Source: Balanoglossus misakiensis | Taxonomy: Eukaryota; Animalia; Hemichordata | Assembly: GCA_040954595.2 (NCBI GenBank) | Contig: CM082576.2 | Span: forward strand, 8,807,129-8,871,128 | DNA: 64,000 bases | Direction of reading: 5' to 3' | Shown here: positions 1 to 64,000 of the stretch, piece by piece | Layout of the letters: each line of letters begins with the position of its first letter | Numbering within the stretch: the first letter of the stretch is position 1 | Program-made: the position numbers and the translations under genes | Notes under the pieces: model-generated | Seen by the model: the letters and a program-made list of their open reading frames with translations, nothing else | Databases searched by the model: none | What the model was told of the DNA's origin: nothing

Positions 1-748
1 AGATAAAGAGCGCCCTCAAAGGCAGAAGCAATTTTTTCACTCTTTTCGCCAATACAGTAATGGATCAGTGTTGGAGATATAAATTGCTGGGGATGCTTGA
101 AGAAATAACTAAAATAACAGCAATAAAATTGATCTAATATTTCCATGGTGACATAATGACACCCCATGAATAAAAGTAATGCATGATAAATGGAGATTTC
201 CTATCATGTTTGTCCATGTTGCTGATCAGGACAGATGAAGACAGTTCTGTGTTTTCTCCAAAAAAGATCACGGAATGTGCTTAATGTGGAATGATATAGT
301 ACATCGCTGAATGAATCAGCTGTATCGACTTGAGAAAAAGGAATGTCTTCAATGTGACCTGATTTATCAAGTTACCAAGTGAATCAGGTATAACTTTAAT
401 AAGATATGAATCTTGGTGTGCTGATGGTTCATTAAAGTAAGAGTATCCTACAGTTCATCTGCTGCGCAGGATCTGTGGAATAGCATGATCTGGCAGGCCA
501 CAACTGCTTGTCAAATACTGAGAGGGGGATGTATGGCATCCCCTTAAATTGTGGGGGGGGGGGTTACAATCCTCCTTTCAGTAACATTATGGGTGAAACA
601 GTTAGGAATAGATTGGAAATATCTTTAAAACCCCAAAATAGTATGCCAGTGTGGCATACTACTTCTGGAGTGATAAAATATTGTGACCTGTGCAACATTC
701 ACACAAACCACAAGTATTACTATTAAAGTCTTGTGGTGATAAACTTAC

Positions 749-2078
749 CTAGTCTGTTGCTATTGGCAAGAAAATTTTTCAGTAGAGTAAACTGGGCTAT
801 GCTCTTTGGCAAGACTTGTAATTTGTTGTCAGAGAGATCGAGAGTTCTCAGGTTTTTAGTGAGTCTCATTAATTCTGGAGGTACCTGTAACAGAATGAGA
901 AACAATTCTCATTGGAAATGGACCACATCATAAATGTACCAATTATCTACAATATATTATGAGCGCGATGTTGGAATTGAACACTTTATGGACTTGAATC
1001 CACATCAGTATTATGAGGTTAACCACAGAAAAGATTTGAGTATGCTGCATGGTCTATGTGGTGTAATACATCAGATTGATTTAATCGTTTGTTTTCCGTA
1101 TCAACTTAAGCTTCTTGATTTACTCCTTGAAGGAGCACTTCTTTTGGTATAGATGCAATGACTGTAGCGGGTGCTACTAGGTTGCTGTCAACCCGCTACA
1201 ATAATTGCAGCTATACTTTGGGTTCTCTTTTATAGAGTATATCTACTTTGTGTAAATGTAGGTCAAAGAAACTGTAGTGTAGAACAAAATACATCGAGAC
1301 CATACATCGTCCCAAATTCAGTGTGACAGCCCATCATTTTAATTCAAGCCAACAGATAATATTGATCGTGCATAAAACATTATCTCGCCCATTAAAATAT
1401 TTCGCGATAAAAAATAGACCCACAGTGACACACGTCAGTAGCACTTGAGAACCTTGTGTGGTATTTTTTTTTTCATGGAATGATATAACTTGTCAATAAA
1501 TCTTCTTTTTGCTTCATAAACGTCCAGCTTGGTGTCTTGAGAGCAATTAATTTGAGAGAAGAGATGAGGACTCTTTAATGACTTTATTTGCATTTGAATA
1601 GTGAACTTACCTTTTGACGATGAACCCCCCTAGCTGGACGACAAAATGATCTAAACGTATCATGAACGTTTATTTTGTTGGCACCATTCATTAATTTACT
1701 TTTTGAAGCATATATAAATGCAATATATTTCGATTGTAATATGAGTGCATTTCGAGTGTATTAAAGTAATTTTCGTCGTACGAGGTCTCCTTCACTCCAT
1801 TAATTATGACCAGGTTCCGTGACGTCGTCTGCCCGGATATTATACTAACAGGGACGCGGATTTCGCATACTAGTATCCTGTCCAATTTTGGAAGCATAAC
1901 ATGACTTATCGAGTCTGGCAGGAAAAAATTTAAACACTCTGAAACACGAGGTAACGATCATTATAATCTATGACGACAAGTACAAGAAATTCCCTACCTC
2001 GGTGAGGCCGTTCCCACCCAGTTGACACACACCGGTCTTTTCTGCCCTCTCTATATGTGGTTTTATGGAGTTTCCCAT
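749..2078 (-). CDS. LRRC57: Leucine-rich repeat-containing protein 57, 5' part (coding exons 2078-1998 and 884-749; the rest lies left of the window)
   Basis: Exon 1 MGNSIKPHIERAEKTGVCQLGGNGLTE|gtaggg; exon 2 ttacag|VPPELMRLTKNLRTLDLSDNKLQVLPKSIAQFTLLKNFLANSNRL-G|gtaagt. This matches the recalled human LRRC57 N-terminus ([21 protein letters not shown]...NLRTIDLSNNK...FTLLK). MGxS is a myristoylation-type start, and the phases are consistent. Confidence 0.9.
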
Positions 2079-2391
2079 GTTTGAAGTTCTCACCGATATT
2101 CTTGATATAAGAAACCGCTAAGATTCCTAAAATTCCATTCGAAACACGACAGTGTTGTTATTTTCGTACTATGTACACATCCACCCTGAACACATCCTAT
2201 GTTTACATGGTTTACTTCCGGATTCTTGGTTTGACCTCACTTGCGCAGACTCAGTCGGGGTTTTTCCCAACATTCCTAGCGTCTGCTGACTGAGAAGAGT
2301 TCAAAGGTCGAGAAGTTAGAGTAAATTTGCTGTAAAGATGGGGGACAACTGAAAATCGTGTATGTCAGTGACATATAAAGTTTGGAAGGGA
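2079..2391. promoter_or_regulatory. Probable bidirectional promoter between LRRC57 and NTPCR
   Basis: The two start codons diverge with only 313 bp between them. ETS/GABP-type ACTTCCGG at 2214-2221 and a TGCGCA core at 2242-2247. Confidence 0.6.
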
Positions 2392-4790
2392 ATGGCAACT
2401 TCCGTGGGTTCCATAAGACATGTCATATTAACAGGATCGCCAGGTATAACCACTTTGTACGTAACTAAACTTACAAATCGAAATGTACCCCCCCCCTCCT
2501 TCATCCATATGCATGGTGAAGGGGGGGGGGGGGGGGTTAGTTTGTTGTATTATATGGCTGTACATGTATATAATGGAAAGTACAGTATTTGGCCCAGCTC
2601 TGTGTTGCACATGGGCTGTGTGTTGTTTATGCATGTAGCTAGGCTAACAATCATATAAAATATCTAAGTTTCAGTAATGTGAGGCATTCAACATTTATTG
2701 CCAATGACGGCAGTTACTGAAAATACCATTAAATAATATTCAAGATGAGTAGATAAACCTAAAAGGCCTCAGATTACCTGAAACAGAGCTCTCTCTAGAG
2801 CTTTATAAATACTAGTTGTGTTTTTGTCATTTAGGAATTGGTAAGACTACACTCATTAGGAAAACTGTTGAAGAACTTCAGGGAGATGGCATTGCTATAC
2901 AGGGATTTTATACCGAGGAAGTCCGAGGTGGGCACGGCAAAAGAATCGGATTTGATGTGGTAACCCTAGATGGACGGCAAGGAACGCTGGCCAGGGTCAG
3001 GTATAAACACGAGTTTCTTGTTGGACCAAGGGATGGTTGACCTTTTCTCTTGTATAAATCACTTGTTGGTGTTGAGCAGACCAGAAGAAGCTGTGGTTGA
3101 AATACCGAACGTAGTGCATTTTATTACAGTGCTCAATGTCTTTTAACAGACACAAATATAGGCACCGCCATTGTTACATTCTTGCAGTTGACAGACTACT
3201 GTCTATCATCAAACGTTGTGTTGTCAGCGCATGTGTATTTCTATAATCTTGGATATATACAGACTAAAGCAGGTTAAATGAAAATATCTTGGCGATGACA
3301 TCACAAAGTCATCTTGGATATAATTTTAGAATTCATGCTGTCCTGTAACTTTAATTTCAATTACCCAAATACCAGGTATGTCACAGACAGTAAATTAAAC
3401 TTCCTGTGGTATCCCACACCCAAAGCATACATGTAGAAAACTTGCATTCCTTTCCATCACAAATTTCCCTGCCAAACTTGGTAATGATAATCAGAATATT
3501 CAATTGTAGGCATGGAGACTTTACTTGTAGACTTCAGGAAGCTTAAAACATAAACATGCCACTTCAAAACAGCATTAAATTTAACCTGATGAGTATGGTG
3601 AAATAACTTGTGGAATCAGAGTGTGGGGGTCTTATAGGTAGACCAATTGTGATCAATTTACAGAGAGCTCGGTGTGTGTGCACATTCTTGGAATTGTGGA
3701 AAAGCTAAACTTAACATCAAGTATTCCGGCGTGATGCCACAAAATGATAAAAATGCTACCCCCAGCACTTGCCTAATCCCAGAGTTTAATATTTACAAAC
3801 CAGCCAGAGGGTAACGCCGCTAATCTGGTATGTACGTCGATGTAATGAAAACTGGCCAATTGTTTTTTACCAGATGTTCCAATTTTCACTTGCTTATTTT
3901 TTTATTCATTATTTGGCAGCTCAGATGGAAGCGACCGTGGCAGTGGTAGGCGTGACTACAGGGTTGGCCAGTATTCAGTGAATCTCCAGTCTTTTGAAGA
4001 CGTTGCTTTACCTGTGCTGCGTTCCAAGGTAAATTTACCCAATACGATCACTCACTGTCTGTGTGTGTGTCGGCAGATGTGGAGTTCATGTTGCATTGTT
4101 GGTGATCGTTACGTTTATTTTAAGAAACATCTCATCAATAAAAGTAACTATCTGCTTTCATGGTTCACCCCATTTAAAGCATTCAATTGAATCGAAGTCT
4201 CACTCTGAACGAAACTCATGCAACAGGCATGCAGTCTTATATTTGGAATGTCCGCAGTAAGATTTCATGTTTTACCTCAAGAGGGCGCTGTTGACAAGAA
4301 ATGTCTTCACACATTTTCTCTCTCATCTTTCTGCTGTCTATTAAATGAAGAGTTCAGATGGCAAGTCCCCAGTCTATGTCATCGATGAGATTGGAAAGAT
4401 GGAGTTGTTCAGTGAGACTTTCAAAGCCGAAGTGAAGTCTTTACTAAACAAATCTGGCAACACCGTTCTCGCAACGATTCCTGTACCCAAGAACAGACCA
4501 CTGCAATATGTGGAGGAAATACGCAATAGAAAAGATGTCAAACTGTTCACTGTGAGTTTTGATTTACACAAGATGGCATAATTACTTCCAATGAATTATA
4601 TGCAATGATTCAGATTGTGTTAACGTTTTTATAAAATGAGTCTTATAATCTTTTACTGATTTGATATTTTTAATGCAGCACTTCTGACTTCAGTTTTGTG
4701 CACATCTTCTATTTGGTTCAGGTATCGCGAGAAAACAGGGGAAGTCTTCTACCAGATATCGTTGCAGCTGTGAAACAAGCCATCAGCTGA
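2392..4790 (+). CDS. NTPCR: Cancer-related nucleoside-triphosphatase (NTPase_1/THEP1 family), 198 aa; exons 2392-2443, 2835-3000, 3920-4028, 4351-4551, 4722-4790
   Basis: The spliced product has Walker A HVILTGSPG-IGKTTL, GFYTEEVR..GKRIGFDVVTL, YRVGQYSVNL, Walker B VIDEIGKMELFS and IRNRKDVKLF. All introns are GT-AG and the phases sum to 597 nt ending in TGA. AATAAA at about 5268. Confidence 0.95.
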
Positions 4791-7374
4791 AGCTTCACCA
4801 TGATTGGCACTGCTGAAGAAAGGACTAATTTGCCTATCATATCACGTGATGCAAAATCAACCAATGGCGGCTGGATTATCCGGGGTGCAGTACATGAAGA
4901 CACTTGTAGACTGAATAGAGACAGTGTGAAAATAGAAATTATGTCGCAGTTAGCTGCCGTTTTGGTCGAACAAATTTCATTGACCGATCTTTTGAAACTG
5001 CCTTGTGACAAGGCCGTGTTTTATTCTTGCCAGAGGTCTTCGAGTCGACCTATGGCCTTACAGAGACCTGAAACACAGAGTCGAGACTAAACCCACTACT
5101 GCCCCCACAATCAACTCTGCATGCCAGTGTCGTTTTTACACTAAAACTTTATTCCCTGCAATAATTCAAAAGAAAACATTTTCTTTTTCCTCACTTATTT
5201 GAAAATCACAACTCTGTCTAAGAAACACCGTGGTTCTGAAATGTCATCAAAATAATTTATTCTATCAAAATAAAGTTTACACTCTTTCAGGTACTTTCCA
5301 ACCGTAATAGAATGGTGTGGAGTCGAGTAGACCTTAGGGAAGTCTTGCAGTGGGAAAGCAGACGCAACGGACAAAGTCAAAAACTGTTGACATTATTTTG
5401 GTGGTTTTGATTTCTTTTGACAGGTTATTTATGTTGTTCTACTCACTGAAACATGCCTCTTGTGTTGTAGCTCAATTCACAACACACATGTGAATATTAC
5501 ACATGAATGCTTCCATCATTTAATTTTTAGTCAGTACCAAAAATTGCATTGTGGATGTGTTTCCAAGTTATACCCATGTACAGGGTGCGAGATGGAGTTG
5601 TCACAACTGGTCATGTAGCATATTTCAGTGAGCAGAACAACTTAATTAGCCATCAAAAGAAACAGAAAAAAAAGTCAAAAGTTACCAACTTTGTCCCTTT
5701 AAGACAAGTGTGGCTTACTATTTGTGCGTATTGACCGGGTACAGTCTGATGTGGAATGGTTACAATTGTTGAATACACTTCATGTAATTTCCAAGGACCT
5801 GCTGAAATCAGAGACGCTCGGCAATATTTGAGATGTGCTTACTTGCCAAAGAAAGAAACAGTTTACACAGCATTTTGATGGTTTACATTTTACAATATTT
5901 CCAAAAAGGCAGCAAAAGAAGTTGTCTAAATACACAACACAGACGATACTCACCACTTCATGCATGCTGGGAATATACAGGCTATTTACTGGCAACCTCT
6001 ATAACTTAACATAGACCCAGGAGGGGAGATACAAAACCAGGAGAAAAAGTAAAAGTATTACAGCATTTTCTTTTTAAACCCCACAATTCTACACCTGGGA
6101 CACTTAAAACCATGGCGACGCACTACCTGTACTTTGAATATTATTCTGTACCAGGTGTGTTTGTTAACCTTTGACATGACCGGAATTTCTCAAAAAAATC
6201 CCATCTTTTTTCCCTTCAAATGGACAGAACATGGATATACCACTTTGGTAATGTGCATAGGACGGCTTTTAGTTTGGTGTGTGCCAACACTGGTTAGTCT
6301 TAAGCACATTGAAATTTTGGGAAAAAGTGAAACCGTTCAGAGATATTGTACTTAGTTCTTCAGTTTAACACACACCCTGCCATGTGATAGTACAAGTCAT
6401 CCAGTATGAGACTTGCTTGTTGCATATCTTGCTACTAAAAAAAATGTAAATATTGACGGGTTTGGCTATGGTTTACAAAGTCACAACATTGACAACACTC
6501 GTAATAAATCAGTCCCTCTCAAGTCATCAAATGAATGACCTTTTGTCTTAGATTCCATGGAATATTTCTCTTATGATTGTACTAGAGCTGTTGGAATACA
6601 ATATTTGATTTTACCATTAAAAATGTGGCATGTTGTCAAAATTAATGTTTAAACAGAATAAAACCCATACCAGGTCATGTGATGGACTCCATTCTGATTG
6701 TGGAAGCATGTCCAGATTGATGCGGAGATAGTGTGAATTTTTCTAATCGTCAAATGTAAACATCTTCACAGTGGGAGTCGATTTAGCTTGTATCCCCCCA
6801 AGTCAAACTTTTTCTTTTAATCCATTCTTGTTAAATTTCCTTTCTTTAAAATGTTTGAAAAATCTTTAAAATGTCAACACCTTGGAAAATGAAATCATTT
6901 TTTTACAAACATTACTAAACACACAGACCCCCTCCTCTCTCCTATTTTTTAAACCTCTATCTGCATGGAAGACTGCAACATATTCAAGATTTTTGTGTGT
7001 GGGCCTCTTGCGTCGAGGGCAGCTTAAAAGTAAGGAAATGTAAATCATGAATTTATAGCTGAAACGTTATAAAAAAATGAAAACTCAAAACACCGAAAAA
7101 AGAAAAAAAATTGGAAAATCTTTTCACTGTACTAAAAGTCACTGTAAAGCTCTCGGAGAGTTAAGCTGCATTCAATGTGTACAGAAACGGGGACAGCCAC
7201 ACTTTTTTATAGCATCAGCACACGCGGGCCGATCTAACCAGATATTGTAAATAGCGTGGTGGTGGTGGTGGGGTTTTGCATGGGTGAGAGAGACTTCCAA
7301 AAACAATCTTGTTCTCTTTCCCTGATTGACTCTTGGCTCACGGATAAGTACAACTGGCGTGTGTGCGAGGCTCA

Positions 7375-10300
7375 TCACATGAAGCCGAATAGAGAGCTTG
7401 CATAGGCCATGGGTTTCACATTGGGATGTGGCTGAAAAGAAAAGAAAAACAGGTGGGTGTCATTATCGCTTGGGTTTCAATACTCTGTACTCTAAAGCCT
7501 GATCGAGGTAACCTCAGAAATGCATGATTATTTCGTTACTTACCACAGCTTCGTAGGTTTTGAAGTTTGGCTTCAAATCTGCGCCCATGTTGATAAAGGC
7601 ACCCTTATTACCCATCTGGTCGCTGAAAAGTAAAAAAATATGGTTGTATTTATGATCATGACGTTTACGGTCAAAACGATAACGTTTTATAAGAGTGTAA
7701 CCTTTGTTCTGAAAAAGAAGCGACAATGACAAACTTACCAGTAATTTGGTGCTGAGAATACTGTTATGCATTTGCCGTTGTGGCCGACTTCGTACCCGTC
7801 CGACTTGACCTCGTGGCTCCTGATGATGTAATCCAGATTGTTGTGTGCCAAGAACTTGGCGGTGACGTCAGGTCCGAACATGACACCAACACCTCTCTTG
7901 CTGGGAGCCCTGCCGTACTGCGGTTGCGGATCAGACCACAGAATCTCGCACATTATCCCTGTGTGAAGGTAGATAGCAGCCAAGATTACTGAGATGTAGC
8001 TGATCATCTTTGATGGTATATGCAGTTTGTGTGACCTGGTTACAGACTTGTAGTGCTGTGGACTTTGACTGCAAAGTCAAACATTTTTTTGATCGGGGGA
8101 GAGTTGAATTCTCAACTACAGCTATTAACAAAGTTGTGGAGCCTCTGTGGTATTATGTCTGAAGTGTGTGATCACACAAATGATCAGAATGTACCAGAAG
8201 GACCAGAATGAACCCTGACAAAAACAGATTGGGAGTCAAACTGCGAGTGAACCAATGGACTGTTCCATTCATCATACCTGAATCTGGTGGCTGCCTATTT
8301 CTGTCTATCTTCCTGATTTCATCCAACGTGACGTCATCACGACTGAACAGTCCACCATGCATTACCTGTAATCAAGGACAAGATCAAGAGTCTAAGCAAC
8401 AACACATCAGCTACTCCCCCCCCCCCACCCAACAAAGTACGCAGCACACAGCAAGTCAAATTGGCATTTACTACAGCAACTTTTCTACTTACAAGTACTT
8501 TGCTATTTATACAATGCGCCAGTGGTAACCAGTTGTACACCTCTGTAAAAAGTTCCCCCATCTGCGAGGTGTACTTGGCCTTGACCTCACCGAAGAAACC
8601 ATACATCTGATTCATATTTTCACTTTCATGGTTTCCTGAGAGAAAAGAAGAAAATACACAAGTGAGTAGACGCCAGAAGAACAAACAAACTAAAAAACTA
8701 TAGAAAAAATTGGCAATGTCGTTTTCCCAATTCAACTGTCCACAGTGTATCTAATGCAGAAAGTTTTGTGATCAAAATTCACATAAAGGCTAAACTTACC
8801 CCTTGACATGTGGAAATGGTTCGGATATAGAAGTTTGAATGAAAAGAGAGTAAGTATGCACTCTGTAGAAAAAGAACCCCTATCTACAAAGTCCCCATTA
8901 AACAGCTGAGGCAGACAGTTAAGGAAGACATTGGGATATGCTACTGAATTCTTCAGTGGTAAATGTCACTGGTAGAAACATAAGAAAGTTCTGGTTTCTG
9001 TGATTGGAGAATGGCTGCTCCACCTGATCCCCAAAGGTCCTATCAGGGAGAGGCACACATCTCGTCATGTGCATTGCATGGCTGTTGCTGATTGGTCCAA
9101 AGTACCTGCACTCATTTCCATAATGGTGTGATGTGATATTGTAGATACAACAGCACACTGGAGCTATGAAAAATAAAGGATACGTATGGATTTTCTTCCG
9201 ATGGCAAGCCATTTATCTCAAATATGTTCAGAAGGTCGTAGTATTGTCCGTGAATATCACCACACACTGTAAACTTGCCGTTTTCTGGTACTGAGATATC
9301 ACCTAGCGAAGGGCATTTCATGAAGAGTTCTCTTATTTGCACTAAAATCTGAAACATGGATGGACAGAGAAAACAATTACAAGCAATGCAAAAAGGAGAC
9401 ATCTCAGGCCTCTTATGGGAAAAAACAATCTGCTTTCTGAACTGTACTTGACTGTACTTGTACCCTTTGGCAAGTACATGTACACCTACCATATAAGCAT
9501 ATTTCCTATGTAATTTCTTTTCATCTTTAAAAGTCTGCATCATATCTTTCATAAATTCCAACGTGACTTTCCCATTTTCTATCTTTGGTCCGTCATAGTC
9601 CCCTTCTATTGCTGAAATCAAATCCACAGGTGACACAGTTAGATAGAAATTCTTGTAGAGCAGATTACTGGAGGAAACACCTATGTTGTAAATGGGTTCA
9701 GTGCGTTCAAAGCTTTGTGAAGTTGTGTGTTCCGGTGTGCTTTGTATTTGGCAAAATTCTATTTATTTTCCCAAGGTGAAAATTCCCTCGGTAATTCAAT
9801 CATATCACGAATATTTAAAGATGTATCAACTTGGCTATACTTACCCATATTTTCTATATCTAGTGTTTCCACTATTGATTTCTTGTTATCGTCTACAGAT
9901 ATTGCTCGTTCAAACGCCTGTCTCTTCACGATTTTGTTACATTCGGTGTATTTAGCCTTAGCATCTTTGTCATTGGGCCTGGCTTTTTTTACCTGCAGAT
10001 GAAGTCACGAGTCAGCAAGGACCAGTGGTATACAGCCCCCTCGATGGCAGCAAATAAATACATGTACTGGATATGAGCAAGAGATAACACTTACAGTTTC
10101 ATAGTCCTTCAGTGCAAGTTTGTATTTACCAAGTGCCATGTTGGAAGTGGCTCGTCTGTAGTAGCCCTGTGAGAAGACAATCACACATTTTTTTTAAATT
10201 CTGAAACAGAATACTGGACAGAACATCACTAGGTTTTGGAGTAAATAAACAGATAAATTCATTAATTGGATGAACAGAATTATCACATATAACACATTAA

Positions 10301-11407
10301 CAAACGGAGGGCACAGTATTTTGAGAAGAATTATATAGTAAGACCAAAAGGTGAAATTTCACATTTTTTACTGACTTTTCTAATGCTGAAGTATGTCCTG
10401 CAAGTTCTGTCAAAAATTTGTGAAGAGAAAACAGAAAATATAAAGAGGATAAGCTAGAATGAGCATACCTTGACATATGATCTGTCTAATTCTAAAGCCT
10501 TGGAAGCATCCTCCAGAGCGTAGCCAAAACATTCCGTTTTGAGGTGGGCAAAACTTCGGTTTCCAAAATATGCCGCTACGGAGGGATTGAGTTCAATTGC
10601 TTTGGTGTAGTATGTAATGGCTTGTTGGTAATCTTGAGCTGAAATGGTAAAAGGGGGTTTCCATGGGGTCAAAAGTTGGTAGTTCACTGATTTTCAATCT
10701 ATAGACGGGGAAGTGGTACATGATAGGGCTGCAGACTCACAAGCAAAGCTGATATACATATATATGATTATCCATCTGCCCAAATGCATGTGACCTCTTT
10801 TACAGTGTCATGGAGGGGACTGGCAGTATAATAATCACTAGTTACTGTGTGCATAACTATTGTACTTTAGTAGTTACTAGTATATTAGACATTTTTTGTC
10901 AAATTGAAACATTAAACAAACACAGTTGTGTGGTTGTTTCACATTTGCAACACTTCATAGAAAACTGTTTTGAAATTGATCACTTGGAGACGGTGATCGT
11001 TTCTGATCTGGGGGGGGGGGGGGGCAGCTAGCAACTGAGCAAAGGTGCAGGTCTGAAAGAGAATATTTTTCCTACATGCACGCATGAGACTCAATCAAGC
11101 TTGCTATTCGGTGTCATGACCCCAGTCATACCCGTCATGTCCGACAGCATGCGGCTACGTGCGTTTACAATCATTTTACCGGTGTACATGAAGCATGGGC
11201 CTGAGGCTGAACTGTGAACACAGTTGTACACTGCCTGGCAAGTCACGGGGAAATGATCCCGCAAAGCAGATCATTACCTTTGAAAAACGTGTTCGCTTTT
11301 TCTTTCATTTCATCCGCTTGTGTCTTATCTTCTTCACTAATGACCAGATTTTGTACTCTACCGTTGATATTGTCATCCTTCCCGGATTCTTCCATGGTCG
11401 TCGCCAT
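7375..11407 (-). CDS. PPP5C: Serine/threonine protein phosphatase 5 (TPR + PPP catalytic domain), 499 aa; exons 11407-11278, 10638-10469, 10166-10095, 9992-9845, 9611-9490, 9348-9184, 8905-8800, 8635-8493, 8365-8278, 7958-7739, 7622-7544, 7431-7375
   Basis: TPRs ([38 protein letters not shown]); PPP motifs GDIHGQ, GDFVDRG, RGNHE, MHGGL, LWSDP, RSHE, SAPNYC; PP5 C-terminus [11 protein letters not shown]. The 12 exons total 1500 nt with consistent phases. Confidence 0.97.
8906..9183 (-). other. PPP5C: U12-type (minor spliceosome) GT-AG intron, PPP5C intron 6
   Basis: The 5' splice site reads GTATCCTTT. A branch sequence TTCCTTAAC lies about 12 nt before the CAG acceptor, with no real polypyrimidine tract. 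Both match the U12 consensus. Confidence 0.88.
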
Positions 11408-11530
11408 TTTGGGGTTGTTCAGTGTCAGTAGTCATGTGCATATCAGCGAGCGTGTTCAACAGCGCCCCTTCTGACAATGTCGTCTTTACATTTGTTTTTA
11501 ACTGGACACGCCCATCCGCGCTCGGGCGGG
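11408..11530 (-). promoter_or_regulatory. PPP5C proximal promoter/5'UTR
   Basis: A YY1-type CAAAATGGCG overlaps the ATG. A CpG-rich GC-box-like stretch lies at about 11509-11531. Confidence 0.4.
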
Positions 11531-12349
11531 CAAGTATAACTCCTTCAGATTACTAATTATTGAGCCCGAGCTTGTTTCATTTCATGTGCACCAAATTTTC
11601 ATAATCATAATGTGGAAATGTTGCACACAGATTGAGTGAATAATTTTTCTTGGGAACCTTCAAAGAGTAAATATCACCACTTTCTAGCTAGGATATTGAA
11701 AGGCTTCCTTGGAGCCAATCAAAGTTCATTCACGTACTTTCCAGGAAATTTCCAAGAGCGAGTGAACTTTGCTTGATTACGAAAAGGACGCTCACCTGGC
11801 AGAATGCCTACTGCTGGTAAAACACGTACTCTCTACAGTTAGTCATAAATAGACGAGAGAATTACGGCATAGCAACGTAAACGTTCCACCTAAGGTACAT
11901 GGGTGACCTTTGCCATGTACAGGAATAGAACATGGAACACAGTATATGAAAGCCTATAAGGTTACATATCTCTTATAAATTTGTCCATTATATGTAGGTT
12001 TCAAGTTTGAGAAAATGATTCTTTTAAACAAGTCCTAGTGATTAAAATATGCTTGAATAATGCAAAACTGTATCTGATTTGTGTAAAATTATATTTTGAA
12101 TGATTTTAAAATGGAAACTGGAGTATTCAAAGCCCATTAGTTGTTACTGTACTATTTACGTATTTTTATATCATTTTAAATCGAATGCAATTTCATATGT
12201 AGAAAAGGTTCATTTTATATGCAAATAAATGATGTTTGATGTCATTAAACAAAAGACCAGGATGTAAGGTCATCCAGGGTGCATGAAAGTAGCCTGTTGC
12301 ATTATTGGTAAAAAGTTGGACAGATATGCTGAAAATATTTGCAAGTCCA

Positions 12350-12436
12350 CACTCACACACACACACACTGCACAAAACAAATCACACACAAAACCACACG
12401 ACACAGCAGTACTATTTCCTGCACCAATTCTTTATT
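12350..12436 (-). terminator. Probable distal poly(A) site of the SNAP-25 gene (about 3.5-kb 3'UTR after the last terminal exon)
   Basis: AATAAA on the - strand at 12436-12431, followed by a GU-rich downstream element (the + strand CA-rich tract at 12350-12405). Confidence 0.55.
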
Positions 12437-15400
12437 TTTCAAAGCAACCCAACGAGAAATTGACTCACACATAATGAGATAATATTGAATGTAACATGGT
12501 GGATGAGCTGTGAAACTTCAAGTCTAATAATATAACTGTATATCAGATGATAAAGAGAGAGGAAAAAAAGTAAATGTGAAAGTGTAACCATCAAATTCTA
12601 AAATCTCAATCTGACAAACTCGTTATGATGCAATCAAAACAAACTATGTTACAATTTTTTTGTATTATTCTATGTACAACACATATTATGTAAAAACTAA
12701 GACTGCAGCCTTCCATGTTGCTGGCAGGTCATCATCACCGGGATGAAGTTTTTTCTTCTTCTGTACTCAGTTCACCCGTAACTGTCTTCTCTCGCCCGCT
12801 TCCTTTTGAAACTTCCTCTTCCGACTGCAGTGTGTGCAAATCTTCCTAAACGATGCCAAGATTAAACCACCTGTTTTTGACTACATGTATACTGGAAGAG
12901 TCTGCAGATTGTAAGTCAAGTTTCTCAAATGATCTTATACAGTTTTTTCCTCTCTGTGCGCGGTTCTCTTCTAAGTACTATTTAGTGAATTCACACTGGG
13001 TAAATTGATCTTTATAATTAACTGTATGTTAATAATTAAGGACATGTATTGCACCTGTTAAGCAAATCTCAACTGGTCTGGCTTGAATGCTCAAAATAAC
13101 AGAAAAAAAAATTTGGTTCGGTTTCAGCGATTATTACATTTTCTTTCGAGGTAGGTGCCGTTTCATCTTGCCTTTCCAAGATAAAATTGCACGACCAGCT
13201 GAACTTTGCTGAATGCTACGAAAACGAGACACACATAAGTAAAGAAATCCTGACATTATACTTAACTAACAAAGTTGCTCTACAGTAACAAAAAAATTTA
13301 AGTACCTGTATTTGATCTCATTATTTGTTGGCTACATAACTCTCAGCTTGCTGGCTATCGGTTATCTTAAGTCAATAAATATGTTTAGGATAATGATAAT
13401 TACAACATGTAGATATGATGACTTTTGTTAAAGATTTCTAGATGGTCTGGTTGGTGGAAGGACAAACACCAGAGCACAAGCAGTACAGGTAACAACAATA
13501 CATCTATGTCTGAGTTGAGTTGTTTCATAAACAAAAACAAAAAAAGTCTGACATCAGATCTAAACAGTACATCTCAGATGTAAATGTGGAAACTGTGTGA
13601 AAACGAAATTACAATTCATCAAGAAAGAAACACAGGAAATCAAGACATCAACCCTGCTCATAAGAAAAAATGCCCAATTTCTAGTCTACTCCGTGCATAG
13701 ATTTGGTTATTCCAAAGTTGACAGAACACTCCTTGGGGGAGGGGGGAGGGGAAGGAAGGAATGACCAAGGGGCTCTTTTTTCAGGATCTGCACAGTGGTT
13801 TTCAAATAACAGCATTATATATTGCACTTGCAGGGTCATGTATGGCAGTTGCTCTGATTTGGATGCAGTCTTTTTTTTCAGTATTTCATGGAAGCTATCA
13901 ATAAAAGGCTTCACATCTAACAGAAGATCAAAGTGAACGCAAACTCGCAAAGTTGAATAAGAATAATCGCTTGGCTTTCTACTCCCTATTGTGATTGTAA
14001 TATAATAATGGGCAAATTACCAACAGAAATTCCTACATCTGCTACTGTCAGCCTAAATACAAGTTTAAACTTTCTTTGTCAAGTTTCTACATGAAAAGAT
14101 TCATTTCAAATAATTGATAACTACTTCTATTCCAGAAATATTTCAACGATAGAAAAGAAGTTCAAAGTATCTGTGATAATCATTATTTTTTTTTATGTCC
14201 AACAGCATATTAACTCCAAAATGCATAAATAGTGTTTCACTTTTTTCAGTAACAAAACAAAACTAACTAGATAACTGTATCACTTATACAAACCTACAAA
14301 TCACAGCACTGGAAGGCAAGTGTAATGAAACAGATGGAATGATTTTTTTTTTGTATCAGAACTCAAACGTAGGAGATATAGAAGGATGATGTTTTTGAAC
14401 GTCATGCTGGGGGCGGGATTTCGTTCGGGAGCTTCTCACAAAATGGCGCCTGCATCCATTTATTTACAGATGGTTCGTACGTTATTTTGTGGTGTGCAAG
14501 AACTCAGATTTGGCTGTACAACATTATGGAATAAACAGTTTCCAGGAAAAAAATTTCTGAATCAATGCAGAAGCACAAGTGGCTTAAATAAAGGAAAAAC
14601 GAGACATAGAACAGAGCTTTAACAAGAATTGGTCTCATCGTGACTGTGCTATCCAGGGTACATTGTACTTGTCTCTAAGCAAAGTGTCTGGTCAGCTTTT
14701 TGCATATAATCTCGTGAACGTCCATCATTGTAAGTCAGAAGAGGAATAACTACCAGCAATCTGGCAACTTACACTGTGTTTGATCAAAGGAGTGTCTTTT
14801 CTCCCAGATTTCTATCACTTTTGCTGCAAAATGATATGTGCTTGATATTCTGCCAAATGACAATCCTGCAGTTTATATATCACTGCAGAAGTATGAAGGT
14901 TGACTCACTGTTAGTAAACATGCAAATGTACACTGGATGACAATGTCACCTTCATATATATATTCTTAAGTACAGATAAACTTACACATCAGTCACTTTT
15001 ACAATAGTTCTTTTTTCTTAATATCTTAGGTTGATCTTTTTGATAGCATGCACATTCCTTAAGTTTACTTTGTAGTTGAAATAGAGTGGCATGGCATAAA
15101 ACTTGTTCTTTTTCAGCTATCTGATGCAAAAAAAAGGCTGGCACTGGGCTTTTTCAGATGCAGCCCACACGGAAAATGGGTAATTCAACTCAATAAAGCT
15201 CTGCTCAACTGTCCCGATGTACACAGATCTGATAACTTCAAACTGGAACAAAGAGTCAAAAAGATTACAATGCTCTAAAATACAAAGCACTGCCTTTTTT
15301 TCAAACACATTCTATCAACCTTTACAATATATGTACACATAGGAATCTTTACATGGCCATTCCTCAGAAATGGAAATGGAAATTAATCTTGCAGAGGAAA

Positions 15401-15974
15401 TACAATAAAAGTGTACAACTCAAGATTACAGAAGATTGCATGGATTGAATGGAGTTGCCAGAACCATGCATCCCCCAGAGAAAAGTATAATCCTTTGAGT
15501 AGAACTGCAGAAATACATGACTGAGGCCTTCAACAAAAAAATATAAGCATAGCTCCAGACAGGAAATGGCTGCTTCACTTACTAAAACACTACTCCATAA
15601 ATTAAAACTTCATCTACCTATATGATACATTCCTGTAAACTACTGATTGTTTGTGTTTGGCTTGTCAGTCAAGATTTCTGCCTTCTCTCTAAATCGAGAG
15701 TTGGGTTCTCTCCCCGTTGACTTACTCTACAACTGTTCACCCCCGATTCCCAATGGCATGACTCAATCTGGCCGGCAAAGTTCGCTTGGACTACAGTATC
15801 ATGTTGGGTTTCCGAGGGGGGTGGTCAAAGGTCAACTGCTGTCTGCACGTACCTGGGAATATGCTTTTTTTTCCTTTTGCATTTTTAGTATGATTTCTAG
15901 GGGGGCAATAATACTGACACATTTACAAACTACCTGGCTTTCTAACCCTAAAGTGAATATCTCTGCCACCTCCT

Positions 15975-16043
15975 CTACTGTTTTCTGAGAATGTCCTTTG
16001 CCCTTTTGTCGGCAGCTGTGATGCGGTCATCGAGGGATCCAGC
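15975..16043 (-). CDS. SNAP25: SNAP-25 alternative last exon 8e (most distal): [22 protein letters not shown]
   Basis: Pyrimidine tract + ttatag acceptor, phase 0. Keeps R191/I192/A195/R198/A199 equivalents and ends in TAG. Confidence 0.88.
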   Translation of the reverse strand, partial: AGSLDDRITAADKRAKDILRKQ

Positions 16044-19000
16044 CTATAACAAGGAGATGAGGACAGGGGGAAGAAGAAATAATAAATAATGGGGATAAAA
16101 ACAGAAATATGCCACACATACAAAAATACACGGGCGGACTGGATGGGAAGTACACTGGGAGGCATTTTAAGAAAGACAAAAAAAAAAGCCACTGCTATTT
16201 TTTCTGTTTGAATGGCCATTTCCCTTGCAGATGAAACACATGGTGATCAGCTATCACCAGAGCACATGATGAAAAAATTAAATATGCCCCATCGGCAATC
16301 ATTACTGATTCCGTCTTCAGCAGATTCTTTGCCAAGGTACACTTCATGCTATTTTGGTTTGTAATGAAAGGATCGGGAAAAAAAATTGCGCGCGCTCTAT
16401 GTAAATATTTGGATTAGACGAATCAAATTATTTCAAATTGAGCAATGAGAATTCAAAACAGCCGTCAATACCAGATTATTCATCTAAAGAATTTGAATTG
16501 CTGATATTTGTGAAAGCAAGTCGGCGAATGTTTGCATTTTTCACTTTAATCTTGGAAGTGACTGTGAAATCTAAAACAGATTGAAGCGAATGAAAACATG
16601 GTATGATCAGAAAAACTGCCATTTTCATTGAAACTGGTCTCTGACGTAAATTCATTACTCTCTCATATGCATATTGACGACGTCATGTGACGAGCTGTGT
16701 GACAACACACAATCTGGGATATTACAATTTACACTGCAACGCTGTTCCTATCCTCTCTTGACTATATTACATTATATTACAGCGTTGAATTCATTTGCAA
16801 GGATGTCAGGGGGCCACTCACACAAAAAAAATTCAGTTCATAACTATAGACCAGAAGAGAACATGCATTGTCCAATAGAAAATATGCGCATCAACATTGC
16901 GTACAAAAATTACGGTTGGATAAAAAGAACGAACAAATATATACAGATACATAAAAAATAAAACAACATCCAAATAAGAAACAGGAACACATCAGCTGCG
17001 ACTGGTAACCTAGGAAAATGGCACGTAGAGATTAAAGAGGAAATACAACAGAGAAAATATAAATTAATATTGGATATGGTACAGATGGGATGGGTGTGGA
17101 TGGGGGATAAAACGAAGTGGAGGTATAATGCCCTATGGATGAGAGCTTCTAAACTTACCACTACATGTTATTTTTTTTTTAACTTTTGGACAAATCTCTT
17201 TGCAGTGTTTAGTTGGTTTGACTCACAAGAACATTTCCGTTATGTTGTAAATCGCAGAAAAGAATGCATGGAAAGAGACAAAATGTTAAATGTAGATTTG
17301 GTGGAAGTGAGACGTCACATGGAAAATGAATAAAGGGGTCAGTATTTTGCGTCAGCTTCATAGGGCCATGAAGACATGAAATGATTAAAATGTGAAATGT
17401 TTGCTATTTCCCAGGTTCATGCAGCAACTCTAGTCCTTTAGCAGCTGTTCGGTACGCTTGGTGGCTATACCAATTCGGTCCACATTCAAGCGGCTCTGAA
17501 CATGGGCAATGCACAGTGAGCAGGTGCCAAGTTGGCCAATAGAAACAGACAAACACAAAGAAAGAAAGAAAGAAAAAAGGTCTTATTACTATGGGTAACC
17601 TACTGACAACTACGGAACAGCTACATGATCATAAGGTCAGGAAGTATTACTAAGTAAAGCAAGCGTTTTTTTTTTCAGTTTCAAAGAAGTCGAATAAATC
17701 TCAAAAAGATTTTCCGAAAGCAAAGGATGAAAGCTACACCTGGAAATCTTCACAATTATACTTAGCAATACTTCTATCATTAAATGCAGAATTACTCAAA
17801 AACAACTAGAATTCCAATATAAGATACATGTACATGATTATTAAGTGTGACAAAAGTGATGGTTGGTGTATCAGAACTTAAAAAAAAAAAAAAGAGCTGA
17901 AAGATGTATCTGGCAAATGCCTGGCATTATATATAGACATGAAGGTGGCATGGGCTGGGAAAACCCAGGATGCTGTAGTTCGAGTATGCATTGTGATGAC
18001 TATAGACAGATGTGCCCAATTCTATGAGAAGAGTCAAGTTGCAATACCAGAGTAAAAGTCATGCTTTTGTTTTTTGTGTATATATGCATTTATATTATCA
18101 TTTTGCTTAAATATGTTTTTTTTTTTTTTACCGGGTGATTTATAGAATGGTATACCGACAACAGAGTGCACTGATTTGAGATAACACGCCAAAGAACTGC
18201 CCAATGTCACGAGAGGTTTAGTATTAGTAAATATAGACACAGCAACAACCAGTTAATATGAGAGTGGGGGAAAGGAGAGAGAAAAAAAATAAAAATAAAA
18301 CACTAACAATAGTGAATGAAGTCAATAAATAGATTTAAAAAATATGCCGAGTCATCTGCTTCATGCATTGTGTTATTATTATTTTTTTGTTTTTTGTTCC
18401 CAGCCTCATGCAGCAACTTGGATCCTTTTTAGCTTTGGAGGATCTTGGTGGCCCGAGTGTTGGCCTGACCAATACGGGCAGCATTCAGCCGGCTCTGAGT
18501 TGACGGAATATACAAACCAGACGGGGAGGAAATCATAGAGGACAACAATGGACCAGCAGATATGCACACAGGAATAATAAACAGAAACAAAATTTCGTGG
18601 GGGGGGGGGAATAATGTACCACCAGATAGACACACACGCACACACAAAGAAAGAGAAAAAAGCTGTATTACCATAATGCACACTAATCATTGAGATGGGA
18701 GTCTACCACAGGAGGCATACAATATCTAAAGCACACAGCTTTTGCAAAAAGTCATGGTAAAAGCAGAAATAAACAAAAAATACACCGAAATTAATTTTCT
18801 TTCCTTATGGTGTATCAGCAGTGGGTCAAAATGAAAACCAAAAGTTCATTATTGTAAGTCATAACCATGGGATGAAAGCAAGGAGCTATGTGCTTACATA
18901 TTGCATACATTTCACAAAACTTTGAAAGCTTTGAATCAACTGTGATTATTTTTTTTTAAATAACGATGGAATTCGAAAAAACAGGAGCATAAAAGGGTAG

Positions 19001-22000
19001 AAAATGAAAAAAAAGCCCCGTCTGAAAATTAAATTCACAGGAAAAGTGGTTTAATGAATTATCTGAGGAGGGTTATAGTGGGATTGCGGGGTTTATATAA
19101 AAGTCACACTTCTAGATCATATGCTGAAGAAAGAGACACAGTATATAACCACAGGTGTGAGATCCTGACAGTTATGTTGGTGGTTATTTTGACATGCAGA
19201 TTGTATTTGAAAATCAACTATGTCTATCGTTTTCCTGGATGTCCAACAATTGAAAGGAGAGAGAGAGAAAGATGGAGACACAGATGATGGTGGTGGCAGT
19301 GGTGATGATGATGATGACGACGATTATGATGATAATGATGATGATGATGGTGGTAATGATGATGTAGCCTAAACAACTTTTAAGTAAAATGTGCCAGCAC
19401 ATAAGAAGGTTACTGTTAGTGAGTTGAAACTTCTGGAGAGGAGTGGACTTGACATGTGGCCGTGCACAATTTGTCTATAGACACTGGATTATGGCTTCGG
19501 CTTATCTTTATGAAGGATTTGACTTGCTCGGGTGTTAGCTTTCTCAATTCGTAAGACATTTGAAGAAGCCTGATAGAGGTAAGAAAAGAAGAAGTATAGA
19601 AGGAGAGAAAGTTGCAGTTCATGCTCAGTTGAAAAAAAGTTAGTCCAAAACAGCGACAAAAAATACATCACCACTACCGGTACAACCACAACTTTGACAC
19701 TTTTCCACAATTTGGGATGTGCGTATAGTTTTTACTTTTATTTTCAGGGGCTTACAATACGGGCAGTTCTTTGTGCACACGACATCTCCACTTTCAAAAA
19801 GTCACTAGACAAATGATCACGACAGCATCAAAAAGTGCTTTGTGCATAAGTGAGTCAGTAGTCTGGAGGAGTTGGAGGGGAGGGTTGGAGGCGAGAGATG
19901 ATTGAAGGTTTGGGGTTGATGACAGGAGGAGGAAGGAGGGGGTTGTATCAGGGCTGGGTATGAGGTGATGAACTGTGATGGCTGATAACCTGTGACTGGG
20001 ATTGTTATCAAAGAAAAAAGATTTGTAGAAGCACATAAAAAATAGCGCGGAAAATGTTGAAATTTAAATAGGAATAAAATGTAACTATTAATTTCAAAAG
20101 GGAAGCATTGATTCTATTACTAAGGTTAAATTGCAAGTTGGAGTTAGACTGGTCTCTAGAATGTTAGTTATAGGATTCATTATTTTTACTTGAAAATTTG
20201 ATGAAAAAAAGCCAAAATATCTTGTTGTATATTGACGGCATGTGTACACCCACTGAAAACACCACCGTTCCCTTGGTTGTTGTGCAGAAATGTGTGAGTG
20301 TACACAGTCTTGTCTTCATCATGCAGCAGTGAGCGTTTTCGATAAAAAAAATCCACACCTGTCCATGAGTGCACATACACATATTCGCATGCCTAGTCTT
20401 TGAGTAGTTTTGCTGCACGAGTGTTTGCAACCGTGAGACGTTGAACATTGGACTCAGCCTGATGGTTGGGTGCGTCAACAAAGTTTCGAGTGATAGAAAA
20501 AAAATTCATAAAAAATTCATAAAAAATAATTTCAAATCAAAATTTGAAAAAAAAGAGAAAGCAATAAAGACAGTTTGTCAGTACAAATTCATTTGAGATA
20601 ATGCAGAATCTGAAAAGAGCCTAGTAACTCTACTAAAGTTTTTAACTTTTTTTATTTAGACATCCCAGTCGGCACTAGAAGAAAAAAATCTCGAGTTTAT
20701 CAGATTTGTTGTTGGGGGAGATCATGATGGAAGATGATGGAAGAATGAAAAGATGAGATGATGAAAAGAAGAGTGTTGGAGGAACATCAGACAAGAAGAG
20801 AGCTAATATGGGAGGTCTGCTACAGTGCATCAATGTGTGAGACACAGACACAATCTACGGTACGGCAAACCGGTTCCAGACTGAAAATACCTTGCAGGCA
20901 AAAGACACACACTAAAGAGAGCGGCTAAGAGTGTGAGGAGAGAGAGACTGCGAGAGAGTTCTCCGAAGTCTAGATAAGTGCCACTCGAGGAGGCTATACA
21001 CACACTCGGTACAAGTTGACACAAGTCAATCACGATATTAATAAACACACGACGCAGTTGCCATGGTCACAAGAAACTTCCCTTTTAAGAGTGTTCTGGG
21101 GGCAGGGCGACGGGTGAGGAAAAACAAATGCATGGCAGACATTCAGTTTGATTTTTCTGCACTTTTATGAGGTTCCCTGATGATTTTCATGTGCATGTCT
21201 TGCTGAAAAAAAGTTACGGATTCCATCCATCCCTGTTTTTTCTGTAAATGGGATCACCCCAAGCATTTAAAAGGCAGCAGGCGGTTTGTACCAAATTGTG
21301 GTAGGGGAGACAGAAGTTACAGCTGACCATGGCACATACTGCGATGTTTTATTAATGTTAGTCACAGTTTCACAAGTTCTGTAATTATGCTACGTTGTCT
21401 AAGGTTCAGGATAAGTTAGGACTGGTTAGACTGAGTTGATAATAGTTACTGGTATTGGGTATTTGCTGCATCTACAAGTATAGAGATGAGGACGTAGTGT
21501 TGGGGGAATTTACGCCTACTGCGTGAGTGGGGGTAATTGCTGAAAAAACTGTTACGCTGAGTGACGCATCTACACAGTGGCAATCGTGATTCAATCTACA
21601 GAAGCAAAGATTATGGGGTGTGTTTAAAGAGGCAAACTATGAGAGTCTAAGTGGGACAGACCGGCAACAGCAACTACTGGAAAGAAAGACATATGTAAGT
21701 GCAGGGGTAGTGGGGAGACAATTCTCTTTTGAGTAAAAACGTCATGTGGTTCTGTACAGTTGTTTTACTTGATTCTGTGTAAGACAATTGCTGTGATGAC
21801 GGATTACTCTGAGAGAAATATCTCCCCACCAAAACATTCCCTACAGTTCACCGGACCTGCCAATAACGACAATAACCTCACCAGTCAGTGCACTGGAAAG
21901 GGGGAGGGGGGAAGAGGAGGGGATATGTAAACAGGCAGGAGCTCTCCTCCACTGTAATAAAATTCTATGACAACCATATCAATCTACATCGGCCCTATTA

Positions 22001-25000
22001 AAGAGACGGAGAGAGACAGTTAAGACCAACACAGTACTGAAGGACACATCCGTGCACAACATCACAGCCTTCAAAAACCAGGCATTCTCCGTGCTGTTGA
22101 ACAGAACACTATATCACCTAAAGGGAAAAACTTGTCAAACCAGGTGGGATTACACTGGGAGTGGGCGAGATCTGTATACTGCAGGCAATCTCAATCTCAA
22201 GCTGCTATCATGACGTTTGTGGGGTTTTCACAAACAGGAAGAGAAAAAAGGTAACCGTGAAAATAAATTGGTTTAATGGAGCAGCTTTTGAAGAGATTGT
22301 CTCAGCACACAAACAGAGATCAGTGTTACTATTTTCTCTGCGGCTATCACAGTTTTATCACTGTATCTTTTTTTGTAAATTTATATTCCCAGAAGTTGAA
22401 ATGTAACATTAGCAATCCAGAAGTTATTGGTTAAAAACAGGTATTCTTGACGTGCAATGAAAACAGTAACAAAGTCTGATCTTACGATAACAGGGGGGGG
22501 GGGGAGAACTAACAACAGGTAGTGGATGGTTACAGCATGGCAGACAGAACCTACCTTGTCATTGATGCGGTCAACCTGCTTGTTCTGCGCTTCAATTTCG
22601 TTGCCCATGTCAAGCGCCATGTGCCTCAAGTTGCCCACAATGCCAGTGACTTGTCCAAGGTTGTCGTCCATCTCGTCCTCCCTGGCATCATTAGTTATCC
22701 TGTCATAACACCACAAATGATGTAGTAAGTTCTATCAGTACAAACTGTATGAATTGTCCCACTAGCTGACTTCTCTATTTTTTGTTCACTGTATAACTCC
22801 CTTAGACACATTTTATCAGTGTTGTGCCATCAACATTGGCCAATGCAATGCAACTTGAATAATAGTTTGGCTGTGAATCCCACAAAGAATGAACACACAG
22901 AAAGTATGCCACATTTGATGCATTTAAATATTTTACAGTACCATCAGAAGAAAAATAAGCATATCTCTGAAGTTGCCAATACATTTTTTCGCATTTTGTT
23001 ATTATCATTGCTATTTTCTGGATACCGGTAAATTGTGGAAGCGAAAGTAAATTGTTTGATTATTTTTTGAGGGGTGGGGGCCCCCAGAAGCTGGGAGACT
23101 GACCTTGTGACAATAGTTGTTTGCCCAGTCAAGGCGTTCCTATCATCTGAAACCCTTGCCGGTTGACTTGACACCACTTTGCCATCTTCCGATGACTTCC
23201 ACGTCTTCTTGTAGTCATCACCCTTCTCAAAATTTCCAAAGCTGTTTAAAAAAAATCAATCAAAAGAATGAATTATAATCCTGAGTGCTTGCAATCTGGT
23301 TTATTCGAACAACTGGATGAATAATGTTTGGGACGTGGAGACAACATGCAAAACATGATACACATACAAACAAGCACTGAACCTCGTCTAACCATAAGTG
23401 TTATTGAACCTTAGTCTGACGCTTGCAGCAAAAATTTGTTTCCATTTTCTTGTCTCTAGTTATGTACACACGTCCGTCCATCCATCTTTAGTCGTGCTAA
23501 AACTACGGATGTAGCCAGGAAGTGTTACTCTACAACTATCCAGTATTCATGAGATGTGGCATGCTTCGGACAAAACTAAGGGTGAACATGGAACACTGAC
23601 AGCACACACACAAATACCCTGATGAGTTTTCTGAGCACTTTTCAACAGTAACTGAGTTATATGAAATCACAGCATTTGCCTTTTTTTGACTAATTCTGAA
23701 AGGTTTCTCAGCATGTATCCAATTGCTAACTTCTACTTAGCATCAATTTCATGATTTTGTAAAATCAATGAAAACTTAAAAATTGAACGACTGATGACAA
23801 TTTTTTTGTTATTTGCGTTTAAATCAGTTTTCATTAATATATGGATCTGGCTCATACCAACTGCAGAAATCTTAAACACAGCACATCTTTCATATTAATC
23901 AGCTGAGAGAATATTAATCATGAAGATCAGATTCATTTTGCTTTGGTCTGTGAAAATTTACAGCAGCTGGAGACTCATCCCAGTTACCGAGAAACTGTTG
24001 GGCGTGAACTCGCACGAAACTCAACCAAAATGGAATAAATCCCACACATTCCAGCAAAGATCAGCTATCAGACACATACACAGATTTGTGCGGATTAAAA
24101 AAAAAGAGAGTCAAAAAACATTATCTGTGGCTGTGCAGCTGGGAGTCTAAAACCCCACTCAGCAATGACAAATTACTCATTTCCTGCAAACTCCATTAAG
24201 CACACTGCTAAGTCAAGCTGCGGCTGGTTGTGACTCTAATAGCAGCGTGTGCCCAAAGTCATTAAGTTTTTCGGAGTCCAACACGACACAGACAAACTGG
24301 CTCCCCGATCGACCGACCGTGGTGTCTGTGTGTGTCGTGGAGTGATTTATCAGAGTATAAAGCAGTCCTCTCCAGAACGGAAACCCAAGCCCCATGCATT
24401 ATTCTTGTCGTGTGCAATCTGACAACCGTAATGCTCAAAATCTCTGCGAATCCAAATACTGGCTGTACGTGTAATTATGTTGACTGTACCTGATGGGAAT
24501 CCACTAACAAGACAAATAATAGTTTTGGATCAACCGACTTATATCACACAATTTATCATGCTCTACTGGGGGGGAAAGTGCACTGCATTCAAGTTCAGAC
24601 GGCTTGCCAGGAAATTACAAATTGGATGTTTTTTCTGTCTAAGTATTTCTGGTAATAGTGGCGTTCACACTAGACAGCTCTACTCTGGTCTTTGGATTGG
24701 CCCAATTCTATATACGGTACACAGGTCCAGGCCTGGGCAGGAGTATGTAGTTCGATCGACACAACTCAAGAAGTGGGATGGGCATAGACAGAAATCGTAT
24801 CCAAAAATTGTACATTAATTTAGGCCAGTTTTAGCACTCTTGTGCATGACCTTAAGAGCAACTATGAGGTTTCATGAGGAAATCGTTAATCATTACTGGC
24901 CACGTACGGAGACTTTCTTATTCTGAGAACACCCTGGATGCAGATTGAAATTTAGCTTGTACTAGATAACTGTGACCCTGTTCGGGCAACATCCTGTTTG

Positions 25001-28000
25001 CTGCCTGTGCCAAGGAGCACATTAATCAGAGTTTTCCCACAATCTGCACTCGATGTTTAGAGTAAAATCCGGACACTAACTGCGCTGTGGAGCGTCGACT
25101 CCCGATAAAAACACCCAACCGTTATCTCTTCAGAGATGGAACTGTGAATACTTACTTCTTGCACGGACAAACACACAATCCGCAGCACTTCTCCAGACCT
25201 GTCAGATTCTTCTCAGCCTCTCTCATATCAGTATTGATTTGGTCCATGCCTTCCTCGATACGATCCAATTGCTCTGCAAAACAATGCCAATATAGAACTT
25301 TCAGTTGGAGTTTCTGCACATTACCCTGGTCATGCAGCAATAACCATCTCCAGTACTGCAGCTTTGAGACACAAAATATCAAACATCTAGGTTAACATAG
25401 AGGCTTTAAATATTAGTTGCTATTTTATCTAATAGATGTAAACACCAAACTCTCGAGTTGCTAGTCTATTTTTACACTATTGTATAAATCCACTATCTAC
25501 ATTATAAATTCAACAGTATTTACTATTACCAATTTAAATATTTCAGTTAAATTCCTTCGATCTCTCTCACTCTGCACCTTCATCTTCAGTTTAACCACAA
25601 TGCATTCGATTTTCAAAATTTTGGAGACAATTGTTGATTTTGATGTAAAAAACAACAACAAAACTTACACACAGAAAGTTCAGGTCAGTTTTTCAGAGTT
25701 CTTCAAATTTATACACGTCCCCAAAATTTCAAATTTGAACACACGTGGCTAGACTGATGTGAATCCAAGAAACTGATTGGAGGATGTCCGAACTACTCAA
25801 TGCAAGGAGGGTAATTTCTCGCTATCCTGTTACAAATACTACTGCTAGTTCCTGAAATACACCAACAACAATAAAACAGAAGATCTTCTAACTAACTTTT
25901 TACCAATAGTATCTACAATAATGCACCAACTTCTCAAAAATGCAACTAACTACCATTAGAGTGCTTTAATAGTATTCAAACATATCAGTCCTTCGATCAT
26001 CATGCTAGCCAGAACGTCAAGCACACATTTGAATTACCAGACTGGTGCTATTCATTCTCCTACCGGTACTACCGTACTTGGGTGAGAATTGCTACATAAA
26101 CTAGTGACAGGGTGGATTCTAAATGCTAACACCATCACATCAGTATGTATCCAAAACATTTCCTATGCTTCAAACAATTGTGCCCTATATCTCCAACTGT
26201 CCATGCATCTAAAACACATAGGTCTAGCTAATTTACTGGCCCAGGTTTTTTTTAATGAAAGTATCTTTGGGAGAAGCAACAACTAAATTTAGTCCAGCAT
26301 AATGTGCAATTCATCATGAAATAAAATCCAGTATATCACGTTTAAATTGATATTATGTCCATCACAATACTAATGAACCATTTAATATGACCTTTGTGTT
26401 CAACGCTGATAGTCTAGTGAACTTTGCAGATGATAATCCATTACACCTTCCGGAGAATCGGCACTCTCCATTTTACTCAAGGGACGATGCATTTAGTATA
26501 ACCCTCGCAAATGTCTGATTCTATTTTTTCCCTTCAAATCTGCATCTGATGGTAAAGCGATGCAGTTGGGGGCATATTTTCCAGACTTTTATGTGACACT
26601 TCCAGCTGTGGACGTTGTTTAAAGAGACACTGCCATGCTTTGCTGTCTGAGCACTAGGTGATAACTTGTCTACAGGTCTTTCTTAGAAGATGAATGAAAT
26701 ACACCATCTGAAAAGCATGGATGATGTTGACATCGCAGGTATATTGCTTCATCCAGCAACATTTCATTCACATTTTGAGAGAAGTGTTCAGACACTGTCA
26801 CTGCCTCTAATTGGGTCATAATTTGGCTAATCACAAACTGTTCAACCTCAAAGAAATGGATTTATTGAAGGAGAAAAAAGAATAGCTGATGATACATTGA
26901 AATGTTTGGAAGGTGTAGCTTGAGTGGCATCTTGATATTAACCCTTTCACCACCATGGTTAAGCCCAAACCCATTGTTTTCTGTGGTAAGTTTGGACCTC
27001 TATAGAGTGAACGGGGGCGAAATGGTTATAAGCTGAGCTAGTTGCATTATTCGCAATATGTGCTGAATAAATTGTTTGGCAGAAGAGATTTCTGCAAACT
27101 GATGAGCATGATGAGTGGGTCATAGCAGCACAGTGACTCTGCTTTTCAGTCTGAAGGAAGTGAGGTCGACTGATTTCATTACGCTCAGACTTTAAACGGT
27201 GAAAAGTGGCATTGTTAAAGATGGTGCTTTTGGATGTAGCTATATGTGCTTTAAATCGCCATCAAATGGTGCTGAAAGCAGAACATGCCTTGGCTGTGCT
27301 CGACACTTTACAGCTGTGAATGAGCCATGCAATTATATTGTGCAGACTGGTTTGCTGGTAGTAAAAATGGGGAATTTCGAATTTCTGCGCATTGCATGCT
27401 CACATTAAAAAAAAAAAGATGGCCAAGCGACTCTTTCTACGACAGTGCACCTGAACAGCAGCAAGATTGCATTCGGTCAACGATCCAATTTTTTGCTATC
27501 TGTCGGTATGGGGGACACGAACGAGATCACGATGATCATGCAGCCTCATCTCCATGCGGGTCAGCATCTCAAAAGCAGATAGCATCGCACAGATACCGAG
27601 TGTTTTTCAAGTCCGCTGAGAATGTACATAAGTCCCCTCCATCTATGCCGTGACCTTGCTGTATTAATCCTCATTAAGACATATCTGACATCATCATCAT
27701 GTCCGTGTTATAGTTTCAATTCACACGCAGGAACGACATGGCGCTCCCGTTTGACATTTCACCCTTAGGCTAGTCGCGCGCGCACACAGACAGGAAGTTA
27801 CTCATGCATACTACAGAGAGCATACAACGTGCGCTAAACGATGCACAAACTTGGAATTTATAGCAGCGTGCATGATACATGTGACTACTCGAGAGAGATA
27901 GAGAGATGACTCTGCATGCATTAAAGTTGTCATTGGATAATTAAGCACAGCACGGCACACCAAACACCGATAACATGTAAGGGGTGGGGGTTTATTCATT

Positions 28001-31000
28001 TGCATATGAATATAAAGCAACCATCAATATTGAATTTTTTTTCTGCTTTTAAAAACTATAGTTAGTTCTTGTCTATGCTTTATTATAGATGCTGACAATA
28101 GAGTAGAAAAAGCAGACAAAAGACCTGCGTAATGGGTTGGACAATTTGCACATTAAGACAGCTAATGGGATGACAGTGTCAACTTAAATGGGACTATCAT
28201 CGCCACAGACCACAAAATACGTTGTGTGTAATCGCCAGACTACTTGCTTGAACAAGAAAAGAAAAAAACACTCAGGAACATAAAATGGGTGGAGGGGAGA
28301 GTTTCAAAAATAAATTAAAAACACTTTTGATCCGTCACCTCCTTGCTCATCCAACATTACAAGAGTGTTGATGCCAGCCTCTTTGCTCTGATGAAGTAAA
28401 GTAGAGCAGCAAGTGCAAGAGAGAGAGAAAAGAGAATATCAAGAGAAAGAGAGAGAAAAAAACAAATAATCTGTTTAGGAATACCGTATATAAATTGCAA
28501 ATGATTTCACCCAGTAATTACTGCACAAACGCAACATCCAGCCGTGATTTACAACTGCATACTCTTTGCTTTCATAGGTGTTTTTATGTCATACAGGAGT
28601 ATATTTTACGATTGATAGTTTGGGCAGTGTGTTGTTTTGCGCAGTAAGTACTGGGGGTGTGATGAGGCAATGTGCCTCAGTTCAGATATCCAAAGTCCTT
28701 ACCTCCTTGTTCATCCAACATAACTATAGTCTTGATACCCATATCCTGACTCTACAAAGTGTAAAATAACACGTACAGCAGGAACAAGCCACGGATAGGA
28801 GCAAAGAAACCAGGCACACATATAATATGAACGATAAACAAAAGAGGGGTTAGGATTCGGGGGAACTGGGGGGGGGGGGAGAAGGCTGGGGAGTGTGGTT
28901 GCTAGGTCGGATGGCTTAAAGATTGGTAGAATTACTGTAAAACATGAAATTTTCGCGAATGAAAAATTCTCCCGAACTTCCCGAGAGCCAGAAAAATGAG
29001 GAAATAAATTGACAGTGCAGTTAGTGAAATAACCTCTGTTCACCTCTGCGAAAATTTCCCATTTTACAGTACATGTATATATCAAAACTAAATGGCTGTT
29101 GGCAGCCCTTCAGTGAAATTTGAAATAGTTAAATCATAGAAAGGAATGTAATCTTGGTATTAAAAGAGTATATATCACACAGACATTTGACGTTCAAGTT
29201 AAAAAAAAAATCAGAGAGAACAGGATGATATACCATGTACGGTATGCTTCTGTAAAGAGTTCACACACATGCTACTTGTTGGCTTTCTACAATATATACA
29301 TGCATCCAAACACACACAGCCAACCAGCCACACAAGTGATGGCATATGGCATATTGACCCAATCAAAACATATGGTGAGCATTATTACTTCCAAATATTC
29401 ACAATACTGCAAATAATCAATAATATTGTCAAAACAAAAATGTGAAAACCACGCAGGCACAGTTTATAGAGCTTGCCATCAATCTAAATTCTTTCAATTT
29501 TCCAGTTTGTAGTTTGGCTTGCCTTTTATAACTGTATGTACTCTTGAAACAGTATTGAGGATTTATTTTGGTATTATTCCCTGACAACTATTAATACAAA
29601 TATGGCAGCTCGTTGGATGCGAAACTGGTGTGTGAATTGAGGCAGGGGGTCAGGGGCAACATGTATTCATGAGGCTAGGTCCAGTTTGTATCTGAATGCA
29701 ATGAAATAAAGTGCACTCAATATTAATACCCGAGGAATGATAATCAATCAGGATTAAGCTAGCATTTTAATCAATGAAGAATAAAGGTGCTATTATTTTT
29801 TCAAGGTGACACCTGTCATTGTCATTAACTTCATTCATCAATTCATAATAAAAATTTCTCTGCGTACAGGGAGATGGTACGACGGTTCTGCCCTTTATGT
29901 TTTAATGATCACAGTTTTTGACTGAAGTGGATGAATATATCTCGCAGAAGTGAAGTACTGTTGGGTTGAATGGAGGCCAGACTCAAGCCGTTAAAATCTA
30001 AGCTCTATTACTACTTCACTCCCCAAGAATCAACATGCAATGCCAGTCACATATCTGAGCCTCTATCAATGAGCTTACAGTCGGGTGAAACGCAAAGTGA
30101 TATGTGTAACTGCGGTCCATTTCACGTCATCAAAGTCAAGTCAGGTGACACAAGCCTTGCACATTAGCCATTTTACTTATGGGCAACTACATCATCTTAA
30201 GAGGTCAAGACAAGAAGTTTCCTTTTCAAACATTGATGAAGCCGCTAGTTTTGCGTCAGCAAAGTTTCTCAACTGGAACACTTAGAAAAACATCAATGCC
30301 GCTGTCATGGTGGAACAAGGGCCGATTTCATTAAAAGAAAAGACTTCAAGCACTGTGGATGAATATTAATAAGCTCCATCAAAAGTGAAAATGGGTAACT
30401 GAGATCTGACAGGGTAACAGAAAGAAGAATGTCTGGCTACTGCTTGGCAGTGGTCAACAAGGTGAATTCAATTTAATTTGGCAATTTTCAGGAGAATTAC
30501 CATCGCCTTCTGCTAGATTCTGCCTAAGTTAATTAGATTTCTGGACACTGTAATGTAGGATAATGTTTAATGATTTGTCAGAGTGATTAAATCTGAAATT
30601 TAACGTGGGCGGACCTGTCAATATCTGTTCAAAAATTAAAAAGTTAACAAAAAACGTAATTTCTCTCAGAATTGCCAGTCCAGCAACATGTGATCTGTCA
30701 GCTTAGATTACTAAAAATCTGTAACGTGACTGATTATGACAGATCTGACTGTCGAAAGGCATTAATGATTCATTCATGGGTTTTTAATTTCGCCATTTTC
30801 ACCAGATGATAAATCAATTCAAGCGAACCCCTGTGAAACTGTAAAAGAAATGGTAGAACGTATAGATTAATGGTAAAAATCAATGAATTTATAATTATAT
30901 GCCCCTAACACTGTAATAGCAAAATTAAATTCAAGTTAATTAGCATTGGTGTGTTTAGAGTATGTGGGAGTGACTACACTGCTAATTTAACGATAAATAT

Positions 31001-34000
31001 TATTATAGTTCAAGCATCCACTTAACTACATTTTTGCGTGAAACAAATTATAATTACCGGGTAGACCAAACATTTTTGGTTTGTTAATTCCTGATAGCCT
31101 TGTCCAAAGCCTACAACTGATCTTTCATATAGACGCAATGTTATTTGTTACTCTTACAATCTCACTAAATCAATTGAAAACTTTCAGCATGTACTTTGTG
31201 GTAACAAGCCAAAGTACACTTTTAGAGATTATTGATCCTGGCATCTCAATCAATGCATCGATGGCTTACACAACCCAATATCCACAACCGATCAATGTCG
31301 CTTGCAGTTTAGAATAACACCTAATGAATAATTCATGTCATATTATTGCACAAAATTGATGTGCAAATGTTTATTTTCGGGCATGAATCAAGCTTTCATC
31401 TTCCCCCCCCCCCCTTCATTTTTTACATCGTAAATTTAGCCTTGCTTTCAATACATCAGTCATAGTGACGTTACATGTGCATCTCTGAATTTGGCAAATA
31501 CTTTATGACATGGAAATGTCATAGCATTTGACTTGGTGGCATATGCCCATTCAAATTAGCTGTGATTCACACACCAATTTGCATTCATTATTTCACCAAA
31601 TGGAACAGTAATTGACCGACGTTTACCGCGACTTATTTTGTAACAGGTTAAAATCAGCATCCACCACTGATGAAAATCCTTTCTGGTTGAATATCATTTT
31701 GGCCGACATTAAATGTTTAGGATGCCCGTATCAATTCCTTTAACGGTACTTATCAGATGGCTATCAAATTATGGAAGCTTTTGTGTGGCTGGCACTGTGT
31801 AATACAGGAAACATTCACAATCATATCGAACATACTGGCTTACACTCAACGTAGCACACAGAGAATGGTGGAAAGAACACAGAAATGTAAAAGGAAGACT
31901 CTTGTATCCAAAGCTTGCACACACAAAACAATCTGGTCATAAAATGGACATTATATGTATAATTGCAAATTGGAAGTGATGTCCACCAACCTCTTCTGCC
32001 ATCTGCAGCATACGCCGTGTACTCTCCAGGGACTGCAGAAAAAGGGGAGAAAAAATGAAATAAATACTTGTGGACAAACATTTTGGGCAAAATTAGCCCA
32101 GTCTTGGATTTTAAGTATTTTGTAATAATTTGAAGTGTGTCCAGTTGAAGAATAGTTTGTAGAGTACTTCATACAGATACAGATTAAGTATACTAATGTG
32201 TACATTAGGTAATCACTAATACATCAATTGAAATAGTCTAATTTTTTCATTAACTGTTAAAACAAGCATTATGGCAGGTGTGAGAGATGTCTGGTACAGA
32301 TAAAAGATTCCATCATTTTCCCCCATGGCAAGCGATTGTTATGCAACCATGCCAATCCAAATTCAAAAGATGAATGCAGATGTATCACGCAACTCTCGTA
32401 CATATCATTTTGAACAATTCATTCATGCACCATTTTAAAATTCCAATCATAGCACATAAAAGTTATAAAAATTAAAATATGACTGTGCTTCACACTTCTT
32501 TTGTTCAAAGGCCTCTCAATATTTCATCCTGCTTTTTACCAGAAGATAACCCTTGCAATAACAGTAACAAGGCTAGTAAGAGGGAGTTGTATAAAATGTG
32601 ATTGGCTCCATCATGCAGGGAATATGCTACTTATAGTTGAGAGTGAAGATCATAAAAGAGGGAAAGAGTAGTTTTAACCCTTGGGGATTAAAACATTAGA
32701 TTATATGGGTTAATGTCTGGTTAGTCTTGATACCTTGCTTCCGGTAATTAAACCATCAAATGAAGCACTCGGTGATGCAAGTTATTTGGTTAAAATGTTT
32801 TAACACCATACACACGCTGATTGAAAGTGTGTACATTTATATGTATCACAGGTAAGGCTTTGATGTTGTGTTATAAAAGGGCAGTGCATCTGGGAATGAC
32901 TGAAATGTCAGCTGGACTGACATGTAACCAAGAAGGGTCCTCTTTGGTTAATCCATCTTTATCACAGTCTTTCTCCCGACAGATTTCTATTCTCAATTCA
33001 AGCCTTCATAACTGCTTGATAGTAAAGCAAACACTTGGAATTGACGTTTTATCAGACTTGGTATCTCCTACCACCAATTCAGCCAGCAGCACATTTCAAT
33101 TTCGCACAACGTACTGCCTACATGGTGACAAAGAATCTCTCAAGGTGAGAGAATTAAAGAAAGGGAAGTGACACATTGAAAGATGAGTGGGTGGTTGTTC
33201 CAAATGACTACGACTGCTCTTTTGGTACTGTTTTTTATTTTATTTTATCTCCCTAAGTGGTTGTAATCTACTACTACTTTATCACTGGTGGGGTTGGTAG
33301 ATGAATGATGTGCACGCTTCGCACATTACAATTTTTCATGATGACAAAAACTTCACGTTGCATCAAAATTTATTGTGACATGTGATTTTTCGTGAACAAT
33401 TAAAACTTGTTTCGTACATACCGGTATTACTAACTTATAGAATGTTAATCGTTTCCTGCATTCCAAGGATTTTTTTTTTGCACATGATATGCGTACATAT
33501 ATGCATGCATGTGTAGATCAAATTTGTACCACCTACACCACACTGTAAAATCTGGCTACTCATGTTCCTAAACCAATACATGTACCTCCTACAATTAGTA
33601 TGCGACTCAGGTGGTGTGCAGGGGATGGACATTATTGACATTTAGTGATCGCCATCAGGCATCTAAAGTGTAACAGCCACGATGACCACGACTGCCAGTC
33701 ATATTGGCTCAGTTCAAGTTTCTGACTGCAACAATCGATGGCATGAATAATAAAATATGACTTTTAGCCGCAATTGACATCAACTCATGGTTGTTATCCG
33801 CGAGGATCACAGCCAATGATGGATGCACTAATAGTTCTCATTTTATAACAAACATCCCCTGTGCATGATCTACATCACGTCTTTCCTGAATATTGACACA
33901 CTACATAAATTTGTTACGAATTACTTCTGACGACAAGCTCTTTTCATCAATTTATTGGCTCTGTGTGTCCTCTAATTCAAAGTATGCTGTCGCTCAGTGA

Positions 34001-37000
34001 AACATCTTTACGGCGAAGCTGCTGCCAAGTCTGTGTGAAGGCGACTTCTTTGTTGACAGATATTTCACGAATGACTCGCTTTGATGTCATTCTGAAGGAA
34101 ACAGGCACTGATTTGATGTTAAAAATCACAACAGTTATTGCAAAGCAACTTCATTCTGTGTGAGATGGTGGCAGATCTTCATGTTCAAGACACACTGAAA
34201 TACAAGATACTATGAGTTCAGGGGAGAAGATGCTCATATCTTTTGCCGATCTGATTCACAGTAAAACAAAGGTGAACATATTTGATATTTTTGTAATAAT
34301 GATTTACACAAATTCGTCACAAAGCTTTCGCCACTGCAAACTGGCAATGGCAAGTAATAAATCAGTGCTCTCAGCATTTTGGAAATAAATGTCACAGTTC
34401 AGTATTCTCAAATAAGATATTTACCCCTCTAAATCATGTCAATATTGCCATGTTGAATGGAATTTCAAACTGGTAGACCAGAAGAAACACATGAAAATCA
34501 AAAAGACAAACCAAATGGCTTCTTCGAATTGCCTCTTATAGAATGGAAGAAAAGAAAAGACATGTTCTTTTGGTGGAAGTGGTAAAGAGAAGGCTCAATA
34601 TAATGAAACGATCTGATATATACTGGTAGTTACCATGGTATTTGCACAGTGCATTAAAAAAATGTGGCTATTTGCTCAAGATGTATTGCAGCGATATGAA
34701 TCACTAGAACCAGGAGATATGCAATCACAATGTACAGCTAAAATTACTTCTCCACTTGGGCATTAATTTTCCGTGATATTTATGAGTATATAACCAGTGG
34801 CCAGTTTTGAAAGATTGTCCACTGAAATTCGGGTAGCTGTTTACTTGTTCAGGTTTTGGTTATTAAATAAAAGCCTTCAAAACAACAATAAGAACTGCTT
34901 CTTGATTGATTGATTGATTGATTGATCAATGTCATAACAGCAGTAGCTCGGCTTGTTCGACAGGCACTGAGTATATTCACATGCAACCAAGATGAACTCG
35001 CGAGAACACTCCAGGATGCAGTAAAACAGGTTGTATATGCAAGTGCTAATGATTTCAGACTTAAAAATCGATGCCAGTGCAATAGACATAAATATTAGGA
35101 AGGAGTCTGTCAGTAAATTGGAGTTCGAAGTGCTACACATGTATATTAACTAATGAAACGACATAATTGCAAGGCTGAATGTTTACATATCCCTGCATTT
35201 CCAGACAGTATACTACATGTATAGCATGATGGATGGTAAACACTGCCGTACAGAATAAACTCATCTATCTCCCAGAAGTCTTATAAAAAGTCTCCAGTGA
35301 CATGAACAAACAGTAGGTGTACAAACAATTCTTTGGCTCACGTAGCATTCAATATTTATATTCCTCACAAATGGCACAGCGATATAAAAAGCATGGTACA
35401 GGATATATCTGACATATTTCCATGAATCTGTCACTTAATTCTTGGGACTGCATTCTGCCAGATCAAAGGTAGCGACGACTCCATGGTGGCTATAAATAGA
35501 AAGTTCTAAGGGCAGTTCATACAGGTTGTGATATAAATATATTCATTTTCATCGAACTTTTATATATGGCTCTATGTATAAATTGATTGAAGGGTCAAAT
35601 GAATATGGCTTCGCTAAACATGTTTACCAGCTATAGCCATGGGCAAAGACACATGTTTAGTCTTGTTATGGGCATGGTAACTGCTACATACATGTAATTG
35701 ATTTGTGTAGATGATAAACTTTAATTTTTTTATCATAACGTCATCACTTAGTACAATAGCACCTTTAACACTCTCTATAAGTTTAACAAGCAGTTGGGGT
35801 GAGCATTTTATTACAAGTGCATGGTCATGATGCAGTAAAATTATATGCATTTTCACTGAAATAAAGGATTTTTTTTCATTTGTGACTGTTATACTGGTAT
35901 ACATGATATTGAGTCAATATTTTTCTGACTTGTTCATAATATAATGATACTCGTGTCTTCTGAATTTAGCTTGGCTATAGGGAGAGTAATAGAAGAACAG
36001 ACAGAAGCTACATAGACATTTGAGTTTAGCCAGTGGTTGTGAGGGTGTCTTCACTGGTAGAACACTTTCCATGTTCGTCTTAGATTTGCAGTTTTGCAAA
36101 CTGAAATGCTAATTATATCCTCATCATCCAGAACCCTTTTACTGCATGACTTTGGGCAAACAGGGCCACTTTACTGCTAATTGTTTAAGTCTTAGCAAGT
36201 TTGCTAGGTACACTATCGCCTGAAAGTATTTTTCATTTGAGTTTAAATCCTGCACCATTTGCAAATGCCAAAGTGCCATCTGCATCAAGCAGTTCACGTC
36301 ACCAAGTCATTCACAGCAACAGACATTTAGATGATTGTAGATTTCTTGTCAACACAGCAAGAGACAACACTACGCGCACACAGACAGAAACCTAGTATAG
36401 ACCTCTTTGCCATTTACGTCTAGTGATTCTAAATCCTGCTGGTGATGGTCTCATCGTCACACACGGTACAACGGGCACACCAGTCTGTCACTGATACGTT
36501 TAAATCTTTAAGTGCTCCATTCAGGAACCCCGCACCAGTGAATCCAGGCAACAACAGCACAAATGAATTATGATTCTTCAGATTATCACCATGGAAAGAT
36601 GTTTATAAGCACAAGTGTATCAGGTCTGCACAGTGCATTGTCATCAGTCTGAACTCTGGGTGAATGCACTAATAGAAGAAAGATTTTCTATTAATCTGTG
36701 TCTGATTTTTATGGTTATTAAGTATTTCCATTTCAAGAATTCATATTGTGCAGAAACATGATACAGTGTCACAGAGGTTTTAAGTAATGGAAAGTTCTGC
36801 CTCACAATGATACCAAATAAACCTCCATGTTATTTTTCATCCTCAGAATTTGTTAATTCATATATTTCAGAAATCGAATTACAGGTAATCCTTCTTTTCC
36901 CCATCTACTTGACTTTATGAAAATAAAAAGCCCTGCACGCCCACTGTCCTGTCATGCACTGTGAATATTACTGCAATGCACAGACGGGCATGCACAGGTA

Positions 37001-40000
37001 ACTGCTTGCAAGAACATAGGCATACATACATGTATGCAATTGCATGCACATCTCTTACATCCACATCCCTATATACACATACATTGATCCTGCCCAACGT
37101 GAAACATGTGACCTTTCCAAACAATCGAAGATTCATGCTGCCTGTGCCTAAGGAGATTGATTTTTCAAAAATGTTTTCTCCTCTCCGATATGCTTCATGA
37201 TATATATAATAACTCGCTTCTATCTTCTCACCTGTTACCTTGGTAACGAGTATATTCCATATAAACTGACCTGCTTTCACTCTCTTACTCATTTTCTCGA
37301 GATTGAGCCTCCGAGTTCTACAAAAACCTAAAAAGCACGAATGCTGATCAGCAGTGAAAATAAATTTGGTACTAGCAGCAATTTTTTTAATGATAGTAGG
37401 GCATTTATCAGACAGCGCTGATAGTCCAAATAATTGATTCTTTTTTATATTAGAACTCCTTTGCTCTTCATCTAGTCACAATTTCAGCTAGGCTAGGGGC
37501 ACAAGTGCAAGTCCAATTTAAGATAAAACTTTATATCTTTTTTAAACTTGTCTGTGAACAGTGGCAGAACATGTCAAGGTATAGCTACAAATGATGGCAT
37601 GTCCTTGGGTGGCAAATTATGCCCATCCATCAATTGATTCAATATCCATCATGATTAACTTTCTGAATAAATTTACCGATGTGTTGTTTCTGTACAATAG
37701 TAGACTCAGGGTAATACTCTCATGGACCCCCATGTGAATACAAAATGTTAATCAGTATATTAAAGAATTATTTAAAACAGATTTTCCCCATGCAATTAAT
37801 CGGCCATACCTGTCAAACTTTCAGCACAATTGAACATTAGCATGTCCGATGAAACACTGAAGGCTTGATCAAATTCAGTGCAGTGAGTTCAAATTCATGT
37901 GTAGCCTAATACTAGTATTGCATATTCTTTTTTAGTATACAATGACTGATTAATCTGCATGCCACACCTATCTAAATCTCACCATAATTACATGTTACTA
38001 TGTCTGGTGCAGCTTTAAAGCTTTGTTCAAATTCAATGTGGGGTTTATAACTATAACGTAAACACATGTTAAAACATGCAAATGAGCTATTAATATGGAT
38101 GCCATATCAACCAAACTCAATATGAAATAAAATAATATGTATTATGTATGATTAATAAAACCCTAAATTCAGTCAAATCAGTTCTGATATAGCCTAATAC
38201 ATTAAATATGCAAATTACCAGTACTTATATGAATATTATGCCCACAAAAGTCTCTGATGGTTTGTTCCATCATTTTTCAGTGTGGTTAGTTTTGATATAT
38301 GGACCAGTTGCAAAAAGATTGTTGAAATATGAAGTTGAGCCAGTAATCTTCATAACGATAATTACCCCTGATAGTTTCGTCGATTTCAGTGTAGTTATTT
38401 GATATACGGCCCAGTTGCAAAGTTTTGTCAAATTTGCAGTTGAGCCAGTAATCTCCAGAACATGCTCACCAAACTTTCATAAAATTATTATATTACAGTA
38501 ATGACTGTACCCCTAGAGGTTTGGTCAAATTCAGATAGAATATGTCTGGAGTTACCTGACAACACCGTTTCCAACCATTCCATCACTACAGTATCTCATG
38601 CTGCAGAGGGCCATGCTTGATGAAATAATTTCATCCTTTGTTCATGGACACCCAAGATAACCATGAGCACTGCTCAAACAAGCGGGGAATTATGTATTAG
38701 ATCTGAAGATGCAATCAGACTCAGTGCCCGACACAATAACCGCGAGACATGAATCTTGCAGAGCAAGAAAATAGCCAGCTATAGGCAGAGATAATAAAAC
38801 CTATAGACAATAATGGATTTCAGATGGAGGGGAAAGTCTCGATTCCCACGGAGTGATGTAAGATTGTGATTCCCACGGAGTGATGCAATATTATTCTGAT
38901 AATTCATTAACTGGAGTCGGGATTTGTCATTAAATCAACCAAGCAGAAATTAGCTCATTAAATGGCGAGATTTTGATATCCGATATAAATAATTGAGATG
39001 AAAACTATTAGGCCTGTGCCAGTAGCGCTTTAGTGTAATCCCGTTCTTTGTGCAAGAAATGCTAGGTCTATCTTATTTTTTTTAATACAGGGCCTACGTG
39101 TACTTGTTATTCAAACTATGATGCATGAGAATCTCCGCGAGTATAGGCACCTCTGGTGACTTTTTGCTTCAGTTTTGGAAACACTTAACTTCTTCACCTG
39201 TCAGTGTCTGTGTGGCAAGTGTTATTCTCAGAAATGTATCGTCCCTCATTCAATAAAGAAACTGACCCCAGGAAGGTTAATTGACGACGAGTCAATTGGG
39301 AAGGGTTATTATTCAGTTAGTTTGTATCACCTACTGTCCATGCTGTCACTGTACTGTGTATCTCTAGGTGCTGGTAACCATGGAAACATACACTGAAAGC
39401 AGCAGAAACATCACAGGTTTTTGCTTACATCTGCACTTTTCAAATGTGTTATTCTTGTGTAGAGAGTATGGGAGTTCATGCAAGCAGACCATCTCAAAAC
39501 TTAGGTTGGGTAGTGACTTTTTTATTTTAAAGCTGTAAATTTAAGTTGAACCCAAATCACTTTGCAAATTCTCCTGGGGGTTGTTACAATGACAATTATG
39601 CCCCTTTTCTTCGGATTTGTGTACTGTCCCTTTTTGTGCCAAGTACGGAGGCTGAAGTACGTGGAAAGAAACCAGCAAACAATCAAGCCCTCTCACTACC
39701 AGACACCTTAGCAGCTAATTGAGCCATAAGGACGACACAGGGTGATGTGCTTATAAATCAGTCATCTGAATATCACCTCAGTAGGCAGATTCAAAAATTG
39801 GTTGTCATGAGGTCATTACAAAATGACAGAGAGAATACCTAAAAATAGGCCTCTGTCACAAATACAGCGCATTTTTTCTCTCTCTTTAAATTCCACCGGG
39901 AAATAAGAAATTTAAATAGGAGAAAACTACTGTCTTGTGACTAAGGAAACACAGGTGTCTTATTTCAGAACAACTCGCAAGATGTAAATTTTGCTTAAAA

Positions 40001-43000
40001 TATTCTGTTTCAAACATAGTTAATGGACAAATTTACATGACTTCCGACTTGTTATGATGTGCAGAAGATGACTGCACCATCACACTAGGCAAACGCTGCC
40101 CACTAGATTTGAACATGCCAGAAAAAATGTCTTTGCAAATACCACCTGTACTGATTAATGTTAGTACAGCGCTTGATCCACAACCACATTCAATCAAAAG
40201 ATTAGATTTTTACAGCGGCAGATAAACATCTGCATTAGATGAATCTTTTCAAATGTACCCTGATAAACATCTGCATTAAACAAATCTGTTTAAATGTTAA
40301 ATTTGTACTAAAATAACTTTCATATCGTCACATCGTTGCTACACTTTTAAATCAACAAACTCTAACATGTGTTATTAAAATATACTGAGCAAATACTTTG
40401 CAAAGTAAGCACCATCTTTTTTACGTCAGAATTTCAATTACTTTTCCCAATGGAGCCTTTGAATTTGATCGAAATCGTTACAACAAACAGAAGGTGCTGT
40501 GCACTTGTGGGCATTGTGACAATTGTATTCCACTATTGATATAGATAAATTAGTGAAAAAATCAAGCCATGTACAACACAATTGTCACTTCCAACCAGAT
40601 GAACAGCTACATGTTATTGAAACAGCGACACAAAAGAGGACGGCAAAAGACACACAATGTGAATTTTGCATTAAACCATTTCCTGCTCCGGCTTTTGTGC
40701 CATGCGATAAAAACGGATGAATATCGTCACACTCCGTCGAGATGCAACCATCACTGAATACCCCATGGCACACAGTGTTACTGTCGGTTCGCTTGGTACC
40801 TTTGAAGCTTGGGCGTCAAAACACCACAGATGATTGGAGCCGAATAATATGCCAAACGTCTGTCGATACCATGAATGTGCAATGACAATAAAAAAAATTA
40901 ATTGAGATCAATTAATATTACCTCCAATATTTTGATATCACCTGGTCCAAGAGGCACTTCCTGTTTCTGAGTTTGTTCAGAGTCGGGGGTTTCATGATTT
41001 TCGGCCGGCATGACTGTGGTAATACAGTTTAGCCAACTATATATATATATATACAAAGTATATACTACCGCAAAAAATGTGGTAGCAAGATTCTCAATAA
41101 ATATGTATTTACAGCCCCAGAATGTCTGGGAAGGTACTCCACATGTCTTGGGAACGTTACCAGTACTGAGAATTCACACTCCTCGTGCTAAAAACAGCAC
41201 CATCTTCAGATCGACACGATCAAGTATTGAATGTGGTTTTTCAGCAATTAAGCATAAAAATTATCAAATCATGTGGTAGCAGTGATGATGATGATACACA
41301 CTATCCCACAAATAACTGCATCTGCCAGCGGATGATGACTTTATCCATGGATTTGTCCTGCGTCAAAGGCACCAGTTTTCCACAGACACCAGTCAGTCGT
41401 TGAGATTCCTCTTCAGAACGAGAAACGGCGTGTGTGCGTACAGGAGTGTCTGATTGTAGGCCACTACACGCTGCATAGTTTTCATTTGAGCTGACACTGG
41501 CATTCAAACTGCACCTGCTAAAGCATCAGTTGTACTCCTCCCCTTCCTCGTACGGCGAGACCCACGGACAGGATGAAACCTCCAAAAACAGCAGTTGAGA
41601 TGTAGAGCCACGATTCGTGTCAGACCGCACGATTGAGAAAACATGTGTGAACTTCTGGTGAAACAGCTAGCAAGCACATCGGTGGTACTTGTGATGCATG
41701 TCCACAATAACAGGATTCCTGATTAACGGCAGCGCTGGCCACACAGCGGATGTGACACTAATGTGCGTGGTAGTTTTTTTTTTTTTTTTACATAATTAGA
41801 ATAAAGTGGGCATATCCAATGAAATGTGCCTATAGATCTCACATTTGATAGTGCTGGATCATGCGGCAATTCATCAAACGTGACGGTATATGCTGATCAG
41901 TAAAGGATCATGACGATCAGAAACAGGGCCATTGTCTCCATTGGCGCTTGCACGAAGGAGATCAGGACGAGCAGACACAGAGCGATCTTCAGCGTCCAAT
42001 GCATTGACTTCCTACAGTGCGCTTATAGTGTTGCCTTCCACTTCAACGCTATGCATGTTCACACCCACAACAAAGGGGACGAACATGAATATTAAACAAC
42101 ATCACTGCACAGGCCTGCATAATTAGACACCAGGATTATACCCAGTTCCCGCCAGTGAAATGTATGCACTGCTGAACACGACTACTGCAGTGCGCTGCCA
42201 TGGAAACATCAATAAACCAATTGTATTGGCCGTGCACCTTTTATTTAGCTGGCTCAGCTCATCAAACGAGCTGCAATGTCTGCAAAAACGCAGAATGTAC
42301 ATCAATCTATATTTCTTTTTGATATTTGCATATATGTTGAGTGCGTCTCGATAGCAACCTGTGAATATTCATGATGGCATCTAGCTAATAATATCATCAT
42401 TCATGTTGAATGTTTCGCGCACAGGAATATTCACAGCAAGAGTGGCCTGTTTTCAGACATCCACCATACAGAAGTGTGCATGGAAGCAGCCAGGAATGTT
42501 CTGAATACGGAATCACGTTGAAGAGCTAAAGGCTTTTACCCCACACTTCCATAATGGCAGGCCGGCATGAATAATTGATATTAGGATCTCTCCTACGGCA
42601 ATAAAATGTTTCCAGAGTTTCTGTTGAAGCCGTCATAAAATTTTCAATTTGGTTTGGTATGCTCTACGGTTTTTAACAGTTCACGGACTGGGGAGAATGT
42701 CTGGCAAACCATTTTATGACAGACACGGCTTTAAATTTAAAGACATCGCCAACACAAACACTACATCAATGACTGGTTTTTAAAAATATCCTGGCTGCTT
42801 TGAGAAAAGACCACCTGTACACGTGTAATAAGTGTTTATTGAAATGACTTCGCAGAACATTTATTTCTGGCTTCTAAATATAAATTTAATGAATTTATTG
42901 CAGTTGTTTAATCTTTCCCCATGGAACTCCCATACATCTGCTTTGAATTTTAACCAAACATCGGCTGTGGGCAGTGGCTATTAGGCTAGCTTAAAAAATA

Positions 43001-46000
43001 TGACTTTCTATGAAAGCTGAAGTTTGAGTTTAGGGGTGGGAAAGTAAAACTCTTCAATTTACCACATAACAGAAAAAGATTATGCTATTGAAACTTTATA
43101 CAGATTGAAAATTCAACCTATTGACTGAAGCTTTCCTGAAAATCGTATGAACCAGACCACTTCTATACCATACCTGACTGGGAGAGGCACACAAGTAGAG
43201 TTTTAATCTACGAGTTCTCTCTGAATATTTGAATCAAGTGTAAAAATTTGTATATTACTAACATTTTTATTCAATTATCTACCGATAAATGATTGTAAAC
43301 AAAAGGGGGAAAATGTACACCGTTGATCATGCCGCAATAAGTATTCTGATCACAAATATTTGTTGCAAATATTTTCATAACGGATAAAAAATATTAATGC
43401 ACTGTTGATAGTCATGTAGCAGCCAGGGATCGCGTTAACGCAGAATTCCGCGTCCGGGCCGCAAGCTTTTTTGCTGGGACGCGGGTTCACTTTGATGTCT
43501 GCGTCCGGGGAACCCCAGCTGAGCGCACACTGCAGTAATTAATGATTGTCTTGTAATTTTAATTTGTTTATTCAAAAACACTTTTACGGCTTGCTAATCC
43601 AGAAGATTGACACTTGTAAACAAAAACAAAGTGTGAAATAATCATTTGACTAAAGCATGTTAGAGTTTTCCTGACAACAAAAGAAAAACTGGCTTGGTTT
43701 TTTCTTTGGCAGGTCCGCCAATTGCCTTGTCAACAAGTTGTGAACGATGTGTCATTAATTAGGGGCCGATGTCGAGAGCGGGTGGTCGCGCGCGATCGCG
43801 GGACGTACCCAGCCGGCCGACTGCATCGAGCGGTGGACCCGATGTACCGCGCACGGTCAATCGAACGCGCGCGACCTTGTTTTCGACAGTTCAGCGGGTG
43901 TCTTTGTTGACTCTCTCGTTCTATGTGTTTGATTTCCGCAAAAAAAGAGAAAATTTCTCGCTTTTGATTATGCTTTTTACAGCCTGTCTATCTTCATTGG
44001 TGTACATGTAATCCTTTCACCCGTTTTCGCTTGAAAATCTTTGATTTATCCGACTCCATGTAGCTGGACTGGGTTAAATATGGGGGCAAAGCTCGTCAAC
44101 GATCAGAACACTCTGACATCGATAGCTATGCATCGCTTCCTCACTGTGGTTCCCCGTATAAACACAGGGGGCTCTCCCTCCGCGATTTTATTGTTTGTTT
44201 GTTGTTGTTGTTGTTGTTATTGATTGGCAAAATCTTTTTCTCAAGCTATATCAAACTTCAATGAACAGAAAGCCAGAAGGAAATTACTTTATAATAAAAA
44301 ATGAAACGTTCATAGAAAATGAAAATAAATGTGGTAATACACTTAAATTGTGATGTTGACTTCGCCAGTAAGTGTGTGGCGAGTACGTATGTGTTATAAT
44401 ATATTGAAAAAATGGGGACCCACAAAAATATTTAGGGACCCCTGATTTTCACAAGGAAGGGGTCCCAGGGACCCCAAGATTTTGAGGCCTAGCGCAATCC
44501 CTGGTAGCAGCTATTAGGAATTACACCCTTAATAGCTCTGCACATGGGAATCATCACGTAGGTGCAATTACATCAGCAATGTGGCTGACACTATGTTGGA
44601 GATTAATTATCACACATGAGAAAATATGTAACATCTGCAATGTGTGAGTGACATCATCGTAAGGGGCACTAGTCGCCCCTTGACAAATTGCTAGGGGGTG
44701 TGAAAATTCCAAGCCCCCCCCCCCCCCTTTTCATCCTATACGAACAGCTGTGATTTGCATATGCATATATGCAAATATAAGCTACAATTAAAACCAGTTT
44801 ACAGATTCCTGAATTAACTGGATTTGACAAAAAAGGAACTTGGTAGTTTTATTGAACTTTATCTGATAATGACAGATGGCAGTGAAACTGAATGGCTGTG
44901 AATTCTGAACAATGACCTTAATACTTGACATTATTCATATTCTCATAAACTTCAATATCCTAGTGGGATGTTGCATTGCATGTCTGGCGCAGTTGAATTT
45001 CCTGAAGCTATTACGAGTGCATCAGGGGCGCCTTGAGGAACACAATTAAAGCTCAGCGTGTTTCATTTAAGTAGACCTTGGCAACCACTAAGAAATGTCT
45101 TCAGTATGTTTCACATCAGTGTGTGCATTTATAACCAGTGCATTGCCAAAGTAAGTCGGTGTACAGGTACGCTTGTTGCAGTCGATAAAATCATAGAACA
45201 GCTCTTGTACACTGCACCCTTGGAATAATTTTTCAGGGAGTACAGCGAATGATCCCAATCTTAATCCATTCTCTGTTCTGTTAAATTGAGAGCTTTTACT
45301 TCAAATACAAAAAAAAAGAACAGAAATAAAGGTATTCGCCATCATTCTTTCTCCTAGAAAATTAACACAATTAATAATTATAAGTTAATGTTAGCGCTTA
45401 GCAGCCATTTTGAATATTAAATGCAGCCATTAAAATTTTGAAATAAACAGATTTTCTGATCCAATCAACCACACCTGCGTCTTGATGTGAAGGGAAAAGT
45501 TTCTTCGATCATGGCATGCAAAAGAAACTTTCAGAAATCACCTGAGGTGTGTGCACTAGTTACATGTACTTTACCAGGTCAATAATAAATTCATACTTCA
45601 TAATCCAATATAGGTCTACCTACTCAATTTCATTGTGAGGTCCCATTACTGGAGACTGATATTGATTTTTTAAGTTGTAATTTCTCATTTTAGCCACAGC
45701 AAACAGCAGAGTGGTCGTTTCGTTTTATCAAACCAATTTGTTGTGACAATTAAATGTTGACAATGATTACTGGACAAACATAAACTCTACACACTCAAGC
45801 TCACCAGCATTTTCCATATTTGCAAATGCTTGTGGATGCACACAAGGTATATGCACAAACAAGTTATCAATTCACCTTCACAGTTTAAACAAAATTATTG
45901 AAAAATTGTAAAAGCAACAAAAATCATTTTTATATTGATCATACGGTACTATTACAACATAACACCGAAACTTGCATAGCATTTTTTTCTATTACTTGTA

Positions 46001-49000
46001 CATGCATTAGGTATCTTTTACAAGGAGTCGTAACCCAAAAACTAATGATATCTAGAATTTTCATCATTCCGATTTTTTAGAACCTTATGACTGAAAATTG
46101 AAAGTAGTCGAGTTTTGTGAGATTGTCTACATTTATCTTGGGTACCTAGCAACTTTCTGAGCACTTAACAAAAGGCAAACATCTAATAGATTTAGTGGCT
46201 GTATTTAGAAAACTTCAAAAGGGATTTTTATACGTCACACACTCTACAATGAAGAGCACTGACGCGAACTGTCTGCTCAACTTTTACCGGCAGCAATAGG
46301 GTCTGAACATTAATATTCTTTTCTCAAGAACGTCACTTCAAAAAATGGGCTATCAATATAACATTTGTGGCAATAACGTCCATTTTTAGAACATAATCCA
46401 TCAAAGTTTTTATGACGAAAAATGAAATTTGTGGAGCCATGAGGAAAGAAAGATTAGTTACTTCATCTTGAAATTCTTGTGCAGTAGTAAACATCCTATC
46501 AAAATGGATTATAGTAATCCTCCATTGAAGTATGCATAATCAAGCTACACACAGTTGACTTGTGTGCCATGAATATTTTACACAGTTCTTTCTCTTTTTA
46601 TATAACAACTCTGTTAAAATGCGGACTGATACCAATTGGCTTGAAAATGCTCTTCAGTACACAATATCAAGCAGCCCTTTTTTTATTCAAATTTGATTAA
46701 TTTCTTATTTAAATTCCCATAGATTTGCACCTCAAATATGTACATTCAGCACACAGATAATTATCCCAGTTGAGAGCAAATTAGCAAACTTTGCATTAGG
46801 AGATGAAAGGAATAATACATTCAATTACTTTAATTGATTAAATTTTCTTCCTCTTGTGAGCTTTGACAGCGTCAATGAAGCCCTGCCAAGTTTTAATGCG
46901 TTTATTCTCTCCCTTTTCTGTGCCTTTGTGGAGATTCTTTCATCACCTATCAATGTGACAAGCATGTCTCCATGTAGACACGGTGTTCTCAATGCCACAT
47001 GTTAATTTCTCAGTGTTGAACCGTAAACAGTGGAGATGGCACGGACCGGAGAGAGCAAAGAAGCACCTTGCATTCTGAGCATACCCCTGTGGGCCATCTC
47101 TAATTTGATTAGGCCACTCAAGAGCAAAACACTCTACGAGGGGTAAAACTCACGGTTAGCTGACACTGTTGCTGCGTGAAATGAAAACAGACCACCTACA
47201 CCACCGGAGAAATGCACAATTAGATTACCGAGCAAGGTTGCCTCGACATTATCATTTGGCTGAAACATCAGAGCGTTTTTGGCAAAGCGGTAAATCCCAG
47301 CATTGCAATTTAACAGAAAATTATTGTTTCCTTGATTTATTTTTGTCATGCCGGAGAAAGCCCCTGGTAACTTTTATTGGATAAAATTGTTTTTACTGGT
47401 ATCCCTCTGTTTGATTTGAGCAATTTATGTTTAACCAGCAACGGGTACGGCTTTGCATCTATTATTCAAATTAACCCATTCATTTGCTGCCTCCCCTTGA
47501 TTTGCTAGATTTGCACGTCACGGACAGGAAATTGGATCATACTTCATAACATTACTCACGCATTAGTTGTCAGCGTTTAGTGTTTCGCAATGCTGCAATT
47601 GAGTTCAATTTGGACGAAAATCAATGAGAGGCATTGATGGCAGAAGCCCCTCTTCCAATGCCACGGTTTTGTCAATAGTTTGCAATTCACGTAAACGATG
47701 ACGAAAACTCGTGTAAACAGGTGCAACATTCAAACGTTTTCCTATCCTTTCAAATGCGCTCCATGTGATTGATACTGGCGGGTGTAAAATTTCATTTTGA
47801 GTCCATTAGTACCGATATTATTTATGTGCACATTTTTGATTCTCCTGACCAACACCAAGCAAATGGAATCTCTGACAAGAGATATGGTAAATAGGTAATT
47901 CAATATTCCGAAAAATGCAATAATCCACTACCGTTGACACAAGAAAGTACGCAATAGGGACATGGTAACACAGAACATGTAGTGTGAATCAATATGCCAC
48001 ATGATAATACCACTGCCTCTCACAGGGAAATGCAAAATCCAGCCTGGTACAGTGACAGAATCCATGTGTATTATAAGTTTAATGCTATAGATCCAGAAAC
48101 CTATGATAACTATGTTTCTGTCCTCTCTTTGATCAAAATTTTGAAGAATGAGAGCTACGTAAATCCAAACAATGCACATCCACGTCATTGACTTTTTTTC
48201 AGAAATCTCAAAAACATACCGAGAATCCCAGGAATGCATTAGAGAAATTACTTGATTTTTCTGTTGTGACTGTGCATGCAATAAGGTTTGACATTTAAGC
48301 TGTAATAGGCGCACCGGACCCAAAGTTGTTTCTTTCAATGTTCTGCCTGTTGTCTATTGCTTGCTTGGATAATAAGACGACAAAATTAACCAAAACGACC
48401 TCAGTTATCACACGGATTCTCAATAAACGCGTGAGAGAGTCACACGCGAATGATGTCCAAAGCTCTTGGATTATGCCAACATCACATTTACATGAATATC
48501 TGGCAGTCACATTCATGAAATATGAACCGTAGACACGTTTTATCTATCCCCCACATTTTCAAGCCTCATCACTGTACTCGGTACTGTTCATAAATTGTCT
48601 GCAACCCCGGGGGAGAATTTTCCATTTTCCATTCCATATGCATCATCATAGGCTGACTGTTTAAATGTCACGCACGCACACCCTGAGATAAAAAACTTGA
48701 CGTCTTTGTGTTGCATTCCCTGCAAATTTACATGTACACACATCTACAGCTCTGTCAAAGTTTCCCTTCTCTATGCTGTAAAATTTCAGCGAGGTTGATC
48801 CTGCTTTGGGGTAGGGGTCTGAACTGCAGGTCCCTATACGATTCTGAGTATGAGCAAAATTTTAAGGACAGAATCAATAACACCAAATTAATATTTCAGA
48901 AATGATATTTAAATATGACATGTACAGGTACCGTATGTGGTGATATTTGAATAAATCTGGTAAGTTTGAAAACGGCTCTCCCCTTTTTTTCTCAAAGGTG

Positions 49001-52000
49001 TGATCCACAAAATTGCTGTAGTTTACGCAAGCCCTTTCCTTGTAAGACATGAACCAGTAGTCGATCAAATTGAATGAAAATCTACAACCGCTTCAGTTTA
49101 ATGAGAAGATCACGAAATGAGAATGTTTACAGTTGTGAACCTCTTTCCCCGAGAAGTGATCTCTCTTGGGGCAGAATGTAGGTTTCACTTACTTCTCTGA
49201 GCGTGACCTCAGATGACATGATGTGAGAATAAAGCCTGAATAAAAATAAATCACATCACAAGCAAACTGACTTGAATGCATAGTTGCCGCAAGTAGGTCA
49301 TTATTCTGTTCTGCTCTTAGCCTTGATCTTTTGACTTACTTATTGGTTTAATAATTAATAGTGGAGTCGCATCAGAAAATTGATGTCGTCCCTGCGCAAG
49401 GGTAATCCTTTAGGTTGGCCCAAAATAGCCATGAATGTGGGCACCATACTACTACGTCAGACCAGAACTGGACTAGGCTTGTAACCGTAGGGAGAGGGTT
49501 TAGGTTGGATGTAAAATCAGAATTGTGCCAATTTTTAAAAACATCTTTTTGCCTCCAGCATGCTGTCTACAACTTACAAGGACACAAAATATTACTTAGG
49601 TGCGTCATCGGTTGCAAGCCACCACTGCCACTACAATCTTTAAATAAATTTGAACTGCATAATCCCTTGCATCTTTAATGAGACATAGACTTTGATCACT
49701 GAATTGTTCATGAAGCATAGCTGCAGTAAAAAATATCCTGATGATTCATTCTTCATCCTAGAATGTTTGTACATTATCTAGTTGTAGAGCATATTAAATT
49801 TAAGATATGTTTCCCATCAAAAGAAAGAGATACAGTCCAATTGCCATTTTCCCTTCGGACATGACATCGGTTTATGTATTCATTGAAAAATATTGCCAAT
49901 GAATGAATGATTGAGTTGACATTTACAGAACATAAACATCCTTCATCTGATAACGCAGTGACACTAAAATAGCTATACACATATTGTCATTACGTGTATC
50001 TTTATGCATACTACGTAATCGCTTTGCATTCAAATCCAGTACTAAAAACCATGTTTGTGATAGTAATTCATTGAAAAATATTGCCGATGATTGTGTTGAC
50101 ATTTACAGGACATAAACAATTCTCCATCGTACAACTCAGTGACACTGTGATGCATACCACTGCTTTTGTCAGTGTTTGTCCCCTTGGGTGGCCGTGGGAG
50201 ACGGTCCAGAAGGGAATGTGTCCCATGTTTCACTTTTTCTCTTAAGGCAGGTGACTATCCAGATGCAGTGCATGGTTATCACATTCCATAGCCTTACGTG
50301 CAGAATGTTTAGAAAACAGTTTTACAATATTGTAGTTTTCTTTAATTGTTCACAAGGTGCCAAAAGAGTGATTGAATGATACACAGAAAACCCTATGTCA
50401 CAGTGCAAGTATTTTTTTTCATAGACCTGTTCAGATATTTTCACCACAGGAAAACTATAGGATTAGGAGTGCGAGAAAAGTGGTGGATATAGATCAGTGC
50501 ACACAAACACCATCACGAGAGGGCTCTCTACAACAAATTTTATCACACATCTTCCTAGAGGGCGCCCTCCACCACGTCCTCGGATCCTTCTGTGCACCAG
50601 ATGAGGTGCTACATGTACAGATGGCAATATGCATTGATGACCTCCTCTTCACTATACAGACTGACCCATTTACATATATTTATACCTTGAATAGATTGAT
50701 GGAATTCAATTGTGTAATAGTGTAAATCAATGTTACTTGGTTGGGGCCTTAGATGGGGATTTGTGTCTATATATAGTGTACAGGTATTTTTAGTTATTAT
50801 TGCACATCTTCAAAATTCCTCACACCTCTCATGACAAATCAATTGATCTCAACCCAAAATAAGGCCAACTGCACTTACGTTGACCATGAAAAACAAAAAT
50901 AAAGCAAAACAAATATTTTTATATCTTTACATAAAGAAAGACAAGTGGATCGCATATTCTGTGCTGATTAACATAAGGTCTGGTGCGATACACGATCTAG
51001 TCAGCGGTTGTGCTTTGTGTATTACTATCGACATTACTCATCAAAATAAGTGAAGATTTTGTTTTACCGATTTGCATATGACTCAGTTTTAATTATAGAC
51101 TTATATTTATTTATCTCTTCACCATTCTGTCACAGTTTATGAGTATATACTGCAGCACACATGAAAATTTAGTATCAATCTACAGATTTCTATACAAAAT
51201 GTTGTATATGCATAATCTTTTAAATGTGTCATACCAGTATAAAGCACTGGCCATTAAAGATAGAGTTAATCTCATGTTATGTTAAAGAAACTGTGCCATA
51301 AGAGGTATTCTTACAATCTTTGAGCATTGATATTTCAGAAGACATCGTGGCCTAGTGGTCAGGGTGCCGGACAAGCAATCAGAAGGTTATGGGTTCAAAT
51401 CCCCGACCAGCCCATGATGTTGTACCCTTAAGCATGCCACTTTACTTCTCCTTTCTCTAGGGGTACCGGCTTTGTACAGGTTATTCACACCTGTTCCAGT
51501 CGTCCTTACCAAGGTAGACACACTTTTTGTGTTTGCTATGGATCTTGAAGTATTTTTTTTTAATAAACTCAAGGGGAAGGATGGACTTTTTGGATATGTC
51601 ACAGCAAAATGTTCCTGTGGCAAGCTTGAATGAAATCAATTCTGGGTAAAAGCACTTTAAAACTGTGTGTTTTGTTTTAAAGTGCTATTACCCAGAATTG
51701 ATTTCATTTCATTTGCTGTGACATATCCAAAAAGTCCATCCTTCCCCTTGAGTTTATTAAAAAAAATACTGCAAGATCCATAGCAAACACAAAAAGTGTA
51801 TTTATTTCGTAATATAACAGTCATCAATGCAGTATATTACGAAACAAATCATAGATGTCATATAGTGGACTCTCATCGCTTAGCAACTGAACAAGAACCA
51901 GAACTATATAAACATTGTGTATGAATGATCATGGGTGATCACACAAAATCTTCTCTGGCCATAGAGGGTGCTAAATGCATTCCATAAATATACGAACTAC

Positions 52001-53791
52001 ATACCTTTTGCACATTTGTCTGACATGGAAGTTGTCAGTTTCATTTGAGCGTCATAACATGTTATCCAGTAGGACATTTTAATCATGATGATGGAGTTAG
52101 TCGAATAAAAGGTCCAAGAATTCAATAAAAGGAGCGCTGGGACAGAGATTACGGCAGGACCACAAGTTATAATATTAAAGGCCATTGCTGTCACTTGCTA
52201 TAATCATCACACTATAAGCGAAAAACCAGAATGCCTGATGCACACATAGTCATTGCAAAATATAATCTACAAATTATCTTACTGGGGAAGAAAATAGCTA
52301 CTACAGCCACTTTATTGAGAAAAGCCAACAGATTCACTGTCACATCTCCAAGGCGACATTACACTCTATCATTCATAATTAACATTAATAGGAGCATTAT
52401 TTAAAATGGCAACACATCAATTCATACAAGTCCTAGCAGATGCATCAGGGATGTAGAGTATCCATAGCGACAAGCAATAATAAACATATTATTTGTGGTT
52501 TATTGAGGAAATGATGTGACTATAAAAAGAACACGCCATTTGGCATTTCCATACTGAAGAGAAAATTGACGAGGCAGCGGAAGACAGCACATGTCCATGT
52601 ATTCTGGTCACATACGTTGAGTGGGTACGAAGCAGACACGCATGTCTTTGAGTTGTCATGATCAGAGCTAGCTGTCTCCGCAATTCAACATGTGAACTGG
52701 TCACAAGATAATTTGTCTCAACAAGTGTGCCCATGAATGCCAATGATGTCAACTGTGCAGTGTTATTAGCACATTGTTAATTTATTCATAAATAATTCAA
52801 AACAACACTTCTGGAATAAGAGTCTCTATGACTTTCATTTTTGAGAAAGATATCATATTTGTATCATATTGTTGCGGCTTCTGAGAGATAACAGATCTTT
52901 ATACACGAAACGTCACAAAGGCCACCTTTAATGTATATCCTGATTGACAGAATAATTATGTAATAATAATAATAATTTTAAATAAGTATAGGAATGAATC
53001 AAGCTTGAAATTATTTCAGTGGTATAGAGATTGCTCTTCATCAGAGCAAATAGTTATCTCTACATGTACATGGTTGAGTTCACATCACAGAAACTAATTA
53101 TTTTTAACATGTCGGGAGGTAGCCACTTACGACAAGCACAACACTGAAGGATGCTTTGTCGTTGACTTTCCTCCTGTTTTATCAGACAACTCCAACTATT
53201 CAGATTTATTCTGCATTAGTTGTATGAGTAGGGAATGTGATTTTTGAAAACTGCACAGGGAGTGTCCACTGGAGGAGAAGAGATAAGGGATGGAAATCTG
53301 CAGTTTGAAATGGCACGTCATTCTCTGCATGGGGTTGATGCAGGATTCACATTCTGGTGATGGATATAATTCCCAGCCAGTCAATTGGTTAAATGGAACC
53401 CTGTATGATTTAAAAGCTCTTGGGAAATCTCTAGATCATCTGCGTTACCTCTCAGTGCACCGAACTTTGAATAATACATACTTTATAAAGCTTTTAATGC
53501 ACTGTGACGTGTTAGTTTGAGATTTTCAAGTTATATATCCAGTTCTCAAAACCACCTTGCATAATCAGTGCAATCTCTAAGCCAATGAGTGTGGTGCCGA
53601 TTTAAAAAAAAATTCTCACAACACCAGAAAATACATGCTAAACAAAGCATTTCTTACAGAATTATATATTTTATTGGAATAATATTCCTGGGTGGATAGT
53701 TCTGGTGTAAAACTTGGGAAATATAACAGATTTTGATATGTATATCATTACACATGATAAAGATATTGTGAAAAAAGTACAACCAATGTGG

Positions 53792-53876
<85 letters not shown>

Positions 53877-54214
53877 AAAGATGAAGGTGGTGGTGGTGAT
53901 GGTGGTGGTGACAACGGAAACATGGTGAAGGTGCAGGTAGTATAAAATACTTATTTTGCAAAAACTGCCCAGTAACAAACACGATCACTCTGAAGAACTG
54001 CAGACATGTCTTAAGTTGCATCTGCCCTCCATCTTAGCATTCAATTATGAAAAGTTACCTCCTTCATGGAAACTTGTCTGCATCAGCAGCATAACACACT
54101 GGCCACAGGGGTATATGTTTCAAGCATATCAGCTAATCAACCTACCTCATCTGTAATTTGGTCTGATTTCTGCTGGAGAATCTCCAGCTCGGTGCGCATG
54201 TCATCCTCTTCCAT
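15975..54214 (-). CDS. SNAP25: Synaptosomal-associated protein 25/23 family (Qbc-SNARE), 208-213 aa depending on isoform; exons 54214-54146, 32032-31991, [28751-28703 OR 28387-28339], 25273-25156, 23241-23104, 22699-22555, then one of five last exons
   Basis: Spliced protein [122 protein letters not shown]. Exon sizes of 42/49/118/145 nt match the recalled vertebrate SNAP25 structure. Confidence 0.96.
17430..17495 (-). CDS. SNAP25: SNAP-25 alternative last exon 8d: [21 protein letters not shown]
   Basis: gttcag acceptor, phase 0, 66 nt. N188/R191/I192/A195/R198 register conserved; paralogous to 8c. Confidence 0.82.
   Translation of the reverse strand, partial: SRLNVDRIGIATKRTEQLLKD
18429..18494 (-). 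CDS. SNAP25: SNAP-25 alternative last exon 8c: [21 protein letters not shown]
   Basis: actcag acceptor, phase 0, 66 nt. ANTRATKIL corresponds to vertebrate ANQRATKML. Confidence 0.88.
   Translation of the reverse strand, partial: SRLNAARIGQANTRATKILQS
19489..19569 (-). CDS. SNAP25: SNAP-25 alternative last exon 8b: [26 protein letters not shown]
   Basis: Strong pyrimidine tract + tatcag acceptor, phase 0, 81 nt. Heptad register conserved, with a basic C-terminal extension. Confidence 0.88.
   Translation of the reverse strand, partial: ASSNVLRIEKANTRASQILHKDKPKP
20393..20458 (-). CDS. SNAP25: SNAP-25 alternative last exon 8a: [21 protein letters not shown]
   Basis: catcag acceptor, phase 0, 66 nt. 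Aligns with vertebrate [22 protein letters not shown]. Confidence 0.86.
   Translation of the reverse strand, partial: AESNVQRLTVANTRAAKLLKD
22555..22699 (-). CDS. SNAP25: SNAP-25 exon 7 (second SNARE motif up to INDK)
   Basis: acag|[49 protein letters not shown]|gtaggt, 145 nt. Confidence 0.96.
23104..23241 (-). CDS. SNAP25: SNAP-25 exon 6 (linker)
   Basis: acag|[48 protein letters not shown]|gtcagt; contains the QPARV motif. Confidence 0.93.
25156..25273 (-). CDS. SNAP25: SNAP-25 exon 5 (end of first SNARE motif + palmitoylated Cys cluster)
   Basis: gcag|[42 protein letters not shown]|gtaagt, 118 nt. Confidence 0.96.
26939..27028. mobile_element. Tiny (about 90 bp) degenerate MITE, possibly piggyBac-like
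   Basis: Left end TTAA-CCCTTTCACC; the right end reverse-complements to TAACCATTTCGCC (11/13 match). Confidence 0.4.
28339..28387 (-). CDS. SNAP25: SNAP-25 mutually exclusive exon 4b: [16 protein letters not shown](E), SNAP25-like
   Basis: catcag|...|gtgacg, 49 nt, phase 0/1; long upstream CU-rich tract. Confidence 0.92.
28703..28751 (-). CDS. SNAP25: SNAP-25 mutually exclusive exon 4a: [16 protein letters not shown](E), SNAP23-like
   Basis: ttgtag|...|gtaagg, 49 nt, phase 0/1; 36/49 nt identical to exon 4b by hand count. Confidence 0.92.
28935..29069. mobile_element. Small MITE with TA target-site duplication (Tc1/mariner-type)
   Basis: TIRs CTGTAAAACATGAAATTTTCGC / CTGTAAAATGGGAAATTTTCGC (19/22), flanked by TA on both sides. 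Confidence 0.7.
31991..32032 (-). CDS. SNAP25: SNAP-25 exon 3: [14 protein letters not shown]
   Basis: ttctgcag|42 nt|gttggt, phase 0/0; near-invariant SNAP-25 motif. Confidence 0.95.
38291..38461. repeat. Diverged direct repeat (about 65-nt unit, about 107-bp period) inside a probable old interspersed repeat
   Basis: tttgatata.gg.ccagttgcaaa...aaat.tg.agttgagccagtaatct occurs at 38291 and 38398. Confidence 0.6.
38841..38885. repeat. 18-bp perfect direct repeat
   Basis: GATTCCCACGGAGTGATG at 38841-38858 and 38868-38885. Confidence 0.7.
43424..44503. mobile_element. Non-autonomous hAT-superfamily DNA transposon (1080 bp)
   Basis: Perfect 8-bp TSD GTAGCAGC (43416-43423 and 44504-44511). TIRs CAGGGATCGCGTTA / CAGGGATTGCGCTA (12/14). 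Repeated subterminal GGGAC/GTCC motifs at both ends. No transposase ORF. Confidence 0.85.
49878..50146. repeat. Diverged direct repeat (about 85-nt unit, about 180-190-bp period)
   Basis: attcattgaaaaatattgcc...gttgacatttacag.acataaaca...cagtgacact at 49878-49966 and 50066-50146. Confidence 0.65.
51341..51470 (+). mobile_element. tRNA-derived SINE fragment (CORE-like)
   Basis: Pol III A box TGGCCTAGTGG (51348-51358) and B box GGTTCAAATCC (51392-51402), followed by a CORE-like tgttgtacccttaagcatgccacttt. No complete cloverleaf. Confidence 0.7.
51520..51799. repeat. Foldback palindrome (about 125-bp near-perfect inverted arms), probable MITE
   Basis: Left arm 51520-51663 reverse-complements to right arm 51674-51799, apart from an insertion of about 20 nt in the left arm and a few substitutions. 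Confidence 0.8.
53792..53876. repeat. (GAT/ATC)n microsatellite, about 28 units, followed by (GGT)n
   Basis: Read directly from the sequence. Confidence 0.95.
54146..54214 (-). CDS. SNAP25: SNAP-25 first coding exon: [23 protein letters not shown] (exon likely starts at 54320 with 5'UTR)
   Basis: Kozak gccATGG, donor GAG|gtaggt, probable acceptor ttcgcag| at 54321. Matches vertebrate [24 protein letters not shown]. Confidence 0.92.
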
Positions 54215-56354
54215 GGCTGTCTGTAGCCAAGTGGTTGGCTAGAACGTTGACAATGCGAGGAGATATGCCTTGACTTCAGGAGGAGAAAAGTCCTATCAGC
54301 AGGGGTCAGGGCTGATGAACCTGCGAATGAACGCAAAATGTGCTGTTAATTATCATGCTGAACGGGTATATTCCTGTTTAAAGAGAATTCAGTAATCTGT
54401 ATGATCTTCAGGTGCACAAAGGAAGAGGGAGACCAAAATGAGGACATTTTGTGTGCATATTTATGATCTCAGAAATACTGTATGCAGGGGAAAGAAACCT
54501 TCTCTGAATATAGGATGAGTTGAGTTCATTATGTTAGTAGCCTTGAGGTTGTACGTTTCTTTTCCACACTTCCTGTTAAACCATTTGGAATATGCATACA
54601 GGAAAGTGGAAGTGGATGATTTCTGAAAACATTGACCTGTCGTCAATAGCATTTACACACCCAAATGCAAGAGCTAGTCACTTTATGAAATATTCAATAT
54701 GTGACACTTTAATAGGTTCCTCCTAAAGGAAACAAACAGCCAAAGAGCTTTAACAGAAATTGTACCGACTGTTGACACAACCATATTTTACCTGTTGTTA
54801 TGGTTATCATGTGACTAGGTCAATCATTGTTCAGCACCAAATTTCATATTTTCTTTTTTTTTCAGTGTTTAAGTTGCCACCATGCACATTCTCACTTGTA
54901 ATTAAACAGTAGCTCCTAAATTTCAAATGTGGTGACAATCATGTTGAGCTACTAGTATTCAGAAACCATCACATAGGGTATACTACTTAATAGGGGGAAG
55001 GATAATTTTTTTAATATTTATACAAGCTGGGTTAAATGGGAACACTGACAGACAGCTGTTGACTGAAAGCTAACAATATGGTGTTTATTCAGAGTATGTA
55101 ATATGATGATAATAAAAAACCTACAACTGTGTATTTTAAATACAGGTTGCCTGGGTTGAAATCCTAGTTGCAAGCTTCTTTCATAAAGTGTGTATACCAA
55201 TAAAGAAAAGGTTTTGTTCTCTTTTTCAAACTACTTATGAAATTTCACTTGACATCACATCTCGGAGGGGCGACAATTTTCCTGTTTCACGGGTTATAGA
55301 TTCTAAATTCTCTGGAAAATACTGCATCCGCTGTTCAATTTAACCTCTGTATTTTGAGTCTTCAAGTGCAAGATGAACTGACAGCATACTGTCTCTGTTC
55401 TAATGCACAAAACTTAATTCTTTTATTATGGAAATCAACAACCTGTGTCACACATGAGAAGGAGCACAATTTCAGGTGTTCATTTCTACAAAGTGTGCCT
55501 CACCGTCACGTATGTGTGAGATATTTTAAACAGGATAATTGCCACGCATACGGAATTGATGTATGTGATGGCATCGCCAACTGCATCTGTTCTCAGGTAA
55601 TTGCCTTTTGGATTTGGTGTGTCTCGCATCATGCACCTAATGTCGGTGCTGAAGTAATGGACTGACCTTTAATGGGACACAGTCTGGCTCCAAGACAGAT
55701 TATTTACTCTGAGTCGTCACACAAAGTGTGCAATAACTCATGAAATCAGAATTTTGTTTCTCCTCTAATTCTCTGTCATGGGACATTTACACATAAAAAT
55801 ACACTGAAATACTCTTGTCCCCATATGTGAATAAAACTGGCAGAGACCATTAAGTTCAATGAAATACTCTTGAAAACTGCAACGTTAGGCTTGATATCCT
55901 CCATTAATACAAGACTGGGAGACGTGCCTCAAACTCCACGACATCACCATGGGATTTCAGATGCCATCACGACTTTCACACATGATTCGATGGTTGCAAA
56001 TAGAATCACTAGGCAATAGCTGTGCACTCAAGTCAATATAATAAAGTCATTACGAAAATCAATAAATATCTGTCCACTGCCTTAGTGGGCAATCAATGTA
56101 AATGTGAAGATTTGTCCCTTTTAATTGAAAGAAAACTTAAAATTGATCTGTTTCCCATTTTATCTCGTGGCTGGTAAAATCATGAAAGATGATTGCTCCT
56201 TATCCTCTATCTCCACTTAAATTTAGATATGCACAGCAAGAAGCCATGAAATGAAAGACATAAAAGCAGAATAGAGGCACATTTTGAACTTGAATTTCAT
56301 AGCCATTGAATGAAGTGTGACCGATTTTTTATTGATGCAGAATACATCATGATA

Positions 56355-56533
56355 CAGTCAAACCTGTCTATAGTGGCCAGTCAAGGGACTTTACCAAACT
56401 GGCCTTTATAGACAGGTGGTCTTTATAGACAGGTTAATTTATACACGTGTAAATTGCACAGGGACTGTAACTAAGTGGTCACTATATAGAGGTGGTCACT
56501 ATATAGAGGTGGTCACTAACACAGGTTTGACTG
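56355..56533 (+). mobile_element. 179-bp Tc1/mariner(pogo)-type MITE, copy 1
   Basis: TIR CAGTCAAACCTGT...ACAGGTTTGACTG, TA TSD, internal 17-bp repeats GTGGTCACTATATAGAG. Confidence 0.9.
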
Positions 56534-58794
56534 TATACACATGTAGTTACAAAATGGAGAAGATTACAGTCTACAAGGTACACACAGCTACAGTGAGTCT
56601 CATCCAAGATGCAACAGCATGGGGGCTCAGTGTACAACATCTATTTAACCCACTATTTTAATAAGGGGCATTTATGTCGCATTAATTCCACATCCATTCT
56701 CAAAACAGTGGGGTAAGGTAATTTGGAATCATTGCACTATTATACTAATTACCAAAATAGCAATCTTTCTTTTCCATGTCTGAAATTACGCATGTACCTT
56801 GATATATCAGATAACTCCCACAATCCTCCAGAACATGAAGATGAAACTCTTTCCTGCAGCACAATTTGCTGTTCTAATCGCATAATGCTGTTCTGTTCGC
56901 ATCAGGGCACAGACTGATATTTTCCAGCCAAAGTTAGCAAAACTAGTCCAATTTCACAGAAACGCCAAGCACTGTTTGCTCATCAATATCGAACATTCCA
57001 CTCTCAATTTCTAACAGCAATCAATTCTGATTTCAATAAGTGCGCAGCTGTCTAAATGAATCAGAAACACTGATGCGTGTCAGACAACCTGCCCATACTC
57101 TGATATTCAATGCAAAGTACACGGCTAAATTAATTTGAAAATTATCCGCTGCTACTCACGGCAAAATGAATAATTTTCACGGAACAGATTAAATTCCGCA
57201 GAAGGGTAAGTGAATCAGAAGGGTTTACAGTAAATATTATTTAGGAAGTGCCCATGATTAAAATTTGATTTGAGGCAATTACAAAACAAATACGTAATAC
57301 AGATAGTCTTAATAAATACTTATTGTGTGGAAGGCTACAACTGCTTCACTTCTGCTACAGATGCAGGGCTCTCACTAACTTTTGGGTCAGGTGGCTAATG
57401 ACTAATATCAGCCAGCTGGATGTGCCACTAAAAGTATTGACAAACATATTAGTACTAATACCTTCAAACAGCAATGCACAGTTTGCAAACTGTAACAAAT
57501 GCTAATGGTAGCCCTGCTGATGATACAATAAATTCAAGAATGATAGAAATCTGACTTTGTTTCTAAATGTCTTAGAACTGAGCACTAGACTAGCAATGAT
57601 CTGATTGAAGCCTTACAGTAGGCTAGCTACACCATTAAAACTAGACAGACCAGTGAGGTAATCTTGCCTACTTTGACAGCTATGATTAGACATTTGTAAC
57701 CTGTCAAGATGATGATGCCCCCTGAACTCTGTGCAGGAGCAATGACTGGCCTTGGGACCTGTACATGTCAGTTACGATATGAACAGAGTGCTTGAGAGCT
57801 GCTGGGTCACAAGCAGCTAACTGATACCAAATGGTTACAAATGAAAAGTGTATGCCTTCACAAGGTATCTGCATTTTCATCCAATCACTCTACCACATAA
57901 AATGTAACCAGATATTCTTCTGATAGAATACAAATAGTTACCCTATCAAACCTTCTGACGCTCTTCAGGCTGCCCCTCTTTTTGAATGGAAATAAACAAC
58001 AGTTTTATCAACATAGTGTTAAACATAGTGTTATCAACATGAAATATGAGTGTAGGATCATAGCCATCATTCATCTGATTATTACCGTAACCATATCTGA
58101 CCATAGAGGGCAACTATCACTGAATAAATATAAGTCTGCAGCTGGCACAATTTAATAATAGAGCCACAGATTTATTCTGTTGATCTTTTATAAACAAATG
58201 TCACAATCATTCATATTTGCACATGCCATCCTATGAACTAAATAATTTAATATATCCACCTGTTTATACCCACTTTCAAAAATCAAAAGTGGATTGATCC
58301 ACCTCTGGCAAACTGTACATGTGTGATGTATTACTATTCAACTCTTTGCTTGAAGATGGGATCTCAGGCTACATCTCATTTTCATATTTTATCCTGAAAC
58401 ATAACAGTTGATTGTACTTGTAGGACAGACTATGGTGATACATGTAGGAAGGTCTGAAGACACAATTTACAGGAACATACACAATGTGGGGGACTTTAAA
58501 TTATAATATTTATAAACAGAAAAAATATGAGTTACCGGTACATAATTATTTGACAGTCTCCAACTATATGAAATGCCAGACAGTGTCACATTGAAAACTT
58601 TTCTGAAGGAGTAAATGTAAAAGCCAAATTTTCATTTAATATTTGATCACATTGCCATATCCAATTAAATAAAGTAAATCTAACCCAGATTTCTGTGATA
58701 AACCAAATTGGCAGCAACATTTTTACCGAGTGGCCATTTATCACTTATGCTGTATTCAAACATACATCAATTAAATTTCAAGACAAGCGACCTA

Positions 58795-58973
58795 CAGTCA
58801 AACCTGTGTTAGTGACCACCTCTATATAGTGACCACCTCTATATAGTGACCACTTAGTTACAGTCCCTGTGCAATTTACACGTGTATAAATTAACCTGTC
58901 TATAAAGACCACCTGTCTATAAAGGCCAGTTTGGTAAAGTCCCTTGACTGGCCACTATAGACAGGTTTGACTG
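58795..58973 (-). mobile_element. 179-bp MITE, copy 2 (inverted)
   Basis: Reverse complement reads identical to copy 1; TA TSD. Confidence 0.9.
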
Positions 58974-59012
58974 TACAAGGAAATCGCTTTTCGAAACACA
59001 ACCTGATAGGTA

Positions 59013-59191
59013 CAGTCAAACCTGTCTATAGTGGCCAGTCAAGGGACTTTACCAAACTGGCCTTTATAGACAGGTGGTCTTTATAGACAGGTTAATTTAT
59101 ACACGTGTAAATTGCACAGGGACTGTAACTAAGTGGTCACTATATAGAGGTGGTCACTATATAGAGGTGGTCACTAACACAGGTTTGACTG
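59013..59191 (+). mobile_element. 179-bp MITE, copy 3
   Basis: Reads identical to copy 1; TA TSD; 39 bp from copy 2. Confidence 0.9.
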
Positions 59192-62100
59192 TATAATTAA
59201 TCAAACCAGTTTTTCTAGTGTCTTCGATCAATTCATTATTCTGAATGCATCTGCAAAGATGAAAACAGATTGGTATATAATTCTGCTCACGATATGATTT
59301 ATATGTTTACTAGAAAAACGTAAAGTCTGCAATGCTTTACAGTAACAGTTGGATAAGACTATACACAATGTGCCCAGGAAAAAAAGCGACTATCACTATG
59401 CTGTTCAATAATTCCATTCCGTATATGTAAATTCCACACACACAGGTGACTATATTATACACTCTTGTCACCACACTTTGCCTTGTAATCCACTCCTACA
59501 GACACACTCTGTCAACAGTGTCAATTTCCTGTGGCCACTGCAATAATAATGTTAGTAATAACTGAAATGGCACGTCAAGAAAGGGGCCATAGGACAGAGG
59601 GAGTTTTAATTAATACAGAGCTAGCTGCCGTCACTCTTGTATATTTCGAATACATTCACAGGCAAGATTTAAATCTTCAGGGCTTCTCTTTTCTTAAAGT
59701 AACCTACAAACATAAAGGGCCAATGCATTAAGAATTTCAGTAATCTGAAAAAGAAATTAGCGAATGGAGTCTTTGAGGACTATACAGCCACTGATTACTC
59801 ACTTTTTGCTCCATTTGCTCAGGAACTGCTCATATATTGGATTCATGGTCAATTACTACATTTTAAAGGCATTGGGTAAACAAAATCTGGCACAAAAATT
59901 CTAGCACTACTTTTATATATTTCTGAGGCAAACATAATTAGTAAACCCATGCTTTGGTCATGGTAATGGTAGTCATTATAAAAGTCAATTTTCATCAGTT
60001 TATGCAAGAAATTATTCTCTAGACACTATACACTGCACCGGCAGCATGTATGATTTAGCAAGTAATAGCATTACCATGATGATTAGTGCCAAATGAAAAG
60101 TGAAACCCTGTCTTGCAATAACTCAACTAAATATCAACTAATTTCCATTTTCTTGCAATATAGTTACATATTATAATAATAGTAACTATGACCCAACAAT
60201 CATAAAATCACTATTTTTTGCATCAAACCACTGAACACATGTGACATCCATAGAATATAAATGTAGGGGCTGATACATCCCCAACATCATACATGTAATG
60301 ATTAAATTTATCGCATTGGCTCACTGTTTCACTGAAATGATTAGTCATAACATTGTAATGCACCACTAAAGTTTTAAACCATTATTTCTTTCGTGATGGC
60401 ATCTGATTAGGGAGTTCTGTATTGATCTCTTGATCAAAAAGTGAACATCCCTTTGTAAACACAAATCACAAAGCTCAGTAATGGCACGTATCTCTTGAAA
60501 TAACTCACTGGCAAGTATATTTAGATGACAGCGAGAATCTGACAATGTTTCTTTGCTATTTCCTGTATGTGATATTGATCACAAACAGATCACAATGCAA
60601 TAAATTATAGTAATGTCAACTGTGCTTGTTTTTTTGTCTCATTATAATTTTTGAACATTTAAATTGTTACTGAAAATTTCTTCTTTATCACAATCTAATG
60701 TTTAATATTTCCCAAAATATTACAAAAATGATGAACTCACTGTATCAAAATGAACGTTTTGGAAACACTATCCCTCAGACGTATTGTGAATATTAATTAT
60801 AGCAGTGCCATTATGTGGGAAAAAATCAATGTTCGGTTAGACAGAGAAATATGTGAAATTTAGGCTATTTCAAAATCAATAAAGAAAATATCAAATTAAC
60901 AGGCGGCATGTACAGTGTTTTGCCTGTTTTCTTAGCTACTGTCAAGAAGCATTTTTTTACATTATGGAATTTTACTCAAGTGACTACGAACATGCTTATT
61001 TATTCATGTATTGTTTCAGTCATTAATGAACAAGTTCATAAATTCTTTATTAACATCAAACAGTGACACCATAAAATCTGGTTTCATTCTAACCTTTCAC
61101 ATTAATAGAATTGATAACCTTGCCTACAATATTTGTTGCCCTATCTTTTCTTGTAAATGTTTCATATTATCTTATTCACATTATTATTCTCTGCATCAAA
61201 AGATAACACAGAAACATTTATAATCATGAAATCATGAATACAGCCTAAATAATTATACATCATTGATGTAACTGCAATACTGACTTGTGTTGAAAGTTGG
61301 AGAGAGAATAATACTCATCATATTCTGAAGAGTGTTGCCAAGGTCACATGTCTGACCTTAGGATATGTTCTTGCACTGTGACCCATGTTATCTACCCTTT
61401 GATTCATTGTGCGGTAGGATATTAGTAAGTTGTAATTTTTACAGTTACCAAACTTCAATATTGCAAAAAAAGGTATTATAAGAAAGTCAAATAAAGATGA
61501 TCAAATTTCTCATACACTTGTTTTGGTTGGGTTTTTTTTACTATGAGGTTGATGATGACCCTACATCAAATTGTCATGTTTAATTGATTAACACTGGATA
61601 TGAAATGACACTTATTTCTTATAATGTGTAGTTGTTCTTTTTATGAGCAACTAATTTATCTTCGAAAGAGTCACTCCAAGCCTGAGACATTTCTCCACTG
61701 GTAACCTCCCCCACCCCACCCCCCACCTCAGTGATACTGCTCTCCCCTCAAAGTGTCACTGTTAAGGGAACATAAATAACCCGATGGTTCGGTCGCATTT
61801 CAGCTAGCATTCTATTATTTTACGTCTATGATTACGGTTCTGGTGTAAAAGACTATTTTGGAAGACAGTGTTATTCATTGGGGAGTTAAGGTTTCATTCG
61901 TTTTTCATTCCGCATTTTGCATTGACTGAAAGGATAACCATGCAAGTTGTGATTGACGTTTAATCACCGCAGTTTTAATGGCCCATTTTACGAAAAATGG
62001 GATGCCAACGTATCACGTAGACTGGAATATTATCAAGTTTGTCAAATATGGAACACAATACAAAGTTTACGCTCGTAAAAACATGAAATGTAGGGTGTAT

Positions 62101-62268
62101 ACTGTACACTGCAGTGAGTGTACACACTGAGACGGCTGAGAAAAAAAAATCAAAACTACATCAACACGTCTTACTGTGACAGCAGGGCCGACGCCTACAC
62201 ATTATCAGATAAAAACATGTTAAAATGTGCAGAAGGCCATGAAATTTGATTAAGATTTTGTTAAATAC

Positions 62269-62495
62269 CTTATGTGTTTCTGTTACTGTCTGTAAAGTCG
62301 AAATGTTCACCAAATTTACGGATCCCGGAACAGCTTCGCCGAGCGAAAATCCAAAATGGCTTCAGAATGACGTCACGGGGAAACTCCTACCTGTCGATAT
62401 CAGTGTCAGCTACAAGGTGTACGATTGGTCTAGAATAGCTATCGCGTTGCTTTCAAACACTCTAGTCCAATCAGACAATGTCTTAGTCCAATGTT
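62269..62495. promoter_or_regulatory. Probable (bidirectional) promoter with a candidate non-coding first exon of SNAP-25 (donor at 62268, - strand)
   Basis: CpG-enriched. Perfect CRE TGACGTCA at 62368-62375, YY1-type CAAAATGGCT at 62352-62361, CCAAT boxes at 62424, 62467 and 62488, and a - strand AAG|gtattt donor. Confidence 0.55.
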
Positions 62496-62689
62496 GTGTA
62501 TCATAATATCGACTCCAGATTTCTTCTAGTAAGTTAAATTTCGAAAAAAAATCTGAATCAAAAGTGTCCATATAGATAAATGCTAAAACAATTAATGCTC
62601 GAAATATTTTAAATGACTAGTGATGATATTTTTTATATTTTTGCAAAAGAGATCTTCCAAGCAAAGACCAGAATTCCAAGCGTGACCGT

Positions 62690-62815
62690 GTTTCCCCAAC
62701 ATGGCGGATTTCATTGATTCAAGAAGTTGTCGACCGCTACTGAGGTGAAGTCGTTGTTGTTCGCACATCTACCTGTGATTGAACGTGGGTATTGCACGTC
62801 TTCGTCTTATGCAAG
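62690..62815 (+). other. Candidate first exon of an unidentified divergent gene
   Basis: AACATGGCGG (YY1/Kozak-like) at about 62698 and a donor AAG|gttagt at 62816. The ATG at 62701 opens only 15 codons unless spliced at 62745. No recognisable product. Confidence 0.3.
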
Positions 62816-64000
62816 GTTAGTGGCACAGATTTCCGAAATATGTTGAGCGCAACCACGCTCGACAATGATACTTTGCGACAATTTGCTACTGTGCAACTTG
62901 TTGGAATGTTTATAGATCATAATCAACGATTCTAATGTTTACATGTTCTTTGGAGGCAGGGGCTATGTAATTAAGCAGTCAAGATCCGAACGTACGCTCT
63001 GGGTCTGAATTATAAAAAAGTGTTACATTTTGGGAGCTGTGGTCGATTTTAAAGTGCGTGGCTCGATCGCCGCATAATTCTGCAAGTGTTACATTACTCG
63101 TGTACATACGGTGTGTACAGTACATGTGTACACAAGTCGTTACACGGTGTACAAATGTATTTCTTGTCACCATTTAGCAAGACGACATACGGGGGCATTA
63201 TTGATTGGAAAATGTGTTTTCAACTCCGTCTAGTAGTCACATTGACCTTAAATTACGATTCCGCCAGGTCACGATTTCTTTTCAGTAAATTTCTAATGGC
63301 CATAAAATTGACAGTTAAAAGTCTGGTTTTAGTGTAAATGGGGAATGAACGTGCTGAGACATGCTAAGGTCATCCAGGCTGCACAAACCCCCACCGTTGT
63401 GTTTTTATGGGTTCGGTAAGATTAATTAAAAATAACTATTTTTAACTTTTTTATAATGTTGAAATCATATACCATTTGTTATGCACAGCTTACATGTATT
63501 TAGACCTGAGAAAAGTTAGACAGCATTATTACAACATATGTTTTATTGGGTTAAAACTTACAAAAAAATCCCCGGGGCAGTCTGAACAATAGTTTAAATA
63601 ACTTTATTTTTTATGACAGTAATCATGAAAATTAAGAACATTGCTTTTCCTACTGATAAATCGGTATTTTACTGTATAAAGTATTCAAGATTTTTTAACT
63701 GCTGTAACTGTCATTGACATTGTGGACCTGATTTTTGAATTTTGGCGCATTGGCAAAAGGCCAAAATTGTAATCTTTTGTGTTTGTTGTACGCTTATTCA
63801 CGTCAGTTCATCCATTCAAAGTGTCCACACACTCTTCAGTCACTGCAACGAATAAAATACTTCACTGTGCTGATAACCTGAAAGTTATCAGTTTTGTGGT
63901 TTAATATATGCTGTCTCGTGCAGGTAAACACGCTTTTTTTTGCTTTTTGAACATTGTTTGGAATGAGGCCAAGGTGTGCCTTTACTGGTTCTTATAGAAA

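Follow-up and report, generated by a model that had tools for sequence, protein, structure and literature searches.

A hemichordate SNAP-25-family gene with exons duplicated at three places and a predicted role of exon-4 choice in synaptotagmin coupling

Gene layout and subfamily membership

The minus strand of the window (the whole stretch of 64,000 nt analysed here, from Balanoglossus misakiensis contig CM082576.2) carries one SNAP-25 gene whose nearest relatives are those of enteropneust hemichordates. The gene is variable at three places, with two first coding exons, two copies of exon 4 and five last exons. Two independent scans of the window revealed neither a second copy of exons 3, 5, 6 or 7 nor any exon 4 or last exon beyond these; for the single exon 5, the next best candidate in the window scores 13. 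Outside the exon-4 and last-exon arrays, the following features were located:

54146..54320, minus strand: exon 2, part of the 5' UTR and the canonical first coding segment (ATG at 54214, 23 codons; AG acceptor, GT donor)
40922..41011, minus strand: exon 2' (E2'), alternative first coding exon of 30 codons (GT donor, phase 0), which substitutes the N-terminal stretch before exon 3
31991..32032, minus strand: exon 3, constant, 42 nt
25156..25273, minus strand: exon 5, single copy, 118 nt, C-terminal half of the first SNARE helix and five-cysteine cluster
23104..23241, minus strand: exon 6, linker, 138 nt (Pfam SNAP-25, PF00835, 49.4 bits, cut-off 25)
22555..22699, minus strand: exon 7, 145 nt, constant N-terminal part of the second SNARE helix (94% to Ptychodera; 88% to Glandiceps and Saccoglossus)
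12436..15974, minus strand: likely 3' UTR of the distal last exon L5 (AATAAA at 14464 and 12436; predicted end)

The next gene, PP5, starts at about position 11407.

Membership of the SNAP-25/23 subfamily was assessed by the linker domain, which scores above the cut-off in exon 6. The zero-layer glutamines are present as Q53 in both exon-4 copies and as a second glutamine in exon 7, and the Ptychodera orthologue aligns over residues 2-206 to SNAP-25 chains of the PDB (E 5e-79). Inspection of ten translations revealed no long hydrophobic stretch that could be a membrane anchor; the linker has a cluster of five cysteines, putative palmitoylation sites, in its place. This cluster, described as constant in the first-pass annotation, does lie in a single-copy exon. 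Its interpretation as a SNAP-23-type count did not hold among 19 sequences, as SNAP-25 of lamprey and of hagfish and the proteins of a mite and a centipede also have five cysteines, and a frog SNAP-23 has four. In a constant-region tree, built without axolotl SNAP-23 and a frameshifted pipefish model, the gene clusters with three enteropneusts (SH-aLRT 96) and is placed outside the vertebrate clade of SNAP-25 and SNAP-23 (95). Orthology to vertebrate SNAP-23 was rejected, as this tree does not place the gene in the SNAP-23 clade.

The canonical N-terminus shares 87% identity with its Ptychodera counterpart. E2' is 87.5% identical to the N-terminus of Ptychodera isoforms X1-X7 (tblastn, E 3.6e-25) and 61% to that of Saccoglossus; alternative N-termini of the echinoderm and mollusc types had no convincing match in the window, where only the enteropneust type was found. 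Because E2' adds a second start, 2 x 2 x 5 = 20 products are possible, counted as combinations from sequence. An earlier estimate of at least ten isoforms had overlooked E2'; its ten combinations are open in frame but are not observed transcripts.

The exon-4 pair and the synaptotagmin interface

Both arrays were scanned in six frames, with no splice site demanded, using profiles built from peptides of relatives (139 distinct exon-4 and 219 distinct last-exon sequences). Two exon-4 matches (52.9-55.3 bits; next 5.0; top antisense -0.2) and five last-exon matches (28.7-47.3 bits; next -4.8; top antisense -3.3) were obtained. As these scores lie far above the next best and antisense matches and all seven cassettes begin immediately 3' of an AG, they are not explained by chance. 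AG-free zones span 52-166 nt at all seven cassette acceptors vs. 20-37 nt at five other acceptors measured. The first-pass annotation had recognized two exon-4 cassettes and five last exons, and exactly two 49-nt copies and five ends, all with AG acceptors, were recovered; its view that both SNARE helices vary through tandem exon duplication within one gene was likewise borne out. Of the two limits given there for the locus, position 28751 is the first base of E4a, and 15975 is where the stop codon of L5 ends. The two exon-4 copies are:

28703..28751, minus strand: exon 4a (E4a), Q40/I47 type, 49 nt, AG..GT, residues 39-54 in vertebrate numbering; 15 of 16 amino acids as in three enteropneust records
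28339..28387, minus strand: exon 4b (E4b), K40/L47 type, 49 nt, AG..GT; 16 of 16 amino acids as in three enteropneust records

E4a and E4b are of equal phase and identical at 11 of 16 amino acids and 36 of 49 nucleotides (73%), and inclusion of both or of neither shifts the frame into early stops. They are thus adjacent homologues, matched in length and phase and flanked by valid splice sites, for which double inclusion and double skipping are non-productive, as is characteristic of mutually exclusive exons. The use of one exon 4 per mRNA would be ensured by regulated choice together with decay of frameshifted products. Steric exclusion is unlikely, given the 315-nt intron between the copies and the 81-nt, AG-free and CU-rich tract upstream of E4b, and no inverted repeat indicative of competing RNA structures stood out around the cassettes among the 25 longest of 116 pairs and of 35 pairs.

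The differences between E4a and E4b are confined to five surface positions (40, 41, 42, 45 and 47). The coiled-coil core is kept, since positions 39, 43, 46, 50 and 53, which we take to belong to its layers, are identical in the two copies. K40/Q40 and L47/I47 are among the differences, and both also distinguish the human proteins SNAP-25 and SNAP-23 where they contact synaptotagmin; V48 is retained in E4a, which consequently carries only two of the three SNAP-23 differences. The primary interfaces of SNAP-25A and SNAP-23 were found to differ only by K40Q, L47I and V48T, with K40 as an interface residue (Lai et al., 2022; PMC8967716). Because of this match, exon 4 likely sets synaptotagmin coupling, and the last exon is likely to vary the C-terminal regulatory surface, as judged from sequence. 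E4b would represent the fast, synaptotagmin-1-coupled and probably neural form and E4a the older, general-purpose one. The earlier idea that some isoforms serve regulated and others constitutive, or less regulated, secretion thereby gains a concrete basis in interface residues.

Lai et al. (2022) also state that binding might become either stronger or weaker through the SNAP-23 changes, and SNAP-23 supports Syt2-triggered fusion in their assay. According to two further reports, evoked release is perturbed by K40E and V48F while the complex is not destabilised (PMC10102358), and neurons with SNAP-23 show asynchronous release (PMC4244210). Teleost SNAP-23-like proteins carry K40, R40 or V40. K40 is not restricted to neurons, since O76338, a sea urchin protein of the K type, bears the label "ovarian."

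Last exons and their combination with exon 4

The coding parts of the five last exons are located as follows:

20393..20458, minus strand: L1 (proximal); 20 of 21 amino acids as in Ptychodera, 13-15 positions identical to echinoderm short-ended last exons
19489..19569, minus strand: L2, with a tail extension that is basic and contains proline; the frame is open, an acceptor is present and the profile score is 39.8 bits
18429..18494, minus strand: L3; 19 positions identical to Ptychodera and 15 to Saccoglossus
17430..17495, minus strand: L4; 18 positions identical to Ptychodera
15975..16043, minus strand: L5 (distal); 18 positions identical to each of three enteropneusts

All five begin in phase 0 behind an AG acceptor and end with separate stop codons, and pairwise identities among them amount to 7-11 of 21 amino acids. 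L4 is a tandem duplicate of the L3 unit, with a spacing of about 1 kb, common flanks and the repeat families D2, D6 and D10. L5 is of the type nearest to the single ends of amphioxus and sea anemone, though the last-exon tree, with 22 columns for 70 rows, cannot settle deep orthology. Across these 70 rows, columns 191, 195, 198 and 199 are conserved at 96-100% and columns 189, 190, 193, 194 and 200 at 20-29%. The last exons would accordingly keep the zippering core and vary regulatory surface sites, along with their 3' UTRs. Surface regulation of vertebrate SNAP-25 includes phosphorylation of Ser187 and the participation of Lys201 and the tail in G-beta-gamma binding.

The restriction to one last exon per mRNA may result from competition between 3' splice sites and polyadenylation. 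Candidate polyadenylation hexamers (AATAAA or ATTAAA) follow L1, L2, L4 and L5, and the L3-L4 interval contains variant hexamers only and no canonical one. The array might also chiefly serve to swap 3' UTRs, and with them mRNA stability, transport or level, the protein differences being minor. Each last exon is followed by 0.8-1.4 kb of its own downstream sequence, a 32-nt element lies downstream of both L3 and L4 (81% identical) and includes TGCATG, an Rbfox-type motif, and the core positions are retained in all five. However, the surface residues of the cassettes are conserved across species, as in L1 between the hemichordates and with echinoderms, which is unexpected under free drift, and the exon-4 pair would be left unexplained. 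We therefore regard such a primary role in 3' UTR exchange as improbable.

Altogether, every exon-4 and last-exon cassette but L2, six out of seven, is conserved in relatives. A cassette shares 15-16 of 16 (exon 4) or 18-20 of 21-22 (last exon) amino acids with its cross-species counterpart vs. 11 of 16 or 7-11 of 21 with the adjacent copies of its own gene, a pattern that selection acting on the individual cassettes would produce.

The first-pass annotation had further suggested a cell-type code, in which exon-4 and last-exon choices are tightly linked and each cell type uses one defined pair. TGCATG occurs within 70 nt downstream of L1, L3 and L4, and the alternative first exons of C. elegans ric-4 are neuron-type-specific (PMC12084653). 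Moreover, five of 40 pairs are absent from seven RefSeq sets; in Ptychodera, for instance, the L4 orthologue is not combined with the K-type, and in Amphiura neither of the two Q-types occurs with the short end. The absent pairs, however, favour no consistent exon-4 type across species, and the other 35 are modelled in the annotations of these seven species, among them 6/6 in each of Acanthaster, Asterias rubens and Diadema antillarum, although automated models may chain distant choices without one spanning read. Among these sets, the RefSeq models of Ptychodera comprise 13 isoforms, drawn from 2 starts x 2 exon-4 copies x 4 ends, and cover seven of eight exon-4 and last-exon pairs. Two S. purpuratus GenBank proteins contain the two exon-4 types with an identical last exon. 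A strict code is thus unlikely; instead, the exon choices are probably tissue-biased, with strict linkage absent.

Still less probable is that few combinations are really made and some cassettes, L2 foremost, see little use or are degenerating. None of the records compared, including the 13 Ptychodera isoforms, has an orthologue of L2 (long branch, top identity 57%), and the retrieved records show one end for Glandiceps and two for Saccoglossus. Against this, the frame of L2 is open and retains all core residues, its AG is in phase and lies behind a pyrimidine-rich zone of 52 nt free of AG, and the other six cassettes have conserved orthologues.

We consider it fairly probable that several Qbc-SNARE isoforms arise from this single SNAP-25-family gene through its exon duplications at three places, and the choice of exon 4 is predicted to set how well the SNARE complex couples to synaptotagmin, the calcium sensor. 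Calcium-triggered secretion is likely tuned here through alternative exons of one gene; vertebrates instead use separate SNAP-25 and SNAP-23 genes.

Relation to other SNAP-25 systems

The array is not a peculiarity of one animal, since echinoderm, mollusc and insect database records contain exon-4 and last-exon arrays as well. The SNAP-25 sets of invertebrates (Ptychodera flava XP_070577767-781, Acanthaster planci X1-X10, S. purpuratus O76338 and O44419, oyster and bee) vary at the same three places and have K and Q exon-4 types, L1/L3/L4/L5 and both first-exon orthologues in common with the gene described here. They differ in lacking L2, the fifth end, and their isoform lists are unlabelled. 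The earlier suggestion that exon duplication takes the place of gene duplication finds no support in a sea cucumber, where another SNAP-25-like gene exists besides the array. Public annotations already contain such isoforms, and exon duplication is a familiar theme among SNAREs. No paper on exon-4 or last-exon arrays of invertebrate SNAP-25 was found in a search that covered neither subscription reviews of the family nor supplements; supplementary exon lists (PMC8373072, PMC9741552, PMC4494069 and insect papers on mutually exclusive exons) could include the array.

Vertebrate SNAP-25 has a comparable exon pair, 5a/5b, which is likewise tandem-duplicated, mutually exclusive and located in the first SNARE helix, and which has been dated to early bony fish (Johansson et al., 2008; PMC2581893). 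It concerns another exon, however, as exon 5 is single in the hemichordate gene, and unlike 5a/5b, the exon-4 pair is found in deuterostome and protostome records. Alternative SNAP-25 N-termini by neuron type in C. elegans ric-4 resemble the E2/E2' starts, exon homology not being implied, and tandem exon substitutions in STX2/STX3 are old SNARE exon duplications traced to invertebrates (PMC8373072). These are single events, whereas three variable positions are stacked in the gene studied here.

The contrast between E4b and E4a equals that between the vertebrate paralogues at the primary interface (K40/L47 vs. Q40/I47). SNAP-25 and SNAP-23 are nevertheless separate genes that differ throughout, SNAP-23 has T48, and the hemichordate gene lies outside their common clade. 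A candidate process linking the two systems is the separation of splice isoforms after gene duplication, as described for CALU, MARVELD3 and CACNA1C/D by Abascal et al. (2015; PMC4494069), in whose main text SNAP25 does not appear. It is possible that vertebrate SNAP-25 and SNAP-23 each retained one ancestral cassette. Records compared from Drosophila, amphioxus and vertebrates show one exon-4 form per gene. Sea anemones (three of three) and amphioxus (three species) show no form other than Q40, in keeping with E4a as the older type. In profile tests, chosen for exon 4 since 16 columns are too few for a tree, six of six SNAP-25-type sequences from cyclostomes, shark and fish scored K-like, and 105 of 117 tetrapod SNAP-23 sequences scored Q-like with position 40 excluded; the named SNAP-23 matches were tetrapod only and included none from shark, gar, coelacanth or cyclostomes. 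Such retention is contradicted by sequences of teleosts and of tunicates, the tunicate exon-4 sequences being of mixed types, and a mollusc-to-ambulacrarian profile test was not significant (10/13, p 0.19). The broader scenario remains tentative and, in our estimation, rather unlikely. It holds that the SNAP-25/SNAP-23 distinction predates both genes: the bilaterian ancestor would have added a K40, synaptotagmin-coupled exon 4 beside the ancestral Q40 exon so that fast release could be switched by tissue, many invertebrates would still use this switch, and vertebrate duplication would have fixed one cassette per paralogue.

The exon-4 patch overlaps the segment mimicked by the inhibitor peptide SP9 and contains the positions of the human disease variants K40E, G43R, V48F and L50S. 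Its natural variants bear on the question, raised by Lai et al. (2022), of how K40Q and L47I affect synaptotagmin binding. If exon 4 acts as a switch of synaptotagmin coupling, invertebrates would regulate the mode of release by splicing a patch of 16 residues. The one-form records of Drosophila, amphioxus and vertebrates would then understate the diversity of SNAP-25, and invertebrate physiology ascribed to "the" SNAP-25 would represent an average over isoforms.

Structure and surroundings of the SNAP-25 gene

A SNAP-25-family gene lies on the minus strand, and the region of interest spans its 3' two-thirds. Its coding exons, including two exon-4 copies and five alternative last exons, are listed below.

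Coding exons of the SNAP-25-family gene (window positions)
54320-54146, minus: E2, ATG at 54214, splice sites identified
41011-40922, minus: E2', second first coding exon
32032-31991, minus: E3, splice sites identified
28751-28703, minus: E4a, exon-4 copy, splice sites identified
28387-28339, minus: E4b, exon-4 copy, splice sites identified
25273-25156, minus: E5, splice sites identified
23241-23104, minus: E6, splice sites identified
22699-22555, minus: E7, splice sites identified
20458-20393, minus: L1, last exon
19569-19489, minus: L2, last exon
18494-18429, minus: L3, last exon
17495-17430, minus: L4, last exon
16043-15975, minus: L5, last exon

In an acceptor-anchored scan of the window, the exon-4 copies scored 58 (next match 16.5) and the last exons 25-42 (next 9.6; best antisense 10.4), and a profile scan without splice-site requirement returned the same seven places, every one directly after AG and with a wide gap to the next match. 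All ten joins of an exon-4 copy to a last exon yield open frames of 208-213 residues; early stops arise if both exon-4 copies, or neither, are joined. The two-by-five layout described in the first-pass annotation is thereby borne out. Its count of at least 10 isoforms stands as ten predicted products, but E2' had been missed and sets the ceiling at 20. The last-exon array is bounded at five by the next gene downstream, a PP5 phosphatase starting at about 11407. AG-free zones measure 52-166 nt at all seven cassette acceptors versus 20-37 nt at those of E2, E3, E5, E6 and E7. L3 and L4 have flanks in common and, by sequence, originated by tandem duplication of a unit about 1 kb long. At its end L2 (19489-19569) carries a basic extension that contains proline and is unique to it; a trinucleotide-repeat tract comes next (19290-19365).

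Exon 7 is closest to those of the enteropneusts Ptychodera (94%), Glandiceps (88%) and Saccoglossus (88%), and exon 6 scores above the threshold of the Pfam SNAP-25 model. A constant-region tree (40 rows, 148 columns, quick method) groups the gene with the same three genera (SH-aLRT 96), outside the vertebrate SNAP-25+SNAP-23 clade (support 95). The five-cysteine cluster, earlier read as a SNAP-23-type count, also occurs in the SNAP-25 of cyclostomes, in a mite and in a centipede, and a frog SNAP-23 lacks it; it is therefore no marker of SNAP-23 identity.

The PP5 (PPP5C) gene, likewise on the minus strand, runs from 11407 down to at least 8340, has very short introns, some in-frame, and matches Pfam PPP5, TPR and Metallophos. 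Upstream of exon 2, a 183-185-nt element is present in three copies that are 100% identical (56353-56537, 58793-58975, 59011-59195); two of them form a 400-nt palindrome, and the element resembles a young repeat of MITE-like or foldback type. Inside the 22-kb intron that follows exon 2 lie a 280-nt imperfect palindrome (51520-51799) and, at 38275-38461, an 82-nt direct repeat. At about 62270-62400 (minus), a stretch with two possible GT donors is a candidate for a non-coding first exon; close to it, at about 62700, is a plus-strand ATG that may be part of a divergent gene.

Conservation, spread and combination of cassettes

The 13 P. flava isoforms annotated in RefSeq draw on two starts, two types of exon 4 and four ends. 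Window cassettes match their counterparts there at 15/16 (E4a), 16/16 (E4b), 20/21 (L1), 19 (L3), 18 (L4) and 18 (L5) positions, and one another at only 11/16 (exon-4 copies) or 7-11 of 21 (last exons). Because the P. flava counterparts are so much closer, the cassettes appear to be under selection; none of the 13 isoforms matched L2. The array is real and conserved.

The layout is evidently widespread, in hemichordates, echinoderms, molluscs and insects. The tabulation covers 26 genera or species groups (3 hemichordate, 7 echinoderm, 10 mollusc and 6 insect) with two or more exon-4 forms each, chosen for having two forms among the retrieved records; a sea cucumber is one further group, and oysters, a brittle star and bees have three. 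Last exons are multiple too: echinoderms have 2-3, oysters 3, gastropods 2 and insects at least 2. Ends of the L1-like and L5-like kinds are found repeatedly among ambulacrarians; the 22 columns of the last-exon alignment are too few for deeper orthology. Elsewhere, a second sea cucumber SNAP-25-like gene (Apostichopus, P0193; also P0184, P0186) combines a Q-type (Q40) exon 4 with an L5-type end, beside the multi-cassette gene. Two exon-5 versions occur in the brittle star Amphiura (P0274/P0275), the lamprey Lethenteron (P0315), a stick insect Timema model (P0218) and a third ray-finned-fish SNAP-25-like gene (P0171/P0178/P0196), which suggests repeated duplication of exon 5, or a duplication older than the bony-fish date in PMC2581893.

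In a strict form, the cell-type code of coupled exon-4 and last-exon choice envisaged earlier gains no support from the RefSeq models. The seven sets include models for 35 of the 40 pairs that could exist (Ptychodera 7/8, Acanthaster 6/6, Asterias rubens 6/6, Diadema antillarum 6/6, Antedon 3/4, Amphiura 4/6, Apostichopus 3/4), and two S. purpuratus GenBank proteins differ in exon-4 type but share one end. Annotation pipelines can chain distant exon choices, so these pairs are no proof of independence.

Comparable cases are vertebrate SNAP-25 5a/5b (PMC2581893), ric-4 first exons (PMC12084653) and the old exon substitutions of STX2/3 (PMC8373072). The relatives' isoforms are already in public annotation. 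The literature searched contained no account of an invertebrate SNAP-25 gene that stacks exon-4 and last-exon arrays, nor of how such arrays fit the synaptotagmin interface, and term look-ups in PMC9741552 and PMC4342343 returned no exon-4/last-exon event.

Ancestry of the exon-4 forms

Two exon-4 classes recur, K40-E/D41-A42 and Q40-D41-hydrophobic 42. A profile lacking position 40 correctly classed 41 of 43 cassettes (leave-one-species-out); trained on ambulacrarians it was correct for 14/14 distinct mollusc peptides (p 0.0025), and trained on molluscs for 10/13 ambulacrarian ones (p 0.19). Q40 alone is present in the retrieved records of three sea anemones and three amphioxus species. From this we infer that the Q form came first and that bilaterians added the K form; the alternative, that duplication happened repeatedly and was followed by convergence, is possible.

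Vertebrate SNAP-25 and SNAP-23 might each descend from one exon-4 cassette, by the known process of isoform separation (PMC4494069). SNAP-25-type sequences of shark, lamprey, hagfish and ray-finned fish are K-type, whereas Q40 is found in 114 of 117 parsed SNAP-23 matches (from 120; all named ones tetrapod) and K40 in none, and 105 of the 117 are Q-like without position 40. However, the SNAP-23 consensus has A42 (98/117), as in SNAP-25 and tunicates, not the hydrophobic residue of invertebrate Q forms; tunicates are mixed, with Q40 beside K-like neighbours; and teleost SNAP-23-like proteins carry K40 (a cod, pipefish, clownfish), R40 (two gadiforms) or V40 (a sucker), two such non-Q40 proteins grouping with SNAP-23 (SH-aLRT 89). 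Descent of both genes from one exon, with later convergence of tetrapod SNAP-23, fits at least as well, and separate descent from two cassettes is rather unlikely.

Possible regulatory surfaces of the last exons and exon 4

Last exons encode residues 185 to the end (numbered by alignment to a 206-residue protein). R191, A195, R198 and A199 are conserved at 96-100% and surface columns vary (70 rows). L1, L2 and L5 have Ser187, a PKC site (PMC2151612), where L3 and L4 have Leu; only L1 and L3 have Lys201, which binds G-beta-gamma (bioRxiv 2022.05.30.494040). The ends thus plausibly differ in modulation, not in fusion ability. TGCATG, present in 7% of 120-nt windows taken at random, occurs 7-68 nt after L1, L3 and L4, but L3 and L4 are not independent.

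Exon 4 encodes residues 39-54 (vertebrate numbering). E4a and E4b differ at 40 (Q/K), 41, 42, 45 and 47 (I/L) and are identical at 39, 43, 46, 50 and 53, which we take to be inward-facing layer positions of the SNARE helix. The E4b acceptor has 14 TCTT/CTCT words, a PTBP motif, in 100 nt, the sole window among 1158 with at least 13. Repression of E4b by PTBP outside neurons would fit this CU-rich tract, which is also microsatellite-like.

According to Lai et al. (2022, PMC8967716; restated in PMC9258623), K40Q, L47I and V48T are the only differences between SNAP-25A and SNAP-23 within or close to the primary interface with synaptotagmin, and K40 is among the interface residues (PMC8967716; further background in PMC10578080, PMC8164606). 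On this basis E4b looks like SNAP-25 at that surface and E4a partly like SNAP-23, V48 being retained in E4a so that one of the three differences is absent. Evoked release is impaired by K40E and V48F, neither of which destabilises the complex (reviewed in PMC10102358), and SNAP-23 gives asynchronous release in neurons (PMC4244210) and still supports Syt2-triggered fusion (Lai et al.). E4b may be a fast neural form; a K-type sea urchin protein labelled ovarian counts against an exclusively neural role. In some insect (P0299-P0301, P0240, P0346) and mollusc (P0323, P0185, P0189) cassettes E52, another, acidic, residue of the synaptotagmin interface, is replaced by H, Q or G. As natural variants of the interface, such cassettes would be stronger than those of the window.

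Follow-up and report, generated by a model that had tools for sequence, protein, structure and literature searches.

Several elements that bear on this locus are already established, namely mutually exclusive tandem exons, isoform separation between paralogues, the SNAP25 exon-5 switch, catalogue rows for a fly exon pair and annotated isoforms. Vertebrate SNAP25a and SNAP25b are formed with mutually exclusive exons 5a and 5b, as described in PMC2581893; the known vertebrate switch duplicates exon 5 and not exon 4, as a preliminary description of this DNA had also said, and exon 5 is single in the sequence analyzed here. For the fly, table S2 of PMC8797185 lists two 49-nt Snap25 exons with common flanks, DmeEX0006498 and DmeEX0006499, of which the upstream exon is classed as 'eMICsens' and the other as 'LowPSI', with less than 10% inclusion in all tissues. 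PMC9741552 has Snap25 in its tables S4/S5, where the event is classed against human SNAP25 as 'different region, convergent', and the fly exon pair is not mentioned in the main text of PMC8797185 or PMC9741552. Isoform separation after gene duplication has been described for CACNA1S/1F, CALU, MARVELD3, U2AF1 and the FYN family (PMC4494069), and SNAP25 and SNAP23 are absent from the main text of that paper. A literature search that covered papers outside subscription and the supplements of two papers found no account of a SNAP-25 exon-4 pair across phyla or as one bilaterian event, and none of such a pair surviving in hagfish or being linked to SNAP23 versus SNAP25.

The window (the whole stretch of 64,000 nt of Balanoglossus misakiensis DNA that was analyzed) contains a SNAP-25/23 (Qbc SNARE) gene on the minus strand, which gives a 209-aa model with either of two exon-4 cassettes. 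Qbc SNAREs are expected to have two SNARE motifs and a cysteine-rich linker in a protein of the ~205-210 aa class, and this is what was found, with CCGLCVCPC in exon 5. The models with cassettes 4a and 4b are identical to Ptychodera isoforms P0125 and P0129 at 193/209 and 194/209 positions, respectively. PF00835 is carried by these matching Ptychodera SNAP25-like isoforms, and a Pfam search with exons 5 and 7 taken singly gave no match. The exon 7 protein shows 94% identity to Ptychodera flava SNAP25-like and 88% to Glandiceps and Saccoglossus, and the window is therefore closest to acorn worms. The exon map, in the direction of transcription, extends the earlier list by a second first coding exon and five last exons:

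54146..54214, minus strand: first coding exon, corresponding to vertebrate exon 2, with its ATG at 54214; matches the N-terminus of Ptychodera isoforms
40922..41011, minus strand: alternative first coding exon of 90 nt in phase 0; Ptychodera and Saccoglossus isoforms have a homologous N-terminus
31991..32032, minus strand: exon 3, 42 nt, single copy
28703..28751, minus strand: exon 4a, Q40 (ancestral-type) cassette, 49 nt, phase 0/1
28388..28702, minus strand: 315-nt inter-cassette intron, with a predicted long stem and a UC-rich pyrimidine tract before 4b
28339..28387, minus strand: exon 4b, K40 (SNAP25-type) cassette, 49 nt, phase 0/1
25156..25273, minus strand: exon 5, 118 nt, cysteine cluster, single copy
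23104..23241, minus strand: exon 6, 138 nt
22555..22699, minus strand: exon 7, 145 nt, second SNARE motif
20393..20458, minus strand: alternative last exon 8a, with 21 aa in its coding part; Ptychodera isoforms have a counterpart
19489..19569, minus strand: candidate last exon 8b, 26 aa; not matched in any of 13 Ptychodera isoforms
18429..18494, minus strand: alternative last exon 8c, 21 aa
17430..17495, minus strand: alternative last exon 8d, 21 aa
15975..16043, minus strand: alternative last exon 8e, 22 aa; ending like amphioxus, cnidarian and Trichoplax proteins

The five alternative last exons (15975-20458, minus strand) encode the C-terminal end of the second SNARE helix, and four of these tandem exons have counterparts among the 13 Ptychodera isoforms. 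Alternative C-termini are present also in echinoderm, mollusc and insect isoforms, and alternative N-termini also in echinoderms and molluscs. With two first exons, two exon-4 cassettes and five last exons, up to 20 isoforms are possible. A Protein phosphatase 5 (PPP5C-like) gene lies directly downstream at ~4700-11410 on the minus strand (PF08321, PF00149 and TPR-like exons), followed by the start of a leucine-rich-repeat gene at ~726-2080 on the same strand. We take the latter to resemble LRRC57, the human copy of which presumably adjoins SNAP23; if both the identity and the human neighborhood are true, this would be conserved microsynteny. The long intron contains related 17-nt tandem arrays in both orientations, at 56400-56518 and 58810-59176, which probably represent a small mobile element.

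Tandem mutually exclusive exons are expected to be adjacent, homologous, equal in length and phase, and flanked by intact splice sites, and all of these properties are seen in the exon-4 pair. The coordinates given in the preliminary description for two 49-nt exons with AG/GT flanks, 315 nt apart (28751-28703 and 28387-28339, minus strand), were confirmed. The two exons are identical at 36/49 nucleotides and 11/16 amino acids, and no third copy of exon 4 was found in the window, where the next-best ungapped score is 19-22 versus 58 for the partner. Inclusion of both exons leads to a stop after 66 aa and omission of both to a stop after 53 aa, each far upstream of the last junction. Thus, as had been argued from the reading frame, the two exon-4 copies keep frame only one at a time.

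The five amino acid differences fall at residues 40, 41, 42, 45 and 47, none of them a layer position. The layer residues S39, G43, T46, L50 and Q53 are identical in both cassettes, as noted earlier, under the layer numbering that we take to apply to the first SNARE motif. Across 91 distinct exon-4 sequences the layer columns are the most conserved, with Q53 in all 91; the chance that five differences miss five layer positions is, on its own, ~0.11 (C(11,5)/C(16,5)). Because the zipper layers are unchanged, a cassette swap is predicted to leave SNARE assembly intact and would change the outer face (residues 40 and 47 and, in many Q cassettes, 51/52). The match counts of the preliminary description were reproduced: 4b agrees with mammalian SNAP25 (PDB chains) at 14/16 positions and 4a at 12/16, while a hand count against SNAP23 chain 1nhl_A gives 13/16 for 4a and 10/16 for 4b.

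The distribution of the pair was assessed in proteins taken from gene models (491 in total, 421 with a readable exon-4 slot). The search that had been proposed for other lineages located both exon types, as isoforms of a single gene, in models from hemichordates, echinoderms, hagfish, molluscs and insects. Q-type and K-type isoforms with identical flanks are annotated in Ptychodera, Glandiceps and Saccoglossus, and such Q/K pairs, again with identical flanks, also among echinoderms (asteroids, echinoids, one crinoid and one holothurian). Gastropods and bivalves have two to four exon-4 variants as isoforms, and bees and beetles have the K type together with one or two others. Both cassettes occur in one gene in the hagfishes Eptatretus and Myxine (gene models P0191/P0340 and P0341/P0342), as TQDTGVNTIVMLSEQG and a 16-residue K type identical to mammalian SNAP25 in PDB; the hagfish Q isoform also comes, in spliced form, from a Logan contig of 927 nt. 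Amphioxus gene models (four entries, three with a readable slot) contain the Q type only and no K type, and tunicate models have a hybrid exon 4 with Q40. In squid, the SNAP-25 chain of PDB 1l4a belongs to the K type. Fly Snap24 is also K type, and we take this gene to be broadly expressed or non-neural. Since cnidarian and Trichoplax proteins are Q type (5/5 rows), the comparison indicates that Q40 is the ancestral type and K the innovation.

The age of the duplication was addressed with residue profiles and with tests of fixed tree topologies. Leave-one-phylum-out profiles, trained on three phyla and tested on the fourth, sorted 31/31 invertebrate cassettes correctly, although this test is partly circular because the cassette labels were set by residue 40. 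The same profiles place 5/5 non-bilaterian exons on the Q side and 6/6 SNAP25-group exons on the K side. In AU tests (51 rows, 16 columns, six models), trees with 4a and 4b as sisters are rejected under all six models (p-AU below 0.001), separate per-clade duplications likewise under all six (p-AU 0.0006-0.02), and separate protostome and deuterostome origins, marginally, under five of six (p-AU 0.007-0.06). A recent 4a/4b duplication is ruled out by these tests, which bears out the earlier view that the duplication is ancient and not a recent lineage-specific event. As the tests speak against recent or per-phylum duplication, the bilaterian ancestor likely already had the pair. The cassette order is Q then K in the window, with K first in three insect gene models, and this difference requires an extra duplication or loss.

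The fate of the pair in vertebrates was examined with a backbone tree of 41 rows from which exon 4 had been removed. One clade (96/98) comprises SNAP25 together with a third SNAP25-like paralogue and two pairs of cyclostome genes. A second clade (100/99) consists of jawed-vertebrate SNAP23, and the two-cassette gene of hagfish, with its lamprey partner, joins SNAP23 at 85/80, below the starred level. The claim that SNAP25 kept the K-type cassette is well supported by the protein models, as K40 is present in 121/121 vertebrate SNAP25-group proteins. The third paralogue is all K type and occurs in sharks, fishes, coelacanth, amphibians and turtles (P0363, P0378, P0388, P0361, P0224). Isoform separation is expected to start from a pre-duplication gene with both exons, and such genes are found among the invertebrate and hagfish gene models. 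After the vertebrate gene duplication, the SNAP25 branch would have fixed the K cassette, and the SNAP23 branch would have retained both in hagfish and a single exon in jawed vertebrates. As a separate observation, SNAP25-group isoform pairs of shark, skate and lamprey differ in exon 5 (P0456/P0457, P0458/P0459, P0365/P0447). The exon-5 switch is therefore older than the bony-fish date given in PMC2581893; table S2 of PMC9741552 already dates it to vertebrates.

Residues of the exon-4 slot lie in or near the synaptotagmin primary interface. According to PMC8967716 and PMC9258623, SNAP-25A and SNAP-23 differ at this interface only by K40Q, L47I and V48T, and K40, D51 and E52 are named as important for it; the former paper thereby agrees with the earlier placement of K40 and L47 at or near the interface. 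Whether the three substitutions strengthen or weaken synaptotagmin binding is left open in PMC8967716, and both papers describe SNAP-23 as supporting a functional interface and Ca2+-triggered fusion with Syt2. A change at residue 48 shifts spontaneous versus evoked release, and V48F alters both SNARE association and Syt1 binding (PMC10911398). Across the exon-4 sequences, residue 40 is the most consistent cassette difference. D51 together with an acidic residue at 52 is intact in 28/30 distinct K40 exons versus 40/61 others (Fisher p = 0.004, from sequences that are not independent), and D51 or the acid at 52 is lost in 21/61 non-K exons versus 2/30 K40 exons. The proposal that splicing acts on the Ca2+-sensor face stands insofar as residues 40 and 47 are swapped, but the word 'toggle' is too strong and tuning is more likely, because SNAP-23 still works with synaptotagmin-2. 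By its residues, the exon-4 choice would fit a graded tuning of the sensor face.

Splice signals differ between the two cassettes. The 100 nt at the 4b acceptor contain 19 UCUC/CUCU words, versus 0-4 at ten other acceptors, along with three UGC and an 83-nt AG-free zone, and the 4b donor is weaker (GAG/GTGACG). Upstream of 4b a CUAAY branch point is absent, with only UUGAU at -55; 4a has a 114-nt AG-free zone, CUAAC at -102 and a better branch-point motif than 4b. Relative to the eMIC code of PMC8797185 section 10 (long AG-free zone, UCUC, UGC, CUAAY), 4b appears to have a neural (eMIC/PTB-like) splice signature that matches most of the code except CUAAY. The inter-cassette intron has a fold z of -4.24, with 0/100 shuffles as low, which is below all 33 other 315-nt intron windows (lowest -3.0; 12 shuffles each). 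The stem formed by the arms 28510-28529 / 28636-28655 may shorten the path from the 4a donor to the 4b branch point, to ~70-105 nt by our estimate. Simple steric exclusion was ruled out, as the 4b branch-point motif at -55 is ~260 nt from the 4a donor. A search of 27800-29600 for competing docking/selector pairings gave nothing clear beyond the intron stem and a second stem upstream of 4a. The second is an inverted repeat of 24 nt (28933-28956 / 29048-29071, 88%) located ~180 nt upstream of 4a.

These observations suggest a mechanism in which 4a would be the ancestral default exon and 4b would be included where high neural activity of the SRRM3/4 type (eMIC) coincides with low PTB-type repression at the UC-rich tract. 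Double or null transcripts would be cleared by nonsense-mediated decay, perhaps aided by the intron stem. The isoform pairs of relatives and the fly table rows indirectly favor splicing of each exon singly, and the eMIC-sensitive fly row indirectly favors eMIC-dependent neural inclusion of 4b. The explanation that we regard as reasonably probable is that this tandem exon-4 pair, frame-true one at a time and likely of single bilaterian origin, gives neurons a predicted preference for the K40 cassette 4b, which would tune rather than switch on synaptotagmin binding. Several points stand against it: gene models of amphioxus and tunicates, animals with fast synapses, show the Q type and a Q40 hybrid, respectively, fly Snap24 is K type, and the insect order is reversed. 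In addition, 4a also has a long AG-free zone with the better branch point, and SNAP-23 works with Syt2. A more far-reaching scenario, possible but rather doubtful, is that the bilaterian ancestor used one SNAP-25 gene for fast neuronal and general secretion through an eMIC/SRRM exon-4 swap, by which the ancestral Q40 protein gained a K40 synaptotagmin face specific to neurons. Duplication of the vertebrate genome would then have frozen K in SNAP25 and Q in SNAP23, with hagfish halfway.

Other readings of the pair were weighed against these. That one exon-4 copy is dead in this organism seems hardly credible, as splice sites are intact in both and their proteins match annotated isoforms of three other hemichordates (4b identical, 4a at 15/16). 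Convergent tandem duplication might have produced the K cassette more than once, with independent origins at least in protostomes and deuterostomes. The opposite order in insects and the window would fit this, as would the extra copies in molluscs and insects, where the exon evidently duplicates readily, the frequent convergence reported in PMC9741552 section 15 and the mere 16 columns available for tree tests. However, K exons hardly differ between insects, hagfish and mammals, per-clade duplication is rejected in 6/6 models and the two-origin tree in 5/6, and we consider convergence improbable. The origin of SNAP23 exon 4 is much more evenly balanced. The preliminary description had each vertebrate paralogue keeping one ancestral cassette; the SNAP25 half stands (K, 121/121), and for SNAP23 the evidence is split, with profiles and parsimony for a Q origin and likelihood against. 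By profile, 16/17 SNAP23 rows are on the Q side, several near zero, and parsimony requires 85 steps for a Q origin versus 86 for a K origin. Many fish SNAP23 rows have T42 and V44 in common with the hagfish Q cassette, and the combination of K40 with A or S at 42, found in 119/121 SNAP25-group proteins, occurs in 0/60 SNAP23. Likelihood places a K origin ahead by 0.2-2.1 lnL in 9/9 runs, although never significantly (AU). On that reading, an ancient pair left its K cassette in SNAP25 and also in jawed-vertebrate SNAP23, where it drifted to be Q-like (K40 to R, then Q in tetrapods), so that the paralogues would not be a partition of two ancestral cassettes. It also draws on the long SNAP23 stem (0.22 overall in the backbone tree), on the lamprey SNAP23-branch gene, annotated with K only, and on the sawfish, coelacanth and sturgeon proteins, which have R or K at 40 and L47. 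We see this K origin as plausible, somewhat short of an even chance, and the single exon 4 of jawed-vertebrate SNAP23 as probably, by a slight preference, the Q cassette. Q40/K45/I47 cannot be called diagnostic for SNAP23, as had been proposed: Q40 is present in only 36/60 SNAP23 (R in 14, K in 7, H in 3; fish SNAP23 is often R or K), and echinoderm Q cassettes have L47. Because of this variability at residue 40 and the L47 of echinoderm Q cassettes, and because of the sawfish, coelacanth and sturgeon residues, part of the match between 4a and human SNAP23, including Q40/I47, may be convergent.

A further reading accepts a real and ancient switch and assigns it to another partner or property, such as alpha-SNAP, complexin, syntaxin choice, assembly kinetics or developmental timing, and not to synaptotagmin in neurons. 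Three of the five differences (41, 42 and 45) are outside the interface residues named in PMC8967716, the Q40/I47 protein still works with Syt2 and V48F changes SNARE association too (PMC10911398); the K type of fly Snap24 points the same way. Against this, the cassettes differ most consistently at residue 40, D51/E52 are lost mainly from non-K exons and 4b has the neural-type splice signature, and we regard another partner as fairly unlikely. Tuning of the synaptotagmin face remains the preferred reading, and it would offer testable answers to how one SNAP-25 gene serves fast synaptic release and ordinary secretion in invertebrates, and to the source of the SNAP25 versus SNAP23 difference. 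The exchange of positions 40/47, in many phyla and with the rest of the protein unchanged, amounts to a clean natural experiment.

When the locus is compared with known systems, exon 4b resembles the eMIC neural exons of PMC8797185 in being short, with a long AG-free zone, a UCUC-rich tract and UGC near the acceptor, but it is a mutually exclusive substitution rather than a frame-preserving cassette, and is without CUAAY. With the cases in PMC4494069 it shares an ancestral gene with two homologous exons of which paralogues keep one; in contrast, the exon-4 pair is likely of bilaterian age and is missing from every jawed-vertebrate copy sampled, and the SNAP23 half of the separation is only slightly more likely than not. 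SNAP25a/b (PMC2581893) belongs to the same gene family and likewise has tandem homologous exons, used singly, in the first SNARE helix region. That switch, however, concerns exon 5, of 118 nt with the cysteine cluster, whereas the window pair is exon 4, is older and changes the synaptotagmin-facing residues 40-52. The closest counterpart is the fly Snap25 pair, with the same gene, 49-nt length, common flanking junctions and one eMIC-sensitive exon, although it is known from supplement rows and the order in insects appears reversed. By the insect cassette order, the upstream, eMIC-sensitive fly exon would be the K type. It is very likely that the fly pair and the window pair are the same event, which would turn the fly Snap25 switch from a convergent oddity into an ancestral event lost by jawed vertebrates.
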